In this document: piece after piece, positions 1-64,000 of the stretch
Layout of the letters: the number at the start of each line of letters is the position of its first letter
Position numbering within the stretch: the stretch's first letter is position 1
Source of the DNA: Octopus sinensis
Lineage: Eukaryota
Assembly (NCBI RefSeq): GCF_006345805.1
Contig: NC_043023.1
Span: 12,400,001-12,464,000, forward strand
Direction of reading: 5' to 3'
DNA: 64,000 bases
Made by a program: the position numbers and the translations under genes
The notes under the pieces: model-generated
What the model saw: the letters and a program-made list of their open reading frames with translations, nothing else
What the model was told of the DNA's origin: nothing
The model's database searches: none

Positions 1-288
1 TGTATGTGTATATTTGTGATGAGTCAATTTACTCATTTGAGAGAATGATTTACCACAGATATCACATTGAAATGGCTTTTCTCCCATGTGTGTATATTTG
101 TGTTTAGTCAAGATACTGCTGTCAGAAAATGATTTATCGCAGATATCACAATGATAAGGCCTTTCTCCTGTATGTGTACGTTTGTGTCTAGGCACCTTCG
201 AACTTTGAGAGAATGATTTACCACAGATATCACAGAAATATTGTTTCTCTCTTGTATCTGGGTCTTTTGGTTTAATTGAATTATTCAT
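1..288 (-). CDS. C2H2 zinc-finger gene ZNF-1 (partial, continues off the left edge)
   Basis: Minus-strand frame from ATG 288 reads [96 protein letters not shown] and is open to position 1. The fingers match fingers 2-4 of ZNF-4, so the first finger is missing. Confidence 0.9.
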   Translation of the reverse strand, partial: MNNSIKPKDPDTREKQYFCDICGKSFSQSSKVPRHKRTHTGERPYHCDICDKSFSDSSILTKHKYTHMGEKPFQCDICGKSFSQMSKLTHHKYTHT

Positions 289-681
289 TATGACAGAATA
301 ATTTATTATACATATCACAATAATAATGTTTCCTTCATCTCTATAAACATCTTTGTTTTCAGTTCCAGAAAAGAATTTGAAGCTGTGTTTCTTTCTTCTG
401 TGATCTTAATTAATATCTAAATCAGCAGGTGAAAATCGTCAACTCTTTTGTAAAGGTATCCAACCTTAATTAACCTGTAAGGCAATCACATCGTCAACAT
501 TCCAAACAGTGAAGACAAGAAAAAATATTGTATTCTTAGATTGTATTCATATAAATTTTGATGTATTGATGAATGCTGCTGATAAATTATGTCATCTTGC
601 TTTAGTTGATGAAACGACATCAAAATATGAAAGGCACATCTGAATGAAGAAGTTTCTTGTGGGTCAACATAAGGTGATATT

Positions 682-1462
682 CTGAAATAGGAAAAGAAAC
701 ATCAAGATAAAGAGAATAGTTAAATGATACACTAATTCAACGTTGCAAAATTTAACATTGTCATCCATTAAATGTTTTTAGGGGTCAGAGTTCCTTGAGG
801 CATTGAAAGACTTGCATAATGACAAGCTCTACACCCTAAATTTGTTTTCTCATGCCAATCAAAAGAAAATCAATATTTGGGAGTAACTTCGGTATAGGTA
901 CCGGATACATTTCAAAAAAATGTTTTTTTTTATATATATGGGGGGTTAGTGTTAGGGGTGGGAGAAAAGGGTTTCTGTTATCCTCTGAAATGTAAACAAA
1001 GCCACTTCCGGTACCTATAACGAAGGATCGTAAATGTTTGATATACCGAAAACGAGGAATCATATTTTCTCAACGTTGCTATGTTCTTAATTCTATGTGA
1101 TGACTGTAACTTTCTGCACATTTTTCTCTTCAGATCCCTTTTCTACCCCTTTTTCTTTTATACCCGTTGCACTATTTCTTTTTCTCCATTTCCTCTCCGG
1201 GTAACAACGTCAACCTTACCCTTAAAATATCCTTTATACCCCATGTAACAGTGGATTCTAGGTTCCCATAAACCACAGATCAACATTTCAGTTTGGAAGT
1301 TCTTCAGACCAACAAATCTATTTTCCTAATTGTTGTCAGGTTCCCGTTTCCAAATAATTACTCCAACATCCAGAGAAGTTCACAGAAATCTATTATCTTC
1401 CATTATCATTAGTAGTATTATTATCATGATTACAGCCTTAAAGGAAATCTTGATCAACTTAC
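682..1462 (-). other. Inferred 5'-UTR intron of ZNF-1
   Basis: Minus-strand donor G|GTAAGT at 1462 and polypyrimidine acceptor TTCTTTTCCTATTTCAG ending at 682. Both signals are conserved across paralogues. Confidence 0.6.
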
Positions 1463-1588
1463 CCGATCCAGATATAAACAACGAGTCAGTGATCAGTAAT
1501 TAATCAACGTAATTAAGAATTTAATTGGCGCGAAGATCAAGTGCTGCTGGAGTTGTTTCCCCTTACATAATTATATTACATGACTTCT

Positions 1589-1604
1589 CCTATAGATGGC
1601 GCTA
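1589..1604 (+). promoter_or_regulatory. CTCF-like motif in ZNF-1 first-exon module
   Basis: CCTATAGATGGCGCTA resembles the CTCF core CCACYAGRKGGCGC and lies ~130 nt upstream of the minus-strand donor. Confidence 0.6.
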
Positions 1605-3424
1605 CTCACTGGGGTCAATTTTGATTCTTTCACCCGCAAAATTTTCAAGGAAAAAAAAAAAAATTACGGGTTTTTTACGGGGAATCAAATACCCTGACCC
1701 TTAATATGCTGCAAGCCCATCATTTTTGCTCGGAAAAAAGGGTTGGGTGAGAAACTACACCCCATCCCGGAATCACTTGAATTTTTTTCTTTTTATTGAA
1801 TGAATTCTGGTGACCTCATATTATTCCACAAAACCCCTTTCTTTGTGGTTCGGAAGACGGGATGGGGTCTGGTGGAAGCCTCAGACATTTCAGCCAACCT
1901 GCCACCCCAATATTTTTCGCTGTTTCTTTCTCTACCCATTTTTTTTTAGATAACATTTGGCAGAAATGTTTTCAAGAGAGTGTGGATTACATTAAATTGA
2001 AAATTGAAAGAAGTTTGAAATAAATAAGTGAAAAATGCAGAACTTATAGAAGTTCGAGTGGTACCGAAGTCAGTGGAGAGATAAATAAGGATAAATAATT
2101 AATCTAAAGAGAAATGCACGTTAGTTTGTGTATGAAACAACTGAACGTATAATATAAAAATACACATGTAAACACATATATATAATATATATAGATATAT
2201 AAATCAGTAGGAGACTTAGTATCGGCCCTTGCCTTTCCCTTGGATAACACTGGTGACGTGGAGAGGAGAGGCTGGTATGCATGGGCGACTGCCGGTCTTC
2301 CATAAAGACAACCTTGCCCAGACTTGTGCCGCAGAGGGGAACTCTCAAAGTGCAAGCCCATGGTCAGTGTCTGACCGAAGGGGGTCTCACACACACAGAC
2401 TAGACTCACAAAAGACTAGGTCTTGGGACTGATTTCTGCCACTAACACCCTTGAAGGTGGTACTCCAGCATGGCCTCAGTCAAATGACTGAAACAAGTAA
2501 AAGACTAAAAGAGTACAAATAAATTTCAGGAGCAAACAGAAACAAGGCATTTGAATAACAAGACCACCCACGTAGAGTTGGGGATTCCATACCTGTACTT
2601 TAACAGTGTGTAAGGACATGTAACATCAGCACCAAAAGGGTCACTAAATCCCCAGGTGACAAAATAATCCCACAACAGGGAGGTGGGCAGTTAGTATTGA
2701 ACGGGTGTGCCATTGTGCCAGTTGAGAGATTTAAGGTATAGAGGAGACAGTGTCTAGATATTGAGTAACAAAACAAACACAAAATGGTCTAACTTTTATT
2801 CTGATTTTTTATTCATTATTCTTTTCTAGCAAATTCCTCAAAATCCAAAAAAAAAGGCATTTTTAGCAATCAAGTTAACTCAGAGTCAATAATTTTACAT
2901 ACTATGACAGGTTTGACGTTCACACTGACGGTATTCAATTTGATGATGGGAAAAACCCTGAATGACAGCTGACAAAACAGACTTCATTGTTGTAATGTTT
3001 TAATAAATCCTGGCATTGGTACAGTTACAATTGTTGTGAATACCCAGGTGGATGGATGTAGCTTTTTTCCAGAGAATGGTTTAGCACAGATGTCACTCTG
3101 ACCTGGCTTCTCTCCTGTAGGAATGTATTCATTTACAGTTAAGTCTATGAGAGAATGATTTACAATAGATATGACCATGATGTAGATTTTGTGTGGTATG
3201 AAAATGTACATTCGCAAGAGAATGATTTACCTCAGGTGTCACAATGATAATGGCTTCTCTCCAGCATGAATATGTTTGTTACTAGTTAAATCACAATTTG
3301 CAGAGAATGATTTGTCACAGATATCACAGCGATATGGTTTTTCCCTTGTATGAATGTATCTGAAATTAGTTATATGATAATTTTGAGAAAATGATTTATC
3401 ACAGATATCACAATGGTATGGCTT

Positions 3425-3988
3425 TTATCCTGCATGTATATATTTATGCTGAGTCAAGTTACTACTTTGAGAGAATGGTTTACCACAGATATCACAATGA
3501 TATAGCTTTTCTCCTGTATGTGTATATTTGTGATGAGTCAAGTTACTACTTTGAGAGAATGGTTTACCACAGATATCACAATGATATAGCTTTTCTCCCG
3601 TATGTGTATATTTGTGGTTAGTCAAGTTACCCCTTAGAGAGAATGATTTACTACAGATATCACAATGATATGGCTTTACACCTGTATGCGTATGTTTGCG
3701 ATGAGTCAAGTGGCTCTTTTGAGAGAATGATCTAACACAGATATTACAATGATATGGCTTTTCTCCTGTATGTGTACGTTTGTGTTAAGTGAAGTTGCTA
3801 CTTAAAGAATATGATTTATCACATATATCACAGTGATAGGGTTTTTCTCCAGTATTGATATGTCTGTGACTAGTCAACTGACTATTATAATTGAATGACG
3901 TACCACAAATATCACAGAAACATTGTTTCTCTCTTGTATCATCGTTTTTTGCTTCAGTTAATTTATTCATTGTGAGAGAATAATTCAT
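3425..3988 (-). pseudogene. C2H2 zinc-finger gene ZNF-2 with premature stop (about 6 fingers)
   Basis: ORFs 3785..4000 and 3425..3709 are the same frame, split by TAA at 3785-3787 where paralogue ZNF-5 has CAA. The frame ends at GGA-TAA (3425), followed by decayed fingers to ~3050. Confidence 0.85.
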
Positions 3989-5939
3989 TATACATATCAC
4001 AATAATAATGTTTCCTTCATCTCTATAAACATCTTCGTTTTCAGTTTTGTAACTATTTCCAGAAAAGAATTTGAAGCTGTGTTTCTTTCTTCTGTGATCT
4101 TAATTAATATCTAAATCAGCAGGTGGAAATTGTCAACTCGTTTGTAAAGTTATTCAACCTTAATTAACCTGTAAGGCAATCACTTCGTCTACATTCCAAA
4201 CAGTGAAGACAAGAAAAATATTGTATTCTTAGATTGCATTCATATAAATTTTGATGTATTGATGAATGCTGCTGATAAATTATGTCATCTTGCTTTAGTT
4301 GATGAAACGACGTCAAAATATGAAAGGCACATCTGAATGAAGAAGTTTCTTGTGGGTCAACATAAGGTGATATTCTGAAATAGGAAAAGAAACATCAAGA
4401 TAAAGAGAATAGTTAAATGATACACTAATTCAATGTTGCAAATTTTACAACATGAACACTGTCATCCATTAAATGTTTTTAGGGGTCAGAGTTCATTGAG
4501 GCATTGAAAGAATGGCAGGATCTTTTCCTTTTGAACGGCACATGTCAACACAATTTCTAGTCAACTAAACACTTTTAAACTTCGTATACTGGTAGAATAT
4601 ACTCGTAAACTATAACACTGGAATGGTAGTTTTTACAAACTTTCAGTATAACACAACTTCTTCAGTAAATTATAACGAAAGAAGACAGAGGTATGTGAAT
4701 CATAGGAATTTCCTTTTCATAGCACTGTCTCGGAGAAAATGTTTCCACAGCCAATTTGGATATAATCACAAACTACAGCATCCGAAATATAGTGATGGAA
4801 AATTTCATTAAAAGATACCAACCCAAAACTGCCAAGGAAAGAAAGACGGTGGGGCACATTTATGTACTTACACCAGACCAATTAGTAAGTCTATCAAAAT
4901 TAATTAGGCACCTTTTCTCTCATTATGCAGAATTGGAATGTAACGAACAACTTACGATTTTGATTTGCCGTTAATCTGCCAAATCTTCTGAAATATAGTG
5001 ATGGAAAATTTCATTAAAAAATACGAAGCCAAAAGGGCCAAGGAAACAAAGTCGGTGGGGCACATTTATGTACTTATAACAGACCAATTAGTTAGTCTAC
5101 CAAAATCAATTAGGCACCTTTTCTCTCATTATGTAGTAATTAAATGTAACGAACATCAAACGATTTCGATTTACCGTTAATCTGCCAAATCTTTAATCAT
5201 ATCACATGTAACACTCGTCCGTCTTTTTACCCTGAAAGTTCAAATTCCACCGAGGTTCACTTTGCCTTTCATCCTTTCGGGGTCAATAAAATACGAAGCA
5301 GTAAAATGCTAGGGTCCAGGCAATAGAATTACGTCTCCCCATCAAATTACAGGCCCTGTGCCTTAAGTAAAAAGGTTCCTTGTCATCATTATTATTTATG
5401 GACCCTGAAATGAATTTAAATTAAATGACGATTTCGCGCGCAAAGTCCTGAGTTCAAATACGGTCGACATCGACTTTGCCTTTCATCCCTTTCAGGAAAC
5501 ACTGGGCTCCATGGGTTCGACTTCTCGCTCGCATCAAAGATTTCTGGTCCTGGGCCAAAATTTAAATCCCTCATCATCATTACTATTATTAATATAACCT
5601 TTAAATAAATCTTCGTCGACTTACCGTTTTATCAGTGCCTCATTAACAACACTAATTAATATGGTATTCTTCAATCGGTCAACTCTCGACAGCTAAATAC
5701 CCTGACAGGGCCACATTACTCTCTTTCTACTAATTAATTTCCTTTATACCACATGTAACTGTGGATTATAGGTTTCCATAAACAACAGATAAACATTTCA
5801 GTTTGGAAGTTATTAATTAAGACGAGCAAATATAATTTCCTAATTGTTGTCAGGTTCCCGCTTCGAAATAATTACTCAAACATCGAGAGAAGTTCACAAA
5901 ATCTATTATTTATATTATTATTAAGGCATTATTTAAGAA

Positions 5940-6600
5940 GGGTACCACTTAAGAAGAGTCGTCCTGTGCGCGTATCCGCGCTAGCTAGTCGTGACTAGTC
6001 GATCCTACAACGATTAGCTACAAAACACAAAGTAAATGATTTTTTTTACACAAAATAAATAAAACACAAAAACACAAAATAAATAATTTTAATAAATTTT
6101 ATTAAACAAAGGCGCAGGAGTGGCTGTGTGGTAAGTAGCTTCCTAACGAACTACATGGTTCCGGGTTCAGTCCCACTGCGTGGCACCTTGGGCGAGTGTC
6201 TTCTACTATAGCCTCGGGCCGACAAAATCCTTGTGAGTGGATTTGCTAGACGGAAACTGAAAGAAGCCCGTCGTATATATGTATATATGCATGTGTGTGT
6301 TTCAGTGTCTGTGTTTGTCCCCCCAACATTGCTTGACAACCGATACTGGTGTGTTTACGTCCTCGTAACTTAGCTCTTCGGCAAATGACAACCGATAGAA
6401 TAAGTACTCAGCTTACAAAAGAATAAGTCCCGGGGTCGATTTGCTCGACTAAAAGCGGTGCTCCAGCATGGCCACAGTCAAATGACTGAAACAATTAAAA
6501 GAATAAAGTAAACAAAACACAATTTAAGGATCGACTAGTCATGACTAGCTGTCGCGGGTACGCGAGTGCGCGCACCGGGACCACTATTCGCTAGTAGTGC
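5940..6600. mobile_element. TIR MITE (GGTACYACTTAAGAAGAG family) with nested SINE
   Basis: Inverted ends ...CTAGTCGTGACTAGTCGATCCT / AGGATCGACTAGTCATGACTAG.... Relatives lie at 30451-31046, 41978-42846 and 46002-47321. Confidence 0.7.
6111..6510 (+). mobile_element. tRNA-derived SINE family A (~400 bp)
   Basis: Head GGCGCAGGAGTGGCTGTGTGGTAAG with a B-box-like GGTTCAGTCC, an internal (TA)n tract and a 3' end GTCAAATGACTGAAACAA. More than 12 copies occur in the window. Confidence 0.9.
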
Positions 6601-6638
6601 CTTGTTTTATTAAATTTTAGAGGGAACAAACCAGTCAG

Positions 6639-6784
6639 TAGCGCCATCTATTGGAGAACTGAGGAATTGAATTATCACAAGGGAAATAACTTCTACAGCA
6701 CTTCAACCTCCATTCAATTAATTATCAATTAAGGTGCTTAATTACCGAATACTGAGTCGCTGTTTATAGCTGAATACGGTAAGT
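6639..6784 (+). promoter_or_regulatory. First-exon module of ZNF-3: CTCF-like motif plus splice donor
   Basis: TAGCGCCATCTATTGG at 6639-6654 and CG|GTAAGT at 6779. The matching acceptor is at 10776. Confidence 0.65.
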
Positions 6785-7812
6785 TGACAAAGATTTCCTT
6801 TAAGGCTGTAATAGAGTTGATAATACTACTAATAATAAGGTAAATAATAGAATTCTGTGAACCTCTCGATGTTACAGTAATTATTTTTCGAAGCGGGAAC
6901 CTGACAACAATTAAGAAAATATATTTGCTCGTCTTAATTAACAAATTCCGAACTGAAATGTTGATTTATTGTTTATGAAAACCTATGATCGACTGTTACA
7001 TGTGATATAAAGTAAATTGATTTATAAAATGAGAGTAATGTGGCATAATTAATTAGCAGAATGAGGGGAAACCGATTGAAAAATACTATATTAATTAACG
7101 TTGTCCCGTTGTTAATGAGGCTAAGTTGACGAAGATTTACTTTAAGGTTGTGATGGTGATAATACTACTACTAATAATAATAATGTAAATTATAGAATTC
7201 TGTGAACATCTCGATGTTACAGTAATTATTTGGAAGGCATAACAATAGGGAAACGTATTTGCTCGTCTTAAATAACAAATTCCAAACAGAAATGTTGATT
7301 TATCGATTATGAAAACCTATGATCGACTGTTTCATGTCATATAAAGGAAATTAATTGGTAAAATGAGGGTAAAGCGGCTTGATTAATTAGTAAAATGAGA
7401 GGAAACCGATTGAAGAAACCACATTAATTAACGTTGTCCCGTTGTTAATGAGGCATTGATAAAACATTAAGTTGACGAAGATTTACTTTAAGGTTATTTT
7501 GATAATGATGATGATGGTTTCACATTTTGGCCCCGGGGCAAGAAGTCTTTTATGCGAACCTGAAGTCGAATACCTGGAACCCAGTATTTCTCGAAAAGGA
7601 TGAAAGGCAAATACGACCTCGGCCCTATTTCCACTGAGACCTGGACTTCTTTTTCGGGTTGCATAAAGTAATGATGATGATGTTGATAATGATCTCTTGT
7701 ACTTGAGACACAAGGACTAAAATTTAGCGGGAGGGCGGAAATCGATTCCGTGGACCCCAGTGCTGTACTGTTGCTTATTTTGGGCACTCCTTTAGAAAAT
7801 GACGCTTAATTT

Positions 7813-8215
7813 GGCGATCTTTCGTCTCTAGTAGACCTTTCCGTCGATTTCCGTAAAAAACTTCTTTTATTTTTACATATGGGCTTGCGGGAACTTTTGA
7901 AGTAATGAGAGCGAAAGAGACTAAGAGAAAGTGATTTTATGACGAGGGAAGTTCTTTTGAAGTTACCGTGCATGGGAAGCATTGATGTACATGTGTGTGT
8001 GTGTGTATTTGATGGGGTGTGGGAGACAGACAGTATGTTGTGTAAGTGAAGTGCTTCTGTTAGTGTGTGTGAAGAGACAGAGAGAGTAATGTGTGAAAGA
8101 GAGAGATAACTGTCTTTCGCTCTCATTACTTCAAAAGTTCCCGCAAGCCCATATGTACAAAAAAATGTTTTTTACGGAAATCGACGGAAAGGTCTACTAG
8201 AGACGAAAGATCGCC
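7813..8215. mobile_element. Merlin-like MITE
   Basis: ~105-bp TIRs starting GGCGATCTTTCGTCTCTAGTAGACC, with a perfect 8-bp TSD CTTAATTT (7805-7812 / 8216-8223). GG termini plus an 8-bp TSD fit Merlin/IS1016. Confidence 0.8.
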
Positions 8216-8660
8216 CTTAATTTTTAAAGAAACGTACAAATAGAAAATATATACAAAATAAATGAAGTATGGAAAAAATTAGGAAGATTCATCTGTTTTT
8301 AAATAGTTCATACTAAAAAGTAAAACAATCGGGAGAGGGGCTCTTGGGAACATAATTATGTGGGGTGGCACAAGGGGAGGAACCCTACAATGTCGTCTGC
8401 GAATTGTAAGACTGATTCACAAGCTGTTTCTTGAAATTCAATAAATGTGGAGTCAGTAATTTGGACATTTTTCAGCTTTTGGGACCACATAGCCCCTGAG
8501 TTATATGTTGTATAATTTATTTTCTCTGTAAACTGTAAACAAAAATAAAGATTACAAACCTTGCATACGTCTTAAACATATGTACTGTATTGTGTTATAA
8601 TTATTTGTGTTGTATATCAACACATCATAGAATGGACGAAGGTAAAGCGAGTGTACACCA

Positions 8661-8731
8661 CCTAAACCTAATGCTAACCCTAACCTTAACCTAAAACTAA
8701 TCTAACCCTAAAACTAAACCTTAGCCTAATG
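8661..8731. repeat. Degenerate (CCTAAH)n telomere-like tract
   Basis: CCTAAACCTAATGCTAACCCTAACCTTAAC..., duplicated at 32650-32732. Confidence 0.7.
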
Positions 8732-8816
8732 CTCACGAGTATGCACAGTAAAAAAATCTCATGAAAAACAGTAAAGAATTTGTAAACAAATATTGTCGGT
8801 CAGGTAAAAGAAATTG

Positions 8817-9001
8817 GGCGATCCTTCGGTATAGGTACCGTACGTACCGGAAGTGGCTTTGTTTACACTTCTGAAGATAGCAGAAACCCTTTTCTTCCAT
8901 CTTTAACCCAACACAAACCCTAACCCTAATCCCCATATATAGAAAAAATCACTTTTTTGAAATGTATCCAGTACTTCCGGTAACTATACCGAAGTTATGC
9001 C
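8817..9001. mobile_element. Small Merlin-like MITE
   Basis: TIRs GGCGATCCTTCGGTATAG / CTATACCGAAGTTATGCC with an imperfect 8-bp TSD (AGAAATTG / GAAAATTG; AAAAATTG in the duplicate near 32980). A relative lies at ~885-1030. Confidence 0.65.
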
Positions 9002-9009
9002 GAAAATTG

Positions 9010-9330
9010 TGGAGGCCCAATGGCCCAGCAGTCAAGGCAGCAGACTTGCGGTCGGAGGATTGCGGTTTCGATTCCCAGAACGGGCGTTGTGTGTGTTTAT
9101 TGAGCGAAAACATCTAAAGCTCCACAAGGCTCCGGCAGGGGGGGGTGGCGACCCCTGTTATACCCTTTCGCTCCAACTTTCTCTCGCTCTCTCTTCCTGT
9201 TACTTGAGTAACGCTGCGATGGACTGGCATCCTGTCTAGCTGGGTGGAACACATATGCCACAGGAATCAGGAAACCGGGCCCATGAACCTGGTTAGGCTT
9301 AAATAGGGTGCATAAATAATAAAATAAAAG
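9010..9330 (+). mobile_element. tRNA-derived SINE family D (V-domain-like)
   Basis: tRNA-like head TGGAGGCCCAATGGCCCAGC...GGTTTCGATTCC and internal CTGCGATGGACTGGCATCCTGTC. Relatives lie at 32988-33067, 34219-34530 and 54398-55131. Confidence 0.75.
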
Positions 9331-9394
9331 TAAATTACTACCACTTGTATCGTCTGAGGTGTTTGTTTATATTCGAGAGTGCCCGCTTTCCGTC

Positions 9395-9766
9395 TCTTTT
9401 ACTCTTTTACTTGTTTCAGTCATATGACTGCGGCCATGCTGGAGCACCACCTTTAATTGAGCAACTCGACCCCAAGACTTATTCTTTTGTAAGCCCAGTA
9501 CTTATTCTATCGATCTCTTTTGCCGAACCGCTAACTAACGGCGACATAAACACACCAGCATCGGTTGTCAAGCAATGCTAGGGGGACAAACAAAGACACA
9601 CGCACACATATACATGCATACGACGGGCTTCTTTCAGTTTCCATCTACCAAATCCACTAACAGGATAGTAGAAGACACTTGCCCAAGGTGCCATACAGTG
9701 GGACTGAACCCGGAACCATGTGGTTGGTAACTAAGCTACTTACCACACAGCCACTCCTGCACCTAT
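9395..9766 (-). mobile_element. SINE family A
   Basis: Reverse complement of the family A consensus with a small internal deletion. Confidence 0.9.
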
Positions 9767-10776
9767 GTTTAATTTTTTGGCATTCCTTCAATATGACTTG
9801 ACGAAATCAAAACATCAATTCGACTGACAAGCACGTGGATCACTGTCATGAAATGGGAAGAGGAGAAGAAAGCTAAAGGGTTGCACACGCCTGCGTGCAT
9901 GCTAGTTCCTCTGTGTGTGACAAGAATAAACACGCATGCACACACACAGGAACAAGCACGCACGCACGTACAACCCATGGTCTTTCGTCTCTTCCTCCCA
10001 TTTTATGACACTTGACCGCATGCTTTTCACAGAAACAGTAAAACTGTTTGACGTTTTTCATTTCATCAAGGCATATCAAAGGAATCCCTTTTTCCCATTT
10101 TTATAACAGTTTTTCATTTGCATTTCCTTTTCTTGGAGAGATGCGTTTCTAAAGAAGAACCTTATTCTGTTTACCTGGAAAGGATGCAAGAGAAAGTCGA
10201 CCTGAAAAGAGTTTGTGCTTTGAAAGTAAAGATGTACAGGGCCTTACCCATGGACTCAAAATACACGAATTACAGACAGAGCCTTTTGTGTGGCCTGGTT
10301 AGCCACTTGGTCCACAAGGAAGGGACTTCTGGTCAGGCAGGAAAGGAGTCTGGAGACTAAAATGTCTGTTCGAACCCTCTTTCACCGTTTCTGACTGATG
10401 GAAGCGAAATAAACAATACACGGACACACTCTTGTATAGCTTAACAGGCTTGGAATTGTTTAGAATTCTCACTGACTTGTCAAGATTCCTTCATAATTTC
10501 TAGTCCACCCTGTAAAATTATATGAACCCTTTGAATTTACAGTAATCTTATAGACTGTGAATCATATTTTGTCAATGTAATTGATTGTCTTTTGCTTGGC
10601 CTGGGAAAACAAATTTAGGGTATAACACATTTATGTCATTATGCCAGTCTTTCAATGCCTCAAGGAATTCTGACCCCTAACAACATTTAATGGATGACAA
10701 TGTTAAATTTTGCAACGTTGAATTAGTGTATCATTTAACTATTCTCTTTATCTTGATGTTTCTTTTCCTATTTCAG

Positions 10777-11179
10777 AATATCACCTTATGTTGACCCACA
10801 AGAACCTTCTTCATTCAGATGTGCCTTTCATATTTTGACGTTGTTTCATCAACTAAAGCAAGATGACATAATTTATCAGCAGCATTCATCCATACATCAA
10901 AATTTATATGAATGCAATCTAAGAATACAATATTTTTCTTGTCTTCACTGTTTGGAATGTAGACGAAGTGATTGCCTTACAGGTTAATTAAGGTTGGATA
11001 CCTTTACAAACGAGTTGACAATTTCCACCTGCTGATTTAGATATTAATTAAGATCACAGAAGAAAGAAACACAGCTTCAAATTCTTTTCTGGAAATAGTT
11101 GCAGAACTGAAGTCAAAATGTTTCTAGAGATGAAGGAAACATTATTATTGTGATATGTATAATAAATTATTCTGTCATA
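10777..11179 (+). other. Conserved 5' leader of the ZNF coding exon (ZNF-3 copy)
   Basis: Starts after acceptor TTCTTTTCCTATTTCAG. Nearly identical leaders start at 681(-), 4374(-), 21137, 28985(-), 33187 and 50560, with a degraded one at 61384. An in-frame TGA at 11108 precedes the ORF. Confidence 0.75.
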
Positions 11180-12983
<1,804 letters not shown>

Positions 12984-13675
12984 TAACTGTATCAATATCA
13001 AAATTTATTACAACATGAGAACAATTATGAATATTTTGTCTGCTAAAAGACTAGATTTATTCCCCTTCAAGTTTGACCTCATCAACTTTAATTTCATCAT
13101 TAGCAATTTGATGTTAATGAACCCCAACTTCAATATCATTTATATATCTAAATACATCAACACAGAGATGACTTTGGTTTCTGAAGATGATTGTGCTGGA
13201 TTTTTGAGGAATTTGTTATGAGAGAATAAAGGAATGGGAATAAGGAATAAAAGTTTTAAGTGACATTGATTTTGTCTTTGTTGTGTTTTCATCATCAACA
13301 TCATCATCATACTTTAATGTCCATTTTTATGCAGGCTTAGGTGGTCAAGTGTGACAGGAGCCGTCAAGCCAGAGTGCTGCTCCAGGCTCCAGTCAGATTT
13401 GGCTTGGTTTCTTTGGCCTTATGCCCCTAAGCTTCATAGTATGTTTTATAAATATGCCTGTCCCAGTATCATAACAGCATGAAACTAATAGTAGCTCTTT
13501 CAGTTGTGTATTTAATTTGATATATTAGGTTGAGTAAAAAGTAAGCAACGTTTTGAACCATGAAGAGTTTGTACCAGGTTTTTGCAGAGTTTTGAATTTT
13601 TTTAAACGTCTTTTTGAAATTGTCTGATAATACAAACATATATAGGCGCAGGAGTGGCTGTGTGGTAAGTAGCTT

Positions 13676-15684
13676 CTTACCAGACAGACGTGTTGTTTTT
13701 TGCTCCGGCAAATGTCACGTGTTAACGTGAAATATTGAACATTTTATGGCAACAGGTAGGACATTTTGGATATTTTTGGAAGCACAGTGAGGTTTATTGC
13801 TTGCCGTTGATACTTTTTTGGCATTAATGTTAATTAGTGTTAACACTTTTTCTGCGCGTAATAAGCTTCACTGTGCTTCCGATGTATTTGTTCTGCCTGT
13901 TGGCATATTTATTGTCTCACCTTTTAGTGAGAATTGTGTATTTTGAGAGGCATAGCCCCTCCTCAAAAATTAATTTGTTCGCTTGGATTTACCACGGAGA
14001 ACCAATTGTGCTTGGATTTACCACGGAGAACCAAGTGTGCTGCAACTAGGAGTACCCTGTTTCGTGAGGATTACCAGTTGCAGAACTGTGTTGCCATTAT
14101 TTGAACTGTCTTCCTTCGTCCTTTTCTCTGTTCTGTCTTTCCATTCTGTCATTGTGTTTTTTTTTCTTATTAACTTTTTTTCAAAATCATGGCAACAAAA
14201 GAAACCACTGCTTTGGAATGGGAGGTTGTCCCACCCAAGCAGTGGATTGAAAGTCTTGAGAAGAGGACGGTGGTCCTACGAACCTATTCTAGGTCGCGTG
14301 GAGCTATCGCCCTCTTCGACAGGAGCACCATAGAGAAAGAGTTGGGCGACCACCTACCAACGATAAAGTTTATTTCTCGGGGGAATAAATTTGCAACGGT
14401 GTGGTTGCTGTTTAATACCCCTGAGGAAGCTAGCGAGCCACTGGGGGGAGAGGAAATTTTGTTCCTCCCCTCGTATTGTGGCAGAAAAGTAAAAAGAGCC
14501 TGGGTTTGTGGGCTGCCCCCGGGCACGGAGGCGGAATGGATCAAGAAGACTATCCGGCGAGGCCTGGGGGATGGTGGACCCAGGCTACTACGTGTGAAAA
14601 TGGCTCCCGCGGTCGCCTGGGAGGGGTCAAAGGCAACTTTGACCCTGTGGACACCGGTGGCCGTGGGAGAAATGAAATTCACGGACTTCCTGAGAATGGC
14701 TGGGCACAGGTACCCGGTGATACTCGAGGGTCGCCCCCCCCAAGTGTCACCTGTGCCTGAAGCCCGGACATATCAGGAGGAATTGTCTTGGGGGCCTTGG
14801 TGGTGCCCCGGAGCAGAAAGGGGAAAAGGCGCCCGCCGCCCCCTCATTGGAGGGGGAGACGGTGGAAGTCGTGGAGGAGGTTGCCTCCACGAAAAGAAAG
14901 AGACAGGCGAGCAACAATGGTTGCCCGCCAAAGAACGCTCAGGTGGCGGAGGGGGATAGCGATCCCCCGTGTCTGGTGACGGAGTCCCCTGGGTCAGCAG
15001 TCTCCCCGAAAAGAAGGAGGAGAAAAAGGAAAGGTCGGACGACTGACGTTTCTGTGTCGCCGACGGATTCGCGGGTGGGATGTGTGCCACCCGCGGGCAA
15101 GGCTCCGCCAGTGGGAAGTGTGCCACTGACGGAGCAGTGTGAGGCCCCTTCCTGTGAAGAGGAGATGCTTCTCCTTTACCACAAGGGAGAGGAGGTGGAA
15201 AGGTTTCTGAATGGCTTGGGTGACCGAGAACGCAAGGGCACGGTCGGCTCAAGGAGTCCGTTATGGCCTCCGCAGGTAGCTGTGGAAAAAGTAACGGAAG
15301 ATATTTTGTCAAGGGTCGCAGAGACCTTTGAGAGGAAACAGTTTACTTTTCTCTTTGCAGGCCCCGACTTGTCGTTGCAGAGTTGTCTGCAGGCGGCAAG
15401 ACAATTTGCTTCGGGGACCTAACGGGGAGAATTGTTGAACATTCTTGTAACATGTTGAAGAGGAGGTTTATTGCCTCCTCTAAAATATGTAATTTGAATC
15501 ATTGTGAACATTTTGTGCATTAAATGTAATTATTGAACATTGTTTTAGAGAAGCGAAAGTCGGCGGGTGCTTTTGACTTCTCCCATCACCATCTTCATCC
15601 ACCGCCACCATCATCCATTAATGTCCTTGTCCAACACGTAGCTACTACTCTGTGTGCTGCCCTACTGGCAAATTATATAAAATA
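13676..15684 (+). mobile_element. Non-autonomous Tx1/L1-like non-LTR retroelement (ORF1 only)
   Basis: TSD AAGTAGCTT (13667-75 / 15685-93), a GC-rich ORF1 with a CCHC knuckle, an A-rich 3' end and no RT ORF. Confidence 0.8.
14189..15422 (+). pseudogene. Gag-like ORF1 (~410 aa) with CCHC zinc knuckle, one frameshift
   Basis: Removing one C from the C8 run at 14734-14741 joins ORF 14189 to ORF 14847..15422 through GRPPK-CHLCLKPGHIRRNC (CX2CX4HX4C, 14745-14786). Confidence 0.8.
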
Positions 15685-16248
15685 AAGTAGCTTGTTTACC
15701 AACCACATGGTTCCAGGTTCAGTCCCACTGCATGGCACCTTGGGCAAGTGTCTTCTACTATAGCCTCGGGCCGACCAATGCCTTGTGAGTGGATTTGGTA
15801 GACGGAAACTGAAAGAAGCCTCTCGTATATATGTATATATATATATGTTTGTGTGTCTGTGTTTGTCCCCCTAGCATTGCTTGACAACTGATGCTGGTAT
15901 GTTTATGTCCCCCTTACTTAGCTGTTCGGCAAAAGAGACAGATAGAATAAGTAGTGGGCTTACAAAACAATAAGTCCCAGGGTCGAGTTGCCCGATTAAA
16001 GGCGGTGCTCCAGCATGGCCGCAGTCAAATGACTGAAACAAGTAAGAGTAATAGACTTGTCCAAATGCACCAATAAATTAACATTGATAATTTTTTTCAC
16101 TGTTACAATAATCTGAAATGGAAGTGTGAAAGAGCAATATTGGAGCGGGGACAGTTTTAATTTAATTTATATATATATATATATATATATATTACGGAGA
16201 TGTACTTGCATAGCATGTGATCTGATCTGAGATTGTGTGTTGGAACGA

Positions 16249-16483
16249 AAACAATTGCAGTGTGGAAGGTGTTTATAAGCCATTTAAGAAACACACAAAA
16301 ACCATTAGATTCACGACTAACTGTCATTTATTCAGATGCAGTACAGAATTTTGTCAGTGAACAGGTCACGGTCGGAAAGCGACGGAAATATTTTGACAAA
16401 TTAGATTTAAATATTGAAGTGGAACTAACGGTTTTTGTGTGTTTCTTAAATGGCTTATAAGCACCTTCCACGCTGCAATTGTT
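16249..16483. repeat. ~65-bp inverted repeat (possible Penelope-like terminal structure)
   Basis: AACAATTGCAGTGTGGAAGGTGTTTATAAGCC... pairs with ...GGCTTATAAGCACCTTCCACGCTGCAATTGTT around a ~100-nt spacer. Confidence 0.7.
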
Positions 16484-16492
16484 GTGTGTGTG

Positions 16493-16557
<65 letters not shown>

Positions 16558-16605
16558 ACATACGTAAATATGTGATATATATATATATGTCTGTACGTAT
16601 ATATG

Positions 16606-16658
<53 letters not shown>

Positions 16659-16840
16659 GTATTCATAAATATATATGTGTGTGTGTATATATATATACGT
16701 AGTGCACCTGAGCACTGTACACAATGTTTATTATTATTATTATTATACATACACACGGATGCGTATACACATATCATTGTACATGTATATATATATGACA
16801 TACACACATGTATGTATACATATACACGAACATATATGTA
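16484..16840. repeat. (TA)n/(TG)n microsatellite region
   Basis: Seen directly. It produces the YIYIYI artefact ORFs. Confidence 0.95.
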
Positions 16841-17140
16841 AGTCAGATACACCCGCTTAATTTTACAATAGCTAGAACTTTATTCCTTCCTCCATAATTT
16901 TGGTGAAAATTTGAAAAAAAAACGCAGAAAGAAAATCATTGAATCGAATCCCGCCAGTAATTAGTGCCATCTCGGGGAGAAGCGGGGAAATAGAGTCGTG
17001 TAAAGGGGAATAACTTTAACAGCAGGGGAAAATTTAAATAGTGCTGGTGATTTAACATCGGGCACTGACCCGTAAGAATACGGTAAGTTGACAACGATCT
17101 GTTTTAAAGCTGTAATGATAAAAAGATAGATAAATAATAA

Positions 17141-17491
17141 GGTAGTTTCCTATTTGATGCCCGTAAAATCATAGCGATCCAACAAGTTTATTTTAATAAA
17201 ACATTTCATTAATTATAAGTGGAACACACTACGAACAATGAATGAAAGGTGAGGGAAAATGTTTGAGTTATTTTGAATAGAGTTTCGCCCTGGACATATT
17301 TGAGAATTGTTCAACAATCCACGGCGATGACACAAAGCAATACAAGTAGCTGGATCTGAGAAAGATCGAACCAGTATCGTAATTGTAAGGCTTTAATTGA
17401 TTAAAACGGGAAACAAGACATGCTAATCGAGTTGAAATGAAATTTAGACTAAAACAAATTTGATTTTACGGACATCAAATAGGAAATGACC
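17141..17491. mobile_element. Merlin-like MITE
   Basis: TIRs GGTAGTTTCCTATTTGATGCCCGTAAAATCA / TGATTTTACGGACATCAAATAGGAAATGACC with an 8-bp TSD AATAATAA. Confidence 0.8.
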
Positions 17492-17557
17492 AATAATAAT
17501 GTTGAATGGCAAAATATATTTCCTCTTCTTTGATAATTACTTTCAAATTGAAAAGTT

Positions 17558-18120
17558 GGAATCTTTTCGGTTTGAACGGCAGATTTTTAAAATAGTTTCC
17601 ACTAAACTAAACACTTTTTAAACTTCGTATACTGGTAGAATGTGTTTATAAGACATCTTTTTCTCTTGGCTTTATTGAGAAAATTCAATAGTTTGTAAGA
17701 TATTTGGGTCTTTTCGGTTTGAACGGCAGTTTTTTAAAATAGTTTCCACGTAACTTAACACTTTTAAACTTCGGATACTGGTAGAATATGTTTATAAAAC
17801 ATCTTTTTCTCTTGGCTTTAATTGAGAAAATTCTGTAGTTTGTAAGATATTTGTTGTTGGTTTTTTTTCAATTTCTGCAATTTCAACCAATAAATGACGT
17901 CTATTGAGGTAAAAAAACATTCTGTGCCGTATCAATATGTCCCTCGTTTAAGATACAGATAGGGTTTATTTACATTTGTGAAGAAAAAAAGATACCCTTC
18001 CCACCAGCCGTAACCCTGAAACAGATTGAAATGTAATAGATCGATACTAGGGTCATAATAATGGGTGATAATTTCATATGACACCGCTAGAAAAAACTGC
18101 CGGTCAAACAGAAAAGATCC
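17558..18120 (+). mobile_element. GGATCTTTTCGG-family TIR MITE with duplicated left arm
   Basis: Family TIR consensus GGATCTTTTCGGTTTGAACGGCAGTTTTT / AAAAACTGCCGTTCAAACCGAAAAGATCC. Confidence 0.85.
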
Positions 18121-18547
18121 GGAAGGACAATGAGTGGGGAAGAGAGGAAATGACGTTCAGAAAGGACCGGAACTACGACGGCATGACGTCACGTCAGGTA
18201 GCCACATGTTGAGGACGTCTTCTGTATTACGGTATCTTTGACGGGGTCAAAATATTGCGTTGGAAACGGTCGTAGAGAATATAAGAATATATGAGTAGAC
18301 TTTATTAAAATAATCTGGTGAGAATTTGAAAGAACTTGAAGGTGAAATTGTTGATAAAATGGGACAAAAAAAAAAAAAAACGGAACGAATTCAACCTGCC
18401 AGTAGAGCCATCTACTGGAGAATAGAAGTACAACCATACCAAGGGAAGTAACTTCTAAAACACTCCAAACCACGTGGTCCCTGTAAATTATTAATTAAGG
18501 TGCTTAATTACCAATCACTGGCTTGTTTATATCCGAATACGGTAAGT
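18121..18547 (+). promoter_or_regulatory. Putative promoter and first exon of ZNF-4
   Basis: Locally CpG-richer stretch with TGACGTCA (CRE-like) and CCGGAA (ETS-like), CTCF-like TAGAGCCATCTACTGG at 18403-18418, donor at 18542 and acceptor at 21136. A more degenerate module lies at 16960-17088. Confidence 0.6.
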
Positions 18548-18964
18548 TTATAAAGATTTAATTAAAGACTGTATTAATACTATTAATTAATAATTTAAAT
18601 AATAAAATTATGCGAGCCTCTCCAAACGAAAACATTTTATTTTTTAGTATAAAATATTTCAAACTGGATGAATCTTCCTAATTTTTTGCATACTTCATTT
18701 ATTTTGTATATATTTTCCATCTTAATAACTTCTTAAAAAATTAGGTGTCATTTTCGTGCAGAGGTGTGCTTCTAGGTACTACTAGCGAACAGTGGTCCCA
18801 GTGTGCGCACTTTTTAACCCTAAACATAACCCTAACCCGGTACTATTTAAGAAGAGTGGTCCCTGTGCCCGCTCTTACTCGCTAGCTAGTAGTGGCTAGT
18901 GCATTCTAAATGTCTACTTAGCGCGAGTGCCACATAGGTTTTTTTTTAACAAAATAAATAATTC

Positions 18965-19802
18965 GGATCTTTTCGGTTTGAACGGCAGTTTTTAAAATAG
19001 TTTCCACGTAACTAAACACTTTTAAACTTCGTATACTGGTAGAATGTGTTTATAAAACATCTTTTTCTCTTGGCTTTAATGAGAAAATTCTATGGTCTGT
19101 AAGATATTTGGGATCCTTTCGATTTGAACGACAGCTTTTTAAAATAATTTCCACGTAACTGAACACTTTTAAACTTCGTATACTGGTAGAATGTGTTTAT
19201 AAAACATCTTTTTCTCTTGTCTTTAATTGAGAAAATTCTATGGTTTGTAAGATATTTGGGATCCTTTCGGTTTGAACGATAATCGTAACGCCCTATATTA
19301 ACCAACATCGGTTAGAATGTGTTTATAAAACATCTTTTTCTCTTGTCTTTAATTGAGAAAATTCTATGGTTTGTAAGATATTTGGGATCTTTTCGGTTTG
19401 AACGACTGTTTTTTTAAATAATTTCCACGTAACTAAACACTTTTAAACTTCGTATACTGGTAGAATGTGTTTATAAAACATCTTTTTCTCTTGTCTTTAA
19501 TTGAGAAAATTCTATGGTTTGTAAGATATTTGTTGTTTTTTTTTCTTCAATTTCTGCAATGTCAACCGATCAATTACGTCTATTGATGTAAAAAAAACAA
19601 ACATTCCGTGCCGTATGAATATGTTCCTCGTTTAAGAAACATTGGGTTTATTTACATTTCTGAAGAAAAAAAGGATACCCTTCCCACACCCCTAACCCTA
19701 AAACAGATTGAAATGCAATAGATCGATACTAGGGTCATAATTATGGGTGACAATTTCATATGACACTGCTAGAAAAAACTATAGTTCAAACCGAAAAGAT
19801 CC
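18965..19802 (+). mobile_element. GGATCTTTTCGG-family MITE with tandem left arms
   Basis: Same TIRs. Flanks AATAATTC / AATAAGTG could be a decayed 8-bp TSD. Confidence 0.85.
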
Positions 19803-21538
19803 AATAAGTGTCTTCTACTATAGCCCTGAGCTAACTAAACCCTTTTATTTCACATCCACGTAGGGGACGAATCTAAACACAAAAATGCTCTGAAAGCAAC
19901 GGGGTTGGGAGAGGCTTTCGGAAAATTCACAAGATCCGAAGTTTTTCCCTCGTAATTTTTAGGAAGATGAGTTTTTTTTGTGAATGATATTTTATATACA
20001 TACGTTTCGAACGGTATAGGTCACGATTATAAAGAAATTTGTGGGAGAAATCTTTTGCGATGGGGTCAGGAGGGGACTTCGGAAAATCCGATGTTTTTCC
20101 CTCGTAACTTTGAGGAAAATATAATCCTTTTGAAATAACAAATTCAATTTTTCCTCACGAACTTCTATGCTAAACATCCTTTTGTGAAGGTTCATTCGTT
20201 GGTCCCCCTTTCGTTATAGCACATGCTGTCAACTATAAACACATGAAATATTATCACTAATAATGCTCTCTCGATGCACATACATATTTCTTCTCTGTAT
20301 TTGTGTGGAATGTAGATAACAAAATCAATGTGGCAGTTTAAACTTGAGAAAAGCCTTGCATATTTATAATGTCCAAGTTATATAGATGTATGTATGCATT
20401 TCTGTGCATGTGTGTCTATGCGGCTAGGGTTCCTTCTTACCTGCTTCATTTGTGTATGTAAATTTCTAAGAAGAAAACGAGATCGATGTCAAATAAGCCG
20501 TATTACTGATGATATTTCATTAATTTAGTGCTGACAACACGTGCTCTCGTGCTCACTGAAACTAACAAAAGAATCTTGACGAGTCTGAGACTGAAAAACG
20601 ATTAAATGCCGCTTAACAAAACTATAGAAGAACGAGATGCTGTTGAGCATTTTGTCCGATAAGCAAAGGTTTCTTCCTCTAAATAATACACGGTTGATCA
20701 GAATCCATGTCTCCCTTGTTCGTTAAATTTATTTAATATATTATTATTCATTAATACACTTATTAAGAAATAAAATAGTAAATTTAAACAATAAACGAAG
20801 CATGCTAGGAAAGATGACTAATAATTGAGTCATGAATTCTTTCCCTCTCTGTAGTATTATATGAACCCTTCGAAGTTACAGTCATCACATAGAAGGGAAA
20901 ACATAGAAACATTGAGAAAATATGATTCCTCGTCTTAAATATATCAAACATTGATTTTTTTTAACGGTATGAGGAAAGGAATTTAGGGTGTAACACATTT
21001 ATGTTGTTATGCCATTCTTTCAATGAATTCTGACCCCTAAAAACATTTAATAGATGACAATGTTAAATTTTGCATCATTGAATTAGTGTATCATTTAACT
21101 ATTCTCTTTATCTTGATGTTTCTTTTCCTATTTCAGAATATCACCTTATGTTGACTCACAAACTTCTTCATTCAGATGTGCCTTTCATATTTTGACGTCG
21201 TTTCATCAACTAAAGCAAGATGACATAATTTATCAGCAGCATTCATCAATAAATCAAAATTTATATGAATACAATCTAAGAATACAATATTTTTTCTTGT
21301 CTTCACAGTTTGGAATGTAGACGAAGTGATTGCCTTACATGTTAATTAAGGTTGGATTACTTCACAAACGAATTGACAATTTCCACCTGCTCATTTAGAT
21401 ATTAATTAAGATCACAGAAGAAAGAAGCACAGCTTCAAATTCTTTTCTGGAAATAGTTGCAGAACTGAAATCAAAGATGTTTATAGAGATGAAGGAAACA
21501 TTATTATTGTGATATGTATAATAAATTATTCTGTCATA

Positions 21539-22504
21539 ATGAATAATTCAATTAAACCAAAAGACCCAGATACAAGAGAGAAACAATATTTCTGTGATAT
21601 CTGTGGTAAATCATTCGCTTATAATAGTCAGTTGACTAGTCACAGACATATCCATACTGGAGAAAAGCCATATCATTGTGAAATCTGTGGTAAATCATTC
21701 TCTCAAAGTTCGAAGGTGACTAGACACAAACGTACACATACAGGAGAAAGGCCTTATCATTGTGATATCTGTGATAAATCATTTTCTGACAGCAGTACCT
21801 TGACTAAACACAAATATACACACATGGAAGAAAAGCCATTTCAATGTGATATCTGTGGTAAATCATTCTCTCAAATGAGTAAATTGACTCATCACAAATA
21901 TACACATACAGGAGAAAAACCATATCATTGTGATATCTGTGGTAAATCATTCTCTCAAAGGTTTGACTTGGGTCAACACAAATATACACATACAGGAGAA
22001 AAGCCATATCATTGTGATATCTGTGGTAAATCATTCTCTCAAAGGATTCACTTGAGCCAACACAAATATACACATACAGGAGAAAAGCCTTATCATTGTA
22101 ATATCTGTGGTAAATCATTCTCTCGAAGGAGCACCTTGGCTGAACACAAATATACACATATGGGAGAAAAGCCATTTCAATGTGATATCTGTGGTAAATC
22201 ATTCTCTCAAAGAGGTACCTTGACTAAACACAAACGCACACATACGGGAGAAAAGCCATATCATTGTGATATCTGTGGTAAATCATTCTCTCAAAGAGGT
22301 ACCTTGACTAAACACAAACGCACACATACGGGAGAAAAGCCTTATCATTGTAATATCTGTGATAAATCATTTTCGCGTAGGAGTATTTTGACTACACACA
22401 AACGTACACATACAGGAAAAAAGCTATATAATTGTGATATCTGTGGTAAATCATTCTCTCAAAGGAGTAGCTTGACTCGGCATGAATATACACATACAGG
22501 ATAA
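21539..22504 (+). CDS. C2H2 zinc-finger protein ZNF-4, 11 fingers
   Basis: Intact ORF from ATG 21539. It ends at a GGA-TAA stop within a linker, with decayed fingers downstream and AATAAA near 23114/23127. Confidence 0.95.
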
Positions 22505-23669
22505 AAGCCATACCATTGTGATATCTGTGATGAATCATTTTCTCAAAATTTTCATTTAACGAATTTCAGATACATTCATACGAGGGAAAAACCATATCGC
22601 TGTGATATCTGTGATAAATCATTCTCTGCAAATTGTGATTTAACTAGTAACAAACATATTCATGCTGCAGAGAAGCCGTTATCATTGTGACACCTGAGGT
22701 AAATCATTCTCTTGCAAATGTACATTTTCATACCACACAAAATCTACATCATGGTCAAATCTATTGTAAATCCTTCTCTCATAGACTTAACTGTAAATGA
22801 ATACATTCCTACAGGAGAGACGCCATGTCAGAGTGACATCTGTGCTAAACCATTCTCTTGAAAAAAGCTACATCCATCCACCTGGGTATTCACAACAATT
22901 GTAACTGTACCAATGCCAGGATTTATTAAAACATTACGACAATGAAGTCTGTTTTGTCAGCTGTCATTCAGGGTTTTTCCCATCATCAATTTGAATACCG
23001 TCAGTGTGAACGTCAAACCTGTCATAATCTGTAAAAATATTGACTCTGAGTTAACTTGATTGCTAAAAATGCCTGTGTTTGGATTTTGAGGAATTTGCTA
23101 GAAAAGAATAATGAATAAAAAATCAGAATAAAAGTTAGACCATTTTGTTTGTTTTGTTACTCAATATCTGGACACTGTCTCCTCCATACCTTAAATCTCT
23201 CAACTGGCACAATGGCACACCCGTTCAATACTAGCTGGCCACCTCCCTGTTGTGGGATTTTTTTGTCACCTGGGGATTTGGTGACCCTTTTGATGCTGAT
23301 GTTACATGTCCTTACACACTGTTAATGTACAGGTATGGAATCCCCAACTCTATGGGGGTGGTCTTGTTATTCAAATGCCTTGTTTCTGTTTGCTCCTGAA
23401 ATTTATGTGTAATCTTTTATTCTTTGATGTGTTTCAATCATTTGACTGAGGCCATGCTGGAGCACCTTCTTCAAGGGTGTTAGTGGAAGAAATCGACCTC
23501 AAGACTTAGTCTTTGTAAGTCTAGTACTGATTTTATTGGTGACTTTTACTAATCCGTAGTTACAGTGAGATAATCACACCAGTGCCAATGGTTAAGCCCG
23601 TGGCAGGTGAAAAAAAAAGACACAGACACATACCCAAATACATATAGATATACATTCTGGTGTCTTCTA

Positions 23670-24163
23670 CCTGAGTCGTAGCCAGCCCACTTATGCATAC
23701 CTTTCCTTCTTGTGACGACCTGTTGAGGCAAGTGAAAATCAAAATCGAAATCGATCAACATCAATGGAAATTGTAGCTGTGATACCAGTGCCAATGGCAC
23801 GTAAGAGAACCATCCGAACGTGGCCGTTGCCAGCGACGCCTCGACTGGCCTCCGTGCCGGTGGCACGTAAAATGCACCATCCGATTGTGGCCATTGCCAG
23901 CCTCGTCTAGCCCCCGTGCCGGTGGTATGTAAAAGGCAGCATCTGACAAAGGCCGGTTGCTAGCCTCGTCTGGTACCTGTGCAGGTGGCATGTAAAAGGC
24001 ACCCACTACACTCACGGAGTGGTTGGCATTAGGAAGGGCATCCAGCCGTAGAAACGCTGCCAGATCAGACTGGGCCCAGCACAGCCTTCTGGTTTCCAAG
24101 ACCCCAGTTGAACTGTCCAACCCATGCTAGCATGGAAAGCGGATGCAAAACAATGATGATGAT
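23670..24163 (+). mobile_element. SINE family C (Meta-domain-like, (ATG)n tail)
   Basis: GGTTGGCATTAGGAAGGGCATCCAGC core, ~60-bp internal repeats and an (ATG)n tail. Other copies lie at 25005-25410, 26868-27186, 35710-36040, 47823-48250 and 48733-49460. Confidence 0.75.
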
Positions 24164-24194
24164 TTATATATATATATATATGTAGTAGCCTAAG

Positions 24195-24415
24195 GTTGAG
24201 TTGAGCTGGCAAAAACGTCAGCACACCGGGGAAATGTATTTCATCTGGTGTTACGTTCTGAGTTCAAATTCCACCGAGGTCGACTTTGCCTTACATCCTA
24301 TTGGAGTCGATAAATAAAGTACCAGTTACTCACTGGGGTTGGTGTAGTCGACTTAATCCATGTCCCTGTTTGTGCTCTCTGTGTTTACCTCTTTGTGGGC
24401 GATAAAGAAATAAGA
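24195..24415 (+). mobile_element. SINE family B (Nin/Deu-domain-like)
   Basis: Family core GAGTTCAAATTCC...GGTCGACTTTGCCTTTCATCCTTTCGGGGTCGATAAA. Other copies lie at 24588-24795(-), 52440-53840(-) and 60765-61315(+). Confidence 0.75.
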
Positions 24416-24571
24416 AATTGACCCCAAGACAGGGACATAAACACACCAATACCAGTTGTTAAGCGATGGCTGAGGGAAAAACAGATACACACATTTATAC
24501 ACATACCCACGTATATACATGCATACAACACACATATATAGTAGCCTAAGTACCCGGAATTTCAAGGAATG

Positions 24572-25437
24572 TTAACCCTTTTGATACCTATTTCTTTACT
24601 AAACACAGAGGGGACAAACAAGGACAGACACACGAATTAAGTCGATTATATCGACACCAGTGCGTAACTGGTACTTATTTAATCGACCCCGAAAGGATGA
24701 AAGGCAAAGTCGACCTCGGCGGAATTTGAACTCAGAACGTAACGGCTACGCATTTTACCCGGCGTGCTAACATTTCTGCCAGCTCACCGCCTTTTGACAC
24801 CAACCCAGCTGGCAGGCACCCCCTCAGACTCTGTAGTACAAATAAATGTCTTGTTTTTATGAGTTCTGATTTAAAATTTTTCATCAAACTTTAGTCACAA
24901 CTTATGTTCCAACACCAGGTTAATGATAACCACCAAGTTATTTTATGAAGCTGTTTGTTATATTTAAAATTAATTGAAAGAAACACAGAGCCTCTCAACA
25001 GAATTCATCATCGTTTAACGTCTGCTTTCCATGCTAGCATGGGTTGGACGAATGACTGAGGGCTGGCGAACCAAATGGCTGCACCAGGCTTCAGTCTTGA
25101 TCTGGCAGAGTTTCTACAGCTGGATGCCCTTCCTAATGCCAACCACTCTGAGAATGTAGTGGGTGCTTTTTACATTATATATCATCATCATCATCATTTA
25201 ACGTTTGCTTTCCATGCTAGCATGGGTTGGCTGATTTGACTGAGGACTGGCGAACCAACTGGCTGCACCAGGCTTCAGTCTTGATCTGGCAGAGTTTCTA
25301 CAGCTGGATGCCCTTCCTAACGCCAACCACTCCGAGAGTGTAGTGGGTGCTTTTACATGCAACTGGCACGGGGCCAGTCAGGCGGTACTGGCAACGATCT
25401 CGCTTGAATCTTCTAATTATGGTAACAAAATTGTTAA
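24572..25437 (+). mobile_element. piggyBac-like TTAA MITE monomer broken by nested SINEs
   Basis: Starts TTAACCCTTTTGATACC, body homologous to 61913-62131, ends ATGGTAACAAAATTGTTAA. Confidence 0.6.
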
Positions 25438-27289
25438 AGGAAATGAACGTATTTATTCCGATAAAAAATACATTTTCAGAACAATTCTATCAGATGACAT
25501 GTGTATAAACAATATCAGTAAAACAAATCTTGGAAGCAATCACAGTTTAATTCTTTAGAACTTCTAAATATACAAGGTTTTCAGCAACCACTACATTCTT
25601 GAAGTGTTTGGTGTTAGGAAGGGCATCCAGCTTCCAAGAACTGATTGCAGCCTGGTTCATCTTTGCGAGTTGCCAGTCCTCAGTCAAACCGTCTAACCCA
25701 TGGAAAGCAGGTGTTAAATGATGATACTATATATGATATATTGTTATGACATTGAAAGTTTAGGGTGAAATTTGCCAACCATTCGCTGTCTCTCTCTCTC
25801 ACTCACTCGACACAAAGAAGACACGTGATTTCCTCGCCAGAAATTGCAAAGGGAAACTGCTTTAGCGTTTCAAATTTATTCTGCAATCTGGGATTATTAT
25901 ACCTTATATATATTATATTCAGTGACTCTAACAGTTATTAAAAGATAACTTTGTTTTAATAATTATACGTTTAGTTGTTTCATACACAAACTAACCGTGT
26001 TTTTCCTTTTAGATTAATTGTTAATCCTTATTTATCTCTCCACTGACTTCGGTACCACTCTAACTTCTCTCAATTTTCAATTTAATGTAATCCACACTCT
26101 CTTGAAAACGGGAAAGACAAAGTGAGAGAGAGTGAGTGACGACGTTCATAAAATATAAAATGTAAAATGTTTTAGTTTTTCTTAAACACGAGATATAGTG
26201 TTCAAATTCAGGATGGTTTTGAAAGACCCTATATTTTATAATCATAGTATATATACTTTCTCACACAACAATTACAATATATTTATTTTAAATCGTTCAT
26301 CTTTCTCCCCATCTCTCTCTCACACACATTACTTTGGGTGCGAAAGAGTTTTGTTTTTATTTTACGCCCAGTAAAAAAGTGTTTTGTTGAGAGTCAATAT
26401 TACTTAGTTTGACTTGAAATAAAGGCCGGGTTATACTGCTAGTGTAAAATAAAGTTTATTATAAACAACACAAACACTTTGTAATTTAATAGATTTCAAT
26501 GTGATACCTGTTCAATAGAAATTATTTTTATTTAATAAAAATTTAATTAAATCCAATCAGGAGTAAGTGAAATTCTGCTGAATAAAAACTAAATTGAAAA
26601 CATTTATCCCTGGCTGTCTCGGCAATACTCAAAGGTTTGAGGTGAGAATTTTACATAAGTAGGACACTTTCTTTTAACAAATATCATCTCTGTCAATTAC
26701 ACGGGTGCACAAAGTACCTGGGTGTTTACAGTGCTTGTGCATAGTCAAGTGATACCTTTTAGAAAATGATATCAGAATATGGCTTTTCTCTTGTATGTGT
26801 ATGTTTGTGTTGAGTCAAGTCCTATAAGAGAATGATTTACTACATATTACAAAGATATGGATTTACTATGTGCCGGTGGCACGTAAAAAACACCATTCGA
26901 GTGTGATCGTTACCAGCCTCCCCTTACTGGCACCTGCGCCGGTGGCATGTGTAAAAGATTTGAGCGAGGTCGTTGCCAGAGCCGCCTGACTGGCCCCATG
27001 CCAGTTGCACATAAAGGCACCCACTACACTCCCAGAGTGGTTGGCGTTAGGAAGGGCATCCAGCTGTAGAATCTCTGCCAGATCAAGATTGAAGCCTGGT
27101 GCAGCCACTTGGTTCGCCAGCCCTCAGTAATTCGTGCAACCCATGCTAGCATGGAAAGCAGACGTTAAATGATGATGATGATGATGTGTATGTTTGTGTT
27201 GAGTCAAGTCCTATAAGAGAATGATTTAACACAGATATTAGGATATTTCTTTTCTGCTGTATATGTATATATATACATGTATATATAAA

Positions 27290-27740
27290 TACAGATTGGT
27301 GAATGCAGTTGTCTTCCCAATAGCAACATATGGATGCGAGACCTGGACACTAAAGAAAGCTGACCAGAAGAGAAATAATGCATTCGAGCTTTGGTGTTGG
27401 AGAAGACTTTTGCGGATTCCATGGACAGCGAGGCTCACCAATGGAGAAGTTCTTAAGCAGATCAGGCCGAAAATGTCGATAGAAGCTGGGATCACCAAGC
27501 ATAGATTGGCATATTTCGGTCATATTATGCGGAGATGATCCCTGGAGAAGAACATCATGCTCTGAATGGTCAGTAGCAAGAGAGGTAGAGGCCGACCACG
27601 AACCCGCTGGCTTGACACCATCAAGAGTGATACCGGAAAGGACATAGCCAATCTGAAAGAAGCGGCCCAGGATAGAACTCACTGGAAAACACTGATTCAT
27701 CGAGTAACCGAGAGTCGACTTCGACTGAGCGGATAGTGTG
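27290..27740 (+). mobile_element. 5'-truncated RTE-clade (BovB-like) LINE 3' end
   Basis: Translates VFPIATYGCETWTLKKADQKRNNAFELWCWRRLLRIPWTAR...YFGHIMRR*SLEKNIML*...RGRPRTRWLD...ESRLRLSG*, with two internal stops. It sits among the decayed 3' fingers of ZNF-5. Confidence 0.9.
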
Positions 27741-27791
27741 AGAGTATATGTATGTATGTGTTGAATCAAGTTGCACCCATAAGAGAATGAT

Positions 27792-28580
27792 TTACCACAT
27801 GTTACAAAGATACGGCTTTACTTTTGCATGTGTATACTCGTGTTTAGTCAAGTTACACCTTTTAGAGAAGGACCTACCACAGATATCACAATCATATGGC
27901 TTTTCTTCTGTATGAGTACGTTTATGTTGAGCCAAGGGACTCCTACACGAAAATGATTTGCCACAGATATCACAACGAAACGGCTCTTCTCCTGTATGTG
28001 TACGTTTGTGTTCAGTCAAGGTACTCCTTCCAGAGAATGATTTACCACAGATACGTTTATGATTAGTCAAACAACGATGTTCAGAAAAGGATTTACCACA
28101 GATGTCACAATAAGGCTTCTCTCCTGTATGAACACGTTTGTGATGAGTTAAAATGCTATTTTGAGAGAATGATTTACCACAGATATCACAACGATATGGC
28201 TTTACTCCTGTATGTGTACGTTTGTGTTCAGTCAGAATAATCCTACGCGAGAAGGATTTACTACAGATATCACAATGATACGACTTTTCTCCTGTATGTG
28301 TATATTTGTGACGAGTCAAGTGGCTCTTTTGAGAGAATGATCTACCACAGATTTCACAATGATATGGCTTTTCTCCTGTATGTGTACGTTTGTGTTGAGT
28401 TAAGTTGCTACTTAAAGAATATGATTTATCACATATATCACAGTGATATGGTTTTTCTCCCGTATGGATACGTCTGTGACTAGTCAACTGACTATTATAG
28501 TTGAATGATGTACCACAAATATCACAGAAATATTGTTTCTCTCTTGTATCATCGTTTTTTGCTTCAGTTAATTTATTCAT
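27792..28580 (-). CDS. C2H2 zinc-finger protein ZNF-5, 7 intact fingers plus one fused pair
   Basis: ATG 28580 ([13 protein letters not shown]). An in-frame deletion fuses two fingers ([12 protein letters not shown]). Acceptor at 28986, candidate donor at 30133. Confidence 0.9.
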
Positions 28581-30559
28581 TGTGAGAGAATAATTTATTA
28601 TACATATCACAATAATAATGTTTCCTTCATCTCTATAAACATCTTTGTTTTCAGTTTTGTAACTATTTCCAAAAAAGAATTTGAAGCTGTGTTTCTTTCT
28701 TCTGTGATCTTAATTAATATCTAAATCAGCAGGTGGAAATTGTCAACTCGTTTGTAAAGTTATCCAACCTTAATTAACATGTAAGGCAATCACTTCGTCT
28801 ACATTCCAAACTGTGAAGACAAGAAAAAATATTGTATTCTTAGATTGTATTTATATAAATTTTGATGTATTGATGAATGCTGCTGATAAATTATGTCATC
28901 TTGCTTTAGTTGATGAAACGACGTCAAAATATGAAAGGCACATCTGAATGAAGAAGTTTCTTGTGGGTCAACATAAGGTGATATTCTGAAATAGGAAAAG
29001 AAACATCAAGATAAAGAGAATAGTTAAATGATACACTAATTCAATGTTGCAAATTTTACATGAACATTGACATCAAATGTTTTTAGGGGTCAGAGTTCCT
29101 TGAGGCATTGAAAGAATGGCAGGATCTTTTCCTTTTGAACGGCACATGTCAACACAATTTCTAGTCAACTAAACACTTTTAAACTTCGTATACTGGTAGA
29201 ATGTGTCAAAATAAAACATTTTTTCTCTTGGCTTTCTTGAGAAAATTGTAATTTGTTTGTTTAACGTAGTTTAATTCTTCGAATTGCGCGCACCGGGACC
29301 GATATACTCGTAAACTATAACACTGGAATGGTACTTTTTACAAACTTTCAGTATAACACAACTTCTTCAGTAAATTATAACGAAAGAAGACAGAGGTATG
29401 TGAATCACAGGAAATTCTTTTTCATAGCACTGTCTCGGAAAAAAGGTTTCCACAGCCAATTTGGATATAATCACAAACTACAGCATCCGAAATATAGTCA
29501 TGGAAAATTTCATTAAAAAATACGAAGCCAAACGGGCCAAGGAAACAAAGTCGGTGGGGCACATTTATGTACATATACCAGACCAATTAGTTAGTCTATC
29601 AAAATTAATTAGGCACCTTTTCTCTCATTATGCAGTAATTAAATGTAACGAACATCTCACGATTTTGATTCACAGTTAATCTGCCAAATCTTTAATCTAT
29701 TTATTTCATATCACATGTAACACTCGTCCGTCTTTTTACCCTGAAAGTTCAAATTCCACCGAGGTTCACTTTGCCTTTCGTCCTTTCGGGGTCAATAAAA
29801 TACGAAGCAGTAAAAAGCTAGGGTCCAGGCAATAGAATTACGTCTCCCCATCAAATTACAGGCCCTGTGCCTTAAGTAAAAAGGTTCCTTGTCATCATTA
29901 TTATTTATGGACCCTGAAATGAATTTAAATTAAATGACGATTTCGCGCGCAAAGTCCTGAGTTCAAATACGGTCGACATCGACTTTGCCTTTCATCCCTT
30001 TCAGGAAACACAGGGCTCCATGGGTTCCACTTCTCGCTCGCATCAAAGATTTCTGGTCCTGGGCCAAAATTTAAATCCCTCATCATCATTACTATTATTA
30101 ATATAACCTTTAAATAAATCTTCGTCGACTTACCGTTTTATCAGTGCCTCATTAACAACACTAATTAATATGGTATTCTTCAATCGGTCAACTCTCGACA
30201 GCTAAATACCCTGACAGGGCCTCATTACTCTCTTTTTACTAATTAATTTCCTTTATACCACGTGTAACTGTGGATCATAGGTTTCCATAAACAACAGATA
30301 AACATTTCAATTTGGAAATTATTAATTAAGACGAGCAAATATAATTTCCTAATTGTTGTCAGGTTCCCGCTTCGAAATAATTACTCCAACATCGAGAGAA
30401 GTTCACAAAAATCTATTATTTATATTATTATTAAGGCATTATTTAAGAAGGGTACCACTTAAGAAGAAGTGTCCCTGTGCGCGTATCCGCGCAAGCTTGT
30501 CGATCCTACAACGATTAGCTAGCAAAGTAAACAAAACACAAAGTAAATAATTTTATTAG

Positions 30560-30955
30560 TGGAGTGGCTGTGTGGTAAGTAGCTTCCTTACCAACCACAT
30601 GGTTCCGGGTTCAGTCCCACTGCGTGGCACCTTACGCAAGTGTCTTCTGCTATAGCCTCGGGTCGACAAGAGCCTTGTGAGTGGATTTGGTAGACGGAAA
30701 CCGAAAGAAGCCCGTCGTATATATGTATATATGCATGTGTGTGTGTTTCAGTGTCTGTGTTAGGCCCCCCAACATTGCTTGACAACCGATACTGGTGTGT
30801 TTACGTCCTCGTAACCTAGCTGTTCGGCAAAAGACACCGATAGAATAAGTACTCAGCTTACAAAAGAATAAGTCCCGGGGTCGATTTGATCGACTAAAAG
30901 CGGTGCTCCAGCATGGCCACAGTCAAATGACTGAAACAATTAAAAGAGTAAAGTA
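30560..30955 (+). mobile_element. SINE family A (duplicate of 6111-6510)
   Basis: Same consensus and same host MITE. Confidence 0.9.
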
Positions 30956-31083
30956 AATAAAACACAAAGTAAGGATCGACTAGTCATGACTAGCTGTCGC
31001 GGGTACGCGAGTGCGCGCACCGGGACCACTATTCGCTAGTAGTGCTTTACTTTATTAAATTTTAGTGGAAACCAACCAGTCAG

Positions 31084-31229
31084 TAGCGCCATCTATTGGA
31101 GAACTGAGGAATTGAATTATCACAAGGGAAATAACTTCTACAGCACTTCAACCTCCATTCAATTAATTATCAATTAAGGTGCTTAATTACCGAATACTGA
31201 GTCGCTGTTTATTTGTGAATACGGTAAGT
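31084..31229 (+). promoter_or_regulatory. First-exon module of ZNF-6: CTCF-like motif plus donor
   Basis: TAGCGCCATCTATTGG at 31084-31099, donor at 31224 and acceptor at 33186. Confidence 0.65.
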
Positions 31230-33591
31230 TGACAAAGATTTACTTTAAGGCTGTAATAGTGTTGATAATACTACTAATAATAAGGTAAATAATAGAATTC
31301 TGTGAACCTCTCGATGTTACAGTAATTATTTTTCGAAGCGGGAACCTGACAACAATTAAGAAAATATATTTGCTCATCTTAATTAACAAATTCCAAACTG
31401 AAATGTTGATTTATTGTTTATGAAAACCTATGATCGACTGTTACATGGGATATAAAGGAAATTAGTTGGTAAAATGAGAGTAATGTGACATAATTAATTA
31501 GCAGAATGAGGGGAAACCGATTGAAGAATGCCATATTAATTAACGTTGTCCCGTTGTTAATGAGGCTAAGTTGACGAAGATTTACTTTAAGGTTGTGATG
31601 GTGATAATACTACTACTAATAATAATAATGTAAATAATAGAATTCTGTGAACCTCTCGATGTTACGGTAATTATTTGGAAGGCATAACAATAGGGAAATG
31701 TATTTGCTCGTCTTAAATAACAAATTCCAAACAGAAATGTTGATTTATCGATTATGAAAACCTATGATCGACTGTTTCATGTCATATAAAGGAATTTAAT
31801 TCGTAAAATGAGGGTAAAGCGGCTTAATTAATTAGTAAAATGAGAGGAAACCGATTGAAGAAACCACATTAATTAACGTTGTCCCGTTGTTAATGAGGCA
31901 TTGATAAAGCATTAAGATTTACTTTAATGTTATTTTGATAATGATGATGATGGTTTCACATTTTGGCCCCGGGGCCAGAAGTCTTTTATGCGAACCTGAA
32001 GTCGAATACCTGGAACCCAGTATTTCTCGAAAAGGATGAAAGGCAAATACGACCTCGGCCCTATTTCCACTGAGACCTGGACTTCTTTTTCGGTTTGCAT
32101 AAAGTAATGATGATGATGTTGATAATGATCACTTGTACTTGAGACACAAGGACTAAAATTTAGCGGGAGGGCGGAAATCGATTCCGAGGACCCCAGTGCT
32201 GTACTGTTACTTATTTTAGGCACTCCTTTAGAAAATGACGCTTAATTTGGCGATCTTTCGTCTCTAGCAGACCTTTCCGTCGATTTCCGTAAAAAACTTC
32301 TTTTATTTTTACATAGGGGCTTGCGGGAACTTTTGAAGTAGTGAGAGCGAAAGAGACTAAGAGAAAGCGATTTTATGACGAGGGAAGTTCTTTTGAAGTT
32401 ACCGTGCATGGGAAGCATTGATGTAATGTGTGAAAGAGAGAGATAACTGTCTTTCGCTCTCATTACTTCAAAAGTTCCCGCAAGCCTATATGTAAAAAAA
32501 AATGTTTTTTACGGAAATCGACGGAAAGGTCTACTAGAGATTACAAACCTTGCATACGTCTTAAACATATGTACTGTATTGTGTTATAATTATTTGTGTC
32601 GTATATCAACACATCATAGAATGGACGAAGGTAAAGCGAGTGTACACCACCTAAACCTAATGCTAACCCTACAACTAACCCTAACCTTAAGCTAAAACTA
32701 ATCTAACCCTAAAACTAAACCTAAGCCTAATGCTCACGAGTTTGCACAGTAAAAAAATCTCATGAAAAACAGTAAAGAATTTGTAAACAAATATTGTCGG
32801 TCAGGTAAAAGAAATTGGGCGATCCTTCGGTATAGGTACCGTACGTACCGGAAGTGGCTTTGTTTACATTTCTGAAGATAACAGAAACCCTTTTCTTGCA
32901 CTCCTAACCCCCATATATAGAAAAAATCACTTTGTTGAAATGTATCCGGTACTTCCGGTACCAATACTGAAGTCGCGCCAAAAATTGTGGAGATGCAATG
33001 GCCCAGCAGTCAGGGCAGCGGACTCGCGGTCGGAGGAATGCGGTTTCGATTCCCAGACAAGGCGTTGAATTCCGGCCCCTAAAAACATTTAATGGATGAC
33101 AGTGTTCATGTTGTAAAATTTGCAACATTGAATTAGTGTATCATTTAACTATTCTCTTTATCTTGATGTTTCTTTTCCTATTTCAGAATATCACCTTATG
33201 TTGACCCACAAGAAACTTCTTCATTCAGATGTGCCTTTCATATTTTGACGTCGTTTCATCAACTAAAGCAAGATGACATAATTTATCAGCAGCATTCATC
33301 AATACATCAAAATTTATATGAATACAATCTAAGAATACAATATTTTTTCTTGTCTTCACTGTTTGGAATGTAGAGGAAGTGATTGCCTTACAGGTTAATT
33401 AAGGTTGGATACCTTTACAAACGAGTTGACAATTTCCACCTGCTGATTTAGATATTAAGTAAGATCACAGAAGAAAGAAACACAGCTTCAAATTCTTTTC
33501 TGGAAATAGTTGCAGAACTGAAATCAAAGATGTTTATAGAGATAAAGGAAACATTATTATTGTGATATGTATAATAAATTATTCTGTCATA

Positions 33592-34209
33592 ATGAATAAT
33601 TCAATTAAACCAAAAGACCCAGATACAAGAGAGAAGCAACATTCCTGTGAAGTCTGTGGTAAATCATTCAGACGTGTCCATACTGGAGAAAAACCATACC
33701 ACTGTGATATATGTGTTAAATCATTTATAGAAAATAGCACTTTAACAGAAGACAAACAAACGCAAACAGGAAAAAAGCCATATGATTGTGATATCTGTGG
33801 TAAATCATTCTCACTAAGGAATACCTTAAGTGAACACAAGCATACGCATACAGGAGAAGAGCCATACCATTGTGATATCTGTGGTAAATCATTCTCTTAT
33901 AAGAGGAATTTGTCTCATCACAAACGTACACACACAGGAGAAAAGCCATATCATTGTGAAATCTGTGGTAAATCATTCTCTCGAAGGACTACTTTGACTG
34001 AACATAAACGTACACATACAGGGGAAGAGCCATATCGTTGTGAAATCTGTGGCAAATCATTTTCGTGTAGGAGTAACTTGATTCAACACAAACGTATACA
34101 TACAGGGGAAAAGCCATACTGTTGTGATATCTGTGGTAGATCATTCGCATGTAGCAATAACTTGACTAAACACGAGTATACACATGCAACAAAAAAAGTC
34201 ATATCATAG
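33592..34209 (+). CDS. C2H2 zinc-finger protein ZNF-6, 5 intact and 2 degenerate fingers
   Basis: ATG 33592. Finger 1 has an in-frame deletion and finger 2 lacks both His residues. The tail ...LTKHEYTHA resembles ZNF-5. Confidence 0.85.
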   Translation: MNNSIKPKDPDTREKQHSCEVCGKSFRRVHTGEKPYHCDICVKSFIENSTLTEDKQTQTGKKPYDCDICGKSFSLRNTLSEHKHTHTGEEPYHCDICGKSFSYKRNLSHHKRTHTGEKPYHCEICGKSFSRRTTLTEHKRTHTGEEPYRCEICGKSFSCRSNLIQHKRIHTGEKPYCCDICGRSFACSNNLTKHEYTHATKKVIS

Positions 34210-34218
34210 TGATATGTG

Positions 34219-34530
34219 TGGAGGCACATGGCCTAGTGGTTAGGGCGGTGGACTGGCAGTCGAGGGGTTGCGGGTTCGAATCTTAGACCGGACGATGTGT
34301 GTGTTTATGAGTGAAACACCTAAGCTCCATGCGGCTCCGGCAGAAGGGAATGGCGAAACTTCTGCTGACTCTTTCGCCACAACTTTTTCTCACTCTTTCC
34401 TCCTGCATCTTGCAGCTCACCTGCGATGGACCGGCGTCCCGTCCAGGTGGGGAACCTATATGCCAAGAAACCGGTAAACCGGCCCTTATGAGCCAGGCAT
34501 GGCTCGAGAAGGAACAAACAAACAACAAAA
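34219..34530 (+). mobile_element. SINE family D
   Basis: tRNA head, CCTGCGATGGACCGGCGTCCCGTCCAG core and an (AAAC)n tail, inserted in a decayed finger. Confidence 0.8.
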
Positions 34531-35105
34531 ATTTTATTATGTTGTAAATCATTCTCTTAGAGGACCTGACTTATCAGAAATGTACACATACAAGAAGTGA
34601 AGGAGAAATTTAATAAGTGCTCCACTGCAATAGCTAGAAACTCCAAACAGTGTAAAATGTTCCCTGAACCGTGTTTATCAGTATCAATGAAAGACTCCAA
34701 AACCTAGTTAACCATTTCAAGGTTTTAGTAAATTTATACACAAAAAGAAAGCATTGTATACTGTCCAGCATACATAAAGTTCAACTTCATTTAGCTTATT
34801 TAAGCACTTATTTTTTTCTGTAAAAACTTATTCTCACATTAAATGAGTCAACTTCCAGTACGAATGTTTCCTTTTGTATGTCTTTTTTCAACAAAAAAAA
34901 TTACAAAACAAATTCTGAAAATGCTCTCCTCATGGGATTTATTCACCCACTAATGTGTTTTTTTTTATCTTCGTGAAAAAGTGCTTAAATTACATCGGTT
35001 TTTACTGTATATGCATACAGGAGACATCTGTAGTAAATCATTCTCTCAAAGTAGTCACTCGAATAATCACAAACATATACAATAGAGAAGCTATATTACT
35101 ATAAT

Positions 35106-36040
35106 CACCTTCACCTTGACCGACCGGTCCGTCGGGTGTCCATTTGACACCGCTGGTCACAGCACGCTGTTTCACTCCTCTCTGGATTGCGCCTTTCTCA
35201 TCCACGTGATCCCAATCGTCCTCCTGAAATCATAACTCCACCGTTGTGGATGCCTTCCTGGTGGTTGTTAACGCTCGAGAGCATACCACTCAACTACTGC
35301 GTGTGTCCACCGATTATAGGTGAGCCGGGCGACGTGTCCAGCCCATCTATACTTGCTGCGTGTATACTCTGCAATGACATCTCTCACGCCAGACTTCTTT
35401 CTGATGATCTCGCTACTGATATGCTCTCTCAACGAGATACCAAGCAGTGACCCTTCCATGGCTCTTTGAGCCGTTACCAGTCTCTGCTCTTCTCTCTTTG
35501 TGGTTGCCCATGTTTCACTACCATATAACATTGCAGGTAGAACTGTACTGTTGATGAGGTTGGCACGGGTGTTCCTGTCCGACCTTCCCTTGAGCACATC
35601 CCTTATGCCATTAAACGAAGTTCATGCCGTCAGACAACATACCAACAAGTCGACAGCGATGAAACAGAGGAGGTAAAGGAATATGTTTACCTGGGAGAGG
35701 AAGTGAATATCATCATCATCATTTAACGTCCGTTTTCCATGGTAGCATGGGTTGGACGGTTCAACGAGTGTCTGGGAAGCCATGGAGGCTGCACCAGGCA
35801 CTAGTCTGATCTGGCAGTGTTTCTACAGCTGGATGCCCTTCCTAACGCCAACCACTCCAAGAGTGTAGTAGGTGCTTTTTATGTGACACCTGCACAGGTG
35901 CCAGGGGAGTCTGGCAAACGGCCATGATCGGATGGTGCCTTTTACGTACCACCAGCACAGGGGCCAGACGGGGCTGGCAAAGGCAACAATTGGATGGTGG
36001 CCAGTCAGGGCGGCGCTGGCAATGGCCACGTTCAGATGGC
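35106..36040 (-). mobile_element. Composite RTE LINE 3' end, inverted RT fragment and SINE C inside one TSD
   Basis: Minus strand encodes VLPAMLYGSETW...RWAGHVAR, and plus-strand ~35620-35710 encodes EEVKEYVYLG. A 13-bp TSD ATATTACTATAAT lies at 35093-35105 and 36041-36053. Confidence 0.8.
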
Positions 36041-36198
36041 ATATTACTATAATATCTGTGGTGAATTTTCTTCTCAAATGAGTTCCTTAACTAAACACAA
36101 ATGGACACATAGAGGAGAATAGCCATACTCTGAGTTAACTTGATTACTGAAAATGCCTGTGGTTGTATTTTGAGGAATTTGTTACAAAAGAATAGTGA

Positions 36199-36720
36199 GG
36201 CGCAGGAGTGGCTGTGTGGTAAGTAGCTTGCTTACAAACCACATGGTTCTGGGTTCAGTCCCACTGCATAGCACCTTGGGCAAGTGTCTTCTTCTATAGC
36301 CTTGGGGTGACCAAAACCTTCTGAGTGGATTTAGTAGACGGAAACTGAAAGAAGCCCGTCGTATATATATATATATGTGTCTGTGTTTGTCCCCCTAGCA
36401 TTGCTTGACAACCAATGCTGGTGTGCTTGCGTACCCGTAACTTAGCGGTTCGACAAAAGAGACCGATAAAATAAGTACTAGGCTTACAAATAATAAGTCC
36501 CGGGGTCGATTTGCTCGACTAAAAGCAGTCCTCCAGCATGGCCACAGTCAAATGACTGATACAAGTAAGACTGTAAACTTAGCGGTTCGGCAAAAGAGAC
36601 CGATAGAATAAGTACTAGGCTTACAAAAAGAATAAGTCCTGGGGTCGATTTGCTCAACTAGAGGCGGTGCTCCAGCATGGCCGCAGTCAAATGACTGAAA
36701 CAAGTAGAGTTAAAGAGTAA
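36199..36720 (+). mobile_element. SINE family A with duplicated 3' part
   Basis: Full copy plus a second ACTTAGCGGTTCGG...GAAACAAG tail. The same structure occurs at 37479-37995 and 49516-50003. Confidence 0.9.
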
Positions 36721-38194
36721 GTCAGTGAGAATTCTAAACAATTACAAGCCCGTTAAGGGATACATGAAAAAATCCAGAAGAAGAGTGTGTCCATGTATTG
36801 TTTATTTCGCTTCCATCAGTCAGAAACGGTGAAAGAGGGTTCAATCCGCTATTTTAGTCTCCAGACTCCTTTCCTGCCTGACCAGAAGTCCCTTCTCTGC
36901 GGACCAAGTTGCTAACCAGGCCACACAAAAGGCCCTGTCTGTAGTTCGTGTATTTTGAGTTCATGGGTAAGGCCCTGTACATCTTTACTTTCAAAGCACA
37001 AACTCTTTTCAGGTCGACTTTGTCTTGCATCCTTTCCAGGTAAACAGAATAAGGTTCTTCTTTAGAAACGCATCTCTCCAAGAAAATGAAATGCAAATGA
37101 AAAACTGTTATAAAAATGGGAAAAAGGGATTCCTTCGATATGCCTTGATGAAATGAAAAACGTCAATTCTGCTCTTTCTGTGAAAAGCATGTGGTCAACT
37201 GTGATGTCAAAAGCGCTGGTGATGGTACCACACGAAAAAGGCCCCAGTGATGGTGTCATATTAAAACAAGAGGTACTGCTGTCTTGAAATCCACCGTTGC
37301 TGGTCAAGTAAAAACCACAAGTGGTGATACTGTATAAAGAAGCACTGGCGATGGTTGCAAGTGAAAATCACCATTAAGGGTGCCATCTAAAATACACCGT
37401 TGATGGTGTCATGGATCTTTACCTTTTGACCTACAGATTTAAAAAATAATTTTTTATAACTAAACACTTTCAAATTTAGGCGCAGGAGTGGCTGTGTGGT
37501 AAGTAGCTTGCTAACCAACCACATGGTTCCGGGTTCAGTCCCAATGCGTGGCATCTTGGGCAAGTGTCTTCTGCTATAGCCCTGGGCTGACCAATGCCTT
37601 GTGAGTGGATTTGGTAGACGGAAACTGAAAGAAGCCTGTCGTATATATATATGTATGTGTGTGTTTGTTCCCCTAGCATTGCTTGACAACAGATGCTGGT
37701 GTGTTTATGTCCCTGTCACTTAGCGGTTCAGCAAAATAGAACGATAGAATAAGTACTGGGCTTACAAAGAATAAGTCCCGGGGTTGAGCTGCTCGACTAA
37801 AGGCGGTGCTCCAGCATGGCCGCAGTCAAATGACTGTAACAAGTAAAAGAGTAAACTTAGCGGTTCGACAAAAGAGACCGATAGAATAAGTACTAGGCTT
37901 ACAAAAGAATAAGTCCTGGGGGTCGATTTGCTCGACTAAAGGCGGTGCTCCAGCATGGCCACAGCCAAATGACTGAAACAAGTAAAAGAAAAAGAGAAAC
38001 CCTTTCAAATTTCGGACACTCGTAGAATGTGTCATATAAAACTTATTTTACTCATAGCATTTTTGAGAAAAACTTATATTTACAAAGTAATTTCACAGAT
38101 ATACGACGGGCTTCTTTCAGTTTCCGTCTACCAAATCCACTCACAAATTGTTTTACCTGTCTGTTCATAAGTAGACATGTGAACTTATGAACTC

Positions 38195-38964
38195 TCTTTT
38201 CTTTTACTCTCTTTCTCTTGTTTCAGTCATTTGACTGTGGCCATGCTGGAGCACCGCCTTTAGTCGAGCAAATCGACCCCGGGACTTATTCTTTTGTAAG
38301 CCCACTACTTATTCTATCGGTGTCTTTTGCCGAACCGCTAAGTGACGTGGACGTAAACACACCAGCATCGGTTGTTAAGCAATTCTAGGGGGACAAACAC
38401 ACACACATATATATATATATACATACATACATATATACGACAGGCTTCTTTCAGTTTCCGTCTGCCAAATCCACTCACAAGGCTCTGGTCGGCCCGAGGC
38501 TATAGCAGAAGTCACTTGCCCAAGGTGCTCTGCAGTGGGAATGAACCCGGAACCATGTGGTTGGTAAGCAAGCTACTTACCACACAGCCACTCCTATGCC
38601 TATATATATATATATATATACGACAAGCTTCTTTCAGTTTCCGTCTACCAAATCCACTCACAAGGCTTTGGTTGGCCCGAGGTTATAGCAGAAGACACTT
38701 GCCCAAGATGCCACGCAGTGGGACTAAAACCTGGGACCATGTGGCTGGTAAGCAAGCTACTTACCACACAGCCACTCCTATGCCTATATATATATATATA
38801 TACGACAAGCTTCTTTCAGTTTCCGTCTACCAAATCCACTCACAAGGCTTTGGTTGGCCCGAGGTTATAGCAGAAGACACTTGCCCAAGATGCCACGCAG
38901 TGGGACTAAAACCTGGGACCATGTGGTTGGTAAGCAAGCTACTTACCACACAGCCACTCCTATG

Positions 38965-39007
<43 letters not shown>

Positions 39008-39168
39008 GACAAGCTTCTTTCAGTTTCCGTCTACCAAATCCACTCACAAAGCTTTGGTTGGCCCGAGGTTATAGCAGAAGACACTTGCCCAAGATGCCAC
39101 GCAGTGGGACTAAAACCTGGGACCATGTGGTTGGTAAGCAAGCTACTTACCACACAGCCACTCCTATG

Positions 39169-39209
<41 letters not shown>

Positions 39210-39366
39210 GACAAGCTTCTTTCAGTTTCCGTCTACCAAATCCACTCACAAGGCTTTGGTTGGCCCGAGGTTATAGCAGAAGACACTTGCCCAAGATGCC
39301 ACGCAGTGGGACTAAAACCTGGGACCATGTGGTTGGTAAGCAAGCTACTTACCACACAGCCACTCC
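38195..39366 (-). repeat. SINE family A with five tandem head units
   Basis: Units start at ~38438, 38621, 38803, 39007 and 39209, separated by (TA)n. Confidence 0.9.
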
Positions 39367-39525
39367 ACTGGTCAACAAAATATTTGGTTTTTTTTTCATA
39401 TTTCATTTGTAACGACTTCCTCGCTGCATTTGCATTAAATGGATAATGAATGCATAAAACTAGTTGTTTACTTGTTTCTTTTTGTCATTGAGGTGTTTGT
39501 GAACCGTGCTAAAAATAGCAGTCAG

Positions 39526-40494
39526 GGATCTATTCGGTTTGACCGGCAGTTTTTTAAAATAATTTCCACGTAACTAAACACTTTTAAACTTCGTATACTG
39601 GTAGAATGTGTTTATAAGACATCTTTTTCTCTTGGCTTTATTGAGAAAATTCTATAATTTGTAAGATATTTGTTGTTTTTTTTCTGCAATTTCAACCAAT
39701 CAATGACGGTTATTGAGGTAAAAGACCTTCTGTGCCTTATGGAATATGTCCATCGTTTAAGAAACAGTTTGGGTTTATTTACATTTTTGAAGAAAAAAAG
39801 ATACCCTTCCCCCACCCCTAACCCTAAAACAGATTGAAATGCAATAGATCGATACTAGAGTCATAATTATGGGTGACAATTTCAACCAATCAATGTCGCC
39901 TATTGAGGTAAAAAACACATTCTGTGCCGTATGAATATGTCCCTCGTTTAAGAAACAGTTTGGGTTTATTTACATTTGTGAAGAAAAAAAGATACCCTTC
40001 GCCTGACCCTAACCCTAAAACAGATTGAAATGCAATAGATCGATACTAGGGTCATAATTATGGGTGACAATTTCAACCAATCAATGACGTCTATTGAGGT
40101 AAAAAAATATATTCTGTGCTGTATGAATATGTCCATCGTTTAAGAAACAGATTGGGTTTATTTACATTTGTGAAGAAAAAAAGATACCCTTCGCCTGACC
40201 CTAAAACAGATTGAAATGCAATAGATCGATACTAGAGTCATAATTATGGGTGACAATTTCAACCAATCAATGACGTCTATTGAGGTAAAAAAAACAACAT
40301 TCTGTGTGTATGAATACGTCCCTCGTTTAAGAAACAGATTGGGTTTATTTACATTTCTGAAGAAAAAAAGATACCCTTCCCCCACCCCTAACCCTAAAAC
40401 AGATTGAAATGCAATAGATATACTAGGGTGATAATTATGGGTGACAATTTCATGAGACTGCTAGTAAAAACCGCCGTTCAAACCGAATAGATCC
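39526..40494 (+). mobile_element. GGATCT-family MITE with four tandem ~190-bp right-arm units
   Basis: TIRs at both ends. TTCAACCAATCAATG recurs at ~39691, 39881, 40072 and 40258. Confidence 0.85.
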
Positions 40495-40606
40495 CTAAAT
40501 TTTAAAATAATCTGGTAGGAACTTCAAAAAAAAAATTATAATTGAAAATTAAATTTGCTGAGTGAAAGGAACAAAGAAAGGCATTATAACGAAACCAGGC
40601 AGTCAG

Positions 40607-40747
40607 TAGAGCCATCTATTGGAGAACTGAGGAATTGAATTATCACAAGGGAAATAACTTCTGCAGTACATCCATTCAATTAAATTATTAATTAAGGTGC
40701 TTAATTACCGGATACTGAGTCGCTGTTTGTAGTTGAATACGGTAAGT
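40607..40747 (+). promoter_or_regulatory. First-exon module upstream of ZNF-7: CTCF-like motif plus donor
   Basis: TAGAGCCATCTATTGG at 40607-40622, donor at 40742 and next conserved acceptor at 50559. Confidence 0.6.
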
Positions 40748-43141
40748 TGACAAAGATTTATTTTAAGGTTAATAATAATATCAATACTTTTCGTTTTTGG
40801 TTTGCAAGATTCCTTATATGAGTTCGTGTCTGGGGAGAGTAATTTTCTTTTTGTGCCTTATAATAAAATCACACGCACCTGTAAAATTTCCATTTATTTC
40901 TTAGGCACAAAAAGAAAACGACTCTCCCTAGACACAACAGAATATGAATAATAATAATAAGGTAAATAATAGAATTCTGTGAACCTCTCGATGTTCGAGT
41001 AATCATTTCGAAACGAAAACAGAACAGGAAAATACATCTACTCGTCTTAATTAACAAATTCCAAACAGAAATGTTGATTTAATCGTTTATGAAAACCTAT
41101 GATCGACTGTTTCGTGTCATATAAAGGAAATTAATTTATAAAATGAGAGTAATGTGACATAATTAATTAGCAGAATGAGGGGAAACCAATTGAAGAATAC
41201 CATATTAATTAACGTTGTCCCGTTGTTAATGAGGCTAAGTTGACGAAGATTTACTTTAAGGTTGTGATGGTGATAATACTACTACTACTAATAATAATGT
41301 AAATTATAGAATTCTGTGAACCTCTCGATGTTACAGTAATTATTTGGAAGGCATAACAATAGGGAAATATATTTGCTCGTCTTAAATAACAAATTCCAAA
41401 CAGAAATGTTGATTTGTTGTTTATGAAAACCTATGATCGACTGTTTCATGTCATATAAAGGAATTTAATTCGTAAAATGGGAGTAATGTGGCATAATTAA
41501 TTAGCAGAATGAGGGGAAACCGATTGAAAAATACTATATTAATTAACGTTGTCCCGTTGTTAATGAGGCTAAGTTGACGAAGATTTACTTTAAGGTTGTA
41601 ATAGTGTTGATAATACTACTAATAATAATGTAAATAATAGAATTACGTGAACTTCTCTCGATGTTGGAGTAATTATTTTTCGAAGCGGGAAACTGACAAC
41701 AATTAGGAATATATATTTGCTCGTCTTAAATAATAACTTCCAAACTGAAATGTAGAATTGTGAGGGGAGGGGGTAATTTTTTTTTTTTTTTCTTGAAAAA
41801 TCGAAATTTTACAGACAATTTTTATTTTCAGAATCATAATCTCCGTATTTTTCGGTACCACTGCATCCTTTAAGGCCCTCATGCTTTCCGAAATCCGCCG
41901 AAACTACACCTGATTATATATACACTTTAGATGAGTTGTAGTGCACCTGAGCACTGTACACAATTATTATTATTATATTACTAGCGAACTGGTCCCGGTG
42001 CCCGCACTCGCCCATCCATGCTAGATAGTCGTAAGTAGTCGATCCTACAACGACTTGCGCGTATGTTTTTTTTATTTTAACGTTGAATACATATCAAAGA
42101 AAATGAAATATTTTTCGCACAAAGTAAATAAAACGCAAAATAAATCATTTTTTAAACAAAGTAAATAAATTATTTTTTTACTGCCATTAAGGCATAGTTT
42201 CGGTTGTAGTAGCACAGATTTCCGTCGATTTCCGTAAAAAACTTTTATTTTTTTACATAAGTAATGAGAGCGAAAGAGACTAAGAGGAAGCGATTTTACG
42301 ACGAGAAGGCTTCACTTTGAAGTCGGCCTGTGTGTGTTTGATGGGGTGTGGGAGACAGACAGTATGTTGTGTAAGTGAAGTGCTTCTGTTACTGTGTGTG
42401 AAGAGACAGACATACATATACACATACACCGAGTAAAAAATTACTATGAATCGGCCATACATACATACATACACACACACATAGATACATACACACACAC
42501 TTCGAAACTTCGCCCAAATTAAATATTTTTCGAAAAGTTAATCCTCGTTGCCGGAATTTTAACAAAAGAAAAAAAATCAAAGGTGATTTATTAGTACAAA
42601 ACTCAATATTGGTAATTGTTAATACGCAAAGTAAATAATTTTTTAAACTAAGGAAATAAATTATTTTTATAAACAAACAGCGGTGGTGCCCAGCATGGCC
42701 GCGGCTTTCGGGCTAAAACATTTTAAAGGATTTTTAAGGATTTAAACTAAGGTTGGGGTTAAAAAGTCGTTGTAGGATCGACTACTTACGACTAGCTAGC
42801 GCGACGCGCGAATGCGCATGGGCGCGCACCGGGTCCAGTCTGGTACTTGCGACATAAGGACTAAAATTTAGCGGGAGGTCGGAAACCGAGGTACTATTAG
42901 CGAACAGAAACAGACACGTTGGACGACACAAGTGACGGTAATTTACTTTGATGAATTAAGTATTAATGATATGGGGTGCCCAGGTATGTCGTTTGCAAAT
43001 TTAAGTTCGTGCTATCCCATTAAATGCATATTGAGTGTTTCAAACTACAAGACACCTATTGATAAGGTGAAAGAACTTCAGTAATTCAGCTCAGTATACG
43101 ATATTACTGTGCTAAATTTTAAAATAATCTGGTGAGAATTT

Positions 43142-44024
43142 GAATCTTTTCGGTTTGACCGGCAGTTTTTTAAAATAATTTCCACGTAACTAAACACTTT
43201 GAAACTTCGTATACTGGTAGAATGTGTTTATAAAACATCTTTTTCTCTTGGCTTTATTGAGAAAATTCTATAGTTTGTAAGATATTTGGGATCTTTTCGG
43301 TTTGACCGGCAGTTTTTTAAAATAATTTCCACGTAACTAAACACTTTGAAACTTCGTATACTGGTAGAATGTGTTTATAAAACATCTTTTTCTCTTGGCT
43401 TTATTGAGAAAATTCTATGGTTTGTAATATATTTGTTGCTTTTTTTTCTGCAATTTTAACCAATCAATGACGTCTATTGAGGTAAAAAAAAAACATTCTG
43501 TGTCGTATGAATATGTCCCTCGTTTAAGAAACAGATTGGGTTTATTTACATTTCTGAAGAAAAAAAGATACCCTTCCCTCCACCCCTAACCCTAAAACAG
43601 ATTGAAATGCAATAGATTGATACTAGGGTCATAATTTGAACGGTAGTTTTTTAAAATAATTTCCACGTAACTAAACACTTTTAAACATCGTATACTTGCA
43701 GAATGTGTTTATAAAACATCTTTTTCTCTTGGCTTCATTGAGAAAATTCTATAGTATGTAAGATATTTGTTTTGTTTTTTTTCTGCAATTTCAACCAATC
43801 AATGACGTCTATTGAGTTAAAAAAAAACCTGTGCCGTATGAATATATCCCTCGTTTAAGAAACAGATTGGGTTTATTTATATTTCTGAAGAAAAAAGATA
43901 CCCTTCCCCTCCACTAACCTTAAAACAGATTAAAATGCAATAGTTCGATACTAGGGTCATGATTATGGGTGACAATTTCATATGACACCGCTAGAAAAAA
44001 CTGCCGTTCAAACCGAAGAGATCC
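43142..44024 (+). mobile_element. GGATCT-family MITE (compound)
   Basis: Duplicated left arm and body. The right TIR ends GAAGAGATCC. Confidence 0.85.
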
Positions 44025-44119
44025 AATTATTTTTATGCGTTTGTGAACATTTAAAGTCATTAAATATTATTTTACAGAATAATGGAATTAAAATCTCTTT
44101 GATTAAAACCCTTTCTAAC

Positions 44120-44494
44120 ATGGAAGTGTCCAAAAAGCATTTGAGGCACATAATGCTTTATGAGTACAAAAAAGGAAACTCTGCAGCCGAAGTGACTCGA
44201 AACATACAGTCAGTTTATGGGAAAGAATGCTTGAATGAAAGAACTTGCAGAAGATGGTTTGCAAAATTCAGAAGTGGAGATTTCAGCCTTGAAGATGAAG
44301 ATCGAACAGGACGTCCAGTTGAGTTTGATGATAAGCTCCTTGAGGCATTACTAGAAGAAAATCCTGCATTATCTGTTGAAGAATTGGCAATAAAGCTTAG
44401 TTCAAACCATACAACTGTTCATCGTCATCTTCTACAACTTGGAAAGGTTCCTAAACTTGGAAAATGGGTGCCTCGTGAATTGAAGTGTGATTGA
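44120..44494 (+). pseudogene. Truncated mariner transposase (N-terminal HTH region only)
   Basis: MEVSKKHLRHIMLYEYKKGNSAAE...RRWFAKFRSGDFSLEDEDRTGRP...GKWVPREL. It stops right after the WVPxEL motif and has no DDD domain. Confidence 0.9.
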
Positions 44495-44842
44495 TTTCTG
44501 AGCACTGCCTCGCTGTTTATTTCAGAATACCGTAAGTTGACAAAGTTCTGCTTTGACCCATTAATAGTTATGATATACTAGTGGGTCGGTACAAAGGGAG
44601 GAGCCTGACAGTGTCGTCTGCGAATTGTAAGACCAATTCAAAAACTATTTCTTGAAAGCCAATAAATGTGGAGTCAGTAATTTGGACATTTTTCAACATT
44701 TGGGACCACATAGCCACTGAGTTAAATTTTGTATAATTTTTTTTTCTGTGTAAACTGAAAATAAAAATTACAAACCTTGCCAACGTCTTAAACATATGTC
44801 CTGTATCGTGTTATAATTATTTGTGTCATATATCAACACATC

Positions 44843-45292
44843 TTAACCCTTTCATTACTGTGTTTCTCTCAATTACTTTAAATATAACAAAGAATTTAGT
44901 AAAATAACTTAGTTATCATTAAGCTGATGTTAGGAACATTGATTGTGACTAAGGTTTGGTGGAAGATTTTAATTCAAAGCTTATGAAAACAAGACATTTG
45001 TACTACGGAGCCAGAGGCAGTTTCAGGCAGGTTGGTCACGAAAGGGTTAAGAATTGTTTCTCTATTATATATTTTAACCCTTTTGTTACCATATTTCTGT
45101 TGAGATGCTCTGTGTTTCTTTCAATTACTTTAAATATAACAAAGAATTTTGTAAAAGGACTTAGTTATCATTCAGATAGCGTTAGGAACATAAATTGTGA
45201 CTAAGGTTTGGTGGAAGATTTTAATTCAGAACTTATGGAAACAAGACATTTGTATTACAGAACCAGGGCTGGGTTGATAACGAAAGGGTTAA
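44843..45292 (-). mobile_element. Dimer of piggyBac-like MITEs
   Basis: Two TTAA-CCCTTT...AAAGGG-TTAA units separated by a 23-bp spacer (45051-45073). It is absent from the paralogous site near 8625. Confidence 0.8.
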
Positions 45293-46001
45293 AATGTAAA
45301 GATAAAGCGAGTGCACACCACCTAATCCTAAAACCTAAACCTAACGAGTGTGCACAGTAAAAAATTTGATTGAAAACAATCAAGAATTTCCAAAGGATTT
45401 TGTCAGGCTCCTATCTTTAATAATACCTGGTAAAAGTAAATTGCTACCCCTTGTATCGTCTGACGTGTTTGTTTTTATTCGAGAGGGCCCGCTTTCCGTC
45501 TGTTTTATTCTTTAGTATAAAATATTTATAAAAAGATAAATCTTCCTAATTTTTTTGTATATATTTTCATGACATTTTTTTTCAATTGCATTTCATTTTC
45601 TTGGAGAGATGCGTTTCTAAAGGAGCTCCTTATTTTGTTTATCTGGAAAGGATTCAAGACAAAGTCGAACTGGACGGAGTTTGTGCTTTGAAAGTAAAGA
45701 TGTACAGGGCCTTACCCATGGACTCAAAATACACGAACTACAGACAGGGCCTTTTGTGTGGCCTAGTTAGCAACTTGCTCCGCAGAGAAGGGACTTCTGG
45801 TCAGGCAGGAAAGGAGTCTGGAGACTAAAATAGCGGATTGAACTCTCTTTCACCATTTCTGACTGATGGAAGTGAAATAAGCAATACAATGACAAACCGT
45901 TGTTCCGGATTATTTTTATGTATGGCGTCACAGGTGTGAAATCGTTTCAACTTGTCATCGACTTTTGCAGACACGTCCGTTAGTTTCCATGTTTGTGGAA
46001 G

Positions 46002-47321
46002 GGTACTAAAGAAGAGTGACCCTGGTGCACATCCGCTCTGACTGGTCGCTCCTTACTTTGTATTTTTGTTTTAAAAAAATTATTGGACTTTTTCCGTTTG
46101 AACGGCAGTTTTTTAAAATAATTTCCACGTAACTAAACACTTTTAAACTTCGTATACTGGTAGAATGTGTTTATAAAACATCTTTTTCTCTTGGCTTTAT
46201 TGAAAAAATTCTATAGTTTGTAAGATATTTGGGTCTTTTCGGTTTGAACGGCAGTTTTTTAAAATAATTTCCACGTAACTAAATACTTTTAAACTTCGTA
46301 TACTGGTAGAATGTGTTTATAAAACATCTTTTTCTCTTGGCTTTATTGAGAAAATTCTATAGTTTGTAAGATATTTGGGTCTTTTCGGTTTGAACGGCAG
46401 TTTTTTAAAATAATTTCCACGTAACTAAATACTTTTAAACTTCGTATACTGGTAGAATGTGTTTATAAAACATCTTTTTCTCTTGGCTTTATTGAGAAAA
46501 TTCTATAGTTTGTAAGATATTTGGGTCTTTTCGGTGTGAACGGCAGTTTTTTAAAATAATTTCTACGTAACTAAACACTTTTAAACTTCGTATACTGGTA
46601 GAATGTGTTTATAAAACATCTTTTTCTCTTGGCTTTATTGAGAAAATTCTATAGTTTGTAAGATATTTGGGTCTTTTCGGTTTGAACGGCAGTTTTTTAA
46701 AATAATTTCCACCTAACTAAACACTTTTAAACTTCGTATACTGGTAGAATGTGTTTATAAAACATCTTTTTCTCTTGGCTTTATTGAGAAAATTCTATAG
46801 TTTGTAAGATAGTTGGGATCTTTTCGGTTTGAACGGCAGTTTTTTAAAATAATTTCCACGTAACTAAACATTTTTAAACTTCATATACTGGTAGAATGTT
46901 TTTATAAAACATCTTTTTCTCTTGGCTTTATTGAGAAAATTCTATAGTTAGTAAGATATTTGGGTCTTTTTGGTTTGAACGGCAGTTTTTTAAAATAATT
47001 TCCACGTAACTAAACACTTTTAAACTTCGTATACTGGTAGAATGTGTTTATAAAACATTTGTTTCTCTTGGCTTTATTGAAAAAATTCTATAGTTTGTAA
47101 GATATTTGGGTCTTTTCGGTTTGAACGGCAGTTTTTAAAAATAATTTCCACGTAACTAAACACTTTTAAACTTCGTATACTGGTAGAATGTGTTTATAAA
47201 ACATCTTTATCTTTTGTATTTTTTAAGCTATTTGTTATTATTTATTTTGCTAGGTAGTCGTTCTAGGATTGGCTAGCTAGCACGAGTGCGCGCGCCGGGA
47301 CCACTCTTCTTAAGTAGTACC
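46002..47321. mobile_element. GGTACT-family Merlin-like MITE hosting a 146-bp array
   Basis: TIRs GGTACTAAAGAAGAGTGACCCTGG / CCGGGACCACTCTTCTTAAGTAGTACC, with flanks TGTGGAAG / CGTGGCAG (6/8 match). Confidence 0.7.
46085..47210 (+). repeat. 146-bp tandem array, 8 units, derived from the MITE left arm
   Basis: Unit marker at 46094, 46240, 46386, 46532, 46678, 46825, 46971 and 47117. Confidence 0.95.
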
Positions 47322-48909
47322 CGTGGCAGCACATGTTATCAAGGAAATTTTATATAAATACGTTTCAAACGGTATAGGTCACGATTATAAAGAAATTTGT
47401 GGGAGAAATCTTTTGCGATGGGGTCAGGAGAGGACTTTGGAAAATCCGATGTTTTTCCCTCGTAACTTTGAGGAAAATATAATCCTTTTGAAATAACAAA
47501 TTCAATTTTTCCTCAGGAACTTCTATACTAAACATCCTTTTGTGAAGGTTCATTCGTTGGTCCCCCTTTCGTTATAGCACATGCTGTCAACTATAAACAC
47601 ATGAAATATTATCACTAATAATGCTCTCTCGATGCACATACATATTTCTTCTCTGTTTTTGTGTGGAATGTAGATAACAAAATCAATGTGGCAGTTTAAC
47701 CTTGAGAAAAGCCTTGCATATTTATAATGTCCAAGTTATATAGATGTATGTATGCATTTCTGTGCATGTGTGTGTATGCGGCTAGGGTTCCTTCTTACCT
47801 GCTTCATTTGTGTATGTAAATTTCATCATCATCATCGTTTAACGTCCGTTTTCCATGCTAGCATGGGTTGGATGGTTCAACTGGGGTCTGGCAAACCCGA
47901 AGGCTGCACCAGGCCCAGTCTGATCTGGCAGTGTTTCTACAGCTGGATGCCCTTCCTAACACCTACCACTCCGTGAGTGTAGTGGGTGCTTTTTATGTGC
48001 CACCGACACAGGTGCCAGATGAGGCTGGCGAACGGCCACGATCGGATGGTGTTTGTTACGTGCCACCGGCACGGAGGCCAGGTGAGGCTGGCATGGCCAC
48101 GATCGGATGGTGTTTGTTACGTGCCACTGGCACGGAGGCCAGGCGAGGCTGGTGAACAGCCATGATCGGATGGTGTTTGTTATGTGCCACCAGCACGGAG
48201 GCCAGTCGATGTAGTGCTGGCTACAACCACGTTCGGGTGGTTCTCTTAACATAGCGCAGGAGTGGCTGTGTGGTAAGTAGCTTGTTTACCAACCACATGG
48301 TTCCAGGTTCTGTCCCACTGAGTGGCATCTTGGGCAAGTGTCTTCTACTATAGCCTCGGGCCAACCAAAGCTTTATGAGTGGATTTGGTAGACGGAAACT
48401 GAAAGAAGCCCGTCGTGTATATGTATATATATATATATATATATATGCGTGTGAGTGTCTGTGTTTGTCCCCCTAGCATTGCTTGACAACTACAAATTCC
48501 AAAACGAGATTGATGTCAGAAAACCCATATTAATGATGATGTTTCTTCTATTTGCAGTTGACAACACGAGCTGTCTTGCTCAATGAAACTAAAGAACAGA
48601 TCCTGACAAGTCTGGGACTCAAAAACGTTAAAAGCCCTTTTGTGAAAGTTTACAGGTGTGAGCTGCTGGAATGCATTTTGTCCGACATACGAATGATTTT
48701 TCCAGTAAATGATACAAGGTGAGGCAGAATTCATTCATCATCATCATCATCATCATTTAACGTCCGCTTTCCAGGCTAGCATGGGTTGGACGGTTCAACT
48801 GGGGTCTGGCAAGCCCGAAGGCTGCACCAGGCCAGTCAGATCTGGCAGTGTTTCTACAGCTGGATGCCCTTCCTAACGCCAACCACTCCGAGAGTGTAGT
48901 GGGTGATTT

Positions 48910-49415
48910 TATGTGCCACCGACACAGGTGCCAGACGAGGCTGGCAGACGGCCACGCTCGGATGGTGTTTTTTATGTGCCACCGACACAGGTGCCAGACG
49001 AGGCTGGCAGACGGCCACGCTCGGATGGTGTTTTTTATGTGCCACCGACACAGGTGCCAGACGAGGCTGGCGGACGGCCACGCTCGGATGGTGTTTTCTT
49101 ATGTGTCACCGACACAGGTGCCAGACGAGGCTGGCGGACGGCCACGCTCGGATGGTATTTTCTTATGTGTCACCGACACAGGTGCCAGACGAGGCTGGCG
49201 GATGGCCACGCTCGGATGGTGTTTTCTTATGTGTCACCGACACAGGTGCCAGACGAGGCTGGCGGACGGCCATGCTCGGATGGTATTTTCTTATGTGTCA
49301 CCGACACAGGTGCCAGACGAGGCTGGCGGACGGCCACGCTCGGATGGTATTTTCTTATGTGTCACCGACACAGGTGCCAGACGAGGCTGGCGGACGGCCA
49401 CGCTCGGATGGTGTT
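48910..49415. repeat. 63-64-bp GC-rich minisatellite (8 units) inside SINE C
   Basis: GACACAGGTG at 48921, 48984, 49047, 49111, 49175, 49239, 49303 and 49367. Confidence 0.95.
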
Positions 49416-50094
49416 TGTTACGTACCCAAGGCACGGAGGCCAGTCGATGCGGTACTGGCTATATATTATTTATTATTATGCATGTTATGAAATGAAATAA
49501 GAAATTTAAACAATAGGCGCAGGAGTGGCTGTGTGATAAGTAGCTTGCTAACCAACCAAGTGGTTCTGGGTTCAGTCCCACTGCGTGGCATCTTGGGCAA
49601 GTGTCTTCTGCTATAGCCCCGGCCCGACCAATGACTTGTGAGTGGATTTGGTAGGCGGAAACTGAAAGAAGCCTGTCATATTTGTGTGTGTGTGTGTGTT
49701 TGTCCCCCTAGCATTGCTTGACAACCGATGCTGGTGTGTTTCCGTCCCCGTAACTTAGCGGTTTGGCAAAAGAGACCGATAGAATAAATACTAGGCTTAC
49801 AAAGAATAAGTCCCGGGGTCGATTTGCTCGACTAAAGGCGGTGCTCCAGCATGGCCGCAGACAAATGACTGAAACAAGTAGAAGAGTAAACTTAGTGGTT
49901 CGGCAAAAGACACCGATAGAATAAGTACTAGGCTTACAAAGAATAAGTCGCGGGGTCGAGTTGCTCGGCTAAAAGGCGGTGCTACAGCATGGCCACAGTC
50001 AAACCTCACTATCATAAGCTCGAGACTCTAACCACTGAGCTATGTAGCAGATGAAGATAGGTGTTTTGACGACATCAAAGTAAAATTTGCTATG

Positions 50095-50504
50095 CTATTT
50101 ACTCTTTTACTTGTTTCAGTCATTTGACTGCGGCCATGCTGGAGCACTGCCTTTAATCGGGCAACTCGACCCCGGTACTCATTCTTTTGTAAGCCTAGTA
50201 CTTATTCTATCGGTGTCTTTTGCCGAACCGCTAAGTCACGGGGACGTAAACACACCAGCATTGGTTGTCAAGCAATGCTAGGGGGACAAACACAGACACT
50301 CACACGCATATATATATATATATATACACATATACATATATACGACGGGCTTCTTTCAGTTTCCGTCTACCAAATCCACTCATAAAGCTTTGGTTGGCCC
50401 GAGGCTATAGTAGAAGACTCTTGCCCAAGATGCCACTCAGTGGGACAGAACCTGGAACAATGTGGTTGGTAAACAAGCTACTTACCACACAGCCACTCCT
50501 GCGC
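50095..50504 (-). mobile_element. SINE family A just upstream of the ZNF-7 acceptor
   Basis: Full reverse-complement copy. Confidence 0.9.
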
Positions 50505-50945
50505 TATGTTAAATTATCTAACTATTCTCTTTATCTCGATGTTTCTTTTCCTATTTCAGAATATCACCTTATGTTGACCCACAAGAACCTTCTTCATTCA
50601 GATGTGCCTTTCATATTTTGACGTCGTTTCATCAACTAAAGCAAGATGACATAATTTATCAGCAGCATTCATCAATACATCAAAATTTATATGAATACAA
50701 TCTAAGAATACAATATTTTTCTTGTCTTCACTGTTTGGAATGTAGACGAAGTGATTGGCTTACAGGTTAATTAAGGTTGGATAACTTTACAAACGAGTTG
50801 ACAATTTCCACCTGCTGATTTAGATATTAATTAAGATCACAGAAGAAAGAAACACAGCTTCAAATTCTTTTCTGGAAATAGTTGCACAACTGAAATCAAA
50901 GATGTTTATAGAGATGAAGGAAACATTATTATTGTGATATGTATA

Positions 50946-52019
50946 ATGAATTATTCTCTCACAATGAATAAATTAACTGAAGCAAAAAACGATGATACAA
51001 GAGAGAAACAATGTTTCTGTGATATTTGTGGTACATCATTCAATTATAATAGTCAGTTGACTACTCACAGACGTATCCATACTGGAGAAAAGCCATATCA
51101 TTGTGAAATCTGTGGTAAATCATTCTCTCACAGTGGTAACTTGACTCAACACAAACGTACACATACAGGAGAAAAGCCATATCAGTGTGATATCTGTGGT
51201 AAATCATATTCTCAAAGTGGTGAGTTGACTGTACACAAACGTATTCATACAGGAGTAAAACCATATCATTGCGATATCTGTGGTAAATCATATTCTTCAA
51301 GTACCACTTTAAGTAGTCACAAACGTATTCATACAGGTGAGAAGCCACATCATTGTGATATCTGTGGTAAATCATTCTCTGAAAAGTATACCTTGGTTAC
51401 ACACAAACATACACATACAGGAGAAAAGCCATATCATTGTGATATCTGTGGTAAATCATTCTCTCAAAGGAGTAACTTGACTGTACACAAATATACGCAT
51501 ACAACAGAAAAACCATATCACTGTGATATCTGTGGTAAATCATTCTCTTCAGGTAGTAACTTGACCACACACAAATATACGCATACAACAGAAAAGCCAC
51601 ATCATTGTGATATCTGTGGTAAATCATTTTCTCAAAGGATTCACTTGACCCTACACAAATATACACATACAGGAGAAAAACCATATCATTGTGATATCTG
51701 TGGTAAATCATTCTCTTCAAGGAATACCTTAGCTGAACACAAGCATACACATACAGGAGAAAAGCCATATCATTGTGATATCTGTGGTAAATTATTCTCT
51801 CAAAGGAATAGCTTGACTCATCACAAATATACACATACAGGAGAAAAACCATATCATTGTGATATTTGTGGTAAATCATTCTCTCGAAGCTGGGACTTGA
51901 CTGTACACAAACATATTCATACAAGAGAGAAACCACATCATTGTGATATCTGTGGTAAAACATTTTCTAGAAGGGATCACTTGACTAAACACAAGTACCG
52001 CAAAAACCCATGTAATTAA
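50946..52019 (+). CDS. C2H2 zinc-finger protein ZNF-7, 11 intact fingers plus one truncated
   Basis: ATG at 50946 (or 50964, MNKLTEAK). The last finger is cut at HKY by unrelated AT-rich sequence starting at ~51997, which resembles 26400-26720(-). Confidence 0.95.
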   Translation: MNYSLTMNKLTEAKNDDTREKQCFCDICGTSFNYNSQLTTHRRIHTGEKPYHCEICGKSFSHSGNLTQHKRTHTGEKPYQCDICGKSYSQSGELTVHKRIHTGVKPYHCDICGKSYSSSTTLSSHKRIHTGEKPHHCDICGKSFSEKYTLVTHKHTHTGEKPYHCDICGKSFSQRSNLTVHKYTHTTEKPYHCDICGKSFSSGSNLTTHKYTHTTEKPHHCDICGKSFSQRIHLTLHKYTHTGEKPYHCDICGKSFSSRNTLAEHKHTHTGEKPYHCDICGKLFSQRNSLTHHKYTHTGEKPYHCDICGKSFSRSWDLTVHKHIHTREKPHHCDICGKTFSRRDHLTKHKYRKNPCN

Positions 52020-52439
52020 CACAGGGGATTTTTAGGATAAAATTTGTTTAAAAAAAAGTCTTACTGATGTAAAATTTGCACCTAAAAGTTTTGAGAATGA
52101 CCAATACAGCCAGGACAAAAATGGTTTTTAATTTAGTTGTATTTAATATAATTTCACTTCTGATTAGATTTAATTAAATTTTCATTATTTTAAGTTAATT
52201 TCTGTTTATTAGTTATCACGTTGAACGCTATTAAATTACAATGTATTTGTGTTGTTTATAATAAACTTTATTTTACATTTCTTAAACACAGAACTTGCAG
52301 TGAACGCAAGAACCTTTGTAGACCTTAAGTGCTTTTAGGATACCATAGATATGCATGTACCAAATCCAATTTGTGACCATCACCCCATCAAAGCAGGGGT
52401 CCCTGTTGTGGGGTTCTTGTTAACTGTTTTACATATATG

Positions 52440-53840
52440 TTTCTTTATTGCCCACAAGGGGCTAAATATAGAGGGGACAAACAAGAACAGACAAAGGGAT
52501 TAAGTTGATTATATCGACACCAGTGCGTAACTGGTACTTCATTTATCGACCCGAAAGGATGAAAGGTAAAGTCGACCTCAGCAGAATTTGAATATGTTTT
52601 ATATATATCATCATCATCATCATCATTTAATGTCTCTCTTCCATGCTAGCATGTGTTGACCAGACTGCACCAAACATGACCATCACCTTTGGCAGGGTTT
52701 CTACAGCTGGGCACCCTTCCTAATGTATTTCCTTACTGCCCACAAGGGGCTAAACATAGAGGGGGACAAACAAGGATAGACAAAGAGATTAAGTCGATTA
52801 CATTGACCCCAGTGGGAAACCGGTACTTTATTTATCGACCCCGAAAGGATGAAAGGTAAAGTCGACCTCAGTGGAATTTGAACTCAGAACATAACGGCAG
52901 ACGAAATACTGCTAAGCATTTCACCCGGCGTGCTAACGTTTCTGCCAGCTCGCCGCCTTGTATTAATAAGAAATATTTATTTCTTTACTACACACAAGGG
53001 GCTAAACACAGAGGGGACAGGCAAAGGGATTAAGTTGATTACATCGATGCCAGTGCGTAACTGGTACTTAATTTATGGACCCCAAGAGGATGAAATGCAA
53101 AGTCGACCTCGGCGGAATTTGAACTCAGAACGTAGCGGCAGACGAAATACCTATTTCTTTACTGCCCACAAGGGGCTAAACATAGAGGGGCAAACAAAGA
53201 CAGACAAACGGATTAAGTCGGTTACTCTTTACTCTTTTACTTGTTTCAGTCATTTGACTGCGGCCATGCTGGAGCACCACCTTTAATCGAGCAACTCGAC
53301 CCCGGGACTTATTCTTTTGTAAGCCCAGTACTTATTCTATCGGTCTCTTTTGCTGAACCGCTAAGTTATGTCAATCCCAGTGCATAACTGGTACTTAATT
53401 TATCGACCCCGAGAGGATGAAATGCAAAGTCGACCTCGGCGGAATTTGAACTCAGAACGTAGCGGCAGACGAAATACCTATTTCTTCACTGCCCACAAGG
53501 GGCTAAACATAGAGGGGACAAACGGATTAAGTCGGTTACTCTTTACTCTTTTACTTGTTTCAGTCGTTTGACTGCGGCCATGCTGGAGCACCACCTTTAA
53601 TCGAGCAACTCGACCCCGGGACTTATTCTTTTGTAAGCCCAGTACTTATTCTATCGGTCTCTTTTGCCGAACCGCTAAGTTATGTCAATCCCAGTGCATA
53701 ACTGGTACTTAATTTATCGACCCTGAGAGGATGAAAGGCAAAGTCGACCTCGGCAGAATTTGAACTCAGAACGTAACGACAAACGAAATACGGCTACACA
53801 TTTCGCCCGGCATGCTAACGATTCTGCCAGCTCACCGCCT
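52440..53840 (-). mobile_element. Cluster of SINE B copies with SINE A and C fragments
   Basis: Repeated CGAAAGGATGAAAGGCAAAGTCGACCTCGGCGGAATTTGAACTC cores and a ~310-bp local duplication. Confidence 0.8.
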
Positions 53841-53908
53841 TCCTAATGCCAACCGCTTTACAGAGTGGAGTGGGGATGCTTTTTACATGGCAACAGCACA
53901 TACATATA

Positions 53909-54268
53909 TCTCTCTATATATAAACGGCAGTTTGTCTGTGTGTCTGTTAGGTTGTACCCTCACCCTGACCATGGCTTTCAACCGATTCTGATGAAACTTG
54001 ACACACACATAGCCCAATGTCATAATTCAAAACTAATGCAGCGAAAATTTTGAAAAGTTCCCCCAGTTCTGAAAAAGATCCATAAATTCGACATGGGGTC
54101 GAGAATCAGAAACACAAACCACAGACTGTCTAGGGGACGCAGCTTGACCTTTTTAACTAAAAAAAAAATTTACCATCATTTTTTTTCCATTTTTTTGCTA
54201 TAACTCTCTAAAAATGCTTTATAGTTATTTCCCTTACAAACCCAAGAAACGCCGGGCGATACTGCTAG
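53909..54268 (+). mobile_element. Non-autonomous Helitron
   Basis: 5' TCTCTCTATATATAAA, 3' GC-rich hairpin-like CCCAAGAAACGCCGGG then CTAG, inserted between A and T with no TSD. Confidence 0.75.
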
Positions 54269-54397
54269 TACTTAAATAAATATACATGGGTATGTGTGTG
54301 TGCTTTTGTCGTCTAGACATTGTTTGACGCTTGTAAATGATTGTCACCATCATGAAAGAAATATTTCTATACTTCGTATAGAGATAGAGGAATCTCT

Positions 54398-55131
54398 GGA
54401 TGGAAGCACTCCGTCGGTTACGACGACGAGGGTTCCGGTTGATCCGAATCAACGGAACAGCCTGCTCGTGAAATTAGCGTGTAAGTGGCTGAGCACTCCA
54501 CAGACACGTGTACCCTTAACGTAGTTCTCGGGGATATTCAGCATGACACAGAGAGTGACAAGGCCGCCCCCTTGAAATGGATGGAAGCACTCCGTCGGTT
54601 ACGACGACGAGGTTCCGGTTGATCCGAATCAACGGAACAGCCTGCTCGTGAAATTAGCGTGTAAGTGGCTGAGCACTCCACAGACACGTGTACCCTTAAC
54701 GTAGTTCTCGGGGATATTCAGCATGACACAGAGAGTGACAAGGCCGCCCCCTTGAAATGGATGGAAGCACTCCGTCGGTTACGACGACGAGGTTCCGGTT
54801 GATCCGAATCAACGGAACAGCCTGCTCGTGAAATTAACGTGTAAGTGGCTGAGCACTCCACAGACACGTGTACCCTTAACGTAGTTCTCGGGGATATTCA
54901 GTGTGACACAGAGAGTGACAAGGCCGGCCCCTTGAAATACAGGTACAACAGAAACAGGAAGTAAGAGTGAGAGAAAGTTGTGGTGAAAGAGTAAAGCAGG
55001 GATCACCACCATCCCCTGCCGGAGCCTCCTAGAGATTTAGGTGTTTTCGCTCAATAAACACTCACAGCGCCCGGTCTGGGAATCGAAACCGCGAGTCCGC
55101 TGCCCTAACCACTGGGCCTTTGCGCCTCCAC
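54398..55131 (-). mobile_element. SINE with family D head and triplicated ~180-bp 3' part
   Basis: 10-bp TSD AGGAATCTCT (54388-97 / 55132-41). TGGATGGAAGCACTCC occurs three times. Confidence 0.85.
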
Positions 55132-55313
55132 AGGAATCTCTACTGTGTGGGTGAAAGCCCCGAATGCTTGTATGGTGCTAACAGACCACCTTTCGACAGG
55201 AACTTCACCGCGGGCTACCTTGTGAGCTGGTCTTTTGCCCTAAAAACCTTTAACTGATTGAAGCGGAATAAACAACATACTGATACACTTTTTTTTGCCT
55301 GTTTATTTTTATG

Positions 55314-57302
55314 GGATCTTTTCGGTTTCAATGGCAGTTTTTTAAAATAATTCCACTTAACTAAACACTTTTAAACGTCGTATACTGGTAAAATGTGTGA
55401 AGAAAAAGCGATACCCTTCCCCCTAACCCTAACGGATCTTTTCGGTTTGAACGGCAGTTTTTTAAAATAATTTCCACGTAACTAAACACTTTTAAACTTC
55501 AAATACTGGTAGAATGTGTTTATAAAACATCTTTTTCTCTTGGCTTTATTGAAAAAATTCTATAGTTTGTAAGATATTTGGGTCTTTTCGGTTTGAACGG
55601 CAGTTTTTTAAAATAATTTCCACGTAACTAAACACTTTTAAACTTCAAATACTGGTAGAATGTGTTTATAAAACATCTTTTTCTCTTGGCTTTATTGAGA
55701 AAATTCTATAGTTTGTAAGATATTTGGGTCTTTTCGGTTTGAACGGCAGTTTTTTAAAATAATTTCCACGTAACTAAACACTTTTAAACTTCGTATACTG
55801 GTAGAATGTGTTTATAAAACATCTTTTTCTCTTGGCTTTATTGAGAAAATTCTATAGTTTGTATGATATTTGGGTCTTTTCGGTTTGAACGGCAGTTTTT
55901 TAAAATAATTTCCACGTAACTAAACACTTTTAAACTTCGTATACTGGTAGAATGTGTTTATAAAACATCTTTTTCTCTTGGCTTTATTGAGAAAATTCTA
56001 TAGTTTGTAAGATATTTGGGTCTTTTCGGTTTGAACGGCAGTTTTTTAAAATAATTTCCACGTAACTAAACACTTTTAAACTTCAAATACTGGTAGAATG
56101 TGTTTATAAAACATCTTTTTCTCTTGGCTTTATTGAGAAAATTCTATAGTTTGTAAGATATTTGGATCTTTTCGGTTTGAACGGCAGTTTTTTAAAATAA
56201 TTTCCACGTAACTAAACACTTTTAAACTTCGTATACTGGTAGAATGTGTTTATAAAACATCTTTTTCTCTTGGCTTTATTGAGAAAATTCTATAGTTTGT
56301 AAGATATTTGGATCATTTCGGTTTGAACGGCAGTTTTTTAAAATAATTTCCACGTAACTAAACACTTTTAAACTTAGTATACTGGTAGAATGTGTTTATA
56401 AAACATCTTTTTCTCTTGGCTTTATTGAGAAAATTCTATAGTTTGTAAGATATTTGGGTCTTTTCGGTTTGAACGGCAGTTTTTTAAAATAATTTCCACG
56501 TAACTAAACACTTTTAAACTTCGTATACTGGTAGAATGTGTTTATAAAACATCTTTTTCTCTTGGCTTTATTGAGAAAATTCTATAGTTTGTAAGATATT
56601 TGGGTCTTTTCGGTTTGAACGGCAGTTTTTAAAATAATTTCCACGTAACTAAACACTTTTAAACTTCGTATACTGGTAGAATGTGTTTATAAAACATCTT
56701 TTTCTCTTGGCTTTATTGAGAAAATTCTATAGTTTGTAAGATATTTGGATCTTTTCGGTTTGAACGGCAGTTTTTTAAAATAATTTCCACGTAACTAAAC
56801 ACTTTTAAACTTCGTATACTGGTAGAATGTGTTTATAAAACATCTTTTTCTCTTGGCTTTATTGAGAAAATTCTATAGTTTGTAAGATATTTGGGTCTTT
56901 TCGGTTTGAACGGCAGTTTTTTAAAATAATTTCCACGTAACTAAACACTTTTAAACTTCGTATACTGGTAGAATGTGTTTATAAAACATCTTTTTCTCTT
57001 GGCTTTATTGAGAAAATTCTATAGTTTGTAAGATATTTGTTTTGTTTTTTTTTCCTGCAATTTCAACCAATCAATGACGTCTATTGAGGTAAAAAAAAAA
57101 AATTCTGTGCCGTATGAATATGTCCCTCGTTTAAGAAACAGATTGGGTTTATTTACATTTGTGAAGAAAAAAAGATACCCTTCCCCCCACCCACTAACCC
57201 TAAAACATTGAAATGCAATAGATCGATACTAGGGTCATAATTATGGGTGACAATTTCATATGACACCGCTAGAAAAAACTGCCGTTCAAACCGAAAACAT
57301 CC
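55314..57302 (+). mobile_element. GGATCT-family MITE expanded by 11 x 146-bp left-arm repeats
   Basis: Unit marker at 55443, 55589, 55735, 55881, 56027, 56173, 56319, 56465, 56611, 56756 and 56902, followed by a single body and the right TIR. Confidence 0.95.
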
Positions 57303-57399
57303 AAAGGCCGGTCCCGTGACGCAAGGTAGATCTCCAAGCGAACCTTGCTATCACTCTCAACTGAATTGACAATTACGAAACTGAGGAGAGGAATAGTGG

Positions 57400-57836
57400 T
57401 TGTGAGATTATTACCGTTCTTGCGCGTGCAGGAACGGTAATATCCAGAACGGAAGTCACAAATCGACCGGAAGTGGAAACATTACCACTTCAGAACGTCA
57501 CAGGTCGAAGATACCACCTTCGTTGAGGGGTCTGCAACGAGGTGAAATCGTGTGCTGGAAGAAGTAGTAGAGGTGGTAGAGAAGAAATATTTGAGTTTAC
57601 TTGGTTACAATAATCTGCTAAGGATTCTGAAAACCTCGAAGAGGAAATTATTAACGAAAAGAGACAAAGAAAAACCAGGGAACGAATCTAGCCGATCAGT
57701 AGTGCCATCTCTTGGAGAATCGATGAAATACAGTCATATCAAGGGAAACAACTTTTACAGCAATATCATCCTCGGTCCAATTAAATTATTAATTACTGCT
57801 TCACTGACTCGTTGCTTATTTGTGAATACGGTAAGT
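57400..57836 (+). promoter_or_regulatory. Putative promoter and first exon of ZNF-8
   Basis: Two ETS-like motifs (ACGGAAGT, CCGGAAGT, ~57449-57475), CTCF-like TAGTGCCATCTCTTGG at 57700-57715 and donor at 57831. Confidence 0.6.
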
Positions 57837-57845
57837 TGATAAAGA

Positions 57846-58610
57846 TTTACTTTAAGGCTGTAATAGTGATGATACTACTACTACTAATACTAATGTGAAT
57901 AATAGAATTCTGTGAAGCTCTCGACGTTACAGTAATTATTTTTGGAAGCGGGAACCTGACAACAATTAAGAAAATATATTTGCTCGTCTTAATTAATAAT
58001 TTCCAAACTGAAATGTTGATCTGTTGTTTATAAAAACCTATGATCGACTCTTTCATGTCATATAAAGGATATTAATTTATAAAATGAGAGTAATGTGGAA
58101 TAATTAATTAGCAGAATGAGAAGAAACCGATTGAAGAATACCACATTAATTAACGTTGTCCCGTTGTTAATGAGGCATTGATAAAACGGTAAGTTGAGAA
58201 AGATTTACTTTAAGACTGTAATGGTAATAATAATAATGTAAATGATAGAATTATGTGAACCTCTCGATGTTAGAGTAATTATTTTTCGAAGCGGGAACCT
58301 GACAATAATTAAGAAAATATATTTCTTCGACTTAATTAATACCTTTGAAGCTGAAATGTTGATTTGTTGTTTATAAAATACAATGACCGACTGTTACATG
58401 TGATAGAACTGAAATTAATTGGTAAAATGATAATAAAACAGCGTAATTAATTAGTAGAATGTGAGGAGTCCGATTGAAGAATTCCACATTAATATATGTT
58501 ATCCTGTTGTTTATGAGACATTGATAAAACGGTAAGTTGATAAAGATTTATTTTAAGGCTGTATTGGTGATAATAATAATGTAATATTAGGGTTATGTGA
58601 ACCTCTCTAT
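57846..58610 (+). repeat. ~350-bp tandem units each ending in an extra splice-donor consensus
   Basis: AAAACG|GTAAGTTG at ~58189 and ~58532. Homologous units lie at 6800-7490, 31248-31925 and 40960-41750. Confidence 0.75.
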
Positions 58611-58844
58611 GTGTGTTTGTCCCCCTAGCATTGCTTGACAACCGATGCTGGTGTGTTTACGTCGCCGTAACTTAGCTGTTCGGCAAAAGACACCGATAGA
58701 ATAAGTACTGGGCTTACAAAAGAATAGGTGGTGCTCCAGCATTGCCACGGTCAAATGACTGAAACGAAAACGTAACGCGGGGAAAATATATTCTGAAATG
58801 AAATGTTGATCTGTTGTTTATGAAAACCACTGATATACTCTTTA

Positions 58845-59232
58845 CTCTCTTTTACTTGTTCCAGTCATTCGACTGCGGCCATGCTGGAGCACCGCCTTTA
58901 GTCGAGCAAATCGACCCCACGACTTATTCTTTGTAAGCCCAGTACTTATTCTATCGGGCTCTCTTGCCGAACCGCTAAGTGATGCGGACGTAAACACACC
59001 AGCATCGGTTGTCAAGCAATGTTAGGGGGACAAACACACATACACATATATACATATACACACACATATATACGACAGGCTTCTTTCAGTTTCCGTCTAC
59101 CAAATCCACTCACAAGGCTTTGGTTGGCCCGAGGCTATAGCAGAAGACACTTGCCCAAGGTGCCACGCAGTGGGACTGAACCTGGAACCGTGTGGTTAGT
59201 TAGCAAGCTACTTACCACGCAGCCACTCCTAC
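58845..59232 (-). mobile_element. SINE family A
   Basis: Reverse-complement copy. Confidence 0.9.
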
Positions 59233-59373
59233 TTTTATTTTATATTAATAATAGTTATTTTGGCCCAAGGACAGCCCTTTTTGAGGGGAGCGAAAGGTCG
59301 ATTAAATGAAACCAGGTATTTCCTGAAAGAGAAATGAATGATGGCGCAGGAGTGGCTGTGTGGTAAGTAGCTT

Positions 59374-59753
59374 ACGAAAGGCATAGTGACAGGTACCTTT
59401 GTATCCGGCCAGGGGTTGGTTAACATTTTCAGTTACCACCTTGGTAGTAAGATCAGGCTGGAGAAGAGGTGTCTGTCACGAGATATGTTTGCGAAAAGAT
59501 GGAAGTCTGTAGCATGCAAGCTGGGTATATCTGGCACCAGGTAAGTGTGGCCGGATCAAGAAGTAAAGGTTCTACCCGGATGGCCGGGATCCGTGCCCTA
59601 CTGTATAATACCTAATTTTAAAAACTTTTTATTGTAAATATTATATATATTTTATTGTAATCACCAACGTTTTAAGCTACTACACCCTATATGTTTGTCT
59701 GTATTTGTATGTCTCCTCTATGTAACGCCTTAATGGCGAATTTTCATGAAATA
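59374..59753 (+). mobile_element. 5'-truncated Tx1-like LINE 3' end inserted in SINE A
   Basis: TSD AAGTAGCTT (59365-73 / 59754-62). Open frame 59374-59544 reads ...YHLGSKIRLEKRCLSRDMFAKRWKSV...*, resembling a Tx1 ORF2 C-terminus, followed by a 3' UTR ending AAATAA. Confidence 0.75.
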
Positions 59754-60668
59754 AAGTAGCTTGTTTACCAACCACATGGTTCCGGGTTCAGTCCCACTGT
59801 GTGGCACCTTGGGTAAGTGTCTTCTGCTATAGCCCCGGGCCGACCAATGCCTTGTGAGTGGATTTGGTAGACGGAAACTGAAAGAAGCCCATCATATGTA
59901 TATATATATATATATATAGGTGTAGGAGCGGCTGTGTGGTAAGTAGCTTGGTTACCAACCACATGGTTCCAGGTTCAGTCCCACTGCGTGGCACCTTGGG
60001 TAAGTGTCTTCTGCTATAGCCCCGGGCAGACCAAAGCCTTGTGAGTGGATTTGGTAGACGGAAACTGAAAGAAGCCCATCATATGTATATATATATATAT
60101 ATAGGTGTAGGAGCGGCTGTGTGGTAAGTAGCTTGGTTACCAACCACATGGTTTCAGGTTCAGTCCCACTGCGTGGCACCTTGGGTAAGTGTCTTCTACT
60201 ATAGCCCCGGGCCGACCAAAGCCTTGTGAGTGGATTTGGTAGACGGAAACTGAAAGAAGCCCATCATATGTATATATATATATATATAGGTGTAGGAGCG
60301 GCTGTGTGGTAAGTAGCTTGGTTACCAACCACATGGTTCCAGGTTCAGTCCCACTGCGTGGCACCTTGGGTAAGTGTCTTCTACTATAGCCCCGGGCCGA
60401 CCAAAGCCTTGTGAGTGGATTTGGTAGACGGAAACTGAAAGAAGCCTGTCATATATATATATATATATATGCTTGTGTGTGTTTGTCCCCCTAGCATTGC
60501 TTGACAACCGATGCTGGTGTGTTTATGTCCCCGTTATCTAGCGGTTCGGCAAAAGAGACCGATAGAATAAGTACTGGGCTTACAAAGAATAAGTCCCGGT
60601 GTCGAGTTGCTCGATTAAAAGCTGTGCTCCAGCATGGTCGCAGTTAAATGACTGAAACAAGTAAAAGC
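59754..60668 (+). repeat. SINE family A with four tandem 185-bp head units
   Basis: Period 185 (ORF ends 59952, 60137, 60322) with (TA)n junctions. Confidence 0.9.
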
Positions 60669-60764
60669 GATGAGCCAGTCTTTCAATGCCTCAGGGAACT
60701 ACGACGTATGCGAACATAGACATTAAATGGATGACAGTGTTGATGTTGTAAGATTTGAAATGTT

Positions 60765-61315
60765 GGGCAAAATGCTTAGCGGTATTTAGTCTGGCGCAAC
60801 GTTGTGTGTTCAAATTCCGCCGAGGTCGACTTTGCCTTTCATCCTTTCGGGGTCGATAAATTAAGTACCAGTTACGCACTGGGGTTGATGTAATCGACTT
60901 AATCCGTTTGTCTCTCCTTGTTTGTCCCCTCTGTGTTTAGCCCCTTGTGAGTAGTAAAGAAATAGGTATTTCGTCTGTCTTCATGTTCTGAATTCAAATT
61001 CCGCCGAAGTCGACTTTGCCTTTCATCCTTTCAGGGTCGATAAATTAAGTACCAGTTACGTACTGGGGTCGATGTAATCGACTTAATCCGTTTGTCTCTC
61101 CTTGTTTGTCCCCTCTGTGTTTAGCCCCTTGTGGGTAGTAAAGAAATAGATATTTCGTCTGTCTTTATGTTCTGAGTTCAAATTCCGTCAAGGTCGACTT
61201 TGCCTGTCATCCTTTCGGGGTCGATAAATTGAATACCATTTATATACTGGGGTCGATCTAATTGCCTGGCCCCTCCCCACAAATTCTGGCCTTGCGCCTA
61301 GAGTAGAAAAGAATA
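60765..61315 (+). mobile_element. Tandem SINE B units (three cores)
   Basis: GTCGACTTTGCCTTTCATCCTTTC repeated with a ~185-bp period. Confidence 0.8.
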
Positions 61316-61671
61316 TTTGCAATGTTGAATCACTGTATCTTTTAACTATCCTCTTTATCTTAGTGTTTCTTTTTCTATTTCAGAATATCACATCGTGTTG
61401 TCATAAAAGAAATTACTTCATTCAGATGTGCCTTTGATATTTTTATCAACTTTCATCAACTAAAGGAAGACGATATATTTATAAGGAGCATTCATCTATA
61501 CATCTACCTTTTCATATAAATAACATCTATGACAAACAACAGTGAAATATTTCTCTTGGTGCTGGTGCTACATCAAAAGCATTTCACCCAGAATGCTAAC
61601 ATAGATGATTGCTTTACAAGCTTGGATAACTTTAAGAAGGAGTTGACAGTTTTCACCTGCTGATTTAGATA

Positions 61672-62135
61672 TTAACCCTTTCATGACCAACCCGCCTGAA
61701 ACTGGATCTGGATCTCACTTCAAATGTCTTGTTTTCATGAGTTTTGAATTAAAATCATCCACAATTTATGTTCCTAAAACTAACTGAATGATAACTAAGT
61801 TACTTTACTAAATTCTTTGTTATATTTAAAGTAATTGAAAGAAACACAGAGCTTCTCAACAGAAATATGGTAATAAAAGGGTTAAAATATATAATAGAGA
61901 AACAATTCTTAACCCTTTTGATACAACCCGGCTGAAACCACCTCTGGCTCTGTGTACAAACGTCTTGTTTTCATAAGTTTTTAATTAAAATCTTCCACCA
62001 AACCTTAGTCACAATTTATGTTCCTAACACTAGCTGAATGATAACTAAGTTATTTTACTAAATTCTTTGTTATATTTAAAGTAATTGAAAGAAACACAGA
62101 ACATCATAAAAGAAATATGGTAACAAAAGGGTCAA
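61672..62135 (+). mobile_element. Dimer of piggyBac-like MITEs
   Basis: Inserted at the TTAA of the conserved leader (GATATTAATTAAGATC). The spacer 61886-61908 is the exact reverse complement of 45051-45073. Confidence 0.8.
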
Positions 62136-62279
62136 ATAAGATCACAGATGAAAGAAACATAACATTAAATTATTCTCTAAAAATAGTGACTCAGTTGAAC
62201 TCAAACATATTCATAGAAATGAAAAGAACATTACCATTGTGATGATATGTATGAAAAATTATTCTCTCAGAATGAATCA

Positions 62280-62513
62280 TTAACCCTTTAGCATTTAAAC
62301 CGGCCATATCCGGCCAAAAGTATTCTACCTGTTTTATATTCAAACTGGCCAGATCTGGTCTCTCACACCAATCCTACAATATCGTTTCAAAAATTAACAT
62401 CTGCCTCATCAAATTTTCATAGTATAGTTACAAGATAATGCATGATTAGTTCAAAACAATGTGGATTAAAAAGTATTAATCTTGGTAGAATAATGCGAAC
62501 ACTAAAGGGTTAA
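62280..62513. mobile_element. Second piggyBac-like MITE family
   Basis: TTAA-CCCTTTAG...CTAAAGGG-TTAA within the ZNF-8 N-terminal coding remnant. Confidence 0.8.
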
Positions 62514-62622
62514 ACTAAACCTAAAAACCCTGATACAAGAGAGAAACCATATTCCTTTGCTGTCTTTGGAAAATCATTCGCGAAGGAGTGAATTGACTAA
62601 TCACAAAAGTACACATACCTGA

Positions 62623-62721
<99 letters not shown>

Positions 62722-63399
62722 TGATATACGTGATAAGTTGTTTTCTGTGATAAAGAACAATTTCACTCAACACAAACAGCACAAGCCTCACACTACACGA
62801 TCACATATACACACATGGCAGTAAATCCTCCTGCCGAATTCCATCACAAAGCTTCGGTCGGCTCGGGGCTATAGTGGAAGACACCTACCCAAAGTGCCAC
62901 ATAACAGTGGGACTGAACCCGAAACCATGTAGCTAGGAAGCAAGCTCCCTAACCACACAGCCATGCCCGTAAAAGTACCACGTAAAAGGCTCTGGTGCTG
63001 GTACCACATAAAAGGCTCTGGTGATATCTCAACTGGTACAAAGTCACACCCATTCAATATTACTTTCCTCCTTCACAGTTGTAGGTATTTTTGTCTGGCA
63101 AAGAACATGGTAACTCTGCTGGTGCTACATCAAAAGCATTTCACCCGGCATGCTAACGTTTCTGCCAGCTCGCCGCCTTTGACTCTTCTATTCTTGCTAC
63201 TTGTCCTCTCGTTCATGGCAGTGGCCTTTTATGACAAGTGATTTGATGCTTTGACCGCTGGATTTTTCCAGGACTTTGTCGTTGGTCTAGTCGTATTCCC
63301 ATTTCATGTTCAAGATCGAATGATTCTTTTGTATCCCTGATCCAAACACTGACATCTGAGAGACTGTGCCATCGTACAGGATGGAGAAATCTTTCTCTC

Positions 63400-63795
63400 T
63401 TTCTCTTTTTTACTTGTTTCAGTCGTTTGACTGCGGCCATGCTGGAGCACCGCCTTTAGTCGAGCAGCTCGAACCCTGGACTTATTCTTTGTAACCCAGT
63501 ACTTATTCTATCGTCTCTCTCTTTTCCGAACTGCTAAGTGACGGGACATAAACACACCAGCATTGGTTGCCAAGCAATGCTAGGGGACAAACACAACACA
63601 CACACCCATACATATATATATTATACATATACGATGGGCTTCTTTCAGTTTCTGTCTACCAGATCCACTCACAAGGCTTTGGTCAGCCCGAGGCTATAGT
63701 AGAAGACACTTGCCCAAGGTACCACGCAATGAGACTGAACCCGGAACCATGTGGTTGGTAAGCAAGCTACTTACCACACAGCCACTCCTGCGCCT
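63400..63795 (-). mobile_element. SINE family A
   Basis: Full reverse-complement copy. Confidence 0.9.
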
Positions 63796-64000
63796 ATGTG
63801 TTTCTATTGTTACTTGTTTTCTTACTCTATGTTGAGACACTGACTCCTCTATACCTGAGATATCTCAACTGGTATAAAATCACACCCCTTCAATACTACT
63901 TTCTTCCCTCACAGTTGTGGGGATTTTTGTCTTGCAAGGAACACGGTAACCCTGTTGGTGCTGGTGCTACATGCAAAGCACTGGTGCTGTTGCCTAATAT

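What the first reader, a model, noticed from the sequence alone, without database searches (positions are those of the whole stretch)
21539..28580. Combinatorial head/tail swapping between inverted ZNF genes (shufflon-like pattern)
Seen: two N-termini (A = [14 protein letters not shown] = [13 protein letters not shown]) and two tails (X = GGA-TAA plus fossil fingers and ~1 kb shared 3' region, Y = ...GEEP.RC..SCRS...LTKHEYTHA) occur in all four combinations: ZNF-2 B-X, ZNF-4 A-X, ZNF-5 B-Y, ZNF-6 A-Y. ZNF-2 and ZNF-5 are homologous from upstream to finger 4 and then diverge, while 2440-3430 is the reverse complement of 22500-23510. Inference: crossover between the facing arrays of ZNF-4(+) and ZNF-5(-) would invert the spacer and exchange tails, giving new DNA-binding specificities with no gene loss.
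Basis: partly seen in the sequence, partly recalled or inferred. Interest (0 to 1): 0.75.

Follow-up and report, generated by a model that had tools for sequence, protein, structure and literature searches.

The report
Patchwork zinc-finger genes from ectopic recombination
In a cluster of recently copied zinc-finger genes, likely from an octopus, gene starts, finger blocks and gene ends occur in mixed combinations, likely because ordinary germline recombination between look-alike copies splices them into new in-frame DNA-binding proteins, not because a switchable shufflon flips the DNA between the two facing genes.

Summary
The four head/tail labels are in the sequence and recombination is real, but the window shows only 4 of at least 27 related genes, which carry 3 head types and 7 or more tail types. 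The 'Y' tails of ZNF-5 and ZNF-6 are old, separate lineages (82.6%; 100/100 split). None of 13 ZNF-4 finger units is closest to ZNF-2, -5 or -6. The ~5-kb tail-spacer-tail cassette between ZNF-4 and ZNF-5 exists in 7 copies. Its X end carries the same upstream flank in 6 of 7, including an older copy on another chromosome; none is flipped as an inversion predicts. Two joints map to the base: ZNF-3 switches donor inside a 24-nt identical tract at the end of a 15-kb, ~99% direct duplication, and ZNF-5 joins a third donor's finger to tail Y at a 4-nt microhomology that contigs from two other studies bridge. Best reading: unequal crossover, template switching and gene conversion in finger arrays, as described for mouse KRAB-ZNF clusters. 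No recombinase or fixed site was found: not a shufflon. Exchange between facing genes does occur (C15 pair), so occasional inversions are not excluded.

The parts
2440..3430 (-). Tail X of ZNF-2 (fossil fingers plus 3' region), short-flank subtype without the ZNF-4 spacer
   Evidence: 95.8% to 22500-23510; likeness ends at 23525-equivalent
3425..3970 (-). ZNF-2: flank beta, head B, premature TAA at codon 62; donor switch near 3580-3610 from a C27:12387693-like head to an X tail
   Evidence: units f1-f4 differ by 3, 2, 2, 4 nt from 12387693, then 9 and 14
4987..7997 (.). Back-to-back upstream module (beta|gamma) between ZNF-2 and ZNF-3, duplicated at 29486-32432
   Evidence: 93.75% over 3025 nt
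11180..12742 (+). ZNF-3, 520 aa in-frame hybrid: gamma flank, head A, fingers 1-5 of the subfamily, then fingers and tail W of distant paralog C27:12351978
11654..11677 (+). ZNF-3 crossover tract, 24 nt identical in both donors (codes CDICGKSF)
   Evidence: diagnostic sites switch cleanly across it
12891..27827 (+). About 15-kb direct segmental duplicate of C27:12352765-12365899; flanks about 99%, ZNF-4 head region only 91-97%
19870..20950 (+). Flank alpha, upstream of ZNF-4; the same flank precedes the X-side gene in 6 of 7 cassette copies, including C15
21137..21538 (+). Predicted 5' untranslated part of the coding exon after an AG at 21135-21136, shared by all subfamily genes; splicing not shown
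21539..22504 (+). ZNF-4, 321 aa, 11 C2H2 fingers, head A, tail X
   Evidence: nearest finger relatives
22505..27830 (.). Cassette K: tail X, repeat-rich spacer, reverse tail Y1; 7 copies among the stretches fetched (6 on C27, 1 on C15)
27350..27737 (+). Insertion in ZNF-5's tail (LINE-like; label recalled, no Pfam hit), shared by four C27 cassette copies, no hit in the C15 or C2 stretches
27792..28580 (-). ZNF-5, 262 aa: flank beta, head B, fingers 1-3 B-type, fingers 5-6 from a third (U-type) donor, last fingers from Y1
28050..28053 (-). 4-nt microhomology joint (in frame, 33 nt short of register) between the U-type finger and the Y1 finger of ZNF-5
   Evidence: bridged by contigs 27987-28111 (X15) and 27995-28111 (X17)
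31068..31465 (+). Conserved upstream element P of ZNF-6 (likely promoter and first non-coding exon); relatives lie upstream of most cluster genes
33592..34209 (+). ZNF-6, 205 aa: gamma flank, head A with C-like damaged first finger, tail Y2

Best explanation
These genes are patchworks of shared starts, finger blocks and ends, likely made in the germline by ectopic recombination (unequal crossover, microhomology template switches and gene conversion) between the many look-alike copies of a young zinc-finger cluster. Shown: the mosaic, two base-level joints, direct and inverted segmental duplicates, and an unflipped spacer. Inferred history: an older tandem pair, beta-B-X followed by gamma/alpha-C-Y (kept on C2, partly on C15), would give alpha-A-X and beta-B-Y as Lepore/anti-Lepore-type hybrids in separate events. 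Duplications then copied the facing X-spacer-Y cassette at least six times and conversion patched gene bodies. Because finger units are 84 nt and in frame, such joints often leave an open protein with a new finger order; many products then decay.
For: 27 genes: head A with X 9, Y1 1, Y2 1, W 1, U 2; head B with X 4, Y1 2, Y2 1, V 2, other 2; head C with Y1 2 (two tails assigned). ZNF-3 switches donor in a 24-nt identical tract at the end of a ~99% 15-kb direct duplicate. ZNF-5's joint is a 4-nt microhomology; two more joints show 3- and 2-nt microhomology. Upstream elements of the X-side genes of K2 and K4 group with the C15 X-side gene, 100/100, apart from the C-Y genes' elements. C15:50647632-50660421 is collinear with the C2 tandem pair (5440 non-repeat nt, 90.1%). 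ZNF-2, ZNF-1 and C27:12395429 form a co-oriented beta-B-X, alpha-A-X, alpha-A-X run, the shape unequal crossover predicts. C15 facing pair shows UTR conversion.
Against: The order of events is not fixed: in the cassette tree K1 (ZNF-4/5) sits in an open fork with K4/K5 and K2/K3/K6, so A-X before B-Y is not proven. ZNF-4 lacks its own alpha-type P element, so its flank ancestry rests on alpha, 'w' and the W gene. K4 has alpha on its Y side and K5 gamma on its X side, as an ancient inversion product would; K5's gamma is better matched to the beta|gamma module. Beta-flank site patterns are unresolved (11, 11, 7). No long read or second genome was available. Enrichment of breakpoints in arrays was not tested.
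Confidence: 0.76

Rival explanations
1. One germline inversion between facing finger arrays (in this pair or an ancestral copy of the cassette) swapped the tails and made A-X and B-Y together; later exchanges in the shared 5' region restored or changed the flanks.
For: C15 has B-X facing Y-C, the window has A-X facing Y-B around the same spacer. Facing genes on C15 have converted each other's UTR. K5 (gamma-A-X) and K4's Y side (alpha) fit an inversion product. An inversion between two mouse KZFP clusters is reported (PMC12575710, passages).
Against: Alpha and its P element stay on the X side as on C15; W-family gene and 'w' lie upstream of X in K1, K3, K4, and the W gene on C15; 0 of 7 copies has beta on the X side; ZNF-5 has a third donor at its joint; the model needs at least two extra flank exchanges.
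Confidence: 0.13
2. The mosaic is partly an assembly product: reads from different paralogs or haplotypes were joined inside finger repeats.
For: A 6.7-kb inverted pair differs at only 13 places, 5 of them single-base indels; no record spanned an array; 0 of 6 window proteins looked up are in the protein collection.
Against: Cassette copies differ by 1.6-5.4% and carry shared and private insertions; B-Y occurs in two diverged copies, A-X in nine genes; contigs from two other studies bridge the ZNF-5 joint with about 55-60 nt on each side.
Confidence: 0.07
3. A shufflon-like programmed system: an enzyme flips the spacer at set sites, reversibly and perhaps in somatic cells, so cells express alternative zinc-finger proteins.
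For: Facing geometry with in-frame homologous arrays allows in-frame products; inverted duplicates are common here.
Against: No recombinase family among 20 window frames scanned; PF00589 matches 6 places, none on C27; joints lie at different places of the finger unit, in the UTR and outside genes; no flipped cassette among 7; ZNF-4/5 arms are not homogenised (UTR 12 of 444 differences; finger bins about 73-84% among non-sister genes).
Confidence: 0.02

Closest known systems
Young mouse KRAB-zinc-finger clusters (Kauzlaric 2017, PMC5363842, passages and section 7 read; Bruno 2025, PMC12575710, passages)
   Same: Expansion by segmental duplication and non-allelic recombination; duplication, deletion and reuse of finger blocks among paralogs, also on opposite strands; an inversion between two clusters in one strain.
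   Different: No KRAB or other effector domain here; coding part is one exon with an 18-aa head; the mapped joints lie inside finger arrays or at short microhomologies, while the mouse passages read stress ERV/LINE-mediated joints.
Lepore/anti-Lepore hybrid genes from unequal crossover between tandem paralogs (recalled, no call)
   Same: Head of one paralog fused in frame to the tail of its co-oriented neighbour; reciprocal types both exist.
   Different: Dozens of donors, repeated rounds, crossover register can slip by whole 84-nt fingers.
IncI shufflon (Rci, 19-bp inverted repeats, pilV; PMC5430464, passages)
   Same: Alternative C-termini in inverted orientation next to an N-terminus.
   Different: No site-specific recombinase, no fixed short site, each gene has its own start, no mixed orientations seen.
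Cephalopod C2H2 expansions (PMC12513265, passages; PMC10547256, passages)
   Same: Clustered, lineage-expanded poly-C2H2 genes; octopus origin of this genome is inferred, not tested here.
   Different: PMC12513265's main text has 0 occurrences of recombination, gene conversion, inversion or chimer-; supplements were not seen.

Membership tests
Shufflon (site-specific multiple inversion system) | Dedicated tyrosine recombinase at the locus | tested here: not met
   0 recombinase families in 20 window frames; PF00589 hits on C4, C9, C10, C12, C15 (38 Mb), none on C27; 8 of 8 candidates scored
Shufflon (site-specific multiple inversion system) | Recombination at one short conserved inverted site | tested here: not met
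   joints at a 24-nt CDICGKSF tract, at TATC, ATT, CA and CATATG microhomologies
Shufflon (site-specific multiple inversion system) | One constant 5' part with promoterless alternative 3' cassettes | tested here: not met
   each gene has its own ATG and 5' region
Shufflon (site-specific multiple inversion system) | Mixed orientations within a clone or individual | not testable with these tools
   only short contigs were served; longest listed piece 355 nt
Reciprocal inversion by recombination between facing paralogs | Spacer flipped relative to both outer flanks compared with an older copy | tested here: not met
   alpha, its P element and the W gene stay on the X side as on C15
Reciprocal inversion by recombination between facing paralogs | The two hybrids arose in one event | tested here: inconclusive
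   K4 has A-X with A-Y, but its place relative to K1 is an open fork
Hybrid genes from non-allelic recombination in a duplicated cluster | Donor switch inside homologous sequence at a duplication end | tested here: met
   ZNF-3, 11654-11677
Hybrid genes from non-allelic recombination in a duplicated cluster | 5' and 3' segments give incongruent relationships | tested here: met
   head x tail table, tail and P trees, PHI-like p=0.0002
Hybrid genes from non-allelic recombination in a duplicated cluster | Joints confirmed by spanning reads | tested here: inconclusive
   ZNF-5-type joint bridged by contigs of 2 of 4 runs laid, copy not identifiable; others not bridged in listed pieces
Poly-C2H2 (Kruppel-type) zinc-finger gene | Tandem CxxC..HxxxH fingers with TGEKP linkers | tested here: met
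   PF00096 E=3.7e-63 (ZNF-4), 2.7e-43 (ZNF-5), 6.4e-29 (ZNF-6)
KRAB zinc-finger gene | N-terminal KRAB domain | tested here: not met
   no KRAB among families listed for ZNF-4, -5, -6; no family for the head frames; upstream exons not mapped

The most novel reading that the evidence does not exclude
The facing, in-frame finger arrays (and the 99.8% inverted arms 40-65 kb to the left) still recombine in living animals, so the spacer exists in both orientations among individuals or even among neurons, switching the C-terminal fingers of two transcription factors: a homology-driven animal counterpart of a shufflon. Not excluded because no long read could be examined and facing genes on C15 have exchanged DNA.
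Probability: 0.05. Interest if true: 0.8.

Novelty: new member of a known kind. Interest (0 to 1): 0.3.

Why it matters
It gives base-level examples of how a cephalopod-type zinc-finger cluster likely makes new DNA-binding proteins: duplication joints inside finger arrays yield in-frame hybrids (ZNF-3, ZNF-5). That parallels mouse KRAB-ZNF clusters in a family without KRAB. Contact residues change about three times faster than the rest of the finger (pN/pS 0.9 vs 0.31; 1.42 vs 0.40), which fits relaxed or diversifying selection but does not prove adaptation. It also warns that orthology and gene counts in such clusters are unreliable. The process itself is known.

Tried and rejected
Laying DNA contigs of 4 runs and guessed-RNA contigs of 4 runs: pieces too short to phase heads with tails or to show orientation; depth not used as copy number; expression of ZNF-4 or ZNF-5 not shown; no run on record as RNA was listed. 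Protein search with ZNF-5 gave only generic zinc fingers, at most 54% identity among the 120 listed; exact look-up found 0 of 6, so no second species could be compared. A possible inversion between facing beta-B genes ZNF-2 and C27:12387693 was tested by site patterns and stayed unresolved (the first bin, 34 sites in 103 columns, was set aside as a likely misaligned block). UTR-only PHI test not significant. Paper searches for array-internal hybrid zinc-finger genes returned nothing; two searches gave the mouse papers; this does not show absence from print. Rejected: treating Y of ZNF-5 and ZNF-6 as one tail; ZNF-4 as ZNF-6 head plus ZNF-2 tail.
Full report
Setting. The window is G000:C27:12400001-12464000 of a 2.72-Gb genome. 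It holds seven poly-C2H2 genes, ZNF-1 to -7. Octopus origin is inferred from recall of genome size and gene style and from earlier AI notes; my protein search did not test it. A head search gave 25 copies at 86% or more plus one partial (40 of 312 candidates scored, so a lower bound); a local search added one. I fetched 60 ten-kb stretches, 16 of them as a repeat control.

Observation. Heads A and B and tail X are as described: rc(2440-3430) is 95.8% to 22500-23510. ZNF-2 and ZNF-5 part at finger 2-3, not 4 (6, 2, 11, 17, 16 differences per 84-nt unit; median between subfamily fingers 19). The two 'Y' tails are 82.6% alike and sit in separate 100/100 clades, ZNF-5's with genes on C2 and C15. 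ZNF-4's X is one of 11 C27 rows in a mostly open fork and is closer to five other copies than to ZNF-2. None of 13 ZNF-4 units has its nearest match in ZNF-2, -5 or -6. So the 2x2 is a sample from a larger table. Among 27 genes, head A goes with X 9, Y1 1, Y2 1, W 1, U 2; head B with X 4, Y1 2, Y2 1, V 2, other 2; head C with Y1 2 (C27:12368827 and 12387693 assigned where the automatic call was misled). Recombination is supported by a PHI-like test (p=0.0002 with the head, p=0.29 for the UTR alone).

Older state. C2 carries beta-B-X followed in tandem by gamma/alpha-C-Y. C15 carries alpha-B-X facing Y-C-gamma, followed by a headless X tail; this right part is collinear with the C2 pair (5440 non-repeat nt, 90.1%). 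Head C is nearer to A than to B in this set.

Test of the inversion. The X-spacer-Y cassette occurs seven times: K1 (window), K2, K3, K6 (partial) at 12.36-12.39 Mb, K4 and K5 at 11.40-11.43 Mb, and C15. An inversion between the facing arrays would move Y next to the left flank. Instead alpha is on the X side in 6 of 7, gamma in one, beta in none. Because alpha also precedes the C2 C-Y gene, I used the farther conserved element P: those of the K2 and K4 X-side genes group with the C15 X-side gene at 100/100, apart from the C-Y genes (19 rows; beta-type elements were not included). ZNF-4 lacks this element, but a W-family gene or tail lies upstream of X in K1, K3, K4 and C15, and segment 18100-18999 recurs upstream of K4 at 89%. 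The spacer has thus not been flipped, net, since the C15/C27 split. Against this: K4 has alpha on its Y side and K5 gamma on its X side, as an old inversion product would, and the cassette tree leaves K1 in an open fork. I leave 13% for that path.

Joints. ZNF-3 follows C27:11408729 up to 11653 and distant paralog C27:12351978 from 11678, with a 24-nt tract identical in both between; the frame is kept. It marks the left end of a direct duplicate, window 12891-27827 = C27:12352765-12365899, about 99% in flanks but 91-97% over the ZNF-4 head and tail, which points to later conversion. ZNF-5 joins a finger like C27:11421310 finger 7 to the Y1 finger at TATC (28050-28053), 33 nt short of register; the same joint is in C27:12387693. 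An in-register crossover followed by a small deletion would look the same. Contigs from runs X15 and X17 (two studies) bridge it, though they cannot name the copy. ZNF-2 matches C27:12387693 through finger 4, stop codon included, then switches to an X donor. Two joints outside the window have 3- and 2-nt microhomology, one of them intergenic. On C15 the facing genes differ at 5 of 446 UTR bases but 15 of 54 head bases, and each is 21-22 from its C2 counterpart: conversion between facing genes. ZNF-4 and ZNF-5 differ at 12 of 444.

Mechanism. Shown: mosaic, joints, duplicates in both orientations, unflipped spacer. Inferred: unequal crossover or deletion between co-oriented B-X and C-Y genes gives beta-B-Y and alpha-A-X (Lepore-type, term recalled); the run ZNF-2, ZNF-1, C27:12395429 has the expected duplication shape; later duplications and conversion spread and patched them. 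Function of the proteins is inferred from family knowledge (sequence-specific DNA binding; transposon targeting is proposed for octopus ZNFs in PMC10547256, passages) and is untested. Contact positions show pN/pS 0.9-1.42 against 0.31-0.40 elsewhere on spanning-tree edges among 205 unique fingers; this is suggestive only.

Comparison. Mouse KZFP clusters show segmental duplication, non-allelic recombination, finger-block reuse and an inter-cluster inversion (PMC5363842, passages and section 7; PMC12575710, passages). Shufflons need Rci and 19-bp inverted repeats (PMC5430464, passages); neither kind of feature was found. PMC12513265 on cephalopod C2H2 genes has no mention of recombination or chimeras in its main text; no supplements were read and they may bear on this. 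Searches found no paper on array-internal hybrids, which does not show absence. Earlier AI notes on other windows of this genome reach a similar reading; they are not independent evidence.

Verdict. Real, moderately interesting example of a known process; the specific ZNF-4/ZNF-5 inversion is unlikely and the shufflon analogy fails. Interest 0.3.

Noticed in passing
L002-L005 (G000:C27:12357301-12363996 and 12376992-12383688): Inverted arms of 6.7 kb differing at only 13 places around a 13-kb core with two ZNF genes: a very recent inverted duplication, a conversion-maintained palindrome, or an assembly duplicate.
   Followed up: partly
L019-L020 (G000:C27:11256962-11266640): About 10-kb satellite of an 84-nt zinc-finger unit; the units read carry a TAA.
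   Followed up: partly
L012 and L016 (G000:C27:11392212-, 11432097-): Two ORFs contain a second head in frame (..WHKHSH-MNNSI..), joined at CATATG: head-to-tail gene fusions by microhomology.
   Followed up: partly
L015 (G000:C27:11423830+): 14 tandem copies of one finger (SCRSNLA) behind an early stop.
   Followed up: no
window 31068-31465, 30244-30433, 6631-7018: Conserved ~400-nt element upstream of most cluster genes, with GCGCCATCT and a GTAAGT donor-like site; likely promoter and first exon.
   Followed up: partly
L024-L025 (G000:C15:50636392+ and 50651100-): Facing genes with homogenised 5' regions but distinct heads: gene conversion between inverted neighbours.
   Followed up: yes
window 43973-44491: Mos1-type transposase HTH fragment (PF17906, E=6e-24).
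   Followed up: no
window 46080-47227 and 55309-57039: Two related tandem arrays of about 146-bp period, 91-98% alike.
   Followed up: no
window 13630-16050: GC-rich insertion absent from the 99% duplicate, with open frames (14189-14959 and neighbours) that have no Pfam match.
   Followed up: no
L030-L032 (G000:C27:12151304-12161267 vs C10898:28001-38000): Unplaced contig 98.8% identical over 10 kb to C27, likely an alternative haplotype.
   Followed up: no
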